Shown here: piece by piece, positions 1-64,000 of the stretch
Layout: every line of letters starts with the position of its first letter
Numbering within the stretch: the first letter of the stretch is position 1
Assembly: GCF_044333485.1 (NCBI RefSeq)
Contig: NZ_JBIRRA010000007.1
Location: 235,730-299,729 of the forward strand
Reading direction: 5' to 3'
Source of the DNA: Streptomyces sp. NPDC020983
Lineage (GTDB): Bacteria > Actinomycetota > Actinomycetes > Streptomycetales > Streptomycetaceae
Length of the DNA stretch: 64,000 nucleotides
Notes under the pieces: model-generated
What the model saw: the letters and a program-made list of their open reading frames with translations, nothing else
Databases searched by the model: none
Told to the model about the DNA's origin: nothing
Made by a program: the position numbers and the translations under genes

Positions 1-269
1 CCCCGGTCGACGTCCGCGGGCACCGCGGCCTGCCCGGCGTGCTGATCGTCCAGAGCACCAGGGACGCCGCCACCCCGTACACCGGCGCGCTGGAGACGCA
101 CCGCCGGCTCACCGGGTCCCGGCTGATCACCGAGCAGGGCGCCGGTTCGCACGGCGTGACCAACCTCGTCAACCCGTGCATCAACAACCGCGTCGACGCG
201 TACCTGCTGAGCGGCACGCTCGACGAGCAGGACGTGGTGTGCGGCCCGCACGCCACTCCGGTGCCGTAA
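1..269 (+). CDS. C-terminal fragment of a secreted alpha/beta-hydrolase (tripeptidyl-aminopeptidase-like); the 5' end lies outside the window
   Basis: The ORF reads in frame from the window edge to a stop at 267-269. Its C-terminal residues resemble the TAP-like C-terminal region of Streptomyces S33 peptidases. Confidence 0.45.
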   Translation, partial: PVDVRGHRGLPGVLIVQSTRDAATPYTGALETHRRLTGSRLITEQGAGSHGVTNLVNPCINNRVDAYLLSGTLDEQDVVCGPHATPVP

Positions 270-360
270 CGCGCGCAAGCGGACGGCCGCTCACCGGGCC
301 GCCGGCCGCACCCTGCTCACGGGCGGGTGCGGCCGGCGGCCCGCGGCGTGCCGGAGGCCG

Positions 361-885
361 TCACAGCGCGACGGCCTCGATGCGGGGCGCGGCGATGCGT
401 ACGTAGTCCTTCGCGGAGAGCGCGAGCGACCGGTCCAGGCGGGCGGCGTTGAAGTAGAGGGTGTCGTGCTCGAGCAGGCCCGGGTCGACGACCAGCTCCA
501 GCCGCTCGTCGAAGGAGAAGGGCAGCACGGTGCCGCTCACGCTGCCGGCCAGCCGCTCGGCGATGTCGCGGGAGGCGAAGGAGACGTACGTGCCGGACAG
601 CAGCGCCTTGACCGCGCCGAGGTCCACCCGCCTGTCGCCGGGCACGACGGCGAGCACGTACCGGGTGGTCTTCTTGCCGACCTTGACCATCACCACGATG
701 CACTTCGCCGCCTGGGCCAGCGCGTTGCCCCGCAGTTCGCTGACCAGCTCGGTCGCGCCCTCCGGGGCGTGTTCCACGATCCGGTAGTCGGCGCCCTGCG
801 CGTCGAGCAGCGCGACGAGACGGTGGTAGGTGGCGTGGTCGTCCGGCTGCTGCGCCGCCTGCGTGGTGTCCTGGGTGTCGCTCAT
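361..885 (-). CDS. YbaK/ProX-type aminoacyl-tRNA deacylase domain protein
   Basis: A 175-aa product starts at the ATG at 883-885 (MSDTQDTTQ...), and resembles YbaK/EbsC Cys-tRNA(Pro) deacylases. The long N-terminal extension shown in the ORF track is Arg/Gly-rich and not plausible. Confidence 0.75.
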   Translation of the reverse strand: MSDTQDTTQAAQQPDDHATYHRLVALLDAQGADYRIVEHAPEGATELVSELRGNALAQAAKCIVVMVKVGKKTTRYVLAVVPGDRRVDLGAVKALLSGTYVSFASRDIAERLAGSVSGTVLPFSFDERLELVVDPGLLEHDTLYFNAARLDRSLALSAKDYVRIAAPRIEAVAL

Positions 886-935
886 GACCGCCTGTCCTCG
901 GCTCGGGGTGGGTGGAGTGGTCCGGTGACGGGGGC

Positions 936-1739
936 TCAGACCGCCAGGGCACCGAAGGCCGCGGCGAAGGCCGCGCGCGTGGGGGAGCCGGGACGGCGGT
1001 CGAGGACGGCGAAGACGGCCTCGTCGACCGCCCGCTCGAAGCGCCCGCCCAGCCGCAGCAGGACGGCGAAGGCCTCGGCCACCCGCGCCGGTTCGTTGCC
1101 GAAGACGCCGCAGCCCCACGCGCCCAGCACCAGCCGCCGGTAGCCCTGCGCGACCGCCACCTCCAGCACCCGCTCGGCGCGCGCGTCGAGGGCCGGGCCT
1201 ATCTCGCCGGTGCGCTCCGGCACGGTGCGCGCGACGACCCCGGCGTTGGGCGCGGGCGAGGTGAGGAAGCCGACCGCCCACGGCTCGTCCAGCAGCGCCC
1301 CGCGGGCGTCCCGGAAGACCGGAACCGCGGGGGAGTGGATGACGCGGTGCGAGTAGAACGGGTCGCGGTGCGCGCGGTGGTGGGCGTAGAAGCCGGGCAC
1401 GCGCAGCAGGCACGAGTAGAGCGCCGAGGCCCGGCACAGCGCCTCCTCCTGCGCCTGCGCCCCGTTGACGTAGCCGCCGCCGGGATTGCGCGCGGAGGCG
1501 AAGTTCAGTACGGCCACGGGCCCGCCACCCGCCGCGACCAGCCGGTGGGCAGCGGCGAGGCTGTCCTCGCCGGTCACCGTGCAGCGCGCGCCGGGGCCGG
1601 GCTCCGTCCGGGGGACGGGCACCGGGTCGGGGCCGAACATCCGGGTGCCGGCCGCGGCGGCCTCGACGGCCCCGAGCCCCACCCACCGTCCCCCGGGGCC
1701 GACGTAGCCGCCGTCCTCGACGAACCGCTGGTTCTCCAT
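936..1739 (-). CDS. Bacterial-type poly(ADP-ribose) glycohydrolase-like macro-domain protein (TIGR02452/DUF2263 family)
   Basis: The 268-aa product starts MENQRFVEDGGY. It contains the PARG signature GGG-X7-QEE (NPGGGYVNGAQAQEE) and a GAWGCGVFG macro-domain loop. It is the only plausible part of the 1019-aa track ORF. Confidence 0.75.
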   Translation of the reverse strand: MENQRFVEDGGYVGPGGRWVGLGAVEAAAAGTRMFGPDPVPVPRTEPGPGARCTVTGEDSLAAAHRLVAAGGGPVAVLNFASARNPGGGYVNGAQAQEEALCRASALYSCLLRVPGFYAHHRAHRDPFYSHRVIHSPAVPVFRDARGALLDEPWAVGFLTSPAPNAGVVARTVPERTGEIGPALDARAERVLEVAVAQGYRRLVLGAWGCGVFGNEPARVAEAFAVLLRLGGRFERAVDEAVFAVLDRRPGSPTRAAFAAAFGALAV

Positions 1740-1846
1740 CGCGATGTTCCGCAGTCGTGCGCTCACGGGTCCTGACCCTACGGGGACAGGGCGCCGCCGC
1801 GCGAACCGGAATCCGCGGGCCGGTGACGTCCCGTCGGCCCGCGCGG

Positions 1847-2569
1847 TCAGGAGCCCGTGCCGCGGCGAAGCCGGGAGCCGGAGCCCTTCTGCGCCTGCAG
1901 TTCCGCCTTCACTTCGCCCGCGTACCGGTCGACGTACTCCTGCCCGGACAGCTCCATGATCGCGTACATGATCTCGTCGGTGACCGCACGCACCACGTGC
2001 CGTTCGCCCTCCATGCCGTGGAAGCGGCTGAAGTCCAGCGGTTCGCCGAAGCGGATGGTGACCCGGCCCAGCCGCGGCAGCTTCCGCCCGGGCGGCTGGA
2101 GTTCGAAGGTACCGATCATGGCGCACGGCACGACGGGGCAGCCGGCGCGCAGCGCCATCACCGCGACGCCGGTCCGGCCCCGGTAGAGCCGCCCGTCGTG
2201 CGAGCGGGTGCCCTCGGGGTAGATGCCGAGCAGCTCGCCGCGGCGCAGCACGCCGAGCGCCGCCTCGATCGCGGACTGCGAGGCGCTGCCGCCCGAGCGG
2301 TCCACCGGGATCTGGCCCACCCCGCGGAAGAAGGCCGCCGTCAGCCGGCCCTTGAGGCCGGGGCCGGTGAAGTACTCGGCCTTGGCCAGGAAGGTGATCC
2401 GGCGCGGCAGGATCGCCGGCATCACGAAGTGGTCGGAGAAGGAGAGGTGGTTGCCGGCGATGACGGCGGCGCCGGTCTCCGGGATGTTCTGCGCGCCCTC
2501 GACCCGGGGCCGGAAGAACATCCGCAGCAAGGGCCCGAGCATGACGTACTTGAGCACCCGGTAGAACAC
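1847..2569 (-). CDS. 1-acyl-sn-glycerol-3-phosphate acyltransferase (PlsC family)
   Basis: Contains the HxxxxD-type motif region (AGNHLSFSDHF) and a PEGTRS motif. A GTG start at 2569 is preceded by GGAGG. Confidence 0.8.
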   Translation of the reverse strand: MFYRVLKYVMLGPLLRMFFRPRVEGAQNIPETGAAVIAGNHLSFSDHFVMPAILPRRITFLAKAEYFTGPGLKGRLTAAFFRGVGQIPVDRSGGSASQSAIEAALGVLRRGELLGIYPEGTRSHDGRLYRGRTGVAVMALRAGCPVVPCAMIGTFELQPPGRKLPRLGRVTIRFGEPLDFSRFHGMEGERHVVRAVTDEIMYAIMELSGQEYVDRYAGEVKAELQAQKGSGSRLRRGTGS

Positions 2570-2668
2570 GGGCAGCCTCCCCCTCGACGGCGGCTCCCGG
2601 CACTCCCGGGCCGCGCGGCCGGTCCACCCGGCGCCCCGGCAGAGTAGTGCCCGCACGCCCGTACCGAC

Positions 2669-2699
<31 letters not shown>

Positions 2700-2743
2700 C
2701 CCGCGGGCCGGGCCGTCCACCGGTGAGCCGTCCGCGCGGGCCC

Positions 2744-4207
2744 TCAGTGCGCGGCCCGGCGCGGCATCAGGAAGGCCACCGCCGCGGCGGCCGCGAGGGC
2801 CGCGGCCGCGACCAGCGCCACCGTCTCCAGCGCCCCGCCCGTGCCGTGCTGCCCGGCGCGGGAGAAGAAGACCGTGCCCAGCACCGCGACGCCCACCGAC
2901 CCGGACAGCTGCTGCACCGCGTTGAGCACTCCGGACGCCGATCCGGCCTCCTCGTCCGAGACCCCGGCGAGCGCGATGTCGAAGAAGGGTGCCATCACCA
3001 TCCCCAGCCCGATCCCGGCGGCCAGCAGCGCGGGGGCGAGCTGCCAGCCGCCCGGCGTGCCCGCGGCCTCCACCGTGAGCGCCACCGACGCGATCCCGGC
3101 CGCGGCGAGCAGCAGCCCGCCCTGCAGCGCGGCCCGCCCGTACCGCCGGCCGAGCCACGCACCCGACAGCGTCGCCCCGGCCGCGGTGCCCAGCGCCCAC
3201 GGGACCATCGCCAGCCCGGCGCCCTTCGCGGAGAAGTCGAGTCCGTACTGGAGGTACAGCGGCACCACGAGCATCAGCCCGGTCATCGCGGCGAAGAGGA
3301 CCAGTCCCACGGCGAGCGAGCCGGTGAAGCCGCGGTGCCGGAAGAGGCCGGGCTCGACGAGCGGTGAGCCGCCGCGCCGCAGCACCCAGCCCTGGTGGCG
3401 GGCGAGGACCGCGAAGACCGGCAGCGAACCGGCCATCAGCAGGTACGACCACAGCGGCCACCCCAGGTCGCGGCCCTGCACCAGCGGGTAGACCAGCATG
3501 AGCACCGCGGTGCTCATCAGCGCCACGCCCGGCAGGTCGAGCCGTGGCGAGTGCGGTGCCCTGCTCTCCGGCAGCACCCGCAGCGCGAGGGCGAAGGCGG
3601 CGAGCGCGATCGGCAGGTTGATCAGGAAGACCGCGCGCCACCCGGTACCGAGCACGTCCGCGTCGGTGAGGTAGCCGCCCAGCACCGGACCGGCGACCGC
3701 GCCGAGGCCCATGACCGGGCCGAACACGCCGAAGGCACCGCCCAGCGCCTCGGGCGGGAACAGCTCCCGTACCAGCCCGAGGCCCTGCGGCACCATCATG
3801 GCGGCGAAGGCGCCCTGCGCCGCGCGCATCCCTATCAGCATCCCCGCCGAGCCGGAGCACGCGCACAGCAGCGAGCACACCCCGAAGCCCGCGACGCCGG
3901 CCAGGAACATCCTCCGGCGTCCCACGATGTCGCCGAGCCGGGCGCCGGTGATCATGAGCACCGCGAAGGCGAGGGTGTAAGAGGCGGCGATCCACTGGAT
4001 CCGGGTGGAGCTGCCCCCGAAGTCGGCCTGGATGGAGGGGGAGGCGACGCCGACGACCGTCGCGTCCAGCAGGTCCATCACCTCGACCGCGAGGACGACG
4101 GCGAGGCCGAGCCAGCGCGTCCGGCCGCCGCCCGCGGTGTGCGGCGCCGTGTCGCGGCCGCCCGCGGCGGGGCCGCGGACCGCCCCGTCGGTGGTGGGTG
4201 TGGTCAT
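2744..4207 (-). CDS. MFS transporter, DHA2-like multidrug efflux pump
   Basis: A 487-aa hydrophobic protein with about 14 predicted TM segments and typical MFS motifs (GxxxDxxGRR-like LGDIVGRRR). It is divergent from a TetR gene. Confidence 0.85.
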   Translation of the reverse strand: MTTPTTDGAVRGPAAGGRDTAPHTAGGGRTRWLGLAVVLAVEVMDLLDATVVGVASPSIQADFGGSSTRIQWIAASYTLAFAVLMITGARLGDIVGRRRMFLAGVAGFGVCSLLCACSGSAGMLIGMRAAQGAFAAMMVPQGLGLVRELFPPEALGGAFGVFGPVMGLGAVAGPVLGGYLTDADVLGTGWRAVFLINLPIALAAFALALRVLPESRAPHSPRLDLPGVALMSTAVLMLVYPLVQGRDLGWPLWSYLLMAGSLPVFAVLARHQGWVLRRGGSPLVEPGLFRHRGFTGSLAVGLVLFAAMTGLMLVVPLYLQYGLDFSAKGAGLAMVPWALGTAAGATLSGAWLGRRYGRAALQGGLLLAAAGIASVALTVEAAGTPGGWQLAPALLAAGIGLGMVMAPFFDIALAGVSDEEAGSASGVLNAVQQLSGSVGVAVLGTVFFSRAGQHGTGGALETVALVAAAALAAAAAVAFLMPRRAAH

Positions 4208-4253
4208 GTCAGGGTCCTTCGCTTTCGCCGGGGCGGGCGCCGGTCGCGCCTCG

Positions 4254-4343
4254 CGAACAGTGTTCGTGTGATGACGAACGTTGTTCTACAAGCGAACACT
4301 GTTCGTGTCAAGAATGGTGTTCGTGTCTCGCGAACGTCGTTCG
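4254..4343. promoter_or_regulatory. Array of palindromic TetR-type operator sites in the MFS/TetR divergent intergenic region
   Basis: Perfect palindromes CGAACAGTGTTCG (4254-4266), CGAACACTGTTCG (4293-4305) and CGAACGTCGTTCG (4331-4343), plus additional GTTCG...CGAAC inverted pairs. Confidence 0.6.
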
Positions 4344-4385
4344 CTTCAGCTACCGTGGAGCGTCCGGCAGACGCAGGAGGAGCCC

Positions 4386-5108
4386 GTGCCGCAGTCCACC
4401 GAGCCGAAGGGCGCCCCCGCCCTGCCCTGGGAGCGCCCGCGCAGGTCCGCCCCGCGCCGCACCTTCACCCGCGAGGCGGTCGTGACCGCGGCGCTGCAGG
4501 TGATCGACACCGAGGGCGTCGAGGCGATGAGCATGCGCCGCGTCGCCCAGGAACTGGGCACCGGCCCGGCCTCGCTCTACGCGCACGTGTCGGGCCGCGA
4601 GGAGATGATCGCCCTCGTCCTGGACCGGGTGCTCTCCGGCGTGGTGTGCCCGCCGCCGGATCCGCTGCGGTGGCGCGAGCAGATCAAGGAGGTGATGCGG
4701 GCCTCCCGCCACGCACTCGTCGCGCACGGCGACCTGGCCCGGCTGCTCCCGGAGATCGGTGTTCCCAACGGCGAGAGCGTCACCGTGATCAGCGAGGGGA
4801 TGCTCGCCATCCTCGCGGCCGCCGGACTGCCCAAGCAGGTGTGCGCCTACGCCGTGGACACGCTGAGCCTGTACGTCAGCGGCATCGCCGCGGAGGAGGC
4901 GAGCCGCGCCCACCACGCGAGGAGCGGTGACCCGGGTCCGGAGATCGCCACCCGGATGACGGACTTCTTCGACGCCCTGCCCCCCGAGCGCTTCCCGATG
5001 CTCACCGGCATGGCAGCGGAGCTGACCCGCGACGTGGGCGACGAGCGCTTCGAGTTCGGCCTCGACCTGATGGTCACCGGCCTCGCCGCCCACCTCCCGG
5101 CGTCCTGA
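4386..5108 (+). CDS. TetR/AcrR family transcriptional regulator, probable repressor of the divergent MFS pump
   Basis: Shows an N-terminal HTH (TREAVVTAALQVIDTEGVEAMSMRRVAQELGTGPASLYAHV) and a TetR C-terminal domain. The GTG start at 4386 has AGGAGG 5 nt upstream. The track ORF start at 4281 would run through the operator array. Confidence 0.8.
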   Translation: MPQSTEPKGAPALPWERPRRSAPRRTFTREAVVTAALQVIDTEGVEAMSMRRVAQELGTGPASLYAHVSGREEMIALVLDRVLSGVVCPPPDPLRWREQIKEVMRASRHALVAHGDLARLLPEIGVPNGESVTVISEGMLAILAAAGLPKQVCAYAVDTLSLYVSGIAAEEASRAHHARSGDPGPEIATRMTDFFDALPPERFPMLTGMAAELTRDVGDERFEFGLDLMVTGLAAHLPAS

Positions 5109-5131
5109 AGCCGGCGGGCCCGGTGGCGGGC

Positions 5132-6088
5132 TCAGCCGCGGCCGCGCGACTCCAGCGAGGCCAGATACGCGTTGTACGCGACCAGCTCGGCGTCGCCGTC
5201 CCGGTCCGCGGCGCGGTCCTTGCGCCGGGCCTGCCGCTGCTCGGAGGTGTACCACTGGATGAGCAGCGCGATCAGCACCACGACCGAGGGGATCTCGCTG
5301 AAGGCCCACGCGATGCCGCCGGCCGCGGTCTGGTCGTCCAGCGGGTCGATGCCCAGCGAGGCCGCGGGGTGCTTGAAGGTGCTCACCAGCGGCTCGCTCG
5401 CCATCATCACGGCGATGCCGAAGAAGGCGTGGAAGGGCATTCCGGCGAACAGCTCCAGCATCCGCATCACGTAGCCCGGCCGGTGCGGCCCGGGGTCGAC
5501 GCCCATGATCGGCCAGAAGAACAGCAGCCCCACCGCGAGGAAGTGCACCATCATCGCGGTGTGCCCGAGGCTGTGCCGCATCAGCGAGTCGAAGAGCGGC
5601 GAGAAGTACAGCGCGTACAGGCTCGCGACGAACAGCGGGATGGTGAAAGCGGGATGCGAGATCACCCGCACGTAGCGGCTGTGCAGCAGCTTGACGAGCA
5701 GCTCGCGCGGACCGGTGCGGCCGCGGCCGGCGGCCGGCAGCGCGCGCAGCGCCAGCGTGACGGGCGCGCCGAGCAGCAGCAGGATGGGCGAGAGCATGCT
5801 GAGGATCATGTGCTGCACCATGTGCACGCTGAACATGACCATGCCGTAGTCGTCGAGCCGGGTGCACATCGTCGCGGCGATCGTCAGCACGCCGACGGCG
5901 AAGGAGACCGTACGGCCCACCGGCCACGCGTCCCCGCGCCGCCGCAGCCGCAGCACCGCCCACCCGTACAGCACCAGCGCGAGCACGCAGCCGGCCGCGA
6001 AGTACGGGTCTCCGCCGGTGACGGCGAGCCCCCGGCCGAGGGTGAACGGCGGCAGGTCCATGTGCATGCCGTGCCCACCGTGGTCCAT
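5132..6088 (-). CDS. ctaG: Cytochrome c oxidase assembly protein (CtaG/Caa3_CtaG family)
   Basis: A 318-aa polytopic membrane protein with His-rich TM segments typical of the actinobacterial CtaG copper-insertion factor. Confidence 0.65.
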   Translation of the reverse strand: MDHGGHGMHMDLPPFTLGRGLAVTGGDPYFAAGCVLALVLYGWAVLRLRRRGDAWPVGRTVSFAVGVLTIAATMCTRLDDYGMVMFSVHMVQHMILSMLSPILLLLGAPVTLALRALPAAGRGRTGPRELLVKLLHSRYVRVISHPAFTIPLFVASLYALYFSPLFDSLMRHSLGHTAMMVHFLAVGLLFFWPIMGVDPGPHRPGYVMRMLELFAGMPFHAFFGIAVMMASEPLVSTFKHPAASLGIDPLDDQTAAGGIAWAFSEIPSVVVLIALLIQWYTSEQRQARRKDRAADRDGDAELVAYNAYLASLESRGRG

Positions 6089-6216
6089 CCGTCACTCCTC
6101 CGTCGCGCCGAGCGGCAGCCGGCCGATTCGACCGATGTGCCCGCTCCAGAGTAGAACCGCCCCCGCCCGGCACTCCGGGCGGGGGCGGCCCCCGTGCGTC
6201 GGCGCGGCTCAGCGCG

Positions 6217-7242
6217 TCACAGGACGCACTCGGCCTCGGTGTAGCGCTCGGCGGGCACCGTCTTGAGGTGCTGCACCGCGTCCGCCAGCGGCACCAGCGT
6301 GATCTCGGTGCCGCGCAGTGCGGTCATCATGCCGAACTGGCCGCTGTGCACGGCCTCCACGGCGTGCCAGCCGAAGCGCGTCGCCAGCACCCTGTCGTAG
6401 GCCGTCGGGGTGCCGCCGCGCTGCACGTGGCCCAGGATGACCGGCCGGGCCTCCTTGCCGAGCCGCTCCTCCAGCTCGACGGAGAGCTGGTTGGCGACGC
6501 CGGTGAAGCGCTCGTGGCCGTAGACGTCCGTGGCGCCGGCGCTGAAGTCCATCGTGCCCTCGCGCGGCTTGGCGCCCTCGGAGACGACGACTATGGCGAA
6601 CTTCTTGCCCGCCTCGAAGCGCTTGCCGACCACCGCGGCCAGCTCCGCGATGTCGAAGGGGCGCTCGGGCACGACGATCGCGTGCGCGCCCGCGGCCATG
6701 CCCGAGTGCAGCGCGATCCAGCCGGTGTGCCGCCCCATGACCTCGACGATCAGCACCCGCTGGTGCGACTCGGCGGTCGTCTTCAGCCGGTCCAGCGCCT
6801 CGGTGGCGACGGTCACGGCGGTGTCGAAGCCGAAGGTGACGTCCGTCGAGGCGATGTCGTTGTCGATCGTCTTCGGCACCCCGACGATCGGCAGGCCCGC
6901 GTCCGACAGCAGCCGGGCGGCCTTGAGGGTGCCCTCGCCGCCGATCGGGATGATCGCGTCAAGTCCCAGGTCGGTGACGTGGCCGCGGGCCGTCTCGACG
7001 CCGCCGCGCAGGTGCGCGGGCTGCACGCGGGAGGAGCCGAGGATGGTGCCGCCGCGCGCCAGGATGCCGCTCACGGCGTCCAGGTCGAGCTTGCGGTAAT
7101 CGCACTCGAGCAGGCCCTTCCAGCCGTCGTGGAAGCCGATGACCTCGTCATTGTGGTCCACGACGGCGCGGTGCACGACGGACCGGATGACGGCGTTCAG
7201 CCCGGGGCAGTCGCCACCGCTGGTCAGCACACCAATACGCAT
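6217..7242 (-). CDS. pfkA: ATP-dependent 6-phosphofructokinase
   Basis: Starts MRIGVLTSGGDCPGLNAVIR and contains the GGEGT and PKTIDNDI motifs. The ATG start is at 7240-7242. Confidence 0.9.
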   Translation of the reverse strand: MRIGVLTSGGDCPGLNAVIRSVVHRAVVDHNDEVIGFHDGWKGLLECDYRKLDLDAVSGILARGGTILGSSRVQPAHLRGGVETARGHVTDLGLDAIIPIGGEGTLKAARLLSDAGLPIVGVPKTIDNDIASTDVTFGFDTAVTVATEALDRLKTTAESHQRVLIVEVMGRHTGWIALHSGMAAGAHAIVVPERPFDIAELAAVVGKRFEAGKKFAIVVVSEGAKPREGTMDFSAGATDVYGHERFTGVANQLSVELEERLGKEARPVILGHVQRGGTPTAYDRVLATRFGWHAVEAVHSGQFGMMTALRGTEITLVPLADAVQHLKTVPAERYTEAECVL

Positions 7243-7443
7243 TGCTCTCGTTACTCCCGCGACTCGTCGGGACGGCCGGACCACGTCGTCCGGATGGATC
7301 ACCGCAAGCTTACCGATCCCCGTACCGTGCCCTCCACGGCGACCGCACTGCGGACACCTGACGATTGACCGAACTCGGGGAGACGCTTTACCGGCGGCTT
7401 GCCGTCCGTGCCCGGGCCGGGCACGGGCGGCGGCCCCGCGGGC

Positions 7444-8175
7444 TCACGCGGGCTGCTGCTCCGCGGCGGCGATCCGCTCGGCCCGCAGCGCGTCGTACCA
7501 CCGGTCGTCGGCCGGCGGCAGCGCGTTGACGTCCAGCGCCAGCTTGATGAGCATGTCGGCGATGTGCGGGTTGCGGGCCATCACGGGGCCGTGCATGTAG
7601 GTGCCGAAGACGGTGTCGTTGAAGGCGCCCTCGGTACCGTCCCCGGTGCCGTTGCCGCGGCCGATCCGCACCCTGGCGAGCGGGCGGGCGGTCGGGCCGA
7701 GATGGGTGATGCCCTGGTGGTTCTCGAAGCCGGTGAGCGGGGGCAGGCCGAGGCGCGGGTCGATGTCGGCCAGCACGTCGCCGACGCAGCGGGCCCCCTC
7801 GCCGCGGGTGCTCACCACGTCGAGCAGGCCCAGGCCCGGCTCGGGGCGGCCGAGGTCGTTGACGAACTCGTGGCCGAGGATCTGGTAGCCGGCGCACACC
7901 GAGAAGACGATGGCCCCGTTGGCCACCGCGCGGCTCAGCCCGCCGTCGCGCCGCAGCCGCTCGGCCGCGAGCCGCTGCGGGCGGTCCTCGCCGCCGCCGA
8001 TCAGGTAGATGTCGCCGGAGGTGGGGACGGGCTGGTCGGAGCGGACGTCCACCCGGGTCACCGGGACCCGGCGCTGGAGCGCCCGGCGCTCCACCACCAG
8101 GGCGTTGCCCTGGTCGCCGTAGGTGCTCAGCAGGTCGGGGTACACCCACACCAGGCGCAGGCTGGACTCACTCAT
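7444..8175 (-). CDS. gatD: Lipid II isoglutaminyl synthase glutaminase subunit GatD (CobQ/CobB-type GATase)
   Basis: Starts MSESSLRLVWVYPDLL and has a class-I GATase fold with the catalytic Cys in SVCAGYQILG. It lies immediately downstream of murT, and AAGGAGA precedes the start. Confidence 0.8.
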   Translation of the reverse strand: MSESSLRLVWVYPDLLSTYGDQGNALVVERRALQRRVPVTRVDVRSDQPVPTSGDIYLIGGGEDRPQRLAAERLRRDGGLSRAVANGAIVFSVCAGYQILGHEFVNDLGRPEPGLGLLDVVSTRGEGARCVGDVLADIDPRLGLPPLTGFENHQGITHLGPTARPLARVRIGRGNGTGDGTEGAFNDTVFGTYMHGPVMARNPHIADMLIKLALDVNALPPADDRWYDALRAERIAAAEQQPA

Positions 8176-8210
8176 TGGGGTATCTCCTTGACGGTCCTTG
8201 ACGGCCCGGG

Positions 8211-9449
8211 TCAGTTGCCGACGCGGCGGCGCAGGTCCTGGAAGGCGGTGTAGTTGGCGATGGCCTCGATCCGGCCGGGCGGGGCGGTCCTGACCGCCTC
8301 GTCGAGGTCCGCGCAGACCGTGAACTGCTGGTCGGCCACCTCCAGGCGCACCGCGAGGTCCAGCTTGCGGTCGCCGATCACCAGGATCGGGTGCCCGGAC
8401 AGCCGGGTGTAGTCCACGTCCCACAGCCACGAGGTGTCGGTGCCGTCGGCGCCGCGCGCGTTCACCGAGAGGATCACCGGGGTCGGCGGCGCGTCGATGA
8501 GGGAGAAGGTCTCCAGCCAGCCCGCCGGGTTCTTCGCCAGCAGCAGCCGCAGGTCACGGCCCTGGAACCGCACCACGTCGTAGCGCCCGGCGACGGCCTG
8601 CACCTTGTGCATGCGCTCCAGCGCGACCTTCGGGTCGATGCCGAAGGTCGCGGCGGCGGCCGCGGAGACGGCCGCGTTGGACTTGTTGGCCCGGCCCGGC
8701 AGCTGCAGGTGGATCGGCCACGCGACGCCGTACGGGTCGACGACGTGGTCGCCGGACAGCGCCCATGTCGGGGTGGGGCGGCGGAAGCCGCACTCACCGC
8801 AGTACCAGTCGTCGCCCGGGCGCTGGAGCACCCCGCCGCACGACGGGCAGGACCAGGCGTCGTCCTTCCAGGCCTGGCCGGCCGCGACCCACACCACGGT
8901 CGGGCTGGAGGAGGCCGCCCAGGTGACCAGCGGGTCGTCGGCGTTGGCGATGATGACGGCCTCGGAGCCGGCCAGGCCCTCGCGCCACTTCTCGGCGAGC
9001 ATCCGCGTCTCGGCGGCCCGGTCGAGCTGGTCGCGGGAGAGGTTGAGCAGTGCGATGGCCTTGGGGGCGACGTCCCGGGCGACACCGGCGAGGTACTTCT
9101 CGTCCACCTCGATCACACCGAAGCGGGCGTCGGAGCCGCCGGCCAGCGCGGAGGTGATGCCGGCCGGCATGTTGGCGCCCAGCGCGTTGGAGACGACCGG
9201 CCCGCCGGCCCGCAGCGCCTCCGCGAGCAGCCGGGTGGTGGTGGTCTTGCCGTTGGTGGCCGACACCAGCACCACGTCCAGGTGCCGGGCGAGCCGGGCC
9301 AGCAGATCGGGGTCCAGGCGCAGCGCGACCTTGCCGCCGATCACCGACCCGCTGCCCTTGCCCGCCGCGCGGGACACCGCCGCGGCCGCCCTGCCCGCCG
9401 TCACGGCCAGCTTCGCCCGCGGCGTCAGCGGCTCCGATTTGCCTGCCAT
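8211..9449 (-). CDS. murT: Mur-ligase-family lipid II isoglutaminyl synthase MurT
   Basis: Has an ATP-binding GTNGKTTTT motif and the MurT-specific C4 zinc ribbon (CPSCGGVL...CGECGF). It pairs with the downstream gatD. Confidence 0.85.
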   Translation of the reverse strand: MAGKSEPLTPRAKLAVTAGRAAAAVSRAAGKGSGSVIGGKVALRLDPDLLARLARHLDVVLVSATNGKTTTTRLLAEALRAGGPVVSNALGANMPAGITSALAGGSDARFGVIEVDEKYLAGVARDVAPKAIALLNLSRDQLDRAAETRMLAEKWREGLAGSEAVIIANADDPLVTWAASSSPTVVWVAAGQAWKDDAWSCPSCGGVLQRPGDDWYCGECGFRRPTPTWALSGDHVVDPYGVAWPIHLQLPGRANKSNAAVSAAAAATFGIDPKVALERMHKVQAVAGRYDVVRFQGRDLRLLLAKNPAGWLETFSLIDAPPTPVILSVNARGADGTDTSWLWDVDYTRLSGHPILVIGDRKLDLAVRLEVADQQFTVCADLDEAVRTAPPGRIEAIANYTAFQDLRRRVGN

Positions 9450-9588
9450 CCGTCTGTCTTCCCTCCTGGATCCGGCGCGGCCGGGCCCGCGTGCCCTCCC
9501 GCGGCGGCCGGCAAGTTCCGGTCGAGGTCAGCCTATCGACTCCGGGCCGCGGGGCCGCACCTCGCCGCCCGGGTGAGGGGGCGGGTGA

Positions 9589-10230
9589 TCACAGCCCGGG
9601 GCTGCCCGCCCGGTCGCCGGTCCCGGCGAGCCTGCCCCACAGCAGATCGGCCAGGTGGCGTACGAGCACGTCGCGGGGCAGCGGCCGCTCGCCGAGCCAC
9701 CAGTCGCCCGCGGCGTACATCATCCCGACGATGCCGTGTCCCCAGACGCGGGCGAGCTCCGGGCCGTCCGGGCCGAGGTCCAGCCGCTCGGCTATGACCT
9801 CGCCGAGGTCCTCGCCCATCCGGCGCAGCAGCGGCGCGGAGTGCCGTCCGACGTCGAAGCCGCGCTCGTCGGAGGGGGTCTCGGCGGGGTGCATCAGGAA
9901 GCGGTAGACCTGCGGCCGGGTCTCGATGGCCGACAGGTACGCGTGCAGTGTCGCCTCGACCCGGTCGCGGCGGTCGCCGGGGGAGTCCAGCGCGGTGCGC
10001 AGGGTGGCCAGCAGCGCGTCGGTGTGGCGCTTGGCGAGGGCGCGGTAGAGGCCGCTCTTGTCGCCGAAGTGGCGGTAGAGGATGGGCTTGGTGATCCCGG
10101 CCTCGGCCGCGATGGCGTTCATCGACGCCTCGGGGCCGTCGCGCAGGACGACCCGCTCGGCGGCCTCCAGCAGCTCGTTGCGCCGCCGCTGCGTGGCTGC
10201 CTGCTGCTCGGTCCGCTGGCCGGTCTCCAC
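9589..10230 (-). CDS. TetR family transcriptional regulator
   Basis: The HTH is NAIAAEAGITKPILYRHFGDKSGLY. It is divergent from an acyl-CoA dehydrogenase. Likely start is the GTG at 10230. Confidence 0.75.
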   Translation of the reverse strand: METGQRTEQQAATQRRRNELLEAAERVVLRDGPEASMNAIAAEAGITKPILYRHFGDKSGLYRALAKRHTDALLATLRTALDSPGDRRDRVEATLHAYLSAIETRPQVYRFLMHPAETPSDERGFDVGRHSAPLLRRMGEDLGEVIAERLDLGPDGPELARVWGHGIVGMMYAAGDWWLGERPLPRDVLVRHLADLLWGRLAGTGDRAGSPGL

Positions 10231-10331
10231 CCGGAACCTCCCCGTCGTCCGATGCCGGTGGTCTGCGCAACGTAACACCCCTGGGCCGGCGCACCGGGTG
10301 CGGCTTGGCGAGTTGACATCGCTTACCCGAC

Positions 10332-10351
10332 GGTAACAGACTGCTGTTACC
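10332..10351. promoter_or_regulatory. Perfect inverted repeat GGTAACAG-N4-CTGTTACC, candidate TetR operator
   Basis: Seen directly in the intergenic region between the TetR gene (9589-10230, -) and the acyl-CoA dehydrogenase gene (+). Confidence 0.55.
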
Positions 10352-10378
10352 GCAAGTAACTAGCATGTGGAGGGGACG

Positions 10379-11608
10379 ATGGGCGACTTCACGCTCGATC
10401 TCAACGACGACCAGCGGTCGGTGCGCGACTGGATCCACGGCTTCGCCGCCGACGTGATGCGCCCCGCCGCCGCCGAGTGGGACGAACGCGAGGAGACCCC
10501 GTGGCCCATCATCCAGGAGGCGGCCAAAATAGGCCTGTACTCGCTGGATTTCTACGCCCAGCAGTTCTTCGACCCCACCGGCCTCGGCATCCCGATGACG
10601 ATGGAGGAGCTGTTCTGGGGCGACGCCGGCATCGCCCTGTCCATCGTCGGCACCGGCCTGGCCGCCGTCGGCGTGCTGGCCAACGGCACCGAGGAGCAGA
10701 TCGGCACCTGGGTCCCCCAGATGTACGGTGACGCCGACGACGTCAAGGTCGCCGCCTTCTGCTCCTCCGAGCCCGACGCGGGCTCCGACGTCGGCTCGAT
10801 GCGCACCCGCGCGGTCTACGACGAGGCCACCGGCGAGTGGGTGCTCAACGGCACCAAGACCTGGGCCACCAACGGCGGCATCGCCAACGTCCACGTCGTC
10901 GTCGCGGTCGTCGACCCGGAACTCGGCACCCGCGGCCACGCCTCCTTCATCGTGCCGCCCGGCACACCGGGCCTGTCCCAGGGCCAGAAGTTCAAGAAGC
11001 ACGGCATCCGCGCCTCGCACACCGCCGAGGTCGTCCTGGACGACGTGCGCGTCCCCGGCGACTGCCTGCTCGGCGGCAAGGACAAGCTCGACGAGCGCCT
11101 CGCCCGGGCCCGCGAGCGGGCGAAGGCAGGGGGCACGGAGCGGATCAAGAACGCCGCGATGGCGACCTTCGAGGCCTCCCGGCCCGCCGTCGGCGCGATG
11201 GCGGTCGGCACCGCGCGCGCGGCGTACGAGTACGCGCTGGAGTACGCGAAGGGGCGCGAGCAGTTCGGCCGCCCGATCATCGACAACCAGGGCGTCGCCT
11301 TCCAGCTCGCCGACATGCGCACCCAGATCGACGCGGCCCGTCTGCTGGTCTGGCGGGCCTCCTGGATGGCGACCACGGGCAAGCCCTTCACCTCGGCCGA
11401 GGGCTCGATGTCCAAGCTCTTCGCGAGCGAGACGGCCAAGAAGGTCACCGCCCAGGCCGTGCAGATCCTCGGCGGCAACGGCTTCACCCGCGAGTACCCG
11501 GTGGAGCGCATGCACCGCGACAGCGCGATCTACACCATCTTCGAGGGCACCAGCGAGATCCAGCGGCTGGTGATCGCCCGCACCCTGTCCGGCCTGCCGA
11601 TCCGCTGA
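10379..11608 (+). CDS. Acyl-CoA dehydrogenase
   Basis: ACAD N, middle and C domains are present (FCSSEPDAGSDV, catalytic-Glu region EGTSEIQRLVIAR). The ATG at 10379 follows GGAGGGG; an alternative GTG is at 10367. Confidence 0.85.
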   Translation: MGDFTLDLNDDQRSVRDWIHGFAADVMRPAAAEWDEREETPWPIIQEAAKIGLYSLDFYAQQFFDPTGLGIPMTMEELFWGDAGIALSIVGTGLAAVGVLANGTEEQIGTWVPQMYGDADDVKVAAFCSSEPDAGSDVGSMRTRAVYDEATGEWVLNGTKTWATNGGIANVHVVVAVVDPELGTRGHASFIVPPGTPGLSQGQKFKKHGIRASHTAEVVLDDVRVPGDCLLGGKDKLDERLARARERAKAGGTERIKNAAMATFEASRPAVGAMAVGTARAAYEYALEYAKGREQFGRPIIDNQGVAFQLADMRTQIDAARLLVWRASWMATTGKPFTSAEGSMSKLFASETAKKVTAQAVQILGGNGFTREYPVERMHRDSAIYTIFEGTSEIQRLVIARTLSGLPIR

Positions 11609-11627
11609 CGGCGGCCGCCCGGCGCGG

Positions 11628-11780
11628 CTACTTGTCCTTGCCGTAGCCGCGCAGCAGGAACCAGGCCATCAGCGCGACGCCCACCACCGACACCAGCAGG
11701 ACGGTACGCATCACCGGCCCCGGCCCCTGGGTGTCCGAGACCGCCAGCGTGCTCAGGTGGTGGATCGCGCCGATGTGCAT
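11628..11780 (-). CDS. Small 50-aa hydrophobic protein (single predicted TM), hypothetical
   Basis: ATG at 11778-11780 is preceded by GAAGGAG 7 nt upstream. The product is MHIGAIHHLSTLAVSDTQGPGPVMRTVLLVSVVGVALMAWFLLRGYGKDK. It is below the ORF-track length cutoff. Confidence 0.4.
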   Translation of the reverse strand: MHIGAIHHLSTLAVSDTQGPGPVMRTVLLVSVVGVALMAWFLLRGYGKDK

Positions 11781-11831
11781 GGAAAGCTCCTTCTGGTCCG
11801 GCCCACAAAAGCGTAGACCCGCGTCCCCCGC

Positions 11832-13934
11832 TCACTGCGCCGCGGGGGGCCCGGGCTCGCCCGCGGGGTGACGGCGGCCCGCCGACCTGGGGCGCAGCGC
11901 CTCGGCCAGCTCGTCGAGCGTGTCGACCAGCAGCTCGGCGCCGCGCCGTACGACCCGGTCGCCCGCCGGGTCGGACGGCCAACGCGCCAGCTCGGCGTGC
12001 AGCGCCGACCAGTCCGGCGCGCGCCGCTCCCGCACCTGGACCGCGGCCCGCGCGGTCGCCTCCCGCAGTGCCGCGGCGAAGCGCGCCGCCTCCGGCACCG
12101 GGGCGGCGTCCCTGCCCGGCTGGTGCGCCTCCATGACCAGCCCGACCCGCCCGGCCGCCGACAGGGCCGCGTCCGCGTCCCGCACCGCGCTGCGCGACAC
12201 CCCGCGGTGCCGCACCGGCTCGGCGTCCGCCCGGGCCACCGCCTGGTCCCACGTCGCGCCCGCCGCGCGCAGGTCCAGCAGCGCGCGGCGCACGGCGCCC
12301 GGGCGCCGCCGCGCCGGATCGGCGTGCACCTCCATCACCGCGGCGACGTAGCCGCTGGTCGCCTCGATCCACTCCGCGAGACGGTCCCGCAGCCGCGGCG
12401 TCTCCCACGCCGGGAAGAGCGCGTAGGCCGCCATCGCCAGCAGCCCGCCGAGCAGTGTGAGCAGCACCCGGTCGCGTACGGTCTGCTCGACCTGCTGCCC
12501 TCCCATGTCCAGCAGGAAGACGACGTAGGCGCCCACGCACGCCTGCGCGACGACGTAGCCGCTGCGCATCAGCAGGTACATCAGCCCGATGCTGACCACC
12601 GCCAGCGCGGCCAGGGCGTACGTGCCCGGGTGTGCCGCCTGTGCGATCGCCGTGCCCAGCGCGACGCCCACCAGCGAGCCGGTGAAGCGCGCCACCCCGC
12701 GCTCGTAGGTCTGGGTGAAGTCGGGCCGCATCACCATGACCGAGGCCATCGGCGCCCAGTAGCCGTGGCCCAGCGGGAGCACGCTGCCCAGCACGTAGCC
12801 GACGCAGGCCACCGCCGAGACCCGCACCGCGTGCCGCAGCACCGGGGCGTCCCAGCGCACCTGGCGGCGCACCGTCCGCACCGCGGTCGGAAGCAGCTCG
12901 CCCGCCTTCGGGCGCAGCAGGTGGGCGGTGCCGGTGGCGTCCGCGGGGCCCGAGCCCTCCGCCCGCTCCACCGCGGCGGACAGCAGCGACACCAGCCGGG
13001 TAGCCGAGCGGCGCGCGCTGCCGGTCAGATCCGCGCCGGGTGCGTCGGAGCGCAGCAGCGCGTCCGCGCTCTCGGGCACCTCCAGCGGTGTGCCGTGCCG
13101 GATCGACCGGGCCACCGCGTCCAGCACGACGGCCGCGGTCGCCAGTACCTCGCGCGCCCGGTCCCGCTCCGGACCCTCGGCCGCGGCCCCCACCGTGGGG
13201 TCGGCGAGGGAGGCCAGCACCGGGCGGATCCGCTCGGCCAGCGCCCGCTGCCCGTGCAGGTCCTCGGGCCGCCGCCGGGCCTGGCGGGGCGTCAGCTCGG
13301 CGGCGGCGCGGGCGGTCATGAGCGCCTCGGGGTCGAAGGGCGCGACGGGCTCGTGCCGCAGCCGCCGGGCGTAGTCGGCCTCGGCGGCGAAGGCGTCGGC
13401 CAGCGCGTCGCGCTGCGCGCCCCAGCGGCGGATCGGGAAGACCACCGTCAGCGCCGCCTGCACCAGCGCGCCGAGCCCCACCAGGGCCGCGTGGTGCAGC
13501 GCGCTGAGCACCGACGTCGGCAGCGTGACCGTCACCAGCATCACCGCGATGGTGAGCGCCGAGACCATCCCCGTCGTGGGGCCCAGCGCCCACGCCAGGC
13601 CCGCGCCGAACGACCACACCGCCAGCAGCAGCACGAACAGCACCACGTGGGAGGCGGCCAGGTAGCCGAGGAAGGTGCTCACCGCGAGACCGGCGCCGGT
13701 CGCCAGCGCGAGCACCGGCCGCGGGCGCCAGCTGCGCTGGAAGGTCGCGGCCCCGGCGGCGAAGGCCCCGAAGGCCGAGGACGCGGCGACCGGTGGCGAC
13801 CACAGCCACAGCGCCAGCCCGATGACGATCGCGACACCGGCCGCGGCCCGCAGCGCCACCAGCGGTTCCAGCCGGGTCCGCGAGACCTTCAGGCCGGACC
13901 GGGAGGTCTCCCGCAGCGCACGCAACCACGTCAT
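11832..13934 (-). CDS. FUSC-family (fusaric-acid-resistance / ArAE-type) membrane exporter protein
   Basis: Two hydrophobic blocks separated by a long cytoplasmic region. Likely start is MTWLRALRET at 13934; upstream ORF residues are Arg/Gly-rich noise. Confidence 0.7.
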   Translation of the reverse strand: MTWLRALRETSRSGLKVSRTRLEPLVALRAAAGVAIVIGLALWLWSPPVAASSAFGAFAAGAATFQRSWRPRPVLALATGAGLAVSTFLGYLAASHVVLFVLLLAVWSFGAGLAWALGPTTGMVSALTIAVMLVTVTLPTSVLSALHHAALVGLGALVQAALTVVFPIRRWGAQRDALADAFAAEADYARRLRHEPVAPFDPEALMTARAAAELTPRQARRRPEDLHGQRALAERIRPVLASLADPTVGAAAEGPERDRAREVLATAAVVLDAVARSIRHGTPLEVPESADALLRSDAPGADLTGSARRSATRLVSLLSAAVERAEGSGPADATGTAHLLRPKAGELLPTAVRTVRRQVRWDAPVLRHAVRVSAVACVGYVLGSVLPLGHGYWAPMASVMVMRPDFTQTYERGVARFTGSLVGVALGTAIAQAAHPGTYALAALAVVSIGLMYLLMRSGYVVAQACVGAYVVFLLDMGGQQVEQTVRDRVLLTLLGGLLAMAAYALFPAWETPRLRDRLAEWIEATSGYVAAVMEVHADPARRRPGAVRRALLDLRAAGATWDQAVARADAEPVRHRGVSRSAVRDADAALSAAGRVGLVMEAHQPGRDAAPVPEAARFAAALREATARAAVQVRERRAPDWSALHAELARWPSDPAGDRVVRRGAELLVDTLDELAEALRPRSAGRRHPAGEPGPPAAQ

Positions 13935-14171
13935 GCAGCAGACAATAGGCAGTTCAGCGCCCGTCCCGAAGATCCCGGGCGGGCCGGCGGGGGCGGGCCC
14001 GGCGGCCTTCGCGGCGGAAGGAGCGGCAGGGCGGGCGGGGGAGGGGCCGCGCTTCGAGCCGCAACACCGCCGCGCAGCGGGCCGCAACACCGCCGCGCCC
14101 GGCGGGACGTGACGGCCGCCACCCCGCATCAGGCGCACACCCCTCACACCCGCGCGCCCCCTTCTGGTTCA

Positions 14172-14309
14172 ATGGGGGACATGGCCAGCATTACTGACAC
14201 CGGGACAGGTCGCAGCGACCTCGAACCGTTCTGGCCGTCCCGGCAGGAGCACCACTTCGACCGCTGGTGTTGCCGCGCGATCCCCGCGCGGACCCGCGTC
14301 ATCCGCTGA
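14172..14309 (+). CDS. Hypothetical 45-aa peptide with adjacent Cys pair (MGDMASITDTGTGRSDLEPFWPSRQEHHFDRWCCRAIPARTRVIR)
   Basis: An ATG sits in an unusually AT-richer stretch (ttctggttcaatggggg), and codon third positions are mostly G/C. There is no strong RBS. Speculative. Confidence 0.2.
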   Translation: MGDMASITDTGTGRSDLEPFWPSRQEHHFDRWCCRAIPARTRVIR

Positions 14310-14404
14310 CCTGCCCGTAGAACCCGCCCTCCCGGCGGCCGGGCGGCAGCAGCCGGTCCCGCGCACACGGTGTCCCACGACCCTTCGCGCGAAAGAGCCG
14401 AGCC

Positions 14405-15076
14405 ATGTCGAACGTGCCCACCGCTTCCCCCGTCTCCGCCACCGCCCCGGTGACCGGCGTGCCCCCGCGACCGGGGCTGCCGCCGGGCCGGCCGCCCCTC
14501 GGCCACCCCGCCGCCCGGCAGCGGCTGCGCGCGGTGCGCCCCGACGAGGTGCCGCCCGCCCCGGACTTCCTGCCGCCCGGCGCCACCTGGCTGCCCGCCC
14601 CCGGCCACGTGCTGCCCGCCGTCGCGGGCGGTGCGCCGATGGTCGGCTACCTGGTGCTGGTGCCCGCCGAGCAGCCCGCCCCGGTGGTGGCACCGCCGGC
14701 CGTGCCGCCGGTGCCGGCCGCCCCCGCCGGGCCGGGGCTGCGCATCGACACCGACCGCCGCATCGTCGAGGTGGACGGCCGCCCGCTGGACCTCACCTAC
14801 CTGGAGTTCGAGCTGCTCGCGCACCTGGTGGCCCACCCGCACCGGGTGCACTCCCGCGACCAGCTCGTCACGACGGTGTGGGGGTACGGCCACGTCGGCG
14901 ACGGCCGCACCGTCGACGTCCACGTGGCGCGGCTGCGCCGCAAGCTCGGCGCGGGCCACCGCGGGAGCATCGTGACGGTGCGCCGGGTGGGCTACAAGTA
15001 CGCCCCGGCGCAGCCGGAGAAGGCGGTGGCCGGCGCCGCGGCGGGCGGCGGGACGGCGGCTACGGGACCACGGTGA
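14405..15076 (+). CDS. OmpR/PhoB-type winged-helix DNA-binding protein lacking a receiver domain (orphan trans_reg_C)
   Basis: The C-terminal part (LTYLEFELLAHLVAHPHRVHSRDQLVTTVWGYGHVGDGRTVDVHVARLRRKL...VRRVGYKY) is a canonical trans_reg_C domain. The N-terminus is Pro/Ala-rich low complexity. Confidence 0.7.
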   Translation: MSNVPTASPVSATAPVTGVPPRPGLPPGRPPLGHPAARQRLRAVRPDEVPPAPDFLPPGATWLPAPGHVLPAVAGGAPMVGYLVLVPAEQPAPVVAPPAVPPVPAAPAGPGLRIDTDRRIVEVDGRPLDLTYLEFELLAHLVAHPHRVHSRDQLVTTVWGYGHVGDGRTVDVHVARLRRKLGAGHRGSIVTVRRVGYKYAPAQPEKAVAGAAAGGGTAATGPR

Positions 15077-15524
15077 CGGGCCACTTGCCCGCCTTGACCA
15101 GGCGGACGGCCACCGAGCCCACGAGCCGGTGGCCGGCCCGCTCCGACGCGCCGACCACGACCGCGTCGGCCTTCAGCTCGTCGGCCGCGGCGGCAAGCCC
15201 GCCGTACGGGTCGCCGCGGAAGGTGTGGAACTCCCACCGCACCTGGAAGGTGCCGCGCAGCCGTTCCACCGACGCGCGGATCTCGGCGACCAGCTGATCG
15301 GCGATCCCGGTGTCCACGTCGGCCACCGGGACGCCGAGCGCGGCGCCGCCGGGCAGGTACGACTGCACGTAGACGAGCGCCAGCAGCGCGTTCTGCCGGC
15401 GGGCGAGCCCGGCGGCGTACGCGGCGGCGCGCCAGGACGGGTCGGAACCGTCGAGGCCGGCCACGATGACCTTCGGTCCGTCGGTGCCGCGTTCGAAACG
15501 CACAGGGGATCTCTGTTCGTCCAC
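15060..15524 (-). CDS. Universal stress protein (UspA family)
   Basis: Usp alpha/beta fold motifs are present (KVIVAGLDGSDPS ... VVVGASERAGHRLVGSVAVRLV). Confidence 0.8.
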   Translation of the reverse strand: MDEQRSPVRFERGTDGPKVIVAGLDGSDPSWRAAAYAAGLARRQNALLALVYVQSYLPGGAALGVPVADVDTGIADQLVAEIRASVERLRGTFQVRWEFHTFRGDPYGGLAAAADELKADAVVVGASERAGHRLVGSVAVRLVKAGKWPVTVVP

Positions 15525-15737
15525 GCGGCCAGGCTATAGGCCTCCGGCCTGCGGCTTCACCCCCGGCGACGCTGCGTGCTCACCCCAATGGGCGTATTGC
15601 CACGACATGTGCACCTTTGCGGGGCACGCTTCTCGGGAGGAGTGAAACAGGCGGCGCCCTCCGCCGGGCGCGCACCGAGGTCAGGTCCGCGCCTGCGCGC
15701 CGGCTCGCCGCCCACGCCGCTACCGGGGAGGTTTGTC

Positions 15738-16310
15738 ATGCCGAGCGTGTCCACGAGTGTTTTCGTGCCCAGGCCGGACACCGAGGTCTTCGACTTTCTC
15801 GCCGACGCCCGCAATCTCGCCCTCTGGAGTTCCGGCGTGAGCTCCGTCGACCCCGACGACGTGGTGCCCGGCCGCGACGCCGCCTACCGCTACCGCTACC
15901 CCGGGCGGCGCCGCCCGCACCGGCTGGTGTGCGCCGACTTCCAGCCCTCGCGCCGCATAGTCTTCCGCGGCCAGCGCATGTGGAGCCCGCTGGGCACCCA
16001 GGTGCCCGTGTACGGCTTCGACCTCATCCCGCGCGCCGACGGCACCATGGTCCGGCTGTCGGTCACCAGCTGCCTGAGCGCGGCCCTGCTGCTGCTCGCC
16101 CCCGTCGTCGCGATGGCCTGGCGCCGCGACCTGCCCGTGGACGCCAGGAAGTTCCGCGACCTGCTCGGCGGCGCGGTGCCCGCCGTCCCCGCCCTGAAGG
16201 GCCCGGCGCTGCCCGCCGCCGGAGCGCCCGCCGGTCCCGCCGCCGGGGCTCCCGGCGCCGGCGCCCTGCCCGCGTCGCCCGCGCCCGGCGGATTCGACTA
16301 CGCTCATTGA
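15738..16310 (+). CDS. SRPBCC (polyketide-cyclase/START-like) domain protein with Ala/Pro-rich C-terminal tail
   Basis: The ATG at 15738 has GGGGAGG 7 nt upstream. The N-terminus MPSVSTSVFVPRPDTEVFDFLADARNLALW is typical of Polyketide_cyc2 proteins. Confidence 0.65.
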   Translation: MPSVSTSVFVPRPDTEVFDFLADARNLALWSSGVSSVDPDDVVPGRDAAYRYRYPGRRRPHRLVCADFQPSRRIVFRGQRMWSPLGTQVPVYGFDLIPRADGTMVRLSVTSCLSAALLLLAPVVAMAWRRDLPVDARKFRDLLGGAVPAVPALKGPALPAAGAPAGPAAGAPGAGALPASPAPGGFDYAH

Positions 16311-16413
16311 GTGTTAAACTAAAACGTGTGGTGAGGCGCACCCCCGAGCCCGCCACCGCGACCGCCCCGGCCAGGTCCCCCCGTCCCGGCCGGGGCTTCC
16401 GCACGTCCGGGGG

Positions 16414-17409
16414 TCAGACGCCCTCCTCGGCCCCCTCCTCGCCCACCCGGGACAGCTTGTCCGGGTTGAGCACCAGGTAGATGTCCGTGACCTTGTCGTC
16501 CGCCGGGTCCAGGTCCACCACCATGACCGCGGTGGGGGAGTCGTCGGTGACGACCACGACGGACGGATCGCCGTTGACCTGCCGGTAGCGGATGTCCGCC
16601 GAGTGCGGCAGCCGGTTGGCCGCGTAGCCGGTCAGCAGCCTGGCCACGTTCTCCTGGCCCGACACCGGGCGCACCAGCGCGCCCGGCAGACCGCCGCCGT
16701 CCGCCCACAGCGTCACGTCCGGCGCGAGCAGCGCCATCAGCCCCGCCAGGTCGCCGCCCAGCGCCGCGGCGATGAAGCGCTCGGTCACCTGCCGCTGCAG
16801 GCGCCGGTCGGCCTGGTAGCGCGGCCGCCGCGCCTGGACGTGCTCGCGCGCCCGGTGTGCGAGCTGCCGGACCGCCGAAGGGCTGCGCTCCAGGATCCCG
16901 GCGATCTCGGTGTGCGCGTAGCCGAACACCTCGTTCAGCACGAACACCGCCCGCTCCAGCGGCGTCAGGGTCTCCAGCACCACCAGCATCGCCATCGACA
17001 CCGACTCGCCGCGCAGCGCCGCGTCCGCCGCGTCCAGGGAACCGGTGGCCTGGGGGGAGTCGGCCACCTCCGGTGCCGCCCGGGTGAGCAGCGGTTCGGG
17101 CAGCCACGGCCCGACGTACGTCTCGCGCCGCCGGCTGATGCTGGCCTGCCGGGCGAGCGCCTGGTTCACGGCGATCCGCACCAGGTAGGCGCGCGGGTTC
17201 ACGATGTCCGCGGTGCGCCCCGGCCCGGTCCGGCGTGTCCAGGCCAGCCAGGTCTCCTGGAGCACGTCCTCGGTGTCCGAGGCGCTGCCGAGCATGTTGT
17301 AGACCACCGAGAACAGCAGCTCGCGGTGGCTGACGAACTCCGCCGTCGCGCGGCTGTTCCCGTCCCCGCCGGTGCTGTCGGTGTCGTGCGTGGCCGGTGC
17401 GTCGGACAC
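16414..17409 (-). CDS. ECF41-family RNA polymerase sigma factor with SnoaL-like C-terminal extension
   Basis: Has sigma-2 and sigma-4 regions plus the ECF41 hallmark motifs YVGPWLPEP, DGGG and C-terminal NPDKL. GTG start at 17409. Confidence 0.85.
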   Translation of the reverse strand: MSDAPATHDTDSTGGDGNSRATAEFVSHRELLFSVVYNMLGSASDTEDVLQETWLAWTRRTGPGRTADIVNPRAYLVRIAVNQALARQASISRRRETYVGPWLPEPLLTRAAPEVADSPQATGSLDAADAALRGESVSMAMLVVLETLTPLERAVFVLNEVFGYAHTEIAGILERSPSAVRQLAHRAREHVQARRPRYQADRRLQRQVTERFIAAALGGDLAGLMALLAPDVTLWADGGGLPGALVRPVSGQENVARLLTGYAANRLPHSADIRYRQVNGDPSVVVVTDDSPTAVMVVDLDPADDKVTDIYLVLNPDKLSRVGEEGAEEGV

Positions 17410-17636
17410 GATGAAGGCCTCCCGTGGTGCGATTCCCCGTCCCCCTCCTGAGAGGGCGTCCGCGGGCACCGGTGTGACACCGCGCCCGCGGATGTGACGC
17501 GCGTCTCGCCGGGCCCTTCGGATGTCACACTCCGGGGCGGGGGCGCCTCATGTGTCCATGGGGCGGTGTGCCGTCCCACGCCCGCCGCACCGCCGGGGCG
17601 GCGGGACCACCGGACGAGGAGAGGAAGCGGGCCGTC

Positions 17637-18263
17637 GTGACCGACACGCAAGCCGACCGGATCGATTTCACCATCATGTACGCCACCCACCGCGCCTTCC
17701 GCCGCGACCTCCAGCGGCTCGCCGCCGCGGCGGAGTCCGGCCGGGGACGCGCCCCGCAGGCGCTGGCCGGCTGGGACAACTTCAGCGGGCAGCTGCACCA
17801 CCACCACTCCGTGGAGGACGCGGCCCTGTGGCCGCAGGTCGAGGCGAAGATCGCGGGGCGCCCCGAGGCGCAGCAGCTGATGAAGGACATGGAGGCCGAG
17901 CACGCCGAACTCGGCCCGCGCATCGACGCCGTCGACGCCGCGCTGCACACCACCGGCGCGGACCTCGCGGCGAGGATCGAGGACCTCTACCAGGTCATGG
18001 ACGACCACTTCCGGCACGAGGAGGACAGCGCGCTGCCGCTCATCCAGGAGGTCCTGACCCGCGCGGAGTGGAAGAAGTTCGGCCTCGCCAACGCCCGCAA
18101 GCTCGGCCTCAAGGGCGTCGCCACCTACATCCCCTGGGTCCTGGACGGCTCCACCCCCGCCCAGGAGCGCGAGTTCCTGGGCGCCTTCCCGCCCCCGGTG
18201 CGGGCCGCCAACAAGCTGTTCTGGCAGCGCTCGTACGCCAGGAAGGGCCTGTGGCGGTCCTGA
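17637..18263 (+). CDS. Hemerythrin (HHE cation-binding) domain protein
   Basis: His/Glu ligand motifs are present (MYATHRAFRRDL, HHHSVEDAALWP, DDHFRHEED). The GTG at 17637 follows GAGGAGAGGAAG. Confidence 0.75.
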   Translation: MTDTQADRIDFTIMYATHRAFRRDLQRLAAAAESGRGRAPQALAGWDNFSGQLHHHHSVEDAALWPQVEAKIAGRPEAQQLMKDMEAEHAELGPRIDAVDAALHTTGADLAARIEDLYQVMDDHFRHEEDSALPLIQEVLTRAEWKKFGLANARKLGLKGVATYIPWVLDGSTPAQEREFLGAFPPPVRAANKLFWQRSYARKGLWRS

Positions 18264-18285
18264 CCCACAGGGGGGCGGCCCCGCC

Positions 18286-19383
18286 TCAGTACCTGAGCAC
18301 CGCCGCCACGTGCCCGACCTCGGCCAGCTCGCCGTCCGGCACGAAGCGCACCCGCGCACCCGTGTCCAGCGCCTGTTCGGCGATCTCGTCGACGATGTCG
18401 TCCCTGGCCCCCCGGTCGCCCGCCGCGGCCGGGACCAGGTGGTCGCCGTCGTCGCGGACCGTCGTGCGGTAGCCGTCCTCGATCGCCACCAGCGCCACCC
18501 TGGCCTCCGCCACCGACTGCCACACCTCGTCCACGCCGCCCGCGAAGGCCTTCCGGCTCCGGGCCTGGTCCAGCTCGGAGAGCACCTCGCCGACCTCCTC
18601 CGCGGCCCGCCGCCCCGCGGCCTCGGCGAGCGCCTGGCGGAGCGCCTCGGCCGGGCCCTCGGCCAGCCCGCCCTGCACGATCCGCCCGGCGGACTCCTTG
18701 ACCAGCTTGCCCGCGTCGTCCAGCGCGGCCAGCGCCTCCGCCTCGCCGACGACGTAGAGCGGCTGCGGGTCGGCGGCGAGGACGACACCGGCCTGCTCGG
18801 TCACCTCGCGCAGGAACTGCCGGGTGGTCTCGTCGTTGAAGATGCTCGGCGTGTCGCCGATGCGCTCCTCGCGCTCGGGGTCGAAGTCCTCCTGCGGGCG
18901 CCGGACCGGGAAGGCCCCGGTGACCTGCTCGGGCGCCCGGCCCTTGGACCCGCTCCACATGGTGGCGACGTCCGCGGACAGCGCCAGGATCCAGTACGGC
19001 TGGTTCGCCACGTGCGCGGCCACCAGGTTCCGCGTCAGGAAGGTCTGCGCGAGCAGCACCCGGGCCGGCACGGTGCGGGCGAGCGTCCACACCTGGTGCT
19101 CGCCGGGCGCGGCGAAGATCGCCAGCCCGTCCTCGGCGTGCACCAGGTCGACCTCGCCGAGGGCCTGGTCGAGCTGCCCGATCACGTCGATCCGGTCCGA
19201 CCGCGAGACCTCGGGGTCGTTGTGCACCGCGTCCTTGGCCTCCTCCAGCAGATTGCGCAGCCGTACGGCGTCCTGCGCGTTGTCCGGCTCGCGGCGGTGG
19301 GTGGGAAGCAGGATCGAGACGGCCGGATACGGCCGCGGGCGGCGCAGGTCGGCGAGGATGGCGGGGCTGATCGGCGCGTGCAT
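18286..19383 (-). CDS. Hypothetical protein, possibly bacterial eRF1-like (baeRF-type) domain protein
   Basis: A 365-aa soluble acidic protein. The family assignment is from recall of similar Streptomyces hypothetical proteins, not from a search. Confidence 0.55.
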   Translation of the reverse strand: MHAPISPAILADLRRPRPYPAVSILLPTHRREPDNAQDAVRLRNLLEEAKDAVHNDPEVSRSDRIDVIGQLDQALGEVDLVHAEDGLAIFAAPGEHQVWTLARTVPARVLLAQTFLTRNLVAAHVANQPYWILALSADVATMWSGSKGRAPEQVTGAFPVRRPQEDFDPEREERIGDTPSIFNDETTRQFLREVTEQAGVVLAADPQPLYVVGEAEALAALDDAGKLVKESAGRIVQGGLAEGPAEALRQALAEAAGRRAAEEVGEVLSELDQARSRKAFAGGVDEVWQSVAEARVALVAIEDGYRTTVRDDGDHLVPAAAGDRGARDDIVDEIAEQALDTGARVRFVPDGELAEVGHVAAVLRY

Positions 19384-19621
19384 GTCGGTGCCCTTTCGGC
19401 GGCTGCAACATCTGCCGGAGACGTCCCCCGGGGCGTCTCGTCGCTCCTTCCTGGATATCTCAATGTGCCGACCGGCGCAGCTTGTGGGCGCGCCGTCGCC
19501 GCCCGGCCCGGGTGCCGCCGCCCGTCACCCGGACGCCCGCCGGGCGCTGCGGGCGCCGCCAGGGGCCCGCAGGGTGAGGCCAGGACCGGGCCCGCGGCCC
19601 GCGCAGCAGAAAGGGGACCCC

Positions 19622-20209
19622 GTGACCCGACACCGGACACACGTGCCGGCCGCCGGCCGGCTGCGCGCCGGGCTCGCCGCCGCGCTCGTCACCGCCTGCG
19701 CGGGCGCGCTCGCGCTGCTCACCGGCTGCGACGACTCCTCGGGCGGCGGTTCCCCGTCCGGCACCGGGCTGCCGTCGGCGGTGCGCTCGGCGGTCTCCAG
19801 CGGGGCGGCCGCCGCCTCGTCCGCGGCGTCCTCGGCCGCCGCGGCGGCCTCCGGCTTCGCCGCCTCGGCCGGCGCGGGCGCCGCCGGGGCCACCGCGTCC
19901 TTCGACGCCGCCCTCGCCAGGGCCGCGGGCCAGGGCAACGCGATCGACTCCGTCCAGCTCACCAGCGTGCCGACCGCACGGACCGGAGGCCTGAACGCGG
20001 TCGTCGTCGGCATGGCGAACAACACCGCCGAGACCGCGTCCTACGCGGTGAAGGTGGAGTTCACCGACTCCACCGGGCACGTCGTGGACAGCTCCGTCGT
20101 CGGCGCCACCGGCGTCGCCGCGGGAAGGAGCGCCCAGGCCATCGCCTTCACCACCGAGGACCGCGGCACCGTGCTCACGCCGCGGGTCGCCAAGGCCCAG
20201 CGCTTCTGA
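19622..20209 (+). CDS. Lipoprotein with Ala/Ser-rich linker
   Basis: GTG at 19622 follows AAAGGGGA. Signal peptide with lipobox LLTGC, followed by a low-complexity linker and a roughly 90-aa globular C-terminus. Confidence 0.55.
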   Translation: MTRHRTHVPAAGRLRAGLAAALVTACAGALALLTGCDDSSGGGSPSGTGLPSAVRSAVSSGAAAASSAASSAAAAASGFAASAGAGAAGATASFDAALARAAGQGNAIDSVQLTSVPTARTGGLNAVVVGMANNTAETASYAVKVEFTDSTGHVVDSSVVGATGVAAGRSAQAIAFTTEDRGTVLTPRVAKAQRF

Positions 20210-20242
20210 CCTCCCCGTCCCCTGCCGCCCGGTTCGGCCGAA

Positions 20243-21415
20243 GTGCCGCCCGGGGGGCCGCTGCTGACGCCTCCGTCCCCGTGTGCGAAGCTTCCGACTT
20301 CGGGGCGAGGGGAGGCGGCGGTGGACGGGCAGGACGCCACAGCCGGGACGGACGGGCAGGCTGCGGCAGGGACACGGCGCCCCACCGCGGCGCGGCCCAC
20401 CGCGCGGGGGAGCAGGACGGCCGCGGCGGGCACCGCGCTGGCCCTGGTCGCCGCCGCGGGCACCGCGCTGGGCGCGGTGCTGCTGCGCCCGGGAGGCTCG
20501 CTGCTGGCCAAGAGCGGCGGGCCGCTGGACAGCACTCCGGCCGTCATCCTGCTCGCGCTGGGCGCGCTCGGCGCCGGGCTGCTGGCGGCCTCCCGCTACC
20601 GGACCCGCGTCGCCCGCCACCGCTACGACCTGCCGCCCCTCGAACAGCGGCTCTCCGACGCCGTGAGCGTCACCCTGGTCGCCGCCGCCTTCGTGGTGCC
20701 CCTGCTGCTGCTCCTCAAGCACCCCTTCCCGCACTCCTCGGCCAGGCAGCCGCAGGAGGCCCCGGCCACCGTCCTCAAGGGCACCTTCAGCCCCGCGCCG
20801 GTCCACACCCGTCCGTCGCACGAGCCGGGGCACGGGCCGTCGATCACCATCCCGCACCTGGTGGTCGTGCTGGCCGTCGCGGCGCTCGCCGCCGTCCTGC
20901 TCGTCGCGGGCTACAGGCTCTGGAAGCAGCTCCGCCGGCCCGCCGCGCAGGAGGCCGCAGGGCCGCACACGCACGAGCCCGACGAGCAGGAGGCGCTCGC
21001 CGACGCCGTCGACTCCGGCCGCCGCGCGCTGCTCGGCGACGGCGACCCGCGCGCCGCCGTCATCGCCTGCTACGCCGCCATGGAGCGGTCCCTGGCCGGA
21101 TCCGGCGTCGCCCGCCGCGCCTCGGACAGCCCGCAGGACCTGCTGGAGCGCGCCGCCGGCCGCGGCCTGCTCGGCGGCCCGCACGCCGCGGACCTGACCG
21201 CGCTCTTCCGTGAGGCCCGCTACTCCTCGCACCCCATGGACACCACCCATCGCGACCGCGCCGCTGCCGCGCTGGACGCCATCGCCGCCCAGCTCGCCGA
21301 GGCCGCCGCGCGCGAGGCGGAGGCAGCCGAGGCGGCCGACGGGGACCCTGCGACGGCGCCCGGCGACCGCCCGCAGGACCGCGGACCGCGTCCGGCGACG
21401 GGAGCCCACCGGTGA
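20243..21415 (+). CDS. DUF4129-type membrane protein (first gene of the MoxR/DUF58 operon)
   Basis: TM segments and a C-terminal region typical of DUF4129 proteins that precede MoxR-DUF58 pairs. The stop overlaps the next start (GTGA). Confidence 0.55.
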   Translation: MPPGGPLLTPPSPCAKLPTSGRGEAAVDGQDATAGTDGQAAAGTRRPTAARPTARGSRTAAAGTALALVAAAGTALGAVLLRPGGSLLAKSGGPLDSTPAVILLALGALGAGLLAASRYRTRVARHRYDLPPLEQRLSDAVSVTLVAAAFVVPLLLLLKHPFPHSSARQPQEAPATVLKGTFSPAPVHTRPSHEPGHGPSITIPHLVVVLAVAALAAVLLVAGYRLWKQLRRPAAQEAAGPHTHEPDEQEALADAVDSGRRALLGDGDPRAAVIACYAAMERSLAGSGVARRASDSPQDLLERAAGRGLLGGPHAADLTALFREARYSSHPMDTTHRDRAAAALDAIAAQLAEAAAREAEAAEAADGDPATAPGDRPQDRGPRPATGAHR

Positions 21416-21927
21416 ACGAGCCGCCCAGGTCCGGAGCCCCCGGCTCCGTGCGCCACTCCCTGCTGCTGCTGGGCGCGGCCGGGGTCGCCGCCGTCGTCCT
21501 GCTCGCCCTCGCCGAAGGGCCGGCCGGCGCCGCCGCCGCGCTGGCCGTGTGCACCGTCGCGGGCCTCGCCGTCGCCCGCTACGCCACCGGGGCGAACGCC
21601 CAGGACAGCGGCTTCCGGCGGAACGTACGGCTGCTCGGGAGCCGCGCCCCCGCGCTGGGCGAGTGGCAGCGCATCGTCGACAAGTCGACCGGCGAGGGCG
21701 CCGACGTGCACTTCGTCGCCACGCTCCGCCCGCAGCTCCAGCGGCTCTTCGCCGCACGGCTCGCCGAGCGGCACGGCGTGCACCTGCACCGCCACCCCGA
21801 GCGGGCCAGGGCCCTGGTCGGCGCCGACCTGTGGCCCTGGATCGACCCGCACCACCGCCCCGCGCGGCGGCCCGACCACCCCGAGCGGGTGCTGCGCGCC
21901 CTGCTCGACCGGCTGGAGGCGCTGTGA
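21412..21927 (+). CDS. Hypothetical small membrane protein
   Basis: The GTG start overlaps the upstream stop (GTGA). It has one N-terminal hydrophobic stretch. Confidence 0.5.
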   Translation: MNEPPRSGAPGSVRHSLLLLGAAGVAAVVLLALAEGPAGAAAALAVCTVAGLAVARYATGANAQDSGFRRNVRLLGSRAPALGEWQRIVDKSTGEGADVHFVATLRPQLQRLFAARLAERHGVHLHRHPERARALVGADLWPWIDPHHRPARRPDHPERVLRALLDRLEAL

Positions 21928-21981
21928 CCGCGCCCGCGCCCCGCCGCCCGTCCCACGTCCAGGCAAGGTGAGGAACCGCAC

Positions 21982-22988
<1,007 letters not shown>

Positions 22989-22992
<4 letters not shown>

Positions 22993-24335
22993 CGTCCGCG
23001 ACCGGCCGGTCCGCGGCCGTCGAGCGGGCGCTCGGCGGCCGCGACGCCTCCGGCGACGGGCCCACCGAGCCGCCGAGCCCGCCGCCGGCCGGCTGGCGGG
23101 CCTCGGAGAGCGCGCTGCGGTACGGCACCGTCGCGGCCGTGGCCGTCGCCGCCGCCCTGGTCACCGGGCACGCCTGGCTGCTCGCGGCGGCGGCCGCACC
23201 GCTCGCACTGCTCGCCCTGGCGCTGCCCGCCGGCACCCGGCCGCGGCGTGTCGATCCGGTCGTGGACGTCCAGCCGCGCCGCTGCTTCGAGGGCGAGCAG
23301 CTCACCGCGACCGTCACCCTCGGCCTGGACGGCACCGCGGGCCGCCTCGACCCGGGCGTCACGCCCGGCCCCGGCCTGCGCCTCGACGACCTCAGGACCG
23401 GCCCGCGGCACCTCACCCTCGTCCTCACGGCCGAGCGCTGGGGCCGCTGGAGCGTCGGCACGGTCGACGTCGACGTGTACGACGCGGGCGGCGCCGCCCG
23501 CCGCACCGTCCGCGTCGACCTGGGCGAGGTCGCCGTCTTCCCCGTCCCCAGCGCCGCCGGGGTCACCCCCATCCCGGTCCGGCTGCCGCAGCGGCTCGGC
23601 GAGCACACCTCGGTGCAGCGCGGCGAGGGCGTCGAGGTCACCGGCGTCCACCCGTACGTCGTCGGCGACCGGCAGCGGCGCATCCACTGGCCCGCGACCA
23701 CCCGCCGCGGCGAGTTGCAGCTCCACCAGTTCGCCGCGGAGAAGGCCTCCGACACCGTCGTCCTGCTCGACGTGCTCGCCGACGTCCGCGACCCGGCGAC
23801 CGGCACGTCCTCGCTCGACGAGACCTTCCGCGCCGCGGCCGGACTCGTGCGCGCCTACCTGCGCACCCACGACCGCATCGGCGTCGTCTCGGTCGGCGGC
23901 GCGACCCGCTGGCTCCAGCCGGGCAGCGGCGGCACGTACTTCTACCGGATCTTGGAGAGCGTCCTCGACGTCCGCAAGGACCTCGGCTACCGCACGGCCG
24001 GCCTGCGCCGGCTCCCACCGCCCGCGCTTCCCGAGAACGCGCTCGTCTACGTCTTCACACCGCTCACCGACCAGCGGATCCTCGACGTCCTCGACCAGAT
24101 CAGGGCGCGGGCCAACCCGCTGGTCGTGGTGGAGATCCCCAGCGGCGACCCGGCCGTCGACCCCGGCGACACCAGCGCCCAGCTCGCCCTGCGGCTGTGG
24201 CGCGCCGACCGGGAGGCGCTGCGCTTCGCGCTCACCGAACGCGGCATCGCCGTCGTCACGCACACCCCCGGCGAGACCCTCGACCTCGCGCTCGCACCGC
24301 TGCTGCGCACCCGGATCCGCGGAGGAAGCCGATGA
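22989..24335 (+). CDS. DUF58 domain protein (MoxR partner, VWA-like)
   Basis: ATGA overlap with moxR. Conserved DUF58 segment HWPATTRRGELQLHQFAAEKASDTVVLLD. Confidence 0.8.
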
Positions 24336-24856
24336 GCCGCACACCGGACGCCCACCGGCTGACCGCCCGCGTCCTCGGCGCCGCGCTCGCGGCCGCCGCC
24401 TGCAACCCGCCGCGCACCGTGACCGGACCGCGGATCGGCTGGCTCCTCGTCGCCGCCGCCGTGGCCGCGGCGTGGTGGGCCGCGCCGATGCTCGACACCC
24501 GGCCGGTGCTGTCGTCGATGCGGTGGAAGGACGTCGCCGCCCACCGCCGCAACACGCTGCTGCCCGCGGGGGCGGTGGTGCTCGCCGCGCTCACCGCACC
24601 CGCGGCGTGGCTGGCCGCGTGCGTGGTCGGCCTGCTGGCCGCGTACCTCCTCGTCACGGACGCCTGGACGATGAGCGCGGCCGCGCCGCCGGGCACGGAC
24701 CGGCTGCGCCCGGCGGCCGCCGCGGCCGCGGCCTGCGCCGTGACCTTCGCCGCCGCCCAGGCCCCGCTGGCCGACACGTCCTGGGCCCGCCTCCCGGCGG
24801 CCCTCGCCGTGGCGGCGACCACCACCTGCGTCGCACTGGCCCTGCGCCACCGCTGA
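24332..24856 (+). CDS. Hypothetical polytopic membrane protein (last gene of the MoxR operon)
   Basis: ATGA overlap with the DUF58 gene. About four hydrophobic segments. Confidence 0.5.
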   Translation: MSRTPDAHRLTARVLGAALAAAACNPPRTVTGPRIGWLLVAAAVAAAWWAAPMLDTRPVLSSMRWKDVAAHRRNTLLPAGAVVLAALTAPAAWLAACVVGLLAAYLLVTDAWTMSAAAPPGTDRLRPAAAAAAACAVTFAAAQAPLADTSWARLPAALAVAATTTCVALALRHR

Positions 24857-25447
24857 CGCCGGGCCTCACGGCTCTCCGCCGCCCGCGCGCAGGCAGACCC
24901 GCGCGGGGCGCGCCGCTGCGGCCGGTTCCCCGGCGCCGGAACCGTTTCCGTACGGCCGTTCCCGGCAAGGCGCAGCACAGGCCGGGAGAACCGGTGGCGG
25001 ATCGCGGGAGAGGAACCGCCGGACGAGCCTCCGCCACCGCAGGCCGTCGCCGGCAGCGCCGTCACGGCGATCAGCGGACCGGCGAGTGCTGTGCGCTTCA
25101 TCTGCCCCCCCGTTTCCACGACGTCCGACCGGGTCCAGCAGGACGACGGACTGCTCAAGCGATTCAGTTCCGGAACACCCGCACTGCCGGCAGGGGGTTG
25201 CTGGCCGGTAAAGACGCCGATTCGGTGCTGGTGGTTTGGCGTGAGACGCGAGACCGGTGCGTACGGCCGCCCGCGCTGGGGTAAGTTGGGCGCCGACCGG
25301 CGGCGAGGCCGCCGGCGCGTGCCACGACTTGCAGGGGGAGGTGGGACCGATCACCGCGCGTACGCACCGCACGTTCCCGCCGTACGGCCGCGGCTCCGGG
25401 GCTTCCTGACCGGTCCGCAGGCCGCCGCACCCCGCCGAGAGGCCGCC

Positions 25448-26293
25448 ATGCCGCACACCCCGGAAACCGCCGGGCCCCCGCCCGCGCCGCCCGCCCCGCA
25501 GACCTCGCACGCCGCCGTCACCGCCCGGCTCAGGGCCGCGGGCTGCGTCTTCGCCGAGGACGAGGCCCGCATCATCCTGGACACCGCCGCCACGCCCGCC
25601 GAGGCCGCCGTGATGACCGCCGAGCGCGCCGCCGGGAGGCCGCTCGAACACGTCGTCGGCTGGGCCGAGTTCTGCTCCCTGCGGATCGAGGTCGGGGCGG
25701 GGGTGTTCGTCCCCCGCCGGCGTACCGAGCTGCTGGTGCGCGAGGCCGTTGCGCTCGGCCGCGGCGCGCTCGCCGCGCGCGGGCGGGTCGTCGTGGTCGA
25801 CCTGTGCTGCGGTTCCGGCGCGGTCGGCGCCGCGCTCGCCGCGGCCCTCGGCCGTACCGAACTGCACGCCGCCGACCTCGACCCGGCGGCGGTCGCCTGC
25901 GCGGCCCGCAACATCGCCGCCGCCGGCGGCCGGGTCCACCGCGGCGACCTCTTCGCGGCGCTGCCGGACGCGCTGCGCGGCACGGTCGACGTGCTGGCCG
26001 CCAACGTGCCCTACGTGCCCACCGGTGCCGTCGCGCTGCTGCCCTCCGAGGCCCGCGACCACGAGGCCCGTATCGCCCTCGACGGCGGGCCCGACGGTCT
26101 CGACGTGCTGCGCAGGGTCGCCGCCGACGCCGCACGGTGGCTGGCCCCCGGCGGCTCGGTCCTGGTCGAGGCGGGCGAGCGGCAGGCGGACACGGCCGCG
26201 GGCATCCTCGCGGAGGGCGGGCTGCTCGCCCGTACCGTCACGGACGACGACCTCGGCGCGACGGCCGTCGTCGGCACCCGGCCGCCGCGCTGA
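25448..26293 (+). CDS. Class-I SAM-dependent methyltransferase, HemK/PrmC-like (putative protein N5-glutamine methyltransferase)
   Basis: SAM-binding VVDLCCGSGAVG and the NVPY motif (LAANVPYVP) characteristic of N5-glutamine / N6-adenine methyltransferases. Confidence 0.75.
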   Translation: MPHTPETAGPPPAPPAPQTSHAAVTARLRAAGCVFAEDEARIILDTAATPAEAAVMTAERAAGRPLEHVVGWAEFCSLRIEVGAGVFVPRRRTELLVREAVALGRGALAARGRVVVVDLCCGSGAVGAALAAALGRTELHAADLDPAAVACAARNIAAAGGRVHRGDLFAALPDALRGTVDVLAANVPYVPTGAVALLPSEARDHEARIALDGGPDGLDVLRRVAADAARWLAPGGSVLVEAGERQADTAAGILAEGGLLARTVTDDDLGATAVVGTRPPR

Positions 26294-26298
26294 ACGGC

Positions 26299-26338
26299 GA
26301 AGGCCCGTGCCCCGGCAGCAGCCGGGGCACGGGCCTTC
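26299..26338. terminator. Perfect 17-bp-stem hairpin, bidirectional intrinsic terminator between convergent genes
   Basis: GAAGGCCCGTGCCCCGG-cagcag-CCGGGGCACGGGCCTTC, lying between the methyltransferase stop and the NiCoT stop. Confidence 0.6.
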
Positions 26339-26353
26339 GCCGCCGCCGCGCGG

Positions 26354-27487
26354 TCAGTCCGGCTGCTCCGCGGCGCGCAGCCCGGACGACCACTTCTCCT
26401 CGATGTTGCCGAACTTCCAGACCGCCACCGCCACCGCCCAGGTGGCGAAGAACAGCCCGACGATCACGTAGCCCACGACGTTGAGGTCCAGGCCGCCCAC
26501 CCAGTCCCAGAAGGCGCCGTGCAGCCCGGCCTTGTCGCTGATCAGGCCCAGCAGCTCCACGGTGCCGATGATGAGCGCGACGGCGACGGACAGGCCGGTG
26601 ATGGTGAGGTTGTAGTAGACCTTGCGGACGGGCTTGGAGAAGGCCCACTCGTAGGCGAAGTTCATGAACGAGCCGTCGATCGTGTCCAGCAGGCACATGC
26701 CCGCCGCGAACAGCACCGGCAGGCACAGGATCGCGTACCACGGCAGCCCGGAGGCGGCGCCGGAGCCGGCCAGCACCAGCAGGGCGATCTCGGTCGCGGT
26801 GTCGAAGCCGAGGCCGAACAGCAGCCCCAGCGGGTACATCTGCCAGGGCTTGGTGATCGACTTCATCACCCGGCCGAGCAGCCGGTTCATGAAGCCGCGG
26901 TTGTTCAGGTGCTCCTCCAGCGCCGCCTCGTCGAAGTGCCCGCCGCGCATCTGCCGGAAGACCTTCCAGATCCCGGCCAGGATCAGCAGGTTGATGAACG
27001 CGATGGCGTAGAGGAACGTGCCGGAGACCGTGGTGCCGATCCAGCCGGTGACGGTGTGCAGCTGCGAGTCGTCGTTCTCGACCGGGTCGGACAGCGACCT
27101 GACGCCCAGCGACAGCAGCACCGCCAGCCCGAAGACGATGCTGGAGTGGCCCAGCGAGAACCAGAAGCCCACCGACAGCGGGCGCTCGCCCTCGTGCATG
27201 AGCTTGCGGGTGGTGTTGTCGATCGCCGCGATGTGGTCGGCGTCGAAGGCGTGCCGCATGCCGAGCGTGTACGCGGTCACGCCGATGCCGATGCCGAAGG
27301 ACTTGGTGCCGACGCTGTAGTGCTCCGGCGCCACGATCGCCACCAGCGTGAACCAGCCGATCACGTGGAGGGCGACGATGAATGCCGCCATGCCGCCGAG
27401 CCGGGTCCATTCCGCCCGCGTCATCGAGCGCTTCATCCGTCCCAGACGTGATCCGGCGGGCGCCGGGGCCTCGGTGGTGCTGCTCAT
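26354..27487 (-). CDS. HoxN/HupN/NixA-family high-affinity nickel/cobalt permease (NiCoT)
   Basis: Signature motifs HAFDADHIAAIDN and FSLGHSSIV. Eight TM segments. GGAGGA RBS. Confidence 0.9.
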   Translation of the reverse strand: MSSTTEAPAPAGSRLGRMKRSMTRAEWTRLGGMAAFIVALHVIGWFTLVAIVAPEHYSVGTKSFGIGIGVTAYTLGMRHAFDADHIAAIDNTTRKLMHEGERPLSVGFWFSLGHSSIVFGLAVLLSLGVRSLSDPVENDDSQLHTVTGWIGTTVSGTFLYAIAFINLLILAGIWKVFRQMRGGHFDEAALEEHLNNRGFMNRLLGRVMKSITKPWQMYPLGLLFGLGFDTATEIALLVLAGSGAASGLPWYAILCLPVLFAAGMCLLDTIDGSFMNFAYEWAFSKPVRKVYYNLTITGLSVAVALIIGTVELLGLISDKAGLHGAFWDWVGGLDLNVVGYVIVGLFFATWAVAVAVWKFGNIEEKWSSGLRAAEQPD

Positions 27488-27539
27488 TCCTTCGTCCTCC
27501 GGAGCGGCCGGTGTGGTGCCTTTCGCATCAGACTACTAG

Positions 27540-27556
27540 TTGCGAACCATGTGCAA
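27540..27556. promoter_or_regulatory. Nur/Fur-like box candidate TTGCGA-N5-GTGCAA upstream of the NiCoT gene
   Basis: Resembles the Streptomyces Nur consensus tTGCaa-N5-tTGCAA with two mismatches. Lies 53 bp upstream of the NiCoT ATG. Confidence 0.3.
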
Positions 27557-27639
27557 TAGGCCGCCCCGGGCCCCGGAGACCTTGATCACATCCGGAGAAG
27601 CCCTGGTGATCGCCGATCCGTGCTGATTGACGCATGACA

Positions 27640-27775
27640 GAACGGAGCCCTACGCTCACCGGGTAGTGATGGCATGGGGAAGCCGGTGAGACTCCGGCAC
27701 GGTCGCGCCACTGTGATCCCGCCGCCTCCGGGCGAGACGGGCAGTCAGATACCCGCCCGTCACGACGCCCAGCAG
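27640..27775 (+). promoter_or_regulatory. Cobalamin (B12) riboswitch
   Basis: Conserved core GGGAAGCCGGTGAGACTCCGGCACGGTCGCGCCACTGTGA and a B12-box-like GGGCAGTCAGATACCCGCC. Sits upstream of cbtB in the sense orientation. Confidence 0.8.
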
Positions 27776-27810
27776 ACCAGGGACGCACGATCCCCGAAGG
27801 AGGGCTCACC

Positions 27811-28026
27811 TTGAGCAGCATTTCCCCCACCCGCCCCGCCGCCACACCGGTCGTCCTGCCGGTCACCAAGGCCGCGCTGTGGCTCGTCGGCGCCACCGTC
27901 CTCGCACTGCTCGCCTACTACTTCATCGGCGTCGACCAGGGCGCCGTCTCCGTGTTCGGCAAGGACATGCACCTCCACGAGTTCGTCCACGACGCACGCC
28001 ACTTCCTCGGCTTCCCCTGCCACTGA
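27811..28026 (+). CDS. cbtB: Cobalt transporter subunit CbtB
   Basis: A 71-aa protein with one TM and a His-rich C-terminus (HLHEFVHDARHFLGFPCH). TTG start after AGGAGGG. Confidence 0.75.
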   Translation: MSSISPTRPAATPVVLPVTKAALWLVGATVLALLAYYFIGVDQGAVSVFGKDMHLHEFVHDARHFLGFPCH

Positions 28027-28049
28027 CGGCGAGCGACGGACAACTCGGC

Positions 28050-28910
28050 ATGGAGAAGAAACTCGTGCTGCGCGGCGTCCTCGCCGGCGCAGTCGCCGGC
28101 CTGCTCGCCTTCCTCTTCGCCCGCGTCCTGGCCGAGCCGTACATCGGCAGGGCCATGGACTACGAGAAGGGCCGCGACGCCGCCCAGGCCGCCCTCGACA
28201 GGGCCGCCGGGATCGCCCCGGAGGCCGCGGGGTCCGACCTGTTCAGCCGCACCGTCCAGGCCGACGTCGGCATCGGCGTCGGCATGGTCGCCTTCGGCAT
28301 GGCGATGGGCGCGCTCCTCGCCGTCGCCTACACCGCCTGCCTCGGCCGGGTCGGCGGGCTGCGCGCCCGCACCCTCGCCCTGCTCGTGGCGGGCGGCGGA
28401 TTCCTCGGCCTGTACCTGGTGCCGTTCCTGAAGTACCCGGCCAACCCGCCGGCCATCGGCCACGAGGAGACCATCAGGGCCCGCAGCGCCCTCTACCTGA
28501 TCATGGTGGTGTGCTCGGTCGCCTTCCTCGCCGGGGCCGTCTGGCTGGGCCGCCGGCTGCAGGCGCGCTTCGGCAACTGGAACGCCACACTGCTGGCCGG
28601 CGCCGCGTTCGTCGTCGCCATCGGCGCCGTCATGCTGCTCCTGCCGTCGCTCGGGCACCTCGGCTACAACAAGGAGCACTACGGCGACCACGCCACCGAG
28701 ACGCCCCAGCCGCTCACCGACCCCGAGGGGCACATCGTCTTCCCCGGTTTCCCCGCCGACGTCCTCTTCGCCTTCCGCTTCTACTCCGTGGGCGCGCAGC
28801 TCCTGCTGTGGTCCGCGCTCGGCCTGGTCTTCGCGCCGCTCGCCGAACGCGTCCTGCGCCCCGCGGCGGCCGCCGCCCCCGCACGCGGGACGGCGCCGTC
28901 CCCCGCATGA
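28050..28910 (+). CDS. cbtA: Cobalt transporter subunit CbtA
   Basis: A polytopic membrane protein immediately after cbtB, with the conserved His cluster (GHLGYNKEHYGDH). Confidence 0.75.
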   Translation: MEKKLVLRGVLAGAVAGLLAFLFARVLAEPYIGRAMDYEKGRDAAQAALDRAAGIAPEAAGSDLFSRTVQADVGIGVGMVAFGMAMGALLAVAYTACLGRVGGLRARTLALLVAGGGFLGLYLVPFLKYPANPPAIGHEETIRARSALYLIMVVCSVAFLAGAVWLGRRLQARFGNWNATLLAGAAFVVAIGAVMLLLPSLGHLGYNKEHYGDHATETPQPLTDPEGHIVFPGFPADVLFAFRFYSVGAQLLLWSALGLVFAPLAERVLRPAAAAAPARGTAPSPA

Positions 28911-29710
28911 CACCACCCGCACCCGGCACGAGGGACCAGGGCGCGGTGATCGCCGGGATCACCGCGCTCGGGCCCTTCTTCTCCTTCACCACGCACCCGG
29001 AGCCGGCAGCGGGCCCGGCCGCCGGTACGGCGGCGTCGCCGGACCCCGCGGGATCCGGCGACGCCGGGTGGCAGGCCCTCGACGGGCCCGCGGTCGCCGC
29101 CCGCGCCGGAGCCGTCCGGGCGTGGCTGGCCGCGGCGGGCGGGCGGCCGCCCGAGGCCGTCGAGGCCCGCGTCGGCGCGTCCGTCGCGCACCTCGGCCTC
29201 GCCGCCCGCCTGGTGTCACCCGCCCTCGCCGCCGCCGTCCTGCACGGCACGCTCCTCGACCACCGGCTCGCCGCGGTCCGCTGGCGGCCCGTCCTCGGCG
29301 GCCCCGTGCCCCTCTCGCTGCCCGCCGCCGCGCTGCGCGGCCCTGCCCTGCCGCCCGGCGCGCTCGCCGACGCCTTCGCCGCCCGGCTGCACGACGGCCC
29401 CCTCGCCGAACTGGCCGCCCTCCACGTCCCCCTCGGCGTCTCCCGGCACATCCTGCTGGGCAACACCGCCTCCGCCGTCAACGGCGCCGCCGCCATGATC
29501 GCCGCCGCCCGCCCCCGTCTCGCCGCCGCCACCGCCGCCTTCGCCGCCGCGCTGCTGGACCGCGAGCCGCTGCGCGCGCAGCGCGACCGTACGGCCGCCG
29601 GCGCCTTCCGCCGCCGCAGCTGCTGCCTCATCTACCGCGCCGCCCCCGACCGCCGCGGCGCCCTGTGCGGCGACTGCGCCCTGCACACCACCACGGACCG
29701 CCGCCCATGA
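28907..29710 (+). CDS. FhuF-like (2Fe-2S)-binding protein
   Basis: C-terminal CC-x13-C-x2-C cluster (SCCLIYRAAPDRRGALCGDC) as in siderophore-reductase FhuF C-domains. ATGA-coupled to cbtA. Confidence 0.6.
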   Translation: MTPPAPGTRDQGAVIAGITALGPFFSFTTHPEPAAGPAAGTAASPDPAGSGDAGWQALDGPAVAARAGAVRAWLAAAGGRPPEAVEARVGASVAHLGLAARLVSPALAAAVLHGTLLDHRLAAVRWRPVLGGPVPLSLPAAALRGPALPPGALADAFAARLHDGPLAELAALHVPLGVSRHILLGNTASAVNGAAAMIAAARPRLAAATAAFAAALLDREPLRAQRDRTAAGAFRRRSCCLIYRAAPDRRGALCGDCALHTTTDRRP

Positions 29711-30531
29711 GACACGTCCACGTCATCGGCATCGGAGCCGGCGACCCCGCCCAGCTCACCCTCCAGGCCGTCGACGCCATCGGCCGCACCGACGTCTTCT
29801 TCCTGATCGACAAGGGCGACGCCAAGGCCGATCTGACCGCCCTGCGCGAGCTGATCCTGCGGCGGCACGCGACCCGCCCGCACCGCGTCGTCACCGCCCG
29901 CGACCCCGAGCGCGACCGCACCGCGGCGACCCCCGGCTACGCACCCGCCGTCGACGACTGGCGCGCCCGCCGTGCCGCCCTCTACCGCCGGATGATCACC
30001 GAGGAGCTTCCCGACGGCGGCACCGGCGCCTTCCTGGTGTGGGGCGACCCCGCCCTCTACGACAGCACCCCCACGATCCTCGACGAGCTCCGCGCGGACG
30101 GCGGCCCCGCCTTCGAGTGGTCCGTCGTCCCCGGCGTCAGCAGCGTCGCCGCGCTGACCGCCCGGCACCGCGTGACCCTCAACCAGGTCGGCGGCGCCGT
30201 CCACATCACCACCGGCCGCCGTCTCGCCGAGCACGGGCTGCCGCCCGGCGCCGACGACGTCGTGGTGATGCTCGACGCCCGGCACGCCTTCACCGCCCTC
30301 GCCGGCCGGGGCCTGCACATCTACTGGGGCGCCTACCTCGGCACCCCCGACGAGATCCTGCTGTCCGGCCCCCTCGACACCGCGCTCGCCGCCCGGATCA
30401 CCGCCGTGCGCACCGAGGCCCGCGCCCGCAAGGGCTGGATCATGGACACCTACCTGCTCCGCAGGCCCCGCGGCGCGGCCCCCGGACCCCTGGACGCCCC
30501 CCGCCCCGGTGAGGACCGCGAGGCCACCTGA
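29707..30531 (+). CDS. cobF: Precorrin-6A synthase (deacetylating) CobF
   Basis: Tetrapyrrole-methylase fold (VIGIGAGDP ... GDPALYDS). ATGA-coupled. Confidence 0.85.
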   Translation: MRHVHVIGIGAGDPAQLTLQAVDAIGRTDVFFLIDKGDAKADLTALRELILRRHATRPHRVVTARDPERDRTAATPGYAPAVDDWRARRAALYRRMITEELPDGGTGAFLVWGDPALYDSTPTILDELRADGGPAFEWSVVPGVSSVAALTARHRVTLNQVGGAVHITTGRRLAEHGLPPGADDVVVMLDARHAFTALAGRGLHIYWGAYLGTPDEILLSGPLDTALAARITAVRTEARARKGWIMDTYLLRRPRGAAPGPLDAPRPGEDREAT

Positions 30532-31259
30532 TGCTGCGCGTCCTCCTCCTGGGCGGCACCGGCGAGGCCCGCGCGCTGGCGGACCTGCTCGCCGGGGACG
30601 CGGGTCTGGAGGTCACCACCTCGTTCGCCGGGCGCACCCCGCGGCCGCACCTGCCCGCCGGGCGCGTCAGGTCCGGCGGCTTCGGCGGCGCCGACGGCCT
30701 CGCGCAGTGGCTGCGCGAGCACCGCACCGGCGCCGTCGTCGACGCCACCCACCCCTTCGCCGCCCGGATCAGCGCGCACGCCGCCCGCGCGGCCCGCACC
30801 GCGGGCGTACCGCTGCTGGCGCTGCGCAGGCCCGGATGGACCGCGCAGCCGGGCGACCGGTGGCACTGGGCGGCCGACGCCGCCGAGGCCGCCGCGCTGC
30901 TGCCCGCCCTCGGCCGGCGCCCCTTCCTCACCACCGGGGCCGGTGAGCTGGCCGCCTTCGCCGCCCTGCCCCTGCGCTTCCTGGCCCGCACGCTCACGCC
31001 CCCGCCCCCGCCGCTCCCCGCACGCTGCCACCTGGTCACCGCCCGCGGGCCCTTCACCCTCGACACCGAGCGCGCCCTGCTGCGCGAGCACCGCATCGAC
31101 GTCCTCGTCACCAAGGACAGCGGCGGCCCCGCCCCCAAACTCACCGCCGCCCGCGAAGCAGCCGTCCCCGTCCTCCTCCTCCGCCGCCCCCCACCACCTC
31201 CCGGCGTCCCCACCGCCACCACGCCCGCCGCCGCCGCGCACTGGCTGCGCACCCGATGA
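30531..31259 (+). CDS. cobK: Precorrin-6A / cobalt-precorrin-6A reductase CobK
   Basis: N-terminal MLRVLLLGGTGEARALA typical of CobK/CbiJ. The start overlaps the cobF stop. Confidence 0.85.
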   Translation: MLRVLLLGGTGEARALADLLAGDAGLEVTTSFAGRTPRPHLPAGRVRSGGFGGADGLAQWLREHRTGAVVDATHPFAARISAHAARAARTAGVPLLALRRPGWTAQPGDRWHWAADAAEAAALLPALGRRPFLTTGAGELAAFAALPLRFLARTLTPPPPPLPARCHLVTARGPFTLDTERALLREHRIDVLVTKDSGGPAPKLTAAREAAVPVLLLRRPPPPPGVPTATTPAAAAHWLRTR

Positions 31260-31415
31260 CCCGCCGGCGCCCGGGCCCTGCGGGCCGGGCCGCCGCCCGG
31301 GGGCACTTCGTGGGGGCGCGGAGCGTGCGGCGGCTTCGTGAGGCCGGGGAGCCGGTCGCCCGGTACGGGGGCGCCGTCGCGCAGGGCGCGGCGTGGCGGC
31401 GTCCCCGGGAGGCGC

Positions 31416-32591
31416 TCAGTCGATGTCGACGCGGCCGGCCGCGGCGTCCGGGCCCTTGCCGCGCACCTGCACCTCGGTGGAGGGGCGGGGCGCGGCGGGC
31501 GCGGTGTCGGCGCGCAGGTTCTTGCGGACGGAGTCGAGGATCGTCAGGCCCTGGCCGACGAGGCCGGCGGCTATCTCGCCGAGGCCGTCGGCGCCGTTGA
31601 GGACGTTGACGTTGGCGCCCTGCAGGCCGGAGGCGGCCTCCTTGACGATCTGCGGCAGCTGGTCGATGATCATCCGCTCCAGGGCGACCCGGTCGTGCGA
31701 CGCGGCCGCCTCCGCCTGGATGCGCATCCGCTCGGCCTCGGCGACGGCCAGCACGCGGATCCGCTCGGCCTCCGCCTCCGCGGGTCTGACGATCTCGGCC
31801 ACCAGCTGCTGCTGGCGCAGCTCGGCGGCACGCAGCGCGAGTTCGGTCTGCGCGGCGATGACCTCCTGCTGGGCGTGCGCCTGCGCGAGCGGACCGGCCT
31901 GGGTCGCCTGCGCCTGGGCGCGGTCGACCTGGGCGTTGAACTCCGCCTGGACCACCGCGGTCTGCCGGGCGTACTCCGCCTGGTTGCGTGCCGCGGCCTG
32001 CTGCGCCTCGACGGTGGCCTGCGTGGCCTGCGCCTGGGCGATCTGCGCCTGCCGCTGGATCGCGGCCTTGTGCGGGGCGGCCATCGCCTCGATGTAACCG
32101 GTCTTGCCGTCGTCGATGGACTGGATCTGCAGCGAGTCCACGGTCAGGCCGATCTTGGCCATCTCGGTCTTGGACGTCTCCAGCACCTCGGTCGCGAGCT
32201 TCTGCCGCTCGGTGACGATCTCCTCGACCGTCATCGAGCCGATGATGGACCGCAGGTGGCCCGCGAAGATCCGGCCCGTGAGCACCGACATCTGGTCCTG
32301 GTCGGACAGGAAGCGCTGCCCCGCGTTGACGATGCTCTCGTGGTCGTTGCCGACCTTGAAGGCGATGACGGCCTTGACCGTCAGCGCGATGCCCTGGCGC
32401 GTCACGCAGGTCTCGCTGACCTCCGACTCGCACATCGCCAGCGTCAGGAACCGGGTCTTGCGGAAGACCGGCAGGACGAACTTGCCGTGCCCGGTGACGA
32501 CCCGGAAGGGCGCACCACCCAGCCCGCGGCGGCCCCCCGATATCAGCATCGCCTCGTCCGGGTCGGGAACGCGATAACCGAACATCTCCAC
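31416..32591 (-). CDS. SPFH/band-7 (flotillin-like) protein
   Basis: SPFH domain followed by Ala/Gln-rich coiled-coil repeats (AQAQATQATVEAQQAA...). Confidence 0.85.
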   Translation of the reverse strand: MEMFGYRVPDPDEAMLISGGRRGLGGAPFRVVTGHGKFVLPVFRKTRFLTLAMCESEVSETCVTRQGIALTVKAVIAFKVGNDHESIVNAGQRFLSDQDQMSVLTGRIFAGHLRSIIGSMTVEEIVTERQKLATEVLETSKTEMAKIGLTVDSLQIQSIDDGKTGYIEAMAAPHKAAIQRQAQIAQAQATQATVEAQQAAARNQAEYARQTAVVQAEFNAQVDRAQAQATQAGPLAQAHAQQEVIAAQTELALRAAELRQQQLVAEIVRPAEAEAERIRVLAVAEAERMRIQAEAAASHDRVALERMIIDQLPQIVKEAASGLQGANVNVLNGADGLGEIAAGLVGQGLTILDSVRKNLRADTAPAAPRPSTEVQVRGKGPDAAAGRVDID

Positions 32592-32612
32592 CTGCTCCTT
32601 CGTCTGCCCCGC

Positions 32613-32850
32613 TCAGCCCGCCGGGGCGTCCGGCGGGCCGTCCCACTCGATCACGTCGACCTGCCGGCTGCCGCGGGAGTCCACCACCAGCACCCGGCTG
32701 CCCCGCTCCAGCGGTGCGTCGGACCACGCGAGGAAGGTCTCGGTGCCTCCCCTGACACGTACCAGTACCTCGCCGGGCCCGGCGGTTCCCCGTGTGCTCA
32801 CGAGCAGTTCCCCGAGGCGGCCGATCACGGCCTCGTCCCTCACCACCACC
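32613..32850 (-). CDS. NfeD-like OB-fold protein (flotillin partner)
   Basis: A short beta-rich product directly upstream of the SPFH gene. GTG start after GAGGGGG. Only the C-terminal 79 aa of the 971-aa track ORF are plausible. Confidence 0.55.
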
Positions 32851-32975
32851 GGCAGCCCCCTCGCCGTCCGCGTCCCCCTGCGAGCCCCATCCTCCCACCA
32901 CGCACCGCCCGCGGACCCCCGGCGGTCCGGGATGTGCCAGGGTTGCGCTCGTACACGCAACGAGCGGGAGGCTGG

Positions 32976-34883
32976 ATGTTCCGGGGCTTCACCACGCCCT
33001 TGACGGGTCGGACCGAGCGGGACGAATCGGGCGTCTCGTCGCCATGGGCGTTCATCCGCACCGAGTCGGGCAGCGCCGCGGTGCTGCTCGCCGGGACGCT
33101 CGCGGCGCTGGCATGGGTGAACATCGCACCGGACGGCTACGCGTCCTTCTGGGAGACCCGGCTGTCGGTGCGGCTCGGCTCGCACGGCGTGGACCTCGAT
33201 CTGCGGGAGTGGGTCAACAGCGGCCTGATGACGCTGTTCTTCCTCGTCGTCGGCCTGGAGGCGCGCCGCGAGTTCGACATGGGCGAGCTGCGCGACCGCA
33301 GGCGCATCCCGCTGCCGCTGCTGTGCGGCCTGTGCGGCATGGCGGTCCCGGTCGCGATCTACCTGGGTGTCAACGCCGGCCGGTCCTCGGCGCACGGCTG
33401 GGGCGCGGCCATGTCGACCGACACCGCCTTCGCGCTGGGCATGCTGGCCCTGCTGGGATCGCGGTTCCCGCGCAGGCTGCACACCTTCATCCTCACGGTG
33501 GCCGTCGTCGACGACTTCCTCGCGCTCGCGGTGATCGCCGTCGCCTACAGCGAGAAGGTGGCGTGGACACCCCTGCTGATCGGGGCGGGTGTGCTCGTCG
33601 TGGCGGGCGTGGTCCGCCGTACGGGCGCGCGCCGCGGCGGGGTGTACGCGGTGCTCGGCGTGGTGGCGTGGGGGGCGTTCGTCCACTCCGGGGTGGACCC
33701 GGTCGTCGTCGGCCTGCTCCTGGGCCTGATGTCCTACGCCTACCCGGCCCCGCGCGACGCGCTGGAGCGCGCCAGTGGCCTCTTCCGGTCCTTCCGCGAG
33801 CAGCCCACCGCCGAGCTGGAGCGGGAGGCGCGGCAGGGCATCGCGCTCGCCCTGTCGCCCAACGACCGCCTGCAGCGCCTCTACCACCCGTGGAGCAGCT
33901 ACGCGATCGTGCCGCTCTTCGCGCTGGCCAACGCGGGTATCGAGATCAACGGCTCGGTGCTGTCCAGCGCCTTCGCCTCGCCGGTCACGTGGGGCATCCT
34001 GCTCGGCTACGGCCTGGGCAAGCCGGTCGGCATCGCCGGCGCGTCCTTCGCCGCCGAGCGGCTCAGCCGCGGCCGGATGAAACCGCCGGTGGGCTGGGCG
34101 GCCGTCGCGGGCGGCGGCACGATCGCCGGCATCGGCTTCACCGTCTCGCTGCTCATCGCGACCCTCGCCTTCGACGGCCGGCAGCTGGAGCAGGCCAAGA
34201 TCGGGGTGCTCAGCGCCGTGGTCTTCGCGATGCTGTCGACGTCCCTGGTGGCGCTGGTCACCGCGCGGCTGCCGAAGGCGCGGCGGGCGAAGGCGCTGCT
34301 GGGCACCGCCGAGTCGGTCGTCGACCTGGCCGAGCCCGTCGACCCCGGGCGGGACCACGTCCGCGGGCCCGTCGACGCGCCCGTGACGGTCGTGGAGTAC
34401 GGCGACTTCGAGTGCCCCTTCTGCGGCCAGGCCGAGCAGGTGGTGCGCGAGCTGCTGGCCGACTTCGGCGACGTGCGCTACGTCTGGCGCCACCTGCCGC
34501 TGCCCGACGTCCACCCGCACGCCCAGCTCGCGGCGGAGGCGGCCGAGGCCGCCGCGCTCCAGGGCGCCTTCTGGGAGATGCGGGACCTGCTGATCACCCA
34601 CCAGGAGGAGCTGGGCGTCAAGGACCTGCTGCGGCACGCCCAGAACCTCGGCCTGGACGTGGACGCCTTCCGCGAGGCGCTGCGCGGGCGCAAGGGCGCG
34701 GCGCGCGTGGAGGTCGACGTGGAGTCGGCGGATCTGAGCGGGGTGGCCGGCACGCCGACCTTCTTCGTCAACGGGCGGCGCCACCACGGGGCGTACGACA
34801 TCCAGAGCCTGTCGGCAGCCGTGATCGCGGCCCGGGACCGCGCCGTCCTCATCGACGGTGCGTGGCCCGGGTCGGACGGCTGA
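32976..34883 (+). CDS. nhaA: Na+/H+ antiporter NhaA fused to a C-terminal DsbA-like thioredoxin domain
   Basis: NhaA TM core with a C-terminal CPFC thioredoxin motif (EYGDFECPFCGQAE). Confidence 0.85.
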   Translation: MFRGFTTPLTGRTERDESGVSSPWAFIRTESGSAAVLLAGTLAALAWVNIAPDGYASFWETRLSVRLGSHGVDLDLREWVNSGLMTLFFLVVGLEARREFDMGELRDRRRIPLPLLCGLCGMAVPVAIYLGVNAGRSSAHGWGAAMSTDTAFALGMLALLGSRFPRRLHTFILTVAVVDDFLALAVIAVAYSEKVAWTPLLIGAGVLVVAGVVRRTGARRGGVYAVLGVVAWGAFVHSGVDPVVVGLLLGLMSYAYPAPRDALERASGLFRSFREQPTAELEREARQGIALALSPNDRLQRLYHPWSSYAIVPLFALANAGIEINGSVLSSAFASPVTWGILLGYGLGKPVGIAGASFAAERLSRGRMKPPVGWAAVAGGGTIAGIGFTVSLLIATLAFDGRQLEQAKIGVLSAVVFAMLSTSLVALVTARLPKARRAKALLGTAESVVDLAEPVDPGRDHVRGPVDAPVTVVEYGDFECPFCGQAEQVVRELLADFGDVRYVWRHLPLPDVHPHAQLAAEAAEAAALQGAFWEMRDLLITHQEELGVKDLLRHAQNLGLDVDAFREALRGRKGAARVEVDVESADLSGVAGTPTFFVNGRRHHGAYDIQSLSAAVIAARDRAVLIDGAWPGSDG

Positions 34884-34914
34884 GACAGCCGCGGGGGAGG
34901 CGGTGGAGCGGGCC

Positions 34915-35145
34915 TCAGCGCGGTACGGGGTGGACGGCCAGTGGCATGTCCAGGGACTGGTGGCCGCCGCTGGCGACCATGCGGACCTCGCCGTCCGCGC
35001 TGATCTCGGCGCGGACGATACCGGTCTCGTCCTGGTAGATGGGGTAGCCGCCGGCGCCTGACCGGTCGGTGCGGTGCACCAGCACCGCGTCGTCCTCCAC
35101 CGCCGCGGCGTGGAAGACCAGCTCGTAGGTCTCCGGATAGTCCAT
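34915..35145 (-). CDS. Hypothetical small protein (76 aa)
   Basis: ATG at 35143-35145 with GGAGG 7 nt upstream. Confidence 0.45.
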   Translation of the reverse strand: MDYPETYELVFHAAAVEDDAVLVHRTDRSGAGGYPIYQDETGIVRAEISADGEVRMVASGGHQSLDMPLAVHPVPR

Positions 35146-35521
35146 GGCACTACCTCCGGGCATGGGCCTGCCGGTCCTTTCCATCCTCTCTCGTCCGGGG
35201 CGTTCCCGCGCGCCGGGGCCCCGGACCGGCCGGCCGGGACGCCCGGGCCGCGCTCCCGCGCCGCCGCCCCGGGGCGGCGCTGCCGGCCGTCGAGATCGGC
35301 GTGCGCACCGGGGAGCGGGGCGGCGCGGGGCTGCCGGAGGTCACCGCCGGCTGAGGCGGCCCGCCCGTGCACCCCGGCGCGAAGTGGCGAGTCCCGGGCG
35401 CCGGTCGCACAGTGGAACGAGAGGGCCGAAGCGCCGGTACGCGCCCGTAGGCCCGCCCGCCGGGCCCCGCCCGGGCACGGCCCCGGCGGTCCGCCGCCGC
35501 TTCCCACGTAAGGGGTTTTCC

Positions 35522-35950
35522 ATGGCAACCGACAACGCTTCCCGGTCCGTCTCCAGCCACCGCAGCGACGTCGGCGGCAAGACGACCATCGCCGACTCCG
35601 TGGTGGCCGTCATCGCCGGGATCGCCGCCCGCGAGGTCGACGGGGTCCACACGATGGGCGGCGGCGCATCCCGCGCGATGGGCGCCGTACGCGACACGAT
35701 GTCGCGCTCCACGGACTTCACCCGCGGCGTCAAGGTCGAGGTCGGCGAGAAGCAGGCCGCGGTGGACCTGGACGTCGTGGTCCTGTACGGCACGGAGATC
35801 GCCGACGCCGCCGGGCAGATACGCTCCCACGTCGCCAACGCCGTCGAGCGTATGACCGGCCTGGAGGTCGTCGAGATCAACATCAGCGTCCGCGACGTCT
35901 ACGTCCCCGGCGAGGAGTCGGACGAGGAGTCCGAGTCGCGCGTGCGCTGA
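35522..35950 (+). CDS. Asp23/Gls24-family envelope stress protein
   Basis: Conserved Asp23 core (TTIADSVVAVIAGIAAREVDGVH) and an acidic tail. Confidence 0.8.
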   Translation: MATDNASRSVSSHRSDVGGKTTIADSVVAVIAGIAAREVDGVHTMGGGASRAMGAVRDTMSRSTDFTRGVKVEVGEKQAAVDLDVVVLYGTEIADAAGQIRSHVANAVERMTGLEVVEINISVRDVYVPGEESDEESESRVR

Positions 35951-36007
35951 CCCGCTCCGCACGCCCCTCCCGGGCCCGGCCGCCGCGCGCGGCCGGGCCC
36001 GGTCGCG

Positions 36008-36622
36008 TCAGCTCCCGGCCAGCGCCGCCGCGAGAGCGGCCCGGATCGGCACGAGGTCCACGTCGGCCGCGATCGTCGCCGGCTCGGGCCGCTCGGTGGC
36101 CATCGGCTCCATGCCGAACAGGCCGCGCAGGAAGCGCGGGTGGACCGCCCGCGCGACGACGTCGTAGGTGACCCGGTCGGCGTCCGCCGGCCCGAGCCCG
36201 AAGCGGTCGCCGAGAAAGCCGGCCAGCCGCTCGTGCATCGAGCCGAAGACCGCCTCGTGGTAGCGGGCGGACGCCTCGGGCAGCCGCTCGGCCTCCGCGA
36301 TGCCCATCCGGCACATGCGCAGGGTGGGTTCCCACAGCAGTGTCTGGAGGAAGCGCCCGCAGTACAGGGCCGCGGCCTCCTCGGCGTCCTCGGCGTAGTC
36401 GCCGGGCGTTCCCAGCCGGTCGAGGTAGAGCTTCCGCACCAGCTCGACGACGGCGAGGAAGAGCTTGTCCTTGCTCTCGAAGTGGGCGTAGAGCGTGCGC
36501 TTGGACGTCTCGGCGCGGGCGGCCAGCTGGTCCATCGAGGTGCGTTCGAAGCCCGTTTCCAGGAAGACGTTCTTGGCCGTGAACAGGATGTGGTCCCGCA
36601 GTTCGTCGCCGCGCCTTGCCAT
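36008..36622 (-). CDS. TetR/AcrR family transcriptional regulator
   Basis: HTH segment SMDQLAARAETSKRTLYAHFESKDKLF. Confidence 0.85.
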   Translation of the reverse strand: MARRGDELRDHILFTAKNVFLETGFERTSMDQLAARAETSKRTLYAHFESKDKLFLAVVELVRKLYLDRLGTPGDYAEDAEEAAALYCGRFLQTLLWEPTLRMCRMGIAEAERLPEASARYHEAVFGSMHERLAGFLGDRFGLGPADADRVTYDVVARAVHPRFLRGLFGMEPMATERPEPATIAADVDLVPIRAALAAALAGS

Positions 36623-36640
36623 GCGCCCTCCTGTGCAGCA

Positions 36641-36667
36641 AAGTAAACGGTACGGTAGAGTTTACTT
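36641..36667. promoter_or_regulatory. Inverted repeat AAGTAAAC-N11-GTTTACTT, candidate TetR operator
   Basis: Lies between the divergent TetR (36008-36622) and NmrA-like (36691-) genes. AT-rich relative to surroundings. Confidence 0.5.
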
Positions 36668-36690
36668 GAGTCGAGGTCGAGGAGTCCGAC

Positions 36691-37572
36691 ATGATCGTCG
36701 TCACCACACCCACCGGAAGTATCGGCCACCAGGCCCTTGAGCACGTCATCCGGGCAGGCGCCCCGGTCCGGGTCGTCGCCCGCGACCCCTCCCGGCTGCC
36801 CGCCGAGGTCCACGAGCACGCCGAGGTCGTCAAGGGGGCCACGAACGACCCCGCGGCCCTGTCCGAGGCGCTCACCGGCGCCGACACCGTGCTGTGGGTG
36901 ATGCCGCCCGACCCGCGGGCCGCCAGCATCCACGCCCACGTCATGGACTTCACCCGCCCGCTGTGCGACGCAATCGCCGCGCAGGGAGTGCGCCGTGTCG
37001 TCGCCGTGTCCAGCCTGGGCCGCACGGTCGCCCGCAACGCCGGGCAGATCTCCGCGGTCTTCGCGATGGACAGCCTCATCGAGTCCACCGGCGTGCACTA
37101 CCGCTCGCTGGCCATGCCCGGCTTCATGGAGAACACCCTCCGGCAGCTCGAACCGATCAGGAGCCAGGGCCTGTTCTTCGGCACCCTGCCCCCGGGCCGC
37201 AGCGCGCCGACCGTCGCCACCCGCGACATCGCCGCCGTCGCCGCCCGGCTGCTGCTCGACCCGGAGTGGACGGGCCAGGAGAGCGTCGCGGTGCCCGGGC
37301 CCGAGGACCTGTCGTCCGACGACATGGCGCGCATCATGACCGAGGAACTCGGCCGCCCGGTCGCCTACCGGCAGATCAGCGACGAGGACCTGGTCGCCTC
37401 GATGACGGCGCACGGCATGACCCGCGCCTGGGCGCAGGGCATCGCCGACATGTCCGCCGCCGTCGACGCGGGCCTCTACGACGCCGAGCCCTACCCCGAC
37501 CGGGCCACCACCACCCCCACGACCTTCCGCCAGTGGTGCCGCGACGTGCTGCGGCCCGCGCTGGGGGCCTGA
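36691..37572 (+). CDS. NmrA-family NAD(P)H-binding protein
   Basis: N-terminal Rossmann fold (MIVVTTPTGSIGHQALEHVI). RBS GAGGAG. Confidence 0.8.
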   Translation: MIVVTTPTGSIGHQALEHVIRAGAPVRVVARDPSRLPAEVHEHAEVVKGATNDPAALSEALTGADTVLWVMPPDPRAASIHAHVMDFTRPLCDAIAAQGVRRVVAVSSLGRTVARNAGQISAVFAMDSLIESTGVHYRSLAMPGFMENTLRQLEPIRSQGLFFGTLPPGRSAPTVATRDIAAVAARLLLDPEWTGQESVAVPGPEDLSSDDMARIMTEELGRPVAYRQISDEDLVASMTAHGMTRAWAQGIADMSAAVDAGLYDAEPYPDRATTTPTTFRQWCRDVLRPALGA

Positions 37573-37689
37573 GGCCGCCCGCCCGGCCCGCCCCGCCGCC
37601 GCCCGTACGGCCCCACCTGGGACGACGGGCGGCGGCGCGGGCCGAAAACCGGTCGAGGACGGCCCCGGGCGGCAGGTAGCGTCGGCGGG

Positions 37690-38205
37690 ATGGACCCCCT
37701 GACCGACGCCGAACTGCGTGCCTCCTTCGTCAACTGCACCAAGGGCGAGGCCGGCCGCATCAGCCTGCCGCGGGATCTGCCCGCCCTGCCGTGGGCGGAT
37801 CTGGACTTCCTGGGGTGGCGGGATCCGGGTGCCCCCGACCGCGCGTACCTGGTGGCCCCCGCCGGCGCCCCCGGCGGCAGGGCGGTGGGCCTCACCCTGC
37901 GGGCCGCTCCCGGCGCCCGGCGCAACCTGATGCGCAGCAGCCTGTGCGGCCTGTGCCTGACCGGTCACTCCGGCGGCGGTGTCGACCTTCTCGCCGCCCC
38001 CCTCGCGGGCCCCGCCGGGCGGCAGGGCAACACCGTCGCCCTCTACATGTGCGCCGATCTTGCGTGCTCCCTCTACATCCGCGGCAGGAAGACCTCGGTT
38101 CTGGTCCGGCGCATGGAGGAGACCCTGACGCTGGAGGAGCAGATCGACCGCACCCGCCGCAATCTCGACGCCTTCTTGGCGAAGGTCACCTCGCGGGCGG
38201 CGTGA
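37690..38205 (+). CDS. FBP-domain (FusB/elongation-factor-G-binding-like) protein
   Basis: C-terminal Cys cluster CGLCLTGHSGGG...CADLAC consistent with the FBP C-terminal treble-clef domain. Confidence 0.6.
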   Translation: MDPLTDAELRASFVNCTKGEAGRISLPRDLPALPWADLDFLGWRDPGAPDRAYLVAPAGAPGGRAVGLTLRAAPGARRNLMRSSLCGLCLTGHSGGGVDLLAAPLAGPAGRQGNTVALYMCADLACSLYIRGRKTSVLVRRMEETLTLEEQIDRTRRNLDAFLAKVTSRAA

Positions 38206-38510
38206 CCGCCGTGCGGGACCTCGGGGCGCGTTGACCTGCGGCGTCAGCGCCGCGATCGCGTGCTCCCCGGTTCGGGTGGATGCCGGGCCAGGACGTGTGC
38301 GTACGGCGTCCCCGCGGTCCGGCGCCGGGTAGGTTCCCGCCGGGGGAGCACGCGGGGCTCGCGGTGGAGAGTGACTTCGACCAGCCCCATCCATCCGGCC
38401 GGCGTGCTCCCCCGTCCGCGTGCCGTGCCGCGCGGACGGCTCCGCCCGTGCCCAGGGCGGCGCGTCCGCGTCCCCGCGGGCGGTGCCGGACCCCCGCCGG
38501 GCCCGCCGGC

Positions 38511-39012
38511 TCACCGCCCGAGGGACACCGGTGTCTCCGGGAGGCCGTCCTCCTCCAGCCGCGCGAGCAGGCGGCCCAGGTCCCTGGGGGAGAACACGTC
38601 GCTGCCGCGGTAGCCGCGGATGTCGTCGGGGCGCCACCACCGCAGTCCGGTGACGTTCTCCGCGGCGAGCTGCTCGTCGGTCAGCGCGCCGCCTGGGTCG
38701 AAGCGCGGGGTGCGGACGAGGAAGTAGTCGTTGACCACGCCGTCGTACCCCGGCGCGTGCGCGGGGTCCACGACCACCTGGTGCCAGACGTGCGGCGGCT
38801 CGCCCTCCAGTGCGAGCCCCACCTCCTCGTGCAGCTCCCGGCGCAGCGCGGCGAGGGCCGTCTCCCCGCGCTCGACGCCCCCGCCGGGGGCGGCCCACAC
38901 CACGAGCGTCCCGTCCGCCCGTGCGAAGGCGAAGCGGCACAGCAGGATCCGCCCGCCCTCGTCGTCGAGGACGAGGGCGCGGACGGAGTGACGCAGCTTC
39001 GGCGGCGGCATC
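38511..39012 (-). CDS. NUDIX hydrolase
   Basis: Nudix box GGGVERGETALAALRRELHEEVG. ATG at 39010-39012. Confidence 0.8.
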
Positions 39013-39192
39013 CGGACACGGTACCGGGCCGGGAGAACCGGCAGGGAGGCCCTGCGCCCTCCGCCGCCGCGGCCTCCTGCCGTGCCGCGTCGCCGCAGGA
39101 CAGACCCCCTCCCGCACGGGGACACCCGCACCGGCTCCGGCATGATGGGGGGAGGGCCGGGCCCGCGGGCCGCCGAACAGGAGGTACCAGGG

Positions 39193-39735
39193 ATGCACGC
39201 ACGCGTGGTCGCCGTCAGCGCGAGTGGCGCGTACACGTTCACCAAGCCCAACCGCGACGCCATCCGGCTGGTCGCCGGGCTCGGAGTGGAGGGCGACGTG
39301 CACTCCGGTGAGACCGTCAAGCACCGCTCGCGTGTCGCCCAGGATCCGGACCAGCCCAACCTGCGCCAGGTCCACCTCATCCACCAGGAGCTCTTCGCCG
39401 AGGTCGCGGAAGCGGGCTTCGCCGTCGCGCCCGGTGAGCTGGGCGAGAACATCACGACCTGCGGGCTGGATCTGCTCGGCCTGCCGGCCGGCACCCTCCT
39501 GCACATCGGCGAGACCGCCGTCGTCGAGGTCACCGGCCTGCGCAATCCCTGCCGCCAGATCGACGACTTCCGCCACGGCCTGCTCAAGGAGGTCGTCGGC
39601 CGCGACGCCGAGGGCAACGTCGTCCGCAAGGCCGGCGTCATGGGCGTCGTCCGCGAAGGCGGCACCGTCCACCCCGGCGACCCGGTCACCGTCCACCTGC
39701 CCGCCGCCCCGCACCTGCCGCTCGCGCCCGTCTGA
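39193..39735 (+). CDS. MOSC domain protein
   Basis: MOSC beta-barrel with the conserved Cys (LRNPCRQID). AGGAGG RBS. Confidence 0.8.
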   Translation: MHARVVAVSASGAYTFTKPNRDAIRLVAGLGVEGDVHSGETVKHRSRVAQDPDQPNLRQVHLIHQELFAEVAEAGFAVAPGELGENITTCGLDLLGLPAGTLLHIGETAVVEVTGLRNPCRQIDDFRHGLLKEVVGRDAEGNVVRKAGVMGVVREGGTVHPGDPVTVHLPAAPHLPLAPV

Positions 39736-39822
39736 CGGGCCGTCCCCGCAGCCCGCCGTGGTGTCCCGCCGCGGGGGCCGTCCCCGCGGCGCGCCCCGGC
39801 GGCCCGTGCCGGGGCGGCGGGC

Positions 39823-40047
39823 TCAGCCGGGCAGCGGCACGATGCTCACCGCGCGGAAGTCGTAGCCGTCCTGCGGTCCCCCCGGATCCTCCCACTCCAG
39901 CTCGACCCGCTGCCCCGCCGACAGCGTACGGAAGCCGTCCATCCGGATGTCGGAGTAGTGCCCGAAGCACCCGCCGGGCGTCTCGGGCGAATCGAGCACC
40001 CCCCAGCCGGCCTCGTCACTCCACTCCCTGACGGTCGCGATCACCAT
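39823..40047 (-). CDS. Cold-shock-domain-like protein (74 aa)
   Basis: RNP-like motif VREWSDEAGWGVL...GFRTLSAGQRVEL. Confidence 0.55.
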   Translation of the reverse strand: MVIATVREWSDEAGWGVLDSPETPGGCFGHYSDIRMDGFRTLSAGQRVELEWEDPGGPQDGYDFRAVSIVPLPG

Positions 40048-40142
40048 GACCGGCACTCTACGAGCCCCTTCCCGCTCGCACGGCGGAATCCGCCACCCGG
40101 CCGCCCCGGCCCGCGCCGCCGCACGGCGCGGGCGGCGCCTGC

Positions 40143-41141
40143 TCAGTCCCCGGTGACCGGTGGGCGCCCCTCCTCGCGCGGGTAGGTGCTGATCTCGACG
40201 AGGTTGCCGTCCGGGTCGCGGACGTAGGTGCTGGTGAAGGGCCCGAGCGCGCCCGTGCGCGGGACGGGGCCGGACTCGACGGGGACGCCGCAGGCGGCCA
40301 GGTGCTCCAGGACGCGGGACTGCGGGTGCGGGGTGACCAGGCACAGGTCGGCGCTGCCGGGGGTCGGGCGGGCGGCGTGGGGGAGGAGTTCGCGGCCGGC
40401 CTCGTGGAGGTTGATCTTGCCGGTGCCGAAGGACAGGGCGCGCCGGCCGCCGCCGAAGGTGACCGGGCGCATGCCGAGGACGCGCTCGTAGAAGGCGATG
40501 CTCGCCTCGACGTCCGCGACGGTCAGGACGAGGTGGTCCAGCCCGCTGACCAGCGGGCCCGCCAGGGGGCCGGCGGCGTGGCGGCCGAGCAGCCGCGTGC
40601 AGGCCTCCTGGGCCGGGGCGGACAGCAGTCCGCGGGAGCGGGTGAAGAGGTCGGCGAGGTCGGGGCCGTAGCGGGCCGCGAGGTCGGTGTTGTGCTCCAC
40701 CAGGTCGAGTTCGTTGGCCGCGGTGATCTCCATCAGCGCCCGCAGGTCCTCGTCGGCGGGCACGCTCTCGGCGCCGGTGAAGCGGTCCCGGAAGACGACG
40801 GGGGAGCCCTGGCCGAGCTGCGGGTAGACCGCGGAGCGGTCGCAGCTCGCGTAGAGGTGGACCAGCGCCTCCGCCCGCTCGCCGATGAGGGCCGCGAGCA
40901 CGGCGCGCTCGCCGGTGCCCAGCAGCCGCTCGTCGAAGCCGTCCGTGCCGTACGCGGCGTGGCACAGCCCCGCCCAGCGCACGGCCGGATCGGCGCCCCA
41001 GCGCTGGAGCACGCCTTCGACGCGGACCAGGTGCGTCAGCAGGGTGCCGCCGGGGTGGGGGATGCGGTCGGCCCCGTGCTCGCGCAGGAAGTCCTCGACA
41101 CGGGCCCGGGAGGGCTCCGGCTCATTGCGGCTCGTCGTCAT
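40143..41141 (-). CDS. Two-domain protein: N-terminal helical domain of unknown function plus C-terminal VOC (glyoxalase/bleomycin-resistance) domain
   Basis: C-terminal HLVLTVADVEASIAFYERVLGM...NLHEAG...YVRDPDGNLVEIS. ATG at 41139-41141. Confidence 0.6.
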   Translation of the reverse strand: MTTSRNEPEPSRARVEDFLREHGADRIPHPGGTLLTHLVRVEGVLQRWGADPAVRWAGLCHAAYGTDGFDERLLGTGERAVLAALIGERAEALVHLYASCDRSAVYPQLGQGSPVVFRDRFTGAESVPADEDLRALMEITAANELDLVEHNTDLAARYGPDLADLFTRSRGLLSAPAQEACTRLLGRHAAGPLAGPLVSGLDHLVLTVADVEASIAFYERVLGMRPVTFGGGRRALSFGTGKINLHEAGRELLPHAARPTPGSADLCLVTPHPQSRVLEHLAACGVPVESGPVPRTGALGPFTSTYVRDPDGNLVEISTYPREEGRPPVTGD

Positions 41142-41162
41142 GTCACGAGTTATAGTCGTGAC
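41142..41162. promoter_or_regulatory. 21-bp palindrome GTCACGA-GTTATAG-TCGTGAC occupying the entire gap between two divergent start codons
   Basis: Seen directly. AT-rich centre. Flanked by CAT (41139-41141) and GTG (41163-41165). Confidence 0.5.
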
Positions 41163-41765
41163 GTGAACGCCGAGGCAAGCATCCCCGGGGAGGTCCCCGC
41201 CGGTGAGCTGCGCTTCAACTTCCGCTCCGGGCGCCTGTGCCTGGCCTTCGTCGCCACGGTGGGCGAGCGCTGGCGCGGCTGCTACGAGCGGCTGCGCGAG
41301 CCGGACGATCTGGCCCGCTGGTACCGCGAGGCGGGACTGCTCCAGGAGGCGCCGGCCGTCACCCCGTCCGGCCTCGATGCCGCCCGGGCGCTGCGCGAGG
41401 CCGTCCACCGCCTCGCCTGCGCGGTGGTCGCCGGGGAGCCGCCGGCGCCGGGGGACGAGGCCGTCCTCAACGCGGCGGCGGCGGCCCCGCCACTGGTCCC
41501 CGTCCTGTCCGCGGGCGCCGGCCGCCTGACCCTGCCGCGCACCCGCGGCCAGCAGGCCGCACTGAGCACCGTGGCCCGCGACGCGATCGACCTCTTCTCC
41601 GGCCCCGCCGCGACCCGGCTGCGCGCGTGCGCGAGCCCGGAGTGCGCCCTGCTGTTCGTCGACACCAGCCGACCCGGCCGCCGCCGCTGGTGCTCCAGCG
41701 ACGCCTGCGGTGGCAGGGACCGCGCCGCCGCGTACCGCCGCCGCCGCGCCGCGGCGGACGGCTGA
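41163..41765 (+). CDS. ABATE/CGNR zinc-finger domain protein (putative stress-responsive regulator)
   Basis: N-terminal LRFNFRSGRLCLAFVATV and C-terminal CASPECALLFVDTSRPGRRRWCSSDACG CGNR motif. Confidence 0.7.
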   Translation: MNAEASIPGEVPAGELRFNFRSGRLCLAFVATVGERWRGCYERLREPDDLARWYREAGLLQEAPAVTPSGLDAARALREAVHRLACAVVAGEPPAPGDEAVLNAAAAAPPLVPVLSAGAGRLTLPRTRGQQAALSTVARDAIDLFSGPAATRLRACASPECALLFVDTSRPGRRRWCSSDACGGRDRAAAYRRRRAAADG

Positions 41766-42070
41766 GACCCGGTACCGGCCGCCGGGCCGTGCCGTCCGGC
41801 GGGCGGGTCATCCCCCGCGCGCAGGGGCCGCCGCGCGCCCGCGCCCGGCCGGCGCGGTGCCGGGTGCCACCGCCCGGGCGTGCCCGGACTGCGGCGGCGT
41901 CGACCGGCCGGCCCCGGTGCCGCCCGCCGGGTCGTGCCCTCCGGCGGGCGAACTCCCCGGCGGGCAGCCGCCGTTGGTCGTCCGTGCCGGACGCGGACGC
42001 GGCGGACCCCCGCCGCACCGGCGCGGGCGTGCGTCTAGGATGACGGCTTCAGGCCGGAGGGGGAGGGCTG

Positions 42071-42706
42071 ATGACCGTACACATCCGCGGGCGGGGTGCG
42101 CGCGCCGTCGCGGCGGTGGCCGCCGCGGCAGCCGCAGCCGTGCTCACCGCGTGCTCGGGCGACGGGGGGTCCGCCCTGTCGCAGGCCGGACTGCACGACG
42201 CGGTGCGCTCGGCGGCCGGGGAGTCCGCGGCCTGCCCGCTGGACTACGACCTGGGCAAGGCGGCCTCGGCCGCGCACGCGCCCGGGTCCGCGCGCCCCGT
42301 CTCGGCGAACGTCGACCTGCCGGAGGACGCGGACAAGGACGCCGTGCTCAGCACCGCGCACGCCACCGACGTGGAGTGCGACTACCGGCTGGGCGCGGAG
42401 ACGGTGTCCGTCGAGACACTCGCCGCCGAGAAGGGCACCGCCGCCGCCCTGCTGGCCCCGCTGATCCAGCGGAACGCGGAACTGTCCTCGGGCGAGCTGT
42501 CGGCGTTCCTCGCCGACGTGCAGAAGGCGCCCACCGGCACCCCGGTCGTCACCCCGACCGGCACCGTCGCCCTCGTGCGGCTGCGCGGAGCAGGCAGCGA
42601 CAGCGTGGCGCTGATGGTCTCGTGCGGCACCGACGGGGACACGAAGCTGACCGCGGAACAGGTCCGCGGCCTCGCGAAGAACCTGGGCGGCCAGGCGCAC
42701 TGGTGA
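42071..42706 (+). CDS. Lipoprotein, hypothetical
   Basis: Signal peptide with lipobox LTACS. RBS GGAGGGGGAGGG. Confidence 0.6.
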   Translation: MTVHIRGRGARAVAAVAAAAAAAVLTACSGDGGSALSQAGLHDAVRSAAGESAACPLDYDLGKAASAAHAPGSARPVSANVDLPEDADKDAVLSTAHATDVECDYRLGAETVSVETLAAEKGTAAALLAPLIQRNAELSSGELSAFLADVQKAPTGTPVVTPTGTVALVRLRGAGSDSVALMVSCGTDGDTKLTAEQVRGLAKNLGGQAHW

Positions 42707-42789
42707 CGCCGCCGCGGCACCTCCCCCCGCGGTGCCCGCGAGCGGGACGCAGAACCGGGGGAAGTGCTTCCCCGGCCCCGGCGCCGCGG

Positions 42790-43395
42790 TCACATCGCGT
42801 TGGGCGCGCCCGCCGCTCCGGCACCCCGTAGCAGGGTGTCGACGACGCGCGCGGCGAGTTCGTCGGGGTCCGAGCCGGTCGCCGCCTCCACGGCCGCCTC
42901 GTGGATGAGGGCGTAGTAGACGCGCCGGGTCCAGTCGAGGTCGGCGTCGGGCCGGAGCACGCCGGCGTCCTGGGCGCGGCGCAGGAGGCTGATGCAGGTG
43001 GCGCGCACGTCGGCGTGGACGCGGGCCGCTTCGGGGTGCTCCGCGGCGGGGCGGTTCATGGCGAAGGACCAGTTGGTCTTCACCCGGAGCACGTTGGCGG
43101 TGATCTGGTAGAGGGCGACCAGGGGCGGGGCGCTGCCGGGGCGGGCGGCCCCGACGGCGTCGGCGAACTGGCGGGCGGCCCAGTCGGTCAGGGCGTGCAG
43201 GAGCGCCTCGCGGGTGGCGAACCGGCGGTGGACGGTGGTCCTGGCCACGCCGGCGGCGCGGGCGACATCCTCCATCGTCGCCGCCGGATCGGCGGTCAGG
43301 ACGCGTTCGGCGGCTTCCAGGATCGTCCGTATCGTCCGTTCGGTGTCGGCCCTGAGCGGCCTCGGCCCGTTCGTCTGCTGTTTCTGCGCCGTCAC
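42790..43395 (-). CDS. TetR family transcriptional regulator
   Basis: HTH MEDVARAAGVARTTVHRRFATREALL. GTG start at 43395. Confidence 0.8.
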   Translation of the reverse strand: MTAQKQQTNGPRPLRADTERTIRTILEAAERVLTADPAATMEDVARAAGVARTTVHRRFATREALLHALTDWAARQFADAVGAARPGSAPPLVALYQITANVLRVKTNWSFAMNRPAAEHPEAARVHADVRATCISLLRRAQDAGVLRPDADLDWTRRVYYALIHEAAVEAATGSDPDELAARVVDTLLRGAGAAGAPNAM

Positions 43396-43435
43396 GACGG
43401 ACACGCTACACCAATGGTTCCTCGATCGGCTTAGT

Positions 43436-43453
43436 TGCAACACCTGTGTTGCA
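43436..43453. promoter_or_regulatory. Palindrome TGCAACAC-CT-GTGTTGCA, candidate TetR operator
   Basis: Lies between the divergent TetR (42790-43395) and aldo/keto reductase genes. Confidence 0.5.
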
Positions 43454-43532
43454 TGTATTAGCTTCACGGCGTCGGTCGGGTAGCAACTCGCCGACCGCGT
43501 ATCCCATGTGTCACGACAGCGAAGAGGCGATC

Positions 43533-44573
43533 ATGCAGCAGCGGATCCTCGGCCGCACCGGCATCTCCGTCAGCACCTTCGCCCTGGGCACCCTGCATCT
43601 GGGTGCCTGGGGCAACAGCGACCACGACGAGGCTGTGCGCCTGGTCCACGCCGCGCTGGACAGCGGCGTGAACCTCATCGACACCGCCGACCAGTACTCC
43701 GGGGGCGAGGCCGAGGAGATCATCGGCAAGGCCCTGCGCGGGCGCCGTGACGACGTCGTGCTCGCGACCAAGGGCCACTTCCCGGTGCGGATGGGAGACC
43801 GGGACCCGAACCGCCGGGGCAACTCCCGGCGCTGGCTGACCAGGGCGGTCGAGGACAGCCTGCGGCGCCTGGACACCGACAGGATCGACCTCTACCAGGT
43901 GCACCGCCCCGACCCGGCCACGGACATCGACGAGACGCTGTCGGTGCTGTCCGACCTGGTGCGGGCGGGCAAGATCATGGCGATCGGGACGTCCGACTTC
44001 CCCGCCGAGCAGCTGGTCGAGGCCCAGTGGGCCGCCGACCGGCGCAACCACGTCCCCTTCCGGACCGAGCAGCCGCCGTACTCGCTGTTCGTCCGCGGTG
44101 TCGAGGCGGACGTCCTGCCCACCGCGCGCCGGTACGGGCTCGGCGTGCTGACCTGGAGCCCGCTCAACAGCGGCTGGCTGACCGGCCGCATCCGCCGCGG
44201 CGAGCGGATCGAACTCGACGCCTTCCGCCGCGTGGTGGCCCACAAGTTCGACCTCGCGCTGCCCGGCAACCGCCGCAAGCTCGACGCCGTCGAGGACCTC
44301 CTCGCGCTCGCGCGGGACGCCGGCATGCCGCTGACGCACCTGGCGCTGGCCTTCGCCGCGCACCACCCGGCCGTCACCTCGGTGCTCCTGGGCCCGCGCA
44401 CCATGGACCAGCTGACCGACCAGCTCGCCGCCGCCGACATCCGCCTGGACGACGCGATCCTGGACCGTATCGACGAGATCGTCCCGCCGGGGACCACCCT
44501 CAACCCCGCGGACGTCGACCACCACCGGCCCGGACTGGCCGTCTCGGAACGGCGCCGCCCGCTCGCCGCCTGA
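43533..44573 (+). CDS. Aldo/keto reductase
   Basis: AKR TIM-barrel motifs (LIDTADQYSGGEAE..., LYQVHRPD). RBS GAAGAGG. Confidence 0.85.
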   Translation: MQQRILGRTGISVSTFALGTLHLGAWGNSDHDEAVRLVHAALDSGVNLIDTADQYSGGEAEEIIGKALRGRRDDVVLATKGHFPVRMGDRDPNRRGNSRRWLTRAVEDSLRRLDTDRIDLYQVHRPDPATDIDETLSVLSDLVRAGKIMAIGTSDFPAEQLVEAQWAADRRNHVPFRTEQPPYSLFVRGVEADVLPTARRYGLGVLTWSPLNSGWLTGRIRRGERIELDAFRRVVAHKFDLALPGNRRKLDAVEDLLALARDAGMPLTHLALAFAAHHPAVTSVLLGPRTMDQLTDQLAAADIRLDDAILDRIDEIVPPGTTLNPADVDHHRPGLAVSERRRPLAA

Positions 44574-44606
44574 GCGGGGCGGCGAGCGGGCCGGACGGGC
44601 GTGCCG

Positions 44607-45356
44607 TCAGATCGTGCCGTCCTGCCACCACCACGCGCGGCCGAGGTCGGCGCGGCTGTCGACGTGCTGGTGGTCCTCGGTGTACGTCTCCAGGCCGGAG
44701 AAGCCGCAGGTCTCGGCCTTCTGGTAGACCGTCTTGTTGGACACGCCGGCGACCCCGAGGTCCGCCGCCGTCCCGTACAGGTGCATGCTGTCGGACGCGC
44801 CGCCCACGGCCGCGTTGTGCGCGATGCTGCGGAAGCCGGAGTTGACCGTGACGGGGACGTTGCCGAGCTTCTTGCGCAGCGCTTCGAGCTTGTACATCAG
44901 CCGCCGGACGTTCTCCTTGGCGGTCGCCGCGCTGACCTTGCCCCCGTCGAAGGTCCCGCTCACCCGGTCGGTGAACTCGCTGAAGTCGAAATGGGCCGTC
45001 GAACCGTCCGACTGCTGCAGCGCGTTGAGCTGCGTCTGGGTGGCAGGGCCGACGACCCCGTCCGACGCCAGGCCGTACGCGGACTGGAAGAGGCGCACCG
45101 CGGTCGCGGTCCCGGGGCCGAAGTCCCCGTCGATCGCCACCCGCGTGTGCGCGGGTGCGGCCGTCGCCCAGCCGGCGACCCGGATCTGGAGCTCGGTGAC
45201 GTCGGCGCCGGTCATGCCCTGCTGGAGGGTCCGCGTCCACGAGTACGCGAACGCCGTCCGGGACAGCAGGACGGGGCTCAGCACGGCGCCCGCGCCGGCG
45301 GCCACCGTGCCGCGCAGCAGGGTGCGTCGGTCGAAGGGGAAGGAAGACGGAGCCAT
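44607..45356 (-). CDS. Secreted peptidase M15A-family (D-Ala-D-Ala carboxypeptidase-like) protein with PG_binding_1 domain and Tat signal
   Basis: Tat motif DRRTLLRGTVAAGAGA. A peptidoglycan-binding repeat (DGDFGPGTATAVRLFQSAYGLASDGVVGPATQ). C-terminal Zn ligands HxxxxxxD...H (SMHLYGTAADL ... DHQHVD). Confidence 0.8.
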   Translation of the reverse strand: MAPSSFPFDRRTLLRGTVAAGAGAVLSPVLLSRTAFAYSWTRTLQQGMTGADVTELQIRVAGWATAAPAHTRVAIDGDFGPGTATAVRLFQSAYGLASDGVVGPATQTQLNALQQSDGSTAHFDFSEFTDRVSGTFDGGKVSAATAKENVRRLMYKLEALRKKLGNVPVTVNSGFRSIAHNAAVGGASDSMHLYGTAADLGVAGVSNKTVYQKAETCGFSGLETYTEDHQHVDSRADLGRAWWWQDGTI

Positions 45357-45539
45357 CGGTGTCCTCTCGCCGGCCTGCCGGGGCGTGCCGCCCCGCGGAA
45401 GTGAGCGCTCCCAGAATGCCGTTGGTACATGAGGTGCTCAAGTGGCGGGAGGGCGAACATTTGCCGGGAGATGAGCGAACGCCCGCCCCGCGGACCGGCC
45501 GACGGCCCGCGGGGCAGGTGCGGCGCCGCGCCGGGCGGG

Positions 45540-48500
45540 TCACCGCAGTCGGAAGACCTGCGCCGCGGTGCCGTTGCAGTCGTACAGCTGCAGGGCGTCC
45601 CCCTGCTTCGCGAGCCCGCCGCTGTCGTCCAGGCAGCGGCCCGAGGGGGGGTTGAGGAGCGTGCCGTCCGGGCGGGTCGTCCAGGCCTGCGCGCCCGTGC
45701 CGTTGCAGTCCCACAGCTGGACCCGGGTCCCGCTCGCCGTCCCGCCGCCCGCCGCGTCCAGGCATTTGCCCAGCGCGTGCAGGGTGCCGTCGCCGGGGGC
45801 CGACCAGCGCTGCGCGTCCGTGGAGTTGCAGCCCCACAGCTGGACGGGCGTCGCCGGTGCGGGATCGGCGTTCGCCACGTCCGCGCACAGCCCGCCCGGC
45901 CCGGTCAGCGGGCCCGGCGGCAGCTTCCACAGCTGCGCCGCGGTCCCGTTGCAGTCGAAGAGCTGCAGCTGTACGGCGCCGGGCGCCGTGGTGCCGTCCG
46001 GGACGTCGAGGCAGCGCCCGGACGCGGGGTTGAGCAGACTGCCGTCCGTGCGGTGGGTCCAGAGCTGGGCCGCGGAGCCGGTGCACGCCGCGAGCGAGAC
46101 GGCCGTGCGGTTCGCCGTCCCGCCGCCTGAGGCGGTGACGCAGCTTCCCAGCGTGCGCAGCGTGTTGTCGGCCTGGAGCGCGAACTGCTGGCCCGCCGTG
46201 TGGTTGCAGCCCCACAGCTGGAGAGCCGTGCCGTCCGCCGCGGAACCGCCGCGCGCGTCCAGGCAGTTGCCCCCGGCCCCGACGACCTCCCCGGCAGCCG
46301 GGTTGGCCGTCGCGCTGCCCTGCAGCGCCACGGTGTGGGCGGTGCCCACCGGCAGCGCGGCCGTGGTCACGGTGACCGTGCGGCGCTGCGGGTTCCAGGA
46401 CCAGTCCGTCTCCGGCACCTGCGTGCCGTCGACCAGCACGGCGGTCGGCGCCGCGGAGTTCGACAGCCGCAGCGTGTACGCCCGGGAGGCGGGCGCGCCG
46501 GGCCAGTTGCCGCTCTGCGCGCCCACGGTGAGGGTCCGCGAGGCGTCGTTCCACGACAGCGGCGTCGTCGCCGACTGGCCCGACGTGTAGCCGGTGCCCT
46601 CGCCCGCGTCGGTGTACAGCGACGACGAACCGTCGGCGCCCGCCGCCACGTTGACGGTCAGCGCGGTCAGCGGCTGCTGCGCGTTGGCGGCGAGGTCGGT
46701 GCGCGTCGTCATCATCCCGCCGCCCCGGACGAGCACCGGGAACTGCCCGAGCGGAGCGGTCGCCGTCACGGTGGCCGGGCCGGTGTACGTGTGCCCGGTG
46801 AAGTAGTCGGTCCAGCTGCCCGGCGGGACCCACACCGTCACCGAGCCGTTGCCGGAACCGTCGTCGGGCGTGGTGATCGGCGCCACGAGCACGTCGTCGC
46901 CGTAGAGGTACTCGCCCTGAGCGCGGTACGCGTCCTCCTGCGCCGGGTAGTCCAGGTACATCGGGCGGACGATCGGCACGCCGGTCGTGCTCGCCTGGTG
47001 CGCGAGGGTGTACGTGTACGGCACGAGTGCCTCGCGCAGCCGCAGCGCCTGCGCCGCGGCGGTCGCGGCCGCTCCCGAGTAGTTCCACGGCAGCCGGTCC
47101 CCGTGGTCGGAGTGCAGCCGGTCGACGGGCTGGAAGGCGCCGAACTGGAGCCAGCGCACGTACAGGTCGTCGGCGAGGTGCCCGCCGTGGAAGCTGCCGA
47201 TGTCGTGGCTGACGTTGGACAGGCCCGCGGCCGCCTCGTCGGCGGTGAAGCGCACCTCGAAGCCGAGCATGTCCCACGTCGCCGGGGTGTCCCCGGTGAA
47301 CTGCATGCTGGTGCGCCGCTCCGACCACGGCCCCAGCGCGTAGGTGCTGTCGTCACCGCCCTGCTCGGAGCCGCCGACACGGGCGAAGGAGAAGCCGCGC
47401 AGGCCCTTGGCCGCCGCGTCGTCGGCGTACGCCTGGTTGATCAGGTTGTCCGGGGCGACGTGCGGGTCGCCGGCCGTCGAACCCCCGCACCCGCCGCAGT
47501 AGTCCAGCCACCACTCCCGCACGCCCTGCTTCTCGAACGGCTGGTGCAGGCCCAGGTACGCGCCGAGCTGGGCGCTGCTGGACCAGTCGAAGCGGTAGGT
47601 GTTCCCGCTGTCGACGCCCAGCCCGCCCGCCGCGCTGTTCGCGGCGGCGAACTTCGGGTCGTCGCCGTTGATGCTCGGATGGATGTTCATCGCGACCGAG
47701 AGCCCCTGCTGTTTCGTCCAGTCCAGGAACGCCTGCGGGTCGGGGAAGAGGGCGGAGTTCCAGTTCCAGCCGTTCCACTGGCTCGGCGACTTCCAGTCGG
47801 TGTCCACCACCAGCCAGTCGACGGGCACGTTGTTCGTTCGGAAGGCGGGCAGCAGCGTGTTCTCGTAGTCGGCCGTCGAGTAGGCGTAGTAGCGCGAGTA
47901 CCAGACCCCGTAGGCCGAGCGCGGCAGGAGCGCGGCGCCGCCGGTCAGGGCGTTGAGGTCGGACAGGCCCTGCTTGTAGTCCTGGCCGTAGCCGAAGAAG
48001 TAGCCGTCCTGGTAGGGCGACGTGCCGTGCGAGGGGCGGTCGGTGACGGTGTGCCCGGCGCCGAGCAGCGCGCTGCGGCTGTCGTCGAGCAGGTACCAGC
48101 CGTGCCGGTCGAGGATGCCGGGGTGCTCGGGAACGGGGAGCGTGCGCGGGTTGTCCAGTGACCGCGACCAGCCGCCGAGCGTGTCCGCGGGCCCCGCGCC
48201 GTAGCCGGTGGTGACCAGGGCGGTCTGCGCCGCCGGATACGCCGTGGCGTTCTGCGCGGTGACGGCGACGCTGTCGATGTTGACCCGGCCGGTGTCGCCG
48301 GCGTTCTGCACCAGGGCCAGCGTGTTCGTGCCCGCCGCCAGGTGCACGGTCGCCGACGCCGTCGACCAGGCGTCCCACGAGGACGTCGCGGGCAGGCTCA
48401 GCGCGGGCCCGGCGGCGCCGTTCACCCGGGTGGACAGGCTGCCGGTGCCACCCGCCGCGTTGGAGTAGCGGACCTGCAGGCGGTAGTCACCCGCCGCCGG

Positions 48501-49109
48501 GACCTGCGAGACGTCCTGGCTGATCCCGCTGCCGGTGGCCTCGTATCCGGCGACGAAGGCGCTGCCGGTGTGGCCCGCGTGATCGTACGCGGCCGCCGCC
48601 CGCCCGCTGAACAGCGCGTCCTCTCCCTCGCACGCGGTGCCGAAGGCGCAGTACGACGGGAAGGCGGGCTTGGCCTGCACGCCGGTCGCCGCCAGCGTGA
48701 CGGTGGTGTTGTCCGCGGTGAAGGGCCCGCTGCCCTGCTTCCAGCGCAGCGTCAGGGCGCTGGTCCTGATCTCCCGGTAGCCGTCGGAGCTGACGCCGGT
48801 GGTGTACGCGGGCGGGGTGAAGGAACGGTTGACGGCGTTGAAGGTGGCGCCGTCCTGGAAGGCGCCGTCACCGGCGTACTCCAGCCGTATCAGCGTCGGC
48901 GTCAGCACCTCGAAGCGCGCGTTGCCGTCCGTGACCGGCACCCCCGCCGCGCCGGCCGCCGACGCTCCGCCGGCGAGGGCCACCAGCAGGGAGGCCAGGA
49001 GCCCCAGGCAGGCGGCCAGGAGCGGTCCCTTCCGCCGCGCCGCGCCGGGGCGCCTTCGCCGCGGCGGGTACGCGCGCGGGTGCGGTGGACGTGCGGAGCG
49101 AGGGCGCAC
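45540..49109 (-). CDS. Secreted glycoside hydrolase family 31 enzyme with N-terminal CBM-like domain and C-terminal tandem ricin-B lectin domains
   Basis: GH31 catalytic-region motifs are present (WNGWNWNSALFPDP, DIGSFHGG, VRWLQFGAFQP). There are three QLWGCN/QLWDCN/QLFDCN ricin QxW repeats. A signal peptide follows GTG at 49109, which has a GGGAGG RBS. Confidence 0.8.
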   Translation of the reverse strand: MRPRSARPPHPRAYPPRRRRPGAARRKGPLLAACLGLLASLLVALAGGASAAGAAGVPVTDGNARFEVLTPTLIRLEYAGDGAFQDGATFNAVNRSFTPPAYTTGVSSDGYREIRTSALTLRWKQGSGPFTADNTTVTLAATGVQAKPAFPSYCAFGTACEGEDALFSGRAAAAYDHAGHTGSAFVAGYEATGSGISQDVSQVPAAGDYRLQVRYSNAAGGTGSLSTRVNGAAGPALSLPATSSWDAWSTASATVHLAAGTNTLALVQNAGDTGRVNIDSVAVTAQNATAYPAAQTALVTTGYGAGPADTLGGWSRSLDNPRTLPVPEHPGILDRHGWYLLDDSRSALLGAGHTVTDRPSHGTSPYQDGYFFGYGQDYKQGLSDLNALTGGAALLPRSAYGVWYSRYYAYSTADYENTLLPAFRTNNVPVDWLVVDTDWKSPSQWNGWNWNSALFPDPQAFLDWTKQQGLSVAMNIHPSINGDDPKFAAANSAAGGLGVDSGNTYRFDWSSSAQLGAYLGLHQPFEKQGVREWWLDYCGGCGGSTAGDPHVAPDNLINQAYADDAAAKGLRGFSFARVGGSEQGGDDSTYALGPWSERRTSMQFTGDTPATWDMLGFEVRFTADEAAAGLSNVSHDIGSFHGGHLADDLYVRWLQFGAFQPVDRLHSDHGDRLPWNYSGAAATAAAQALRLREALVPYTYTLAHQASTTGVPIVRPMYLDYPAQEDAYRAQGEYLYGDDVLVAPITTPDDGSGNGSVTVWVPPGSWTDYFTGHTYTGPATVTATAPLGQFPVLVRGGGMMTTRTDLAANAQQPLTALTVNVAAGADGSSSLYTDAGEGTGYTSGQSATTPLSWNDASRTLTVGAQSGNWPGAPASRAYTLRLSNSAAPTAVLVDGTQVPETDWSWNPQRRTVTVTTAALPVGTAHTVALQGSATANPAAGEVVGAGGNCLDARGGSAADGTALQLWGCNHTAGQQFALQADNTLRTLGSCVTASGGGTANRTAVSLAACTGSAAQLWTHRTDGSLLNPASGRCLDVPDGTTAPGAVQLQLFDCNGTAAQLWKLPPGPLTGPGGLCADVANADPAPATPVQLWGCNSTDAQRWSAPGDGTLHALGKCLDAAGGGTASGTRVQLWDCNGTGAQAWTTRPDGTLLNPPSGRCLDDSGGLAKQGDALQLYDCNGTAAQVFRLR

Positions 49110-49496
49110 AGGACCTCCCGGAAATGTCGCTGTCCGACTGACATCGTTGTCACGCAGTCGCGCGCGTCCACACGTTCGCAGGCCGCCCGGGGGCCGCCGG
49201 CAACGGGTGTCACGCGGGTGCCCTGCCGACCGGTGGTCCGAGTGTCGACGCGAGGCGCGTACATGTCAACCGGTAGGCCGGCCCCGGCTGCGGCCGCGCA
49301 GACCGGGGCGACCGGCCCCGGCCCCGCGGCCGGTGCTGCCGCCTCGTGCCCGAGGGGGTCCGATCCGCCGTGCGGCACGGGTCCCGCGGAGCCGCCGCAC
49401 GGCCGGCGCCCGCGGCGCGGGAGGGCGGATCCGCTTGGCCGGAACTCAGGTTTCTCCCGAGGACGTTGGGTGGGAAAACCGAGTGACGGGAAGTGA

Positions 49497-50180
49497 GTGA
49501 TGGGACACGGGCGAGCAACGGATGCCCCGCGGCTGCTGCTGGTCGAGGACGACCGCGAGCTGGGGGCCATGCTTTTCGACGTTCTGGGGGACGAGGGGTA
49601 TGCGGTCGACCTGGCGAACGACGGCCAGCGCGGTCTGCACCTCGGCCTGTCCCGGCAGTACGACGTGCTCGTCATCGACCGTCGCCTGCCGGTGCTCGAC
49701 GGCCTCGACCTGCTCGGCAGGCTGCGGTCACGCGCGGTCCGCGCCCCGGCGCTCGTGCTGACCGCGATGGGGACCGTGCGCGACCGGGTGGACGGCCTCG
49801 ACGCGGGAGCCGACGACTACCTGGTCAAGCCCTTCGTGCTGGACGAGCTGAGCGCGCGATTACGGGCGCTGTGCCGCCGCGCCGGTGACGTGGGCGACGT
49901 CCTGAAGATCGGCTCGGGCCGACTGCACGTGGGCGACCGTGAGGTCGAGCTGGCGGACGGCGCGCGGATCGCCCTGGCGGCACGGGAGTTCTCGCTGCTG
50001 TGGCTGCTGGCGGCGCACCCGGGCCTGGTCTACTCGCGCGCGGAACTGCGCAGGACGGTGTTCCGGGAGGCCCCCGCGTCGTCCATCGTCGACACCTACG
50101 TCTACTACCTGCGCCGCAAACTCGGACGGCAGGTCGTCCGCACCGTACGAGGACTGGGCTACAGCCTGGGGACCCTGTGA
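49497..50180 (+). CDS. OmpR-family two-component response regulator
   Basis: Receiver domain (LLLVEDD...VLVIDRRLP...LVLTAMG) plus a winged-helix output domain. Confidence 0.85.
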   Translation: MMGHGRATDAPRLLLVEDDRELGAMLFDVLGDEGYAVDLANDGQRGLHLGLSRQYDVLVIDRRLPVLDGLDLLGRLRSRAVRAPALVLTAMGTVRDRVDGLDAGADDYLVKPFVLDELSARLRALCRRAGDVGDVLKIGSGRLHVGDREVELADGARIALAAREFSLLWLLAAHPGLVYSRAELRRTVFREAPASSIVDTYVYYLRRKLGRQVVRTVRGLGYSLGTL

Positions 50181-51433
50181 GGACGGGCGCGGTGCCGCCC
50201 GAGCGCACGGCGGTGCGCCGGGCGCGGCTGCGGATCGCCCTGATCACGGCGGCGGTCATCACCTTGCTGGTCACCGCCGTCGGATGGGTCTGCGACACCG
50301 TCATGACGCGCGCCCAGAACGCCCAGGTGTGGCGGGAACTGCGCTTCGGTGCGGCGGTCGGCGATCTGACGAGGCCGCCGGTGTGCACCTGGCTGTTCGC
50401 CGACGGCGTGCCGCAGCTCGCGAACGCACCGGCCGGTTTCCCGCTGGCGGGGGACGTCGGCCAGGTACGCCGGACCGGCCGGGCCGTGGAACGCACCCTC
50501 CACCGCGACGGCACGGTCTACCTGGTCCGCACACAGCCGCGTGCCGGCGGCCTGGTGGTCCAGGCGGTGTTCGACATGCGCTACCAGCTGGCCGACCGCA
50601 CCCATCTGTGGTCCGCGCTCGGTGCCGCCGAGGTGGTGGGGCTGCTCGCCTCGGTGGGCGCCGGGGCACTCCTCGGGCGGGTGTCCGTGACGCCGCTGGC
50701 CGAGGCGCTCGCGCGGCAGCGCCGCTTCGTCACCGACGCCAGCCACGAACTGCGCACCCCGATCACCCAGGCCTACACCCGGGTGCAGGTGCTCTCGCGG
50801 CAGGCGGCCGCGCAGAAGCTGCCCGACGGGCACCGCGAGGGCCTGGACCGGCTCACCGGGTCGCTCGGCCGGCTCGGCGAGGTGCTCGACGACCTGCTGC
50901 TGTCGGCCAGCCTGATGGCGGGCCCGGCGCGGCAGTCGGACCACCGGCCGCTGGACCTGGCGGCCCTGGCCCGCTCCGTGGCCGCGGAGGAGTCGGAGAC
51001 GCTCGACGGCCGCGTCACCCTCCTCGTGGACGTCCCGCCCCAGCCCGTGCCGGTGAACGGCGTCGAGTCGGCGCTGCGCCGGGCCGTCGGCGAACTGCTC
51101 TCCAACGCCGCCCGCCACACCCCGCCGGGCGGCAGGATCGAGATGACGCTCGGCCGCGCGGACGGCACGGTCACGCTGACGGTCTGCGACACCGGACGCG
51201 GTTTCTCTCCCGCCGAGGCGGAGCGGCTGTTCGAGCGCTTCCACCGCGGCGGCGACGACGGCCGGTACGGGCTGGGGCTCGCCCTGCTGCGTGAGGTCGT
51301 CACCCGTCACGGCGGCACGGTCACCGCCTCCAGCCGTCCGGGGCACGGTGCCCGGTTCACCATCCGCCTGCCGGCCTGCGGCCCGCCGCTCACCCCCGGT
51401 CCGCCGCACCAGGCGACGGCAGGCCGTACGTGA
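50177..51433 (+). CDS. Two-component sensor histidine kinase
   Basis: GTGA overlap with the regulator gene. H-box FVTDASHELRTPIT. N, G1 and G2 boxes (LLSNAARHTP, VCDTGRGF, GLGLAL). Confidence 0.8.
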   Translation: MRTGAVPPERTAVRRARLRIALITAAVITLLVTAVGWVCDTVMTRAQNAQVWRELRFGAAVGDLTRPPVCTWLFADGVPQLANAPAGFPLAGDVGQVRRTGRAVERTLHRDGTVYLVRTQPRAGGLVVQAVFDMRYQLADRTHLWSALGAAEVVGLLASVGAGALLGRVSVTPLAEALARQRRFVTDASHELRTPITQAYTRVQVLSRQAAAQKLPDGHREGLDRLTGSLGRLGEVLDDLLLSASLMAGPARQSDHRPLDLAALARSVAAEESETLDGRVTLLVDVPPQPVPVNGVESALRRAVGELLSNAARHTPPGGRIEMTLGRADGTVTLTVCDTGRGFSPAEAERLFERFHRGGDDGRYGLGLALLREVVTRHGGTVTASSRPGHGARFTIRLPACGPPLTPGPPHQATAGRT

Positions 51434-52925
51434 CCACGAGCCGGGCCGCGGCGCGGACGTCCGCGTCCAGCGGGCGGTCCGGCTCGACGGCGGGTACCGC
51501 CCCGGCGAGGGCGTCCAGGAGCGCGGCGCACCGCGGCGCGGTCGGGCGGCGGGCCCCGACGTGCGCTGCCTGGCGCAGCCCCAGCGCGAGGGACCCGCAC
51601 AGCAGGTGGAGCAGCTCCGCCGCGTCGTAGGCCCGCAGGGCCGCCTGGGTGCCGAAGGGCACGACATCCTGGTTGTGGAGGTTCGTCGGCAGGCTCTGGA
51701 CACTGGCCGGCGCGGCGGCCCGCCGGATCTCCGCGACCAGCGCGGTGGTGGCCAGCTGGACGCCCTGCAGCCCGTGCTGCGCCCCCGGGGTGGCCGTCAG
51801 CATCGGCGGCAGGCCCCCGTTGCGGACGGGGTCGACCAGCAGGTCGAGCTGACGCTCGGCCAGGTTGCCCAGCTGGGCCGTGACCAGGGCGAGCAGGTCC
51901 GCCGCGAACGCCGCGGGCTGCCCGAAGAAGTTGCCGCCGTGCACCACCTTCCCCCGCTCCGGGCCGTCCGGGAGGAACAGCGGGTTGTCGCTGACGCCGT
52001 CGAGATCCGCCGCGACCACGCCGTCGATGTGGCGCAGCGCGTCCTCCGCGGCGCCGAGCAGCTGCGGGGCGCAGCGGATGCTGTAGGGCTCCTGCAGCGG
52101 CCTGCTGCCGGAGGGGGCGCCGCCGCCGAGCATCTCCCGCATCCGGACGCCGACGTCCCGCGCGCCGGGATGGCCGTAGGCGGCCAGCAGGTCCGCGTCG
52201 AGGAAGGCGGTGTCGCAGCCGAGGAGGTCGGCGAGCAGCGCGGTCAGGTCGGCGAGCGCCCGGTGGGCGTCGCGGACGGCGTCGCGCGCGAGGGCGGTGG
52301 CCGCGGTGGTGACCGGGGTGCCGTTCACCAGGGCGAGCGCGTCACGGCCGTCCAGGGTCAGGGGGCGCAGACCCGCCGCGGCCAGGGCGTCGGCGGCCGG
52401 CAGGCGGCGGCCGTCGAGGTAGGCGTGGCCGCGTCCGCGGAGGGCCTGCGTGGCGTAGGCGAGCGGGATGAGGTCGCCGCTCGCGCCGACCGATCCGTAA
52501 CGGGGCACCGCCGGTGAGAAGGTCGTCGCGAACATCGCGGCAAGGCGCTCGACGACCTCCTCGGAGACCCCGGACAGCCCGCGGGCGAGCGTGCGGGCGC
52601 GCAGCAGCAGGGCCGCGCGGGTGATCTCCTGCGGGAGGTCGGGCCCCTGGCCGGCGCCGAGGTGTGCCAGGGTGTTGTCGCACTGGTCGGCCTCGGAAGC
52701 GCGTCCGGCGTATCCGGCGAGTGCGCCGAAACCGGTGGTGGTCCCGTAGATCCGCGGCCCGGCGCCGTCCTCGCCCTGCCGGAGGGCGCGGAAGAGGCGT
52801 CTGCCGCGCCCGACGCGCGCCCGGACCTCCTCGTCGACGACGACGGTCAGCGGTGCGGCGGCCCGGCGCAGCGCGCCGGCGCCGAGGGGGCCGGTGAGAC
52901 GGACGGTCTGCGACGTGGTGGACAC
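51390..52925 (-). CDS. MIO-dependent aromatic amino-acid ammonia-lyase/aminomutase family enzyme (HAL/PAL/TAL/TAM superfamily)
   Basis: MIO-forming tripeptide in GSVGASGDLIPLAY. N-terminal YGTTTGFGALA. A-H-L at the selectivity-switch region. Confidence 0.8.
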   Translation of the reverse strand: MSTTSQTVRLTGPLGAGALRRAAAPLTVVVDEEVRARVGRGRRLFRALRQGEDGAGPRIYGTTTGFGALAGYAGRASEADQCDNTLAHLGAGQGPDLPQEITRAALLLRARTLARGLSGVSEEVVERLAAMFATTFSPAVPRYGSVGASGDLIPLAYATQALRGRGHAYLDGRRLPAADALAAAGLRPLTLDGRDALALVNGTPVTTAATALARDAVRDAHRALADLTALLADLLGCDTAFLDADLLAAYGHPGARDVGVRMREMLGGGAPSGSRPLQEPYSIRCAPQLLGAAEDALRHIDGVVAADLDGVSDNPLFLPDGPERGKVVHGGNFFGQPAAFAADLLALVTAQLGNLAERQLDLLVDPVRNGGLPPMLTATPGAQHGLQGVQLATTALVAEIRRAAAPASVQSLPTNLHNQDVVPFGTQAALRAYDAAELLHLLCGSLALGLRQAAHVGARRPTAPRCAALLDALAGAVPAVEPDRPLDADVRAAARLVVTYGLPSPGAADRG

Positions 52926-52969
52926 GTACGGGAACGTAGGCGGGCAATCTCAGAGCGCTCTGAAATCCC

Positions 52970-54562
52970 GTGGATAGCTTCCGCTCCATGACGCACGACT
53001 ACGTGATCATCGGAGCGGGCCCGGCGGGCCTGCAGCTTGCGGCCCTCATGGAACGTGACGGCGCCGACTACGTCGTCCTCGAGCGCGGCGCGGGCCCCGG
53101 CACCTTCTTCCGGCGCTTTCCGCGCCACCGCCGCCTCATCTCCAACAACAAGGTGCACACCGGGTACGAGGATCCGGAGCTGCGGCTGCGGATGGACTGG
53201 AACTCCCTGCTGAGCGACGACCCCGAGCTGCTGTTCACCCGGTACAGCCCGAGGTACTTCCCGCCGGCCGACGAGATGGTGCGCTACCTGACGGACTTCG
53301 CCGCCCGGACAGGGGTCCGGGCGCGGTACGGCACCGACGTGGCGCAGGTCTCCCGGGACGGTGCCGGCTTCGCCGTCACCGACCGCGCCGGGGAGGTGTG
53401 GCGGGCCCGGCGCCTGGTCGTCGCCACCGGCGTGTCCCTGCCCTACCTCCCACCGGTCCCGGGTATCGAACTGGCCGAACGCTACGACACCTTCGACCCG
53501 GCCCCGGAGTCCTTCACCGACCAGCGGGTCCTCGTCGTCGGCCGCGGCAACTCCGCCTTCGAGACCGCCGACAGCCTCATGGAGCACGCCGCGGTCATCC
53601 ACGTCGTGGGCCCCGGGTCGCTGCGGCTGGCCTGGCGGTCGCACTACGTGGGCCACCTGCGCGCGGTGAACAACAACTTCCTGGACAGCTACCAGCTGAA
53701 GGCGCAGAACGCGCTGCTGGACGGCCGGGTCCTCGCCGTACGCCGCGAGGCCGACGGCTTCCGCGTGCCGGTGGCCTTCGACCGGGTCGGCGGGGCGGTC
53801 AAGGAGCTCCGCTACGACCGGGTGATCGTCGCGACGGGCTTCCGGTTCGACGCCTCCTTCTTCGACGACTCCTGCGCGCCGGAGCTCGTCGTCGACGACC
53901 GCTTCCCGGCCATCACCCCCGTCGGCGAGTCGGTGAACGTCCCCGGGCTGTACTTCGCCGGGACGATCATGCAGGGGCACGACTTCAAGAAGGCGACGAC
54001 CGGATTCATCCACGGCTTCCGCTACACCGTCCGCGCCCTGCACCGGGCGATACGCCGGCGCCACCACGGCGAGCCCTGGCCGCAGACCGCCCTCGGCACG
54101 TCCACCGAGCGGGCCGTCGAGACGGTCATCGCCCGCGTCAACCGCTCCTCCGCGCTGTGGCAGCAGTTCGGCGTCCTCGGGGACGTGCTCCTCCTCGGCC
54201 CGGACGGCACCCTGCGCCACGTCGAGGAGGTGCCGGTCGCCCACGTGCCGGACGCCGTGCGCGCCGGGGACTTCGGGGCGGTGGACGCCCACGCCGTCGT
54301 CACCCTCGAATACGGGGCCGGCCACGACGAGGTGGATCCCTTCGACGTGTCGGCGGGCCGCAGCTCCCGGCCGGACGCCACCGGGCCGGACGGCCGTTAC
54401 CTGCACCCGGTCGTCCGCTGGTATCGCGACGGCGCGTTCGTCGCCGAGCACCACCTCACGGAGAATCTGGAGAACGCCTGGGACAGCGAGGAGGGCCACA
54501 GGGCGCCGCTGCGCGCGTTCCTCGCGGCGCACACGAGCCAGGCCGCCCCGGTGACGCCGTGA
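52970..54562 (+). CDS. FAD/NAD(P)-binding oxidoreductase (flavin-monooxygenase-like), paralogue A
   Basis: FAD motif DYVIIGAGPAGL and NAD(P) motif VLVVGRGNSAFETAD. About 520 aa. An alternative ATG is at 52988. Confidence 0.8.
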   Translation: MDSFRSMTHDYVIIGAGPAGLQLAALMERDGADYVVLERGAGPGTFFRRFPRHRRLISNNKVHTGYEDPELRLRMDWNSLLSDDPELLFTRYSPRYFPPADEMVRYLTDFAARTGVRARYGTDVAQVSRDGAGFAVTDRAGEVWRARRLVVATGVSLPYLPPVPGIELAERYDTFDPAPESFTDQRVLVVGRGNSAFETADSLMEHAAVIHVVGPGSLRLAWRSHYVGHLRAVNNNFLDSYQLKAQNALLDGRVLAVRREADGFRVPVAFDRVGGAVKELRYDRVIVATGFRFDASFFDDSCAPELVVDDRFPAITPVGESVNVPGLYFAGTIMQGHDFKKATTGFIHGFRYTVRALHRAIRRRHHGEPWPQTALGTSTERAVETVIARVNRSSALWQQFGVLGDVLLLGPDGTLRHVEEVPVAHVPDAVRAGDFGAVDAHAVVTLEYGAGHDEVDPFDVSAGRSSRPDATGPDGRYLHPVVRWYRDGAFVAEHHLTENLENAWDSEEGHRAPLRAFLAAHTSQAAPVTP

Positions 54563-55629
54563 CGCTGCGGGCGCTGCGCGAGGCCGCGCGGGAGGTTCTG
54601 GACCCCGTCCACTACGACTACGTGGCCGGCGGCGCGGGCGAGGAGCGCGTCCTCGCCGCCAACGAGCGCGCTTTCGACCGCTACGCGCTGTTGCCGCGCG
54701 TGCTGCGCGGCAACGAGGCGCGGGACACCTCCGTCCCGCTCCCGGGCGCCCGGCGGGCGTCGCCGGTCGTCGTCGCCCCCACGGCCTTCCACCGCCTGCT
54801 GCACCCGGACGGCGAACGGGCCACCGCACGCGCCGCCGCGGCCGAGGGCGCGGTCCTGGTGACCGGTGCGGCGGCCACGACCGCGGTCGCCGACGTCGTC
54901 CGCGCGGCCCGCGGCGCGGCGGCCGACCCGGCGGTGTGGTTCCAGCTGTACCTGCACCCCCGCCCCGAGGTCACGGCCGCGCTCGTACGGCGGGCCGAGG
55001 ACGCCGGCTGCACGGCCCTGGTCGTCACCGTGGACTCGCCGGTCCTCGGCCGGCACACCCGGGACCTGCGCAACGGCTTCACCGACCTGCCGCCCGGATA
55101 CGCGGCCGAGAACATGCGCGGCCTGCCCGGCGGCCCGCCCGGCGCCCTCACCGACATCCCCATGTCGCCCGCGGCCACCTGGCGCGACCTCGGCGGGGTC
55201 CTGGGCGCGACGGCGCTTCCCGTGGTCGTCAAGGGCGTCCTGCACCCGGCGGACGCGGCGGTGGCCGCCGCCGAGGGCGCCGCCGCGGTGGTCGTCTCCA
55301 ACCACGGCGGCCGCCAGTGCGACGCCGTCCCGGCGGCCGTGGACTGCCTGCCCGCCGTCGTCGACGCGGTCGCGGGCCGCGTCCCGGTGCTGCTCGACGG
55401 CGGGGTGCGCCGGGGCAGCGACGTCGCCGTCGCCCTCGCGCTGGGGGCGGCGGCCGTCGGCGTGGGGCGCCCGGTGGCGTGGGGCCTGGCCGCGGACGGG
55501 GAGCAGGGCGTCCGGCAGGTGCTGGCGACCCTGCGCGACGATTTCGACCACACGCTCGCCCTGTGCGGAGGGAGCCGCACCGCGGACCTGACGCGGGACA
55601 TGGTCGTCCGCAGGGACGCGCCGTGGTGA
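54559..55629 (+). CDS. FMN-dependent alpha-hydroxy-acid oxidase/dehydrogenase (lactate/mandelate/4-hydroxymandelate oxidase family)
   Basis: GTGA overlap with the upstream gene. SNHGGRQ motif (VVSNHGGRQCDAV) and the TIM-barrel FMN site. Confidence 0.8.
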   Translation: MTLRALREAAREVLDPVHYDYVAGGAGEERVLAANERAFDRYALLPRVLRGNEARDTSVPLPGARRASPVVVAPTAFHRLLHPDGERATARAAAAEGAVLVTGAAATTAVADVVRAARGAAADPAVWFQLYLHPRPEVTAALVRRAEDAGCTALVVTVDSPVLGRHTRDLRNGFTDLPPGYAAENMRGLPGGPPGALTDIPMSPAATWRDLGGVLGATALPVVVKGVLHPADAAVAAAEGAAAVVVSNHGGRQCDAVPAAVDCLPAVVDAVAGRVPVLLDGGVRRGSDVAVALALGAAAVGVGRPVAWGLAADGEQGVRQVLATLRDDFDHTLALCGGSRTADLTRDMVVRRDAPW

Positions 55630-56996
55630 GCCGCGGCACCGCGCCGGACGGCACCTGGTGGTTCCCGCGCGCCGTCGTGGCGCTGCGCGGAGCGATCTTC
55701 GAGAAGGTCAACGGGGACCGGGCCGTGACCCTCCCCGGCGCCACCCACGGACCGGAGGTGTTCGAACGGGTCTACGCCCATCCCGCCGCGGTGGGGCGGA
55801 GCGCGGGGGCGGGCCTGTCGGACCTGTTCTGGTACTGGCTCTCGCCGGGCCCCGAGGTCCACCAGGAGCACCTGGAGCCCGGGGAGCGCTACGAGGACGT
55901 GGCCGCGGCGACCCGGCGCATCCTGGCCGGGAGCTCCGCGGCGCACGAGGCGGCCGCGGCCCGCGCCGTCGCACGCGTCCTGGACGAGCTGCCCGGACAC
56001 CGTGTCAGCCTGGTGCGGCTGCGGGACCTGGTGATGCCCGCATGGGCGGAGTTCTCCTACGAGCTGGTGTTCAGGGAGCCGTGCCCCGCCCGGGCCAGGG
56101 AACTGATCACCGCCCACGCGGGCGACGTCATCGACTCGCTGAAGTGCACCGCGCTGCGCCACCCGCGCCGCCGCGCCCGCCTGACGGCGTATCTGCACCA
56201 CCGCGTCGCCGCCGGTGACGTGCCCCACCGGCTGCCGGCCTCGCTCTCGCTGCCCGAGCAGGTGCACTACCTCCAGGGCACCTTCTTCAACACCGCCGTC
56301 GTGCAGCTCTCGGAGGCCACCGCCCACCTGCTGCTCGCCCTCGCCCACCACCCCGGCGTCCAGCGGCGGCTGGCGGCCGACCCGGCGGACGCCACGGGCT
56401 TCGCACACGTCCTCGACGAGACGATGCGGCTCTTCCCGCTGTTCGGCATCGCGCACCGGATCACCAGGGGCGAGATCCCGCTCGACGAGGACACCGTGCT
56501 CCCGGCGGGCACCGTGGTGTGCTTCAGCTACCCCGACTACCACGCCACGGGCTACGAGCGCCCGGCCGAGTTCGACCCCGGCCGCTGGACCTCGCTGTCG
56601 CCGCGGGACGCCCACCACATCCCCTTCGGCATGGCGGCGAACCGCCCCTGCCCGGCATGGCGGCTGTCGCCGCTGGTGCTGCGCGCCGCCACCCGGGAGG
56701 TCCTCGGCCGCTTCCGGCTGGAGTCCACCGCCTCGCACACCCGCTCCATCCCGAACCGGGCCCCGTGCCTGCTGGTCCCGCACACCGCCGCGCCGGCGCC
56801 GCGCCGTCTGGCGGCGCTGCGCGGATACGTCAGGCTGCGCGACCGGGCCGAGGACGTCACCCGCGGGCTGACGCAACTGGCGCTCGGCACGGTCATGGTG
56901 CTGCACGCCCGCCGGCTGAGGCCGGCCGCACGCCACTTCGACCACGCCGAGGCCGGGGGCTGCCCGGCCTCCCGACCTGAAGGAGAGCCCCGATGA
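55626..56996 (+). CDS. Cytochrome P450 with atypical Cys-loop
   Basis: ExxR (ETMRLFP) and PERF-like FDPGRW motifs. A heme Cys-loop variant FGMAANRPCPAW. The GTG start overlaps the upstream stop. Confidence 0.7.
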   Translation: MSRGTAPDGTWWFPRAVVALRGAIFEKVNGDRAVTLPGATHGPEVFERVYAHPAAVGRSAGAGLSDLFWYWLSPGPEVHQEHLEPGERYEDVAAATRRILAGSSAAHEAAAARAVARVLDELPGHRVSLVRLRDLVMPAWAEFSYELVFREPCPARARELITAHAGDVIDSLKCTALRHPRRRARLTAYLHHRVAAGDVPHRLPASLSLPEQVHYLQGTFFNTAVVQLSEATAHLLLALAHHPGVQRRLAADPADATGFAHVLDETMRLFPLFGIAHRITRGEIPLDEDTVLPAGTVVCFSYPDYHATGYERPAEFDPGRWTSLSPRDAHHIPFGMAANRPCPAWRLSPLVLRAATREVLGRFRLESTASHTRSIPNRAPCLLVPHTAAPAPRRLAALRGYVRLRDRAEDVTRGLTQLALGTVMVLHARRLRPAARHFDHAEAGGCPASRPEGEPR

Positions 56997-58258
56997 GTCC
57001 CACGGAGCTCGGCCCCGCGTTCTTCCTCGCCGCCGTGGCGATCCTGGCCGCGTGCCGGCTGGTCAGCCGGGTGCTCGGCCGGTTCGGTCAGCCGCCCGTC
57101 GTGGGCGAGATGCTGGCCGGCGTGCTGCTCGGCCCCTCGCTGCTCGGCGCGCTGCTCCCCGGCGTCGAGAACCACCTGTTCCCGCACGAACTGCGGCCGG
57201 TCCTCTACGTCGCCGGGCAGATCGGGCTCGTCGCGTTCATGTTCCACGTCGGCTGGGACTTCCGGGTGGACCGGCTGCGGTCGGTCGCCAGGGCCGCCGC
57301 GATGGTCTCCGCCACGGGCGTGCTCGTCCCCGTGGGCCTCGGCGTCGCCCTCGTGGTGGCCGCGGGGGAGCGGACGGGCATCCTGGCCGGCAACGTGTCC
57401 ATGACGGTGTCGGCCCTCTTCGTCGGGGTCGCACTCGCCGTCACCGCCTTCCCGATGCTCGCACGGATCATCGACGAGCGCGGTCTGGCCGGCACCCGGC
57501 ACGGGTCGCTCTCGCTGGGAGCCGGCGCGGTGGACGACGTGGTCGCGTGGGTGCTCCTGGCGGGCGTGCTCAGCTTGGCCCACGGATCGGCCGGGCTGGT
57601 CTCCAAGGCCGTTCTCGGGGGGCTCGGGCTGGTGCTGGTCATGGCCGTGGTGCTGCGCACGCAGGGCCGCATCGCACGGCTGGCCGAGCGGACGGCGCCG
57701 GACCACCTGTTCTGGATCGTGGCCGGTGCGCTCTTCGTCGTGGCCTGGTACGCCGACGTCATCGGCCTGTACGCGGTCTTCGGCGCCTTCAGCCTGGGCG
57801 TGGTGTTCCCGCGGTCGCCGCGGCTGGACCGGACGGTGCGGACGCTCAACCCGGTGGGCACGCTCTTCGTGCCGCTGTTCTTCACCTACTCGGGGCTCAA
57901 CACGGACTTCACACTGCTGGGCTCGGGCCGGGTGCTGCTGTTCACGGCCGCCTGCGTGCTGTTCGCCGTGGCCGGGAAGTTCGGTGCCTGCTGGTTCGCC
58001 GCACGCGCCGCCGGCGAGCCGAACAGGGTGGCGCTGCGGGTCGGCGCGCTGATGAACGCACGGGGCCTGATGCAGCTGGTGGCGCTCAACCTGGGGCTGG
58101 AGGCGGGAATCGTGACCCGGGCGATGTTCAGCGCCCTGATCGTGGTCGCCCTCGTCACCACCACCATGACGACTCCGCTGCTCACACTGATCGAGCGGCG
58201 CGACCGGGCGCCGCGCGAGTCCGGCCTGCTCCCCGTCGCGGCGGCCGAGGTCGGCTGA
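56993..58258 (+). CDS. Cation:proton antiporter (CPA2 / Kef-type Na+/H+ exchanger family)
   Basis: A 421-aa protein with about 12 TM segments. ATGA-coupled to the P450 gene. Confidence 0.85.
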   Translation: MSPTELGPAFFLAAVAILAACRLVSRVLGRFGQPPVVGEMLAGVLLGPSLLGALLPGVENHLFPHELRPVLYVAGQIGLVAFMFHVGWDFRVDRLRSVARAAAMVSATGVLVPVGLGVALVVAAGERTGILAGNVSMTVSALFVGVALAVTAFPMLARIIDERGLAGTRHGSLSLGAGAVDDVVAWVLLAGVLSLAHGSAGLVSKAVLGGLGLVLVMAVVLRTQGRIARLAERTAPDHLFWIVAGALFVVAWYADVIGLYAVFGAFSLGVVFPRSPRLDRTVRTLNPVGTLFVPLFFTYSGLNTDFTLLGSGRVLLFTAACVLFAVAGKFGACWFAARAAGEPNRVALRVGALMNARGLMQLVALNLGLEAGIVTRAMFSALIVVALVTTTMTTPLLTLIERRDRAPRESGLLPVAAAEVG

Positions 58259-58306
58259 GCCGGCGTGTCCCCGGTGCCGTGCGCCGGGGACACGCGCACG
58301 CGCCCG

Positions 58307-59788
58307 TCAGACGTGCCCGCGCGCCAGGTCGGCCAGCCGCCGCTTGTCCGGCTTGCCCGCCGCGGTGAGCGGCACCTCGGTGATCGGTGTCAGGCGGACC
58401 GGCGCGCAGGCCTCGCCCAGGTGCGCGGTCACCAGCGCGCGCATCTCCTCCAGGCTGGGGAGCGCGCCCGCCGCGGGCACGGCGAAGACGTGGACGGCCT
58501 CGCCGGTGCGGTCGTCCGGGACGGCGACGGCGTACGCCTCGGCCACCGCCGGGTGCCCGGCGAGCAGCCGCTCGACGGGGCCGGTGTAGTGGACGTTGGC
58601 GTTCACGATGACGATGTCGCGGGTGCGGCCCGTGAGCCACAGCCGGCCCCGGTCGTCGAGGTGCCCCAGGTCGCGGGTGCGTACCCAGCCGTCGACGAAC
58701 ACCTCGGCGGTGAGGGCCGGATCGTCCCAGTAGCCGCAGCCCTGCCCGGGGGTCCGTACGAAGATCTCGCCGTCCGTGCCCGCCGGGACGGGGCGTCCGC
58801 CGGGATCCCTGATCTCCAGGTCGACGGGCGGTACGCCCAGCGAGCCGGGCGCTTCCCCCGGGGTGGCCATGGAGATCATGCCGGTCTCCGTCTGGCCGTA
58901 CCCGTGGAAGACGACGGGACCGAGCAGCTCCGCCGCCTCGCGCAGCAGACCCGGCGGCGGCGGGGACCCGGACACCATCAGCGCGCGCAGACCGCCGAGG
59001 CCGGAGGGCGACCTCCGCGCCTGCGCCACGAGTTCCGCGAGCCGGGCCACGGTGGTCACGCTCGCGCTGGCCCGGTGGCGGACGAGGGCGGCGGGGAGGC
59101 CCGCGGCCTCGGCGGTGACGAGCACTCCGCCCGCGGCCAGCGTGAGGAGCCCGTACTCCATCACCACCTGGCTCGCCAGGGTGCCGAGGACGAGGAAGCG
59201 GTCCAGGCGCGTGGCGAGCTCGCGGACCGCCGGGGGCCAGGCGTCCGGCCGCAGTGCCCAGCCCGCCGTCATGGCCGCGTAGGTCTGGGCGCACGCCTTG
59301 GGCTCGCCGGTGCTGCCGCTGGTGTGGATCAGCCGGGCGACGTCCTGCGGGCGGGCGGTGACGCGCGGGCGCACCGCGGGGTCCGGCGCGGACAGCAGGT
59401 CGGCCAGGGCGAGAGCGGGTACGGGCCCGAGCACGTCCGCGGCGCCGGGCCGGTCGGTGACCGTGCAGACGACGCCGGAGGCGAGCCGGTGCTCCTGGCG
59501 CGGCGTCAGGCCCTGCCGGATCCCGACGACGCGCGCGCCCACGACGTGGGCGGCGACGACCGCCGCGAACTGGCCGGGCCCGGCGCCGAGCAGCATCGCC
59601 ACACCGTCGCCCGGTCCCACGCCGTGCCCGCGCAGCCCGGCGGCGGCGCGCCGTACCGAGGCCAGGAGCCGGCTGCCGGAGACCGCCTCGCCGGCGTGCT
59701 CGAAGACGGTTCGTCCCCCGGCGTCGGCGAGCAGGTCCAGTACGGCCCCCGGGAACTGCTCGCCGACACCGGGGGGCTGCTCAGCCAA
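58307..59788 (-). CDS. Adenylate-forming enzyme (AMP-binding acyl/aryl-CoA ligase or free-standing adenylation domain)
   Basis: A3 motif HTSGSTGEPK, A5 YGQTE, and A10 lysine (GKPDKRRL). Confidence 0.85.
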   Translation of the reverse strand: MAEQPPGVGEQFPGAVLDLLADAGGRTVFEHAGEAVSGSRLLASVRRAAAGLRGHGVGPGDGVAMLLGAGPGQFAAVVAAHVVGARVVGIRQGLTPRQEHRLASGVVCTVTDRPGAADVLGPVPALALADLLSAPDPAVRPRVTARPQDVARLIHTSGSTGEPKACAQTYAAMTAGWALRPDAWPPAVRELATRLDRFLVLGTLASQVVMEYGLLTLAAGGVLVTAEAAGLPAALVRHRASASVTTVARLAELVAQARRSPSGLGGLRALMVSGSPPPPGLLREAAELLGPVVFHGYGQTETGMISMATPGEAPGSLGVPPVDLEIRDPGGRPVPAGTDGEIFVRTPGQGCGYWDDPALTAEVFVDGWVRTRDLGHLDDRGRLWLTGRTRDIVIVNANVHYTGPVERLLAGHPAVAEAYAVAVPDDRTGEAVHVFAVPAAGALPSLEEMRALVTAHLGEACAPVRLTPITEVPLTAAGKPDKRRLADLARGHV

Positions 59789-61322
59789 GGCACGCCCTCA
59801 CGAAAGCGGCGAGCGGCCGGCGGTGGACGGCGGGGAGGTCCCAGTCGTTCTCCAGGTTCTCCGCCATGTGGTGGGTGCCGTCGAGGACACCGTCGCGGTA
59901 GTGGCGCACGACGGGGTGGAGGTAGGTGGACTCGCCCGCGTGCTCCGCGTCGTTCTCCGCGACCCGCGGGACGGTGATGTCGAACGGGTCGTGGGCGTCG
60001 TGCCCGGCTCCGTACTCCAGGTCGACGACGAACCGGTGCTCCGCCGGGCCGAGACCGCCGTCGCCGACGTAGCCGAGCGGGACCTCCTCCTGGTAGGCGG
60101 CTTCACCGCCGTTCACACTGACGGCGTCGCCGAGGAAGCCGAACTGCTGCCACAGCCCGGACGAGCGGTTGACCCGCTCCACGAGGGCGTCGGCGATCGC
60201 GTCCGGCGCCGCGGCGAACCGTACGGCGGGCCAGGGCGTCCCGTGGTGGCGGGCGGCGAGGATGCGGTGCAGGGCGCGCGCCCCGTAGCGGTAGCCGTGG
60301 ATGAAGCCGTTGGTGCCCCGCTTGAAGTCGAGCTGCTGCGTCAGCGTCCCGGCGAAGTACAGGCCCGGCACGTTCACCGACTCGTAGGCGGGGGTCTGTT
60401 CCGGGAAGCGGTCGTTGATCACGAGCGCGGGACGGCAGGTCGCGTCGAAGGGGCGGGCGTCGAAGCGGAATCCGGCGCACAGCACGACCCGGTCGTAGCG
60501 CAGTTCGCGCAGCCCCTCCACCGTCCGGGCGTAGCGGAACATCACCCGCAGGCCCCCGTCGGGGGCCTTCTCGATACTTTCCACCGTGCCGTCCAGGACG
60601 GCGTTCTGCGACTTGAGCTGGTAGGTGTCCAGGAAGTTGTTGTTCACCGCGCGCAGGTGGCCGACGAAGTGGGTCTGCCAGGCCAGCCTGACGGAGTGCG
60701 GGCCGGCGACGTGGATCACCGCGGCCTTCGCGACGAGGGAGTCGGCGGTCTCGAACGCGGAGTTGCCCTTGCCGAGGACCAGCACCCGCTGGTCGGTGAA
60801 GGAGGCCGGATCGGTGTCGAACGCGTCGTAGCGCTCCGCGAGTTCGATCCCGGGGATGTCCGGCACGTTGAGCCGGGACAGCCCGCTCGCCACGACGATC
60901 CGTCGCGCGTCCCACGTCCGGCCGTTCCGGTCGAGGACGGTGAAGCCGTCGTCCGTACGGGAGATCCGGACGGCCTCCGTCCCGTACTCGACGGCGGCGC
61001 CGGTGTGCCGTGCGAAGTCGCGCAGGTAGCGCACGTAGTCGTCGGCGGCGGGGAAGTAGTCCTCGGTGTACCGGCCGAACAGCAGCGGCGGTTCGCTGAT
61101 CAGCGAATTCCAGTCCATCCGCAGGTTGCGTTCCGCGTCCGGGGACCCGGTGTGCACCTTGTTCACCGATATCAGTTGGCGGTGCCTGGGGAACACCGTG
61201 AAGAACGTCCCCGCCGCGGTTCCGCGTTCCAGGACGGCGTAGTCGCGCCCGTCGCGCTCCAGCAGGGCGGCGAGCTGAAGTCCGGCCGGCCCGGCTCCGA
61301 TGATGAGGTAGTCGCGCAGCAT
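59781..61322 (-). CDS. FAD/NAD(P)-binding oxidoreductase, paralogue B (inverted copy of 52970-54562)
   Basis: About 65-70 percent identical over its full length to paralogue A (DYLIIGAGPAGLQLAALLERDG..., VLVLGKGNSAFETADSL). ATG at 61320-61322. Confidence 0.8.
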   Translation of the reverse strand: MLRDYLIIGAGPAGLQLAALLERDGRDYAVLERGTAAGTFFTVFPRHRQLISVNKVHTGSPDAERNLRMDWNSLISEPPLLFGRYTEDYFPAADDYVRYLRDFARHTGAAVEYGTEAVRISRTDDGFTVLDRNGRTWDARRIVVASGLSRLNVPDIPGIELAERYDAFDTDPASFTDQRVLVLGKGNSAFETADSLVAKAAVIHVAGPHSVRLAWQTHFVGHLRAVNNNFLDTYQLKSQNAVLDGTVESIEKAPDGGLRVMFRYARTVEGLRELRYDRVVLCAGFRFDARPFDATCRPALVINDRFPEQTPAYESVNVPGLYFAGTLTQQLDFKRGTNGFIHGYRYGARALHRILAARHHGTPWPAVRFAAAPDAIADALVERVNRSSGLWQQFGFLGDAVSVNGGEAAYQEEVPLGYVGDGGLGPAEHRFVVDLEYGAGHDAHDPFDITVPRVAENDAEHAGESTYLHPVVRHYRDGVLDGTHHMAENLENDWDLPAVHRRPLAAFVRACLG

Positions 61323-61595
61323 GGGGCCGGACGCTACCGGCGCGACATCAGAAGCCTCTGAGATTCCTGCGGGGGGCTCCCGCCCGGCCTGCGGGCGACG
61401 CGCGGGAGCGGTGGCCGGTGGTGGGTGAGAACGCCTGCCGCCGGAGGGTGCCGGTCGCGGCGGCCGTCCGGCGGACCCGTACACCGTACGCGTCCCCGTG
61501 CCGGGCACGCGTCCGCCGGGGCCCGGGACGCCTGCCGGGCACGCGGGCGGATCCGGCATCCACCCCTGCCGGGCCCGCCCGTACGCCCTGGCCCG

Positions 61596-62636
61596 TCAGC
61601 CGTTGGGGAGGATGACCGCGCGGCCGTTGATGCTGCCCTCGTGCAGCCGCTCGTACGCGCGCGGCGCCTCGTCCAGGGAGAAGGTCTCGGTGTGCACGGA
61701 GACGGCTCCGTCGCGGGCGAGGGCCAGCACTTCCTGGAGTTCGGCACGGGAGCCCCAGTAGGGAGCGCTGACGCAGACCTCGAACGGCAGCACCCCGAAG
61801 CCGACGGGCAGCGTGCCGCCGCCGATGCCGACCAGGGACACCTCGGCCTCGACCCCGGCCACCGCACCGGCGATCCGCACGGTGGGTGCGGCGCCGACGA
61901 AGTCGAAGACGGCCTGGGCACCGAGGCCGCCGGTCAGCTCGCGCACCGCGGCGGGCGCGTCGTCGTCGGAGAGCACCGCGGCGTGGGCCCCGACCGTGCG
62001 GGCGAGCGCGAGCTTGTCCTCGCTGACGTCGAGGGCGACGACCCGGGCCGGGCTCAGCGCCCGCAGCAGCTGGATCGCGGTGTGCCCGAGGCCGCCGGCG
62101 CCGATGACGACCGCGGTGGAGCCCGGCACCAGCTTGGGCAGCGCACGCTTGACGGCGTGGTAGGGGGTCAGGCCCGCGTCCGTGAGCGGGACGGCCGCCA
62201 CCGGGTCGAGGCCGTCGAGGGGCACGAGGTGGCGCGGGTCGTCGACGAGCAGGTACTCGGCGATGGCCCCGGGCGCGCCCAGGCCGGGCGGGCGGATGCC
62301 CAGCTCGTCGGCACGCAGGCAGTAGTTCTCCTTGCCCTCCGCGCACTTGGCGCAGCGGCCGCAGCCCCAGGGCCCGTAGACGGCGACGGCGTCGCCCTCG
62401 CTGACCCCGGTCGTGCCGGGTCCGAGCGCGGCGACGGTGCCGACGCCCTCGTGGCCGAGGGTGAGCGGCAGCGGGTACGGGAAGCTGTCCGCGGGCCAGC
62501 TCATGACGGCGATGTCGCTGTGGCACACGCCCGCGGCGGTCACCTTCAGCAGCACCTGGCCGGGGCCGGGCTCGGGGTCGGGAGCGGTCACCACCTCGGG
62601 AGCGGCGCCGACGGTGCGGTACTGGAGTGCTTTCAC
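61596..62636 (-). CDS. Zinc-dependent medium-chain alcohol dehydrogenase
   Basis: Zn ligands GVCHSD...GHEGVG and the structural-Zn CGRCAKC motif. Rossmann GAGGLG. GTG at 62636 with AGGAGG 6 nt upstream. Confidence 0.85.
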   Translation of the reverse strand: MKALQYRTVGAAPEVVTAPDPEPGPGQVLLKVTAAGVCHSDIAVMSWPADSFPYPLPLTLGHEGVGTVAALGPGTTGVSEGDAVAVYGPWGCGRCAKCAEGKENYCLRADELGIRPPGLGAPGAIAEYLLVDDPRHLVPLDGLDPVAAVPLTDAGLTPYHAVKRALPKLVPGSTAVVIGAGGLGHTAIQLLRALSPARVVALDVSEDKLALARTVGAHAAVLSDDDAPAAVRELTGGLGAQAVFDFVGAAPTVRIAGAVAGVEAEVSLVGIGGGTLPVGFGVLPFEVCVSAPYWGSRAELQEVLALARDGAVSVHTETFSLDEAPRAYERLHEGSINGRAVILPNG

Positions 62637-63016
62637 GGTGGTCCTCCTGTGCGGGGGAGTCGGACGGCGGTGCAGGCGCCGTCGACGGGGCGGCAGCCGC
62701 CGGTGGCGAAGGTGCCGTCGCCGAGCAGGAAGGCAATCGGCCCGACGGCCTTCCCGGACCGGCCCGGCCGCCCCGCCGGGCGCAGGACGGCGAGCACGGC
62801 ACGGGGCTGCCCGTCCATGCTGCGCAGCAGCGGTGCCCCGGCGAAGCCGGGACCGGCCGCGTTGCCCCGGACGCCCCGGGCGGAGTATTCGGCGGCGGCC
62901 GTTCCGGTCAGTCCGGCGGCCTACCCGGCGGACGGCGGCGGTCCGCCGACGCTCCGGCCCCGCCGCTGCCGTGACGCTCCGCGTCGTGCCGGAGCCGCCG
63001 CGCGGGCGCGAGCCGT

Positions 63017-63859
63017 TCAGCCGGGCAGGGCGTCCCGCTCGCACCCGGGACCGGCGGTCTCCTCGCCGGCGGGCGCGGGCGCGTCACCCGGGGCGCGCAG
63101 CTCCACGCAGCACCTGCCCGGGTGGGGCGCGAGGACGGCGGCCACGCCGGCCGCTTCGAGACCGTCGAGCATCCCTGCGAGGAAGGCGTGGTTGAGGCGG
63201 CAGACCAGATCCGCCGAGCGGGCCGCGAGCTGGTGGAACGGGCAGTTCAGCAACCGGATGCAGGTGGGTGCGTGCCGCTCGGGCTCGAAGCCGTGCCGCG
63301 TGAGCAGCGGTTCGCCGGCGGTGAGGGACCGCTCGGGGCCGAGGCGGCCGGGCCGGACCCGCTCGCGCTCGGCGGCGCCGACCGCCCTGCCGTGCTCCCG
63401 GGCGGTGCGCAGCGCCGCCGCGCGGGCGTCCTCGCCGGGCTGCTGGGCCAGGACGGCGTCGAGGAGGATCCCCGCCATGACGTCGGGGCGGCGTTCGGGG
63501 ATGCTGACGCGGATGTCGGTGCCGGCCGGCTGGTAGACCTTCGGTCTGCGGCCGACCCGGCGGGCGCCGCCCGGGTTGCCGTACGAGGCGTGCAGCAGGC
63601 CGGCGGCGACGAGCTTGTCGAGGTGGAAGGCGGCGAGTTTCGCGGAGATCCCCGCCTCGGCGGCAGCCTCCTCGCGGGTGACGGGGCGCCGGGCGCGGCG
63701 GGCGAAGGCGTACATCCGGCGGCGCTGCTCGTCGGCGAGTACCGCCACCGCTGCGACCGGGTCGTCATCCGGCGGTGCGGGAGAAGCGGGGGGAGTGGCC
63801 ACCTCCTCACCATAACGCCGACGTCCGTGGCCGTAACCTTCCGCGCACCGGATGGACAT
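63017..63859 (-). CDS. Helix-turn-helix transcriptional regulator (ArsR-like winged HTH N-domain plus C-terminal Cys-containing domain)
   Basis: HTH LADEQRRRMYAFARRARRPVTREEAAAEAGISAKLAAFHLDKL. Start uncertain: ATG at 63859 or GTG at 63802. Confidence 0.55.
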   Translation of the reverse strand: MSIRCAEGYGHGRRRYGEEVATPPASPAPPDDDPVAAVAVLADEQRRRMYAFARRARRPVTREEAAAEAGISAKLAAFHLDKLVAAGLLHASYGNPGGARRVGRRPKVYQPAGTDIRVSIPERRPDVMAGILLDAVLAQQPGEDARAAALRTAREHGRAVGAAERERVRPGRLGPERSLTAGEPLLTRHGFEPERHAPTCIRLLNCPFHQLAARSADLVCRLNHAFLAGMLDGLEAAGVAAVLAPHPGRCCVELRAPGDAPAPAGEETAGPGCERDALPG

Positions 63860-63927
63860 GGGCTGCTTGACCGTCACGGCGAATAAGACCAATACTCGTT
63901 GGCGAAACAACTGCGAGGAGGTCCGCC

Positions 63928-64000
63928 GTGACGAGTGCGCCGCACTGCCGAGCCCAACGGCCCGCCACCGTGCCGGCCCGCGATGCCGCCGAGGACGCGG
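63928..64000 (+). CDS. 5' fragment of an unidentified CDS divergent from the HTH regulator
   Basis: GTG at 63928 preceded by AGGAGG. Runs to the window end. Too short to classify. Confidence 0.3.
   Translation, partial: MTSAPHCRAQRPATVPARDAAEDA

Follow-up and report, generated by a model that had tools for sequence, protein, structure and literature searches.

A co-inherited gene cassette of Streptomyces and related actinomycetes predicted to convert tyrosine into an oxidised small molecule

The tyrosine ammonia-lyase (TAL) of Rhodobacter sphaeroides, RsTAL, operates with a p-coumaroyl-CoA ligase to supply the chromophore of photoactive yellow protein, and a lyase is likewise paired with an adenylate-forming ligase in the cassette described herein. 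The cassette lyase shares the His-Leu selectivity pair and the catalytic residues of RsTAL; however, the cassette contains no photoactive yellow protein gene, its ligase lacks the A4 histidine of CoA ligases, and two flavoproteins, an FMN oxidase, a cytochrome P450 and a transporter are added. In Saccharothrix espanaensis, the caffeic acid branch of saccharomicin biosynthesis (Sam8/Sam5) uses an actinomycete TAL, after which p-coumarate is oxidised in a flavin-dependent step and the acid finally becomes part of an amide. Sam8-type lyases carry Tyr-His at the selectivity switch (PMC4640377), whereas the cassette lyase carries His-Leu; moreover, no HpaB-type (Sam5) hydroxylase domain was found in the cassette using Pfam, and glycosyltransferase and other saccharomicin genes are absent. 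Among the ATP-dependent amide bond synthetases of the McbA/NovL type, McbA lacks the A4 histidine as the cassette ligase does, with moderate identity between the two (roughly 35%, counted by eye from the alignment); the cassette encodes no amine-supplying enzyme, and amide formation is here only predicted. The 4-hydroxymandelate oxidase Hmo of glycopeptide hydroxyphenylglycine biosynthesis acts on a tyrosine-derived 2-hydroxy acid and belongs, like the cassette oxidase, to the FMN_dh family (228 bits to 5zzp), but the cassette oxidase scores higher against glycolate oxidase (271 bits), and the Hmo partners HmaS and HpgT are missing from the cassette according to Pfam.

The window analysed herein, a stretch of 64,000 nucleotides from Streptomyces sp. 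NPDC020983, contains a functional unit at positions 49497-61363, narrower than the 51390-63859 interval proposed in an earlier sequence-only reading. The gene calls were checked by GC3 frame analysis and Pfam, and all of the genes listed in that reading were recovered where it had placed them. The unit comprises a two-component system, an MIO-dependent lyase, an operon encoding a flavoprotein, an FMN oxidase, a P450 and a transporter, and a second operon encoding a flavoprotein and an ANL-superfamily ligase, and the same gene make-up was observed in dozens of Streptomyces and related soil bacteria. At least 53 of the 66 related loci recovered with the P450 alone as the query hold the response regulator, kinase, lyase, first flavoprotein (FMO1), FMN oxidase, P450, ligase and second flavoprotein (FMO2) together, so that the grouping is far beyond chance and co-conservation across genomes is borne out for these eight genes. 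Full eight-gene loci occur in Streptomyces, Saccharothrix, Actinosynnema and Actinophytocola. In contrast, the Zn alcohol dehydrogenase (61596-62630, minus strand) and the putative HTH protein (63017-63859, minus strand; HTH_20 24.6 bits, under the cut-off of 27), both formerly counted in the cluster, show no conservation across the related loci and are therefore neighbours, not members. The two-component system, previously set apart, does lie immediately upstream, but it is co-conserved and belongs to the unit. The immediate flanking genes are unrelated from one locus to the next (the largest common family was present in 3 of 51 on the left and 6 of 53 on the right), and the cassette maps to the outermost ~11% in all complete or near-complete chromosome records (L011, L022, L035, L050 and L062). 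In the closest relative, the lyase and FMO2 have been lost, as happens with accessory genes.

The lyase (51390-52925, minus strand) matches PF00221 at 427 bits and carries the ASG triad, confirming the MIO-type ammonia-lyase/aminomutase that had been noticed; a protein of Streptomyces sp. NPDC020983 matches it with 100% identity. Its best PDB match is RsTAL (2o6y, 235 bits); His88-Leu89 of the query aligns with His89-Leu90 of RsTAL, and Tyr60, the YSxRCAPQ motif and the NxxNQ motif are also kept in this alignment. All 57 lyase orthologues carry, without variation, the His-Leu pair associated with tyrosine selectivity as well as NTLAHLGAGQG and ASG, and the score against the Tyr 2,3-aminomutase model is 258 bits (cut-off 501). 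The enzyme is thus predicted from its sequence to be a tyrosine ammonia-lyase, or possibly an aminomutase, and the substrate, which had been left open among Tyr, Phe and His, is now predicted to be tyrosine on the strength of the His-Leu switch and the match to RsTAL.

Divergently from the lyase, a four-gene operon is joined by the GTGA, GTGA and ATGA start/stop overlaps described earlier, which are directly readable in the sequence. FMO1 (52988-54562, plus strand; Pyr_redox_3 163 bits) is a two-Rossmann FAD/NAD(P)H flavoprotein of the YpdA/small-FMO type with a C-terminal extension of ~180 aa without any match. An FMN-dependent alpha-hydroxy-acid oxidase/dehydrogenase (54559-55629, plus strand; PF01070 373 bits) overlaps it by GTGA and displays SNHGGRQ, VVKGV and FQLY motifs; its PDB matches include glycolate oxidase, 4-hydroxymandelate oxidase and single-domain lactate oxidase chains (~203 bits), and its score against the L-lactate oxidase equivalog is 227 bits (cut-off 645). 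The next gene, again starting in a GTGA overlap, encodes a divergent cytochrome P450 of a rare clade (55626-56996, plus strand), in which only the C-terminal half matches PF00067 (42.8 bits, cut-off 22.8) and a helical extension of ~70 aa is found at the C-terminus. Only 412 matches at E<=1e-3 were obtained for this protein among 1.84 billion representatives, and its predicted model (pLDDT 78) matches only distant P450 folds (TM 0.5-0.62, 13-19% identity). ExxR (E265, R268) and Cys342 are unchanged throughout 28 homologues, and the catalytic motifs are unbroken in the FMN oxidase, ligase and P450. The operon ends with a CPA2-family cation/proton antiporter consisting of the membrane domain only (56993-58258, plus strand; Na_H_Exchanger 184 bits; TIGR00932 130 bits, cut-off 238; ATGA overlap with the P450). 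The twin-Asp motif xxDDxxAW is invariant in 46 of 46 CPA2 proteins, suggesting that the cargo is inorganic cations rather than a metabolite. Of the 65 loci with a readable transporter slot, 63 have it filled, by CPA2 in 44 (lineage a in 32, lineage b in 12) and MFS in 19, and 2 have it empty; the embedded antiporter is real but, with MFS proteins in the same position, not indispensable to the design.

The second operon lies on the minus strand. The start of the ligase gene (58307-59788; AMP-binding and AMP-binding_C) overlaps the stop of FMO2 (59781-61319; Pyr_redox_3 145 bits), the inverted second copy of the oxidoreductase seen in the sequence-only reading and a paralogue of FMO1 with 60% identity to it. 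FMO2 is 74% identical to the flavoprotein of a stand-alone lyase-flavoprotein-ligase module in Nonomuraea and is the orthologue of that protein. The best PDB matches of the ligase are 6sq8 (188 bits) and 6h1b (185 bits), which we take to be McbA, followed at ~137-158 bits by chains deposited as fatty-acyl-CoA synthases, one of which is named feruloyl-CoA synthetase (137 bits). In place of the A4-motif histidine, module-A ligases have Gln and module-B ligases have Ala (the modules are defined below), and McbA carries Asp201 at this position. Hence, the acyl-adenylate ligase proposed earlier is an adenylate-forming ANL enzyme, but it resembles amide-bond synthetases more closely than CoA ligases.

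The OmpR-family response regulator (49497-50180, plus strand; Response_reg and Trans_reg_C) shows 67-92% identity in loci with both modules, and its NCBIfam matches (RppA, PmrA and CopR-type) are all sub-threshold. Its stop overlaps the start (GTGA) of the sensor histidine kinase (50177-51433, plus strand; HisKA and HATPase_c), in which two predicted membrane segments flank an external loop of ~110 aa; the 3' ends of the kinase and lyase genes overlap by 44 bp. A conserved palindrome, TCTCAGA-N4-TCTGAGA, precedes three start codons by 31-35 nt. Operator 1 (52947-52966) is a perfect palindrome, ATCTCAGAGCGCTCTGAAAT; it lies in the 62-bp divergent lyase/FMO1 intergenic region with its centre ~31-32 nt from the lyase GTG and the FMO1 ATG, and is unique in the window, where 0 are expected by chance. 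The length (about 63 bp) and sequence of this region are kept across Streptomyces and Pseudonocardiales and also in loci of Nonomuraea and Micromonospora with module A only, and the spacing from palindrome to start codon is invariant. A TANNNT box is found 7 nt ahead of both start codons, and the lyase and FMO1 transcripts are therefore probably leaderless. Operator 2 (61346-61363) is a copy of the palindrome that reads TCTCAGAGGCTTCTGATG on the minus strand; it precedes the FMO2 ATG by ~35 nt, and the sequence TAGCGT comes next, 8 nt ahead of this ATG. Such a second palindrome, equally far from FMO2, was seen in 48 Streptomyces loci. The presence of one symmetric operator across the -35 position in all three promoters, each probably leaderless, implies that the lyase, operon 1 and operon 2 form one regulon, and the co-inherited two-component system is likely the input to these putative operators, although we infer the binding protein. 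Against this reading, OmpR-type regulators bind direct repeats more often, and module-A-only loci hold the palindrome without an adjoining two-component system.

Two autonomous modules, each also found alone, are fused in the cassette. Module A comprises the lyase, flavoprotein and ligase and occurs on its own in, for example, Nonomuraea and Micromonospora; module B comprises a ligase, flavoprotein, FMN oxidase, P450 and CPA2 and is found lyase-free in Saccharopolyspora, Stackebrandtia, Crossiella and one Streptomyces. The compact module perceived earlier is thus a real unit, but not a single module. Since module B exists without any lyase, tyrosine is not its sole substrate source.

Herein, we propose, with a rough probability of 0.5, that the cassette is an accessory route leading from L-tyrosine via p-coumarate to an oxidised, carboxyl-activated small molecule of the hydroxycinnamate type. 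First, the lyase would convert tyrosine to trans-p-coumarate and ammonium, the step supported by the sequence; we infer the chemistry thereafter. Second, FMO2 and the ligase, the ancestral partners of the lyase, might oxygenate or reduce the intermediate, adenylate the acid and hand it to an amine or thiol, the ligase lacking the thioester-type A4 histidine, as McbA does. Third, FMO1, the FMN oxidase and the P450 of module B might add side-chain or ring oxidations; the oxidase needs a 2-hydroxy acid, probably made by the P450 or a flavoprotein, and its output would be a 2-oxo acid and H2O2. Fourth, the transporter encoded after the P450 (CPA2 or MFS) may move the product, substrate or counter-ion. 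Co-inheritance, unrelated flanks, the chromosome-end position, decay, the tyrosine assignment of the lyase, modularity, the common operator, intact motifs and the filled transporter slot speak for such a pathway. However, module B also exists lyase-free, the cassette contains no classical scaffold enzyme (PKS, NRPS or prenyltransferase), and the CPA2 twin-Asp motif points to inorganic cations. The flavoproteins could also act as reductases instead of oxygenases; in structure they match a disulfide reductase best, although its active-site Cys is missing here.

The main rival, which we regard as less likely, is a catabolic or detoxifying cassette for plant-derived aromatic acids, either hydroxycinnamates or aromatic 2-hydroxy acids (4-hydroxyphenyllactate, mandelates), in which the kinase would sense the external substrate, the transporter import it or balance charge, the ligase activate the acid, the flavoproteins, FMN oxidase and P450 break down the side chain, and the lyase feed tyrosine in. 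The lyase-free module B is consistent with this role, particularly as three such loci lie near an FAD_binding_3 aromatic-hydroxylase-type gene (adjoining in L051 and L071, where a small repressor gene accompanies it, and ~5 kb off in L072), as are the extracytoplasmic loop of the kinase, externally sensing two-component systems being typical of catabolism too, and the FMN hydroxy-acid oxidases, classic catabolic enzymes. Nevertheless, a ring-cleavage dioxygenase, hydratase/lyase, thiolase and beta-oxidation gene are all absent from the cassette according to Pfam, TAL-type enzymes bearing the His-Leu switch are familiar from biosynthetic contexts, the ligase does not carry the CoA-ligase histidine, and the patchy distribution, chromosome-arm site and decay fit specialised metabolism better.

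Far less probable is a nitrogen-oxide or N-N bond route that parallels the aspartate-nitrosuccinate pathway and its diazotase, in which the flavoprotein would N-oxygenate the amino acid, the MIO lyase eliminate the oxidised nitrogen to give p-coumarate, and the ANL enzyme spend ATP on the nitrogen species. Compared by class, module A has the same trio as CreE (flavoprotein monooxygenase-like), CreD (lyase) and CreM (ANL enzyme) (PMC11705231), the ligase departs from the typical CoA-ligase pattern, and the structural relatives of the flavoprotein include N-hydroxylating monooxygenases, for example SsDesB. However, the aspartate-nitrosuccinate lyase is fumarase-like rather than MIO-dependent, the cassette contains no arylamine-forming or arylamine substrate genes, and no CreE/FzmM-type or diazotase-named chain is among the PDB matches listed for the flavoprotein or ligase. 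With the whole TAL active site and the MIO triad preserved in the lyase, its reaction is most simply read as plain ammonia elimination. Ordinary histidine utilisation, with HutH by chance beside unrelated oxidoreductase genes, is scarcely credible and is already contradicted: orthologues are named histidine ammonia-lyase by some database sources and the HutH model tops the NCBIfam matches, but its 345 bits are far under the cut-off of 539, the pair is His-Leu and not the Ser-His of Streptomyces HutH (PMC4640377), no hutU or hutI was found by Pfam among the neighbouring genes, and the gene set is inherited together with sharp boundaries and a common operator.

Every NCBIfam match of the cassette is below its cut-off and literature searches returned no description, in agreement with the initial impression that no known pathway fits; the tyrosine-derived route proposed herein probably matches no described pathway. 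Taken together, the nine genes probably constitute a compact, self-contained and co-regulated cassette for an oxidised small molecule made from tyrosine, which has probably been passed between the genomes of filamentous actinomycetes.

The cassette at window positions 49497-61363 is real, bounded, widespread and uncharacterised, and it brings known enzyme superfamilies together in a new combination. Genes were located in the window, which has about 75% G+C, using third-position G+C and frame plots, followed by translation and comparison with Pfam. A response regulator (49497-50180, + strand) and a histidine kinase (50177-51433, +) are joined by a GTGA overlap and are followed by an MIO lyase of family PF00221 (51390-52925, -). 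An operon on the plus strand encodes the FAD/NAD(P) flavoprotein FMO1 (52988-54562), an FMN-dependent alpha-hydroxy-acid oxidase of family PF01070 (54559-55629), a cytochrome P450 of family PF00067 (55626-56996) and a CPA2 antiporter of the Na_H_Exchanger family (56993-58258), and the GTGA, GTGA and ATGA overlaps reported for these four genes are legible directly in the sequence. On the minus strand lie an adenylate-forming ligase with AMP-binding domains (58307-59788) and a second flavoprotein, FMO2 (59781-61319; 60% identity to FMO1), the start of the ligase overlapping the stop of FMO2. All of the genes listed in the sequence-only reading are present, and Pfam confirmed each of them, including a Zn alcohol dehydrogenase (ADH; 61596-62630, -); for the weakly supported HTH protein (63017-63859, -), the HTH_20 score lies under the cut-off. 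The observation of that reading is confirmed, and its interpretation, an uncharacterised cluster for a pathway derived from an aromatic amino acid, is partly supported. The kinase and lyase genes converge, and since their 3' ends overlap by 44 bp (51390-51433), mutual transcriptional interference may occur. Upstream of the likely starts of the ADH and HTH genes, the reading frames stay open for a long way (62631-63083 and 63860-64000) with Arg/Pro-rich translations, leaving the start codons uncertain. Elsewhere in the window, G+C dips locally to 0.70 (26001-28000) and 0.715 (32001-34000), against about 0.75, and the genes there show an unusually low first-position G+C (0.61 at 26354-27532) and mirror ORFs on the opposite strand.

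The conservation of the cassette was assessed with a query using the P450 only, at one genome per species, which yielded 66 loci to which all window proteins were then compared by tblastn. The regulator, kinase, lyase, FMO1, FMN oxidase, P450, ligase and FMO2 all occur together in at least 53 of the 66 loci, and cassette loci are mainly from Streptomyces. Thus, the co-conservation claimed for the cluster holds from the two-component system through FMO2 and fails for the ADH and HTH genes, which are essentially never conserved. Because these two genes are not conserved and the genes outside show no relationship between loci (the most widely shared family accounts for 3/51 beyond the regulator on the left and 6/53 beyond FMO2/ligase on the right), the cassette has sharp boundaries, at 49497 and about 61363. 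The upstream window genes, including a GH31-ricin glycosidase, an M15 peptidase, an aldo-keto reductase and others, were rejected as members because they are unrelated; the glycosidase, the sole upstream gene tested across loci, is not conserved beside the cassette. This gene (45540-49109, -), directly upstream of the cassette, encodes a secreted-type protein of 1189 aa with GH31, CBM6/35 and two ricin-B lectin domains. In all complete or near-complete chromosome records, the cassette lies within the outer ~11% of the record.

Two parts of the cassette also occur alone. In Nonomuraea and Micromonospora, a three-gene unit (module A) consists of the lyase (72% identity), an FMO2 orthologue (74%) and the ligase (61%), with the same divergent spacer of ~63 bp. 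A ligase (42-47% identity) divergent from FMO1, FMN oxidase, P450 and CPA2 makes up module B, which occurs in Saccharopolyspora, Stackebrandtia, Crossiella and one Streptomyces at loci with neither the lyase nor FMO2. Since each module occurs alone, the window cassette is a fusion of two autonomous modules, to which a two-component system is added. In Saccharothrix, Actinosynnema and Actinophytocola, the same genes are arranged as one long operon, with the lyase on the minus strand and FMO2, ligase, FMO1, oxidase, P450 and CPA2 opposite. The closest relative, in Streptomyces sp. NRRL F-5123 (L001), shows about 90% protein identity; there, only fragments of the lyase (75 aa, 7070-7294) and of FMO2 (79 aa, 14171-14407) persist, and the remaining cassette genes are kept together with both copies of the regulatory palindrome, a pattern that looks like recent decay of module A. 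Three of the module-B-only loci have an FAD_binding_3 aromatic-hydroxylase-type gene adjoining or near. A mandelate-type route, drawn from the neighbours of the module-B-only locus L051 (mandelate-racemase-like, aldehyde dehydrogenase and Fe-ADH genes), was rejected because these genes are not conserved in loci L055 or L058.

The first enzyme of the proposed route is the lyase, which scored 427 bits against PF00221 (cut-off 27.3); its MIO-forming ASG (GSVGASGDL) and the NTLAHLGAGQG motif are invariant in 57 of 57 cluster-linked orthologues. The closest solved relative is the tyrosine ammonia-lyase of Rhodobacter sphaeroides (RsTAL; 2o6y, 235 bits). In a residue-by-residue alignment to 2o6y, His88-Leu89 of the window protein correspond to His89-Leu90 of RsTAL, the tyrosine-selectivity pair, and Tyr60, Tyr300 and Arg303 are conserved along with this His-Leu switch, as are the YSxRCAPQ and NxxNQ motifs. 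At the selectivity position, Streptomyces HutH has Ser-His (...RSH) and Sam8-type tyrosine ammonia-lyases have Tyr-His (PMC4640377). The match to RsTAL, the His-Leu pair and the invariant motifs, set against the Ser-His of HutH and the Tyr-His of the Sam8 type, lead us to read the enzyme as a predicted tyrosine ammonia-lyase. The substrate had previously been left open among tyrosine, phenylalanine and histidine; the RsTAL-type pair reads as tyrosine-selective instead. The tyrosine ammonia-lyase of the S. clavuligerus naringenin pathway (PMC4640377) is of another type, with Tyr at the switch position, whereas the window lyase has His-Leu. Alternatively, the protein may be a tyrosine aminomutase, although it scored 258 bits against the tyrosine 2,3-aminomutase model TIGR03832, whose cut-off is 501. 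Histidine utilisation through HutH, with the other genes adjacent by chance, was excluded, as the lyase falls short of the HutH equivalog models TIGR01225 (345 bits vs 539) and NF006871 (354 vs 524), carries His-Leu rather than Ser-His, and has no hut genes (hutU/hutI) among its window neighbours.

The ligase was assigned to the ANL family by its AMP-binding domains in Pfam, a TSGSTGxPK motif (HTSGSTGEPK) and a C-terminal GKPDKR containing the catalytic Lys. The closest solved relatives are 6sq8 and 6h1b (188 and 185 bits), both of which we take to be the amide-bond synthetase McbA. Behind these, at ~137-158 bits, come chains with fatty-acyl-CoA synthase as their deposited name and, at 137 bits, one called feruloyl-CoA synthetase. 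At the position of the A4-motif His, Gln is found in the window and module-A ligases and Ala in the module-B ligases; the window ligase thus lacks the residue by which aryl/acyl-CoA ligases were recognised. This His is used by thioester-forming ligases, as in 4-chlorobenzoate-CoA ligase, and McbA has Asp201 there (PMC6282839).

In the flavoproteins, GAGPAG, GRGNSA and ATGF are invariant and provide the two GxGxxG/A dinucleotide motifs and the ATG motif of class B flavin monooxygenases, and the structural neighbours include SMFMO and DesB. The FMO-identifying motif FxGxxxHxxxY/F is not found, as no His occurs in ERYDTFDPAPESFTDQ, the residues preceding the second Rossmann motif; with this His absent, the flavoproteins may act as either oxygenases or reductases. 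The architecture is new, with a C-terminal domain that has no match. An identity as a YpdA-type disulfide reductase was rejected: YpdA requires a Cys within the first GxGxxG, GAGPAG has none, and the score against the bacillithiol disulfide reductase model TIGR04018 was far under the cut-off (84 bits vs 340).

The FMN oxidase matches PF01070 at 373 bits, and its catalytic His/Arg (SNHGxRQ), Lys and Tyr motifs are all legible in the translation. It lies about equally far from glycolate oxidase (271 bits), 4-hydroxymandelate oxidase (228) and single-domain lactate oxidase chains (~203), and scored under every equivalog cut-off, including those of L-lactate oxidase TIGR02708 (227 bits vs 645) and MftD TIGR03966 (208 vs 471). 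The P450 matches PF00067 through its C-terminal half alone (42.8 bits vs 22.8), and ExxR (E265, R268) and the proximal Cys ligand C342 are invariant. The predicted model adopts a P450 fold (Foldseek probability 1.0), and the solved P450s are distant from it (TM 0.5-0.62, 13-19% identity). With 412 relatives at E<=1e-3 among 1.84 billion representative proteins, the P450 represents a rare clade. A helical C-terminal extension of ~70 residues (56790-56996, residues ~390-456), with a nearly invariant terminal Cys-Pro (C446-P447), lies outside the canonical P450 fold. CYP152 structures were among the higher TM scores, but at 13-15% identity. In CYP152 peroxygenases, an I-helix Arg-Pro replaces the acid-alcohol pair; the window I-helix (GTFFNTAVVQ) has Asn-Thr, and membership was therefore rejected, a CYP152-like peroxygenase function being kept as a remote idea. 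There is no redox partner gene for the P450 in the cassette, and the FMN oxidase might supply it with H2O2.

Of the 65 loci where the slot after the P450 is readable, 63 have a transporter gene there: 32 encode one CPA2 lineage, 12 another CPA2 lineage and 19 an MFS protein. Hence, the embedded antiporter proposed earlier stands as a transporter that belongs to the design, but not specifically as an antiporter. The CPA2 protein matches Na_H_Exchanger at 184 bits and scored below the subfamily model TIGR00932 (130 bits vs 238); the twin-Asp DD, the ion site of CPA2 antiporters, is invariant in 46 of 46 proteins. The transported substrate may be the product, a precursor, ammonium or another cation.

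The cassette also carries a regulatory signature. Only 62 bp separate the lyase GTG from the FMO1 ATG, and across orders this spacer has retained both its length and its sequence. Within it, at 52947-52966, lies the perfect palindrome ATCTCAGAGCGCTCTGAAAT, which occurs once in the window against a chance expectation of 0. TANNNT boxes, of the Streptomyces -10 type, lie 7 nt before both start codons. This arrangement suggests a divergent pair of leaderless promoters, the -35 positions of both being covered by the palindrome. A promoter and terminator scan of the divergent region and the convergent junction, using E. coli-type models, found none. A second palindrome copy (61346-61363) lies ~35 nt upstream of FMO2. 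The number of palindromes per locus is exactly two for 48 Streptomyces loci, one for the single-operon form of Pseudonocardiales and zero for the module-B-only loci. Across loci, the distance from the palindrome centre to the FMO1 and FMO2 start codons is always 29-36 nt and that to the lyase start is 29-41 nt, except for two loci at 56 nt. In two Streptomyces loci lacking FMO2 (L036, about 14272; L066, about 11705), the second palindrome lies 23-45 nt upstream of the ligase, and the operator can apparently drive the ligase without FMO2. The identity of the palindrome-binding regulator can only be inferred, because the palindrome persists in module-A-only loci that have no two-component system next to it; compared with named systems, the window two-component system gave no score above cut-off. 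Near module-A-only loci of Nonomuraea and Micromonospora (L067, 5637-8410; L069/L070, 1-834), an ECF sigma factor with DUF6596 and a YCII protein occur within 10 kb, which could be a coincidence or an alternative palindrome regulator.

Herein, the best-supported reading of the cassette is an accessory, co-regulated route that would start at tyrosine, pass through p-coumarate and end in an oxidised product activated by the ligase, the specific sequence evidence concerning the first step only. The main rival is that the cassette is catabolic or detoxifying and acts on aromatic acids. An analogy to the CreE/CreD/CreM nitrogen-oxide/diazotase system has a low probability. Hydroxyphenylglycine and Sam5/Sam8 caffeate pathways had been set aside for want of key genes, in agreement with the absence of HmaS, HpgT and HpaB-type 3-hydroxylase domains from every cassette protein. 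The impression that the cluster fits no nameable pathway also holds: no curated family describes the cassette, full-text literature searches for the gene set found no paper, and the database names of its proteins are all generic. We hypothesize, with a tentative probability of roughly 0.3, that an undescribed pathway, widespread in filamentous actinomycetes, converts tyrosine to its product through two autonomous modules under one symmetric operator and a dedicated two-component system, yielding a new class of signalling or protective metabolites derived from hydroxycinnamate. One module would contribute the tyrosine ammonia-lyase, the flavoprotein of new architecture and the amide-synthetase-like ligase, and the other would add a flavoprotein, an H2O2-forming FMN oxidase, an orphan P450 and a cation antiporter.

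Pathways that a lyase opens from tyrosine or phenylalanine make up a limited, thoroughly charted part of specialised metabolism in bacteria, and this cassette would probably escape standard cluster-detection rules. As a sharply bounded 12-kb target of clonable size in dozens of cultured species, it is well suited to genome mining, with the 20-bp palindrome over three promoters as a regulatory handle. It also contains three poorly understood enzyme types, namely flavoproteins whose C-terminal domain has no match, the rare P450 clade and a ligase without the thioester-type His. Once the product is known, functions would become available for several large groups of proteins now annotated as 'NAD(P)-binding domain-containing protein' and 'cytochrome P450'.
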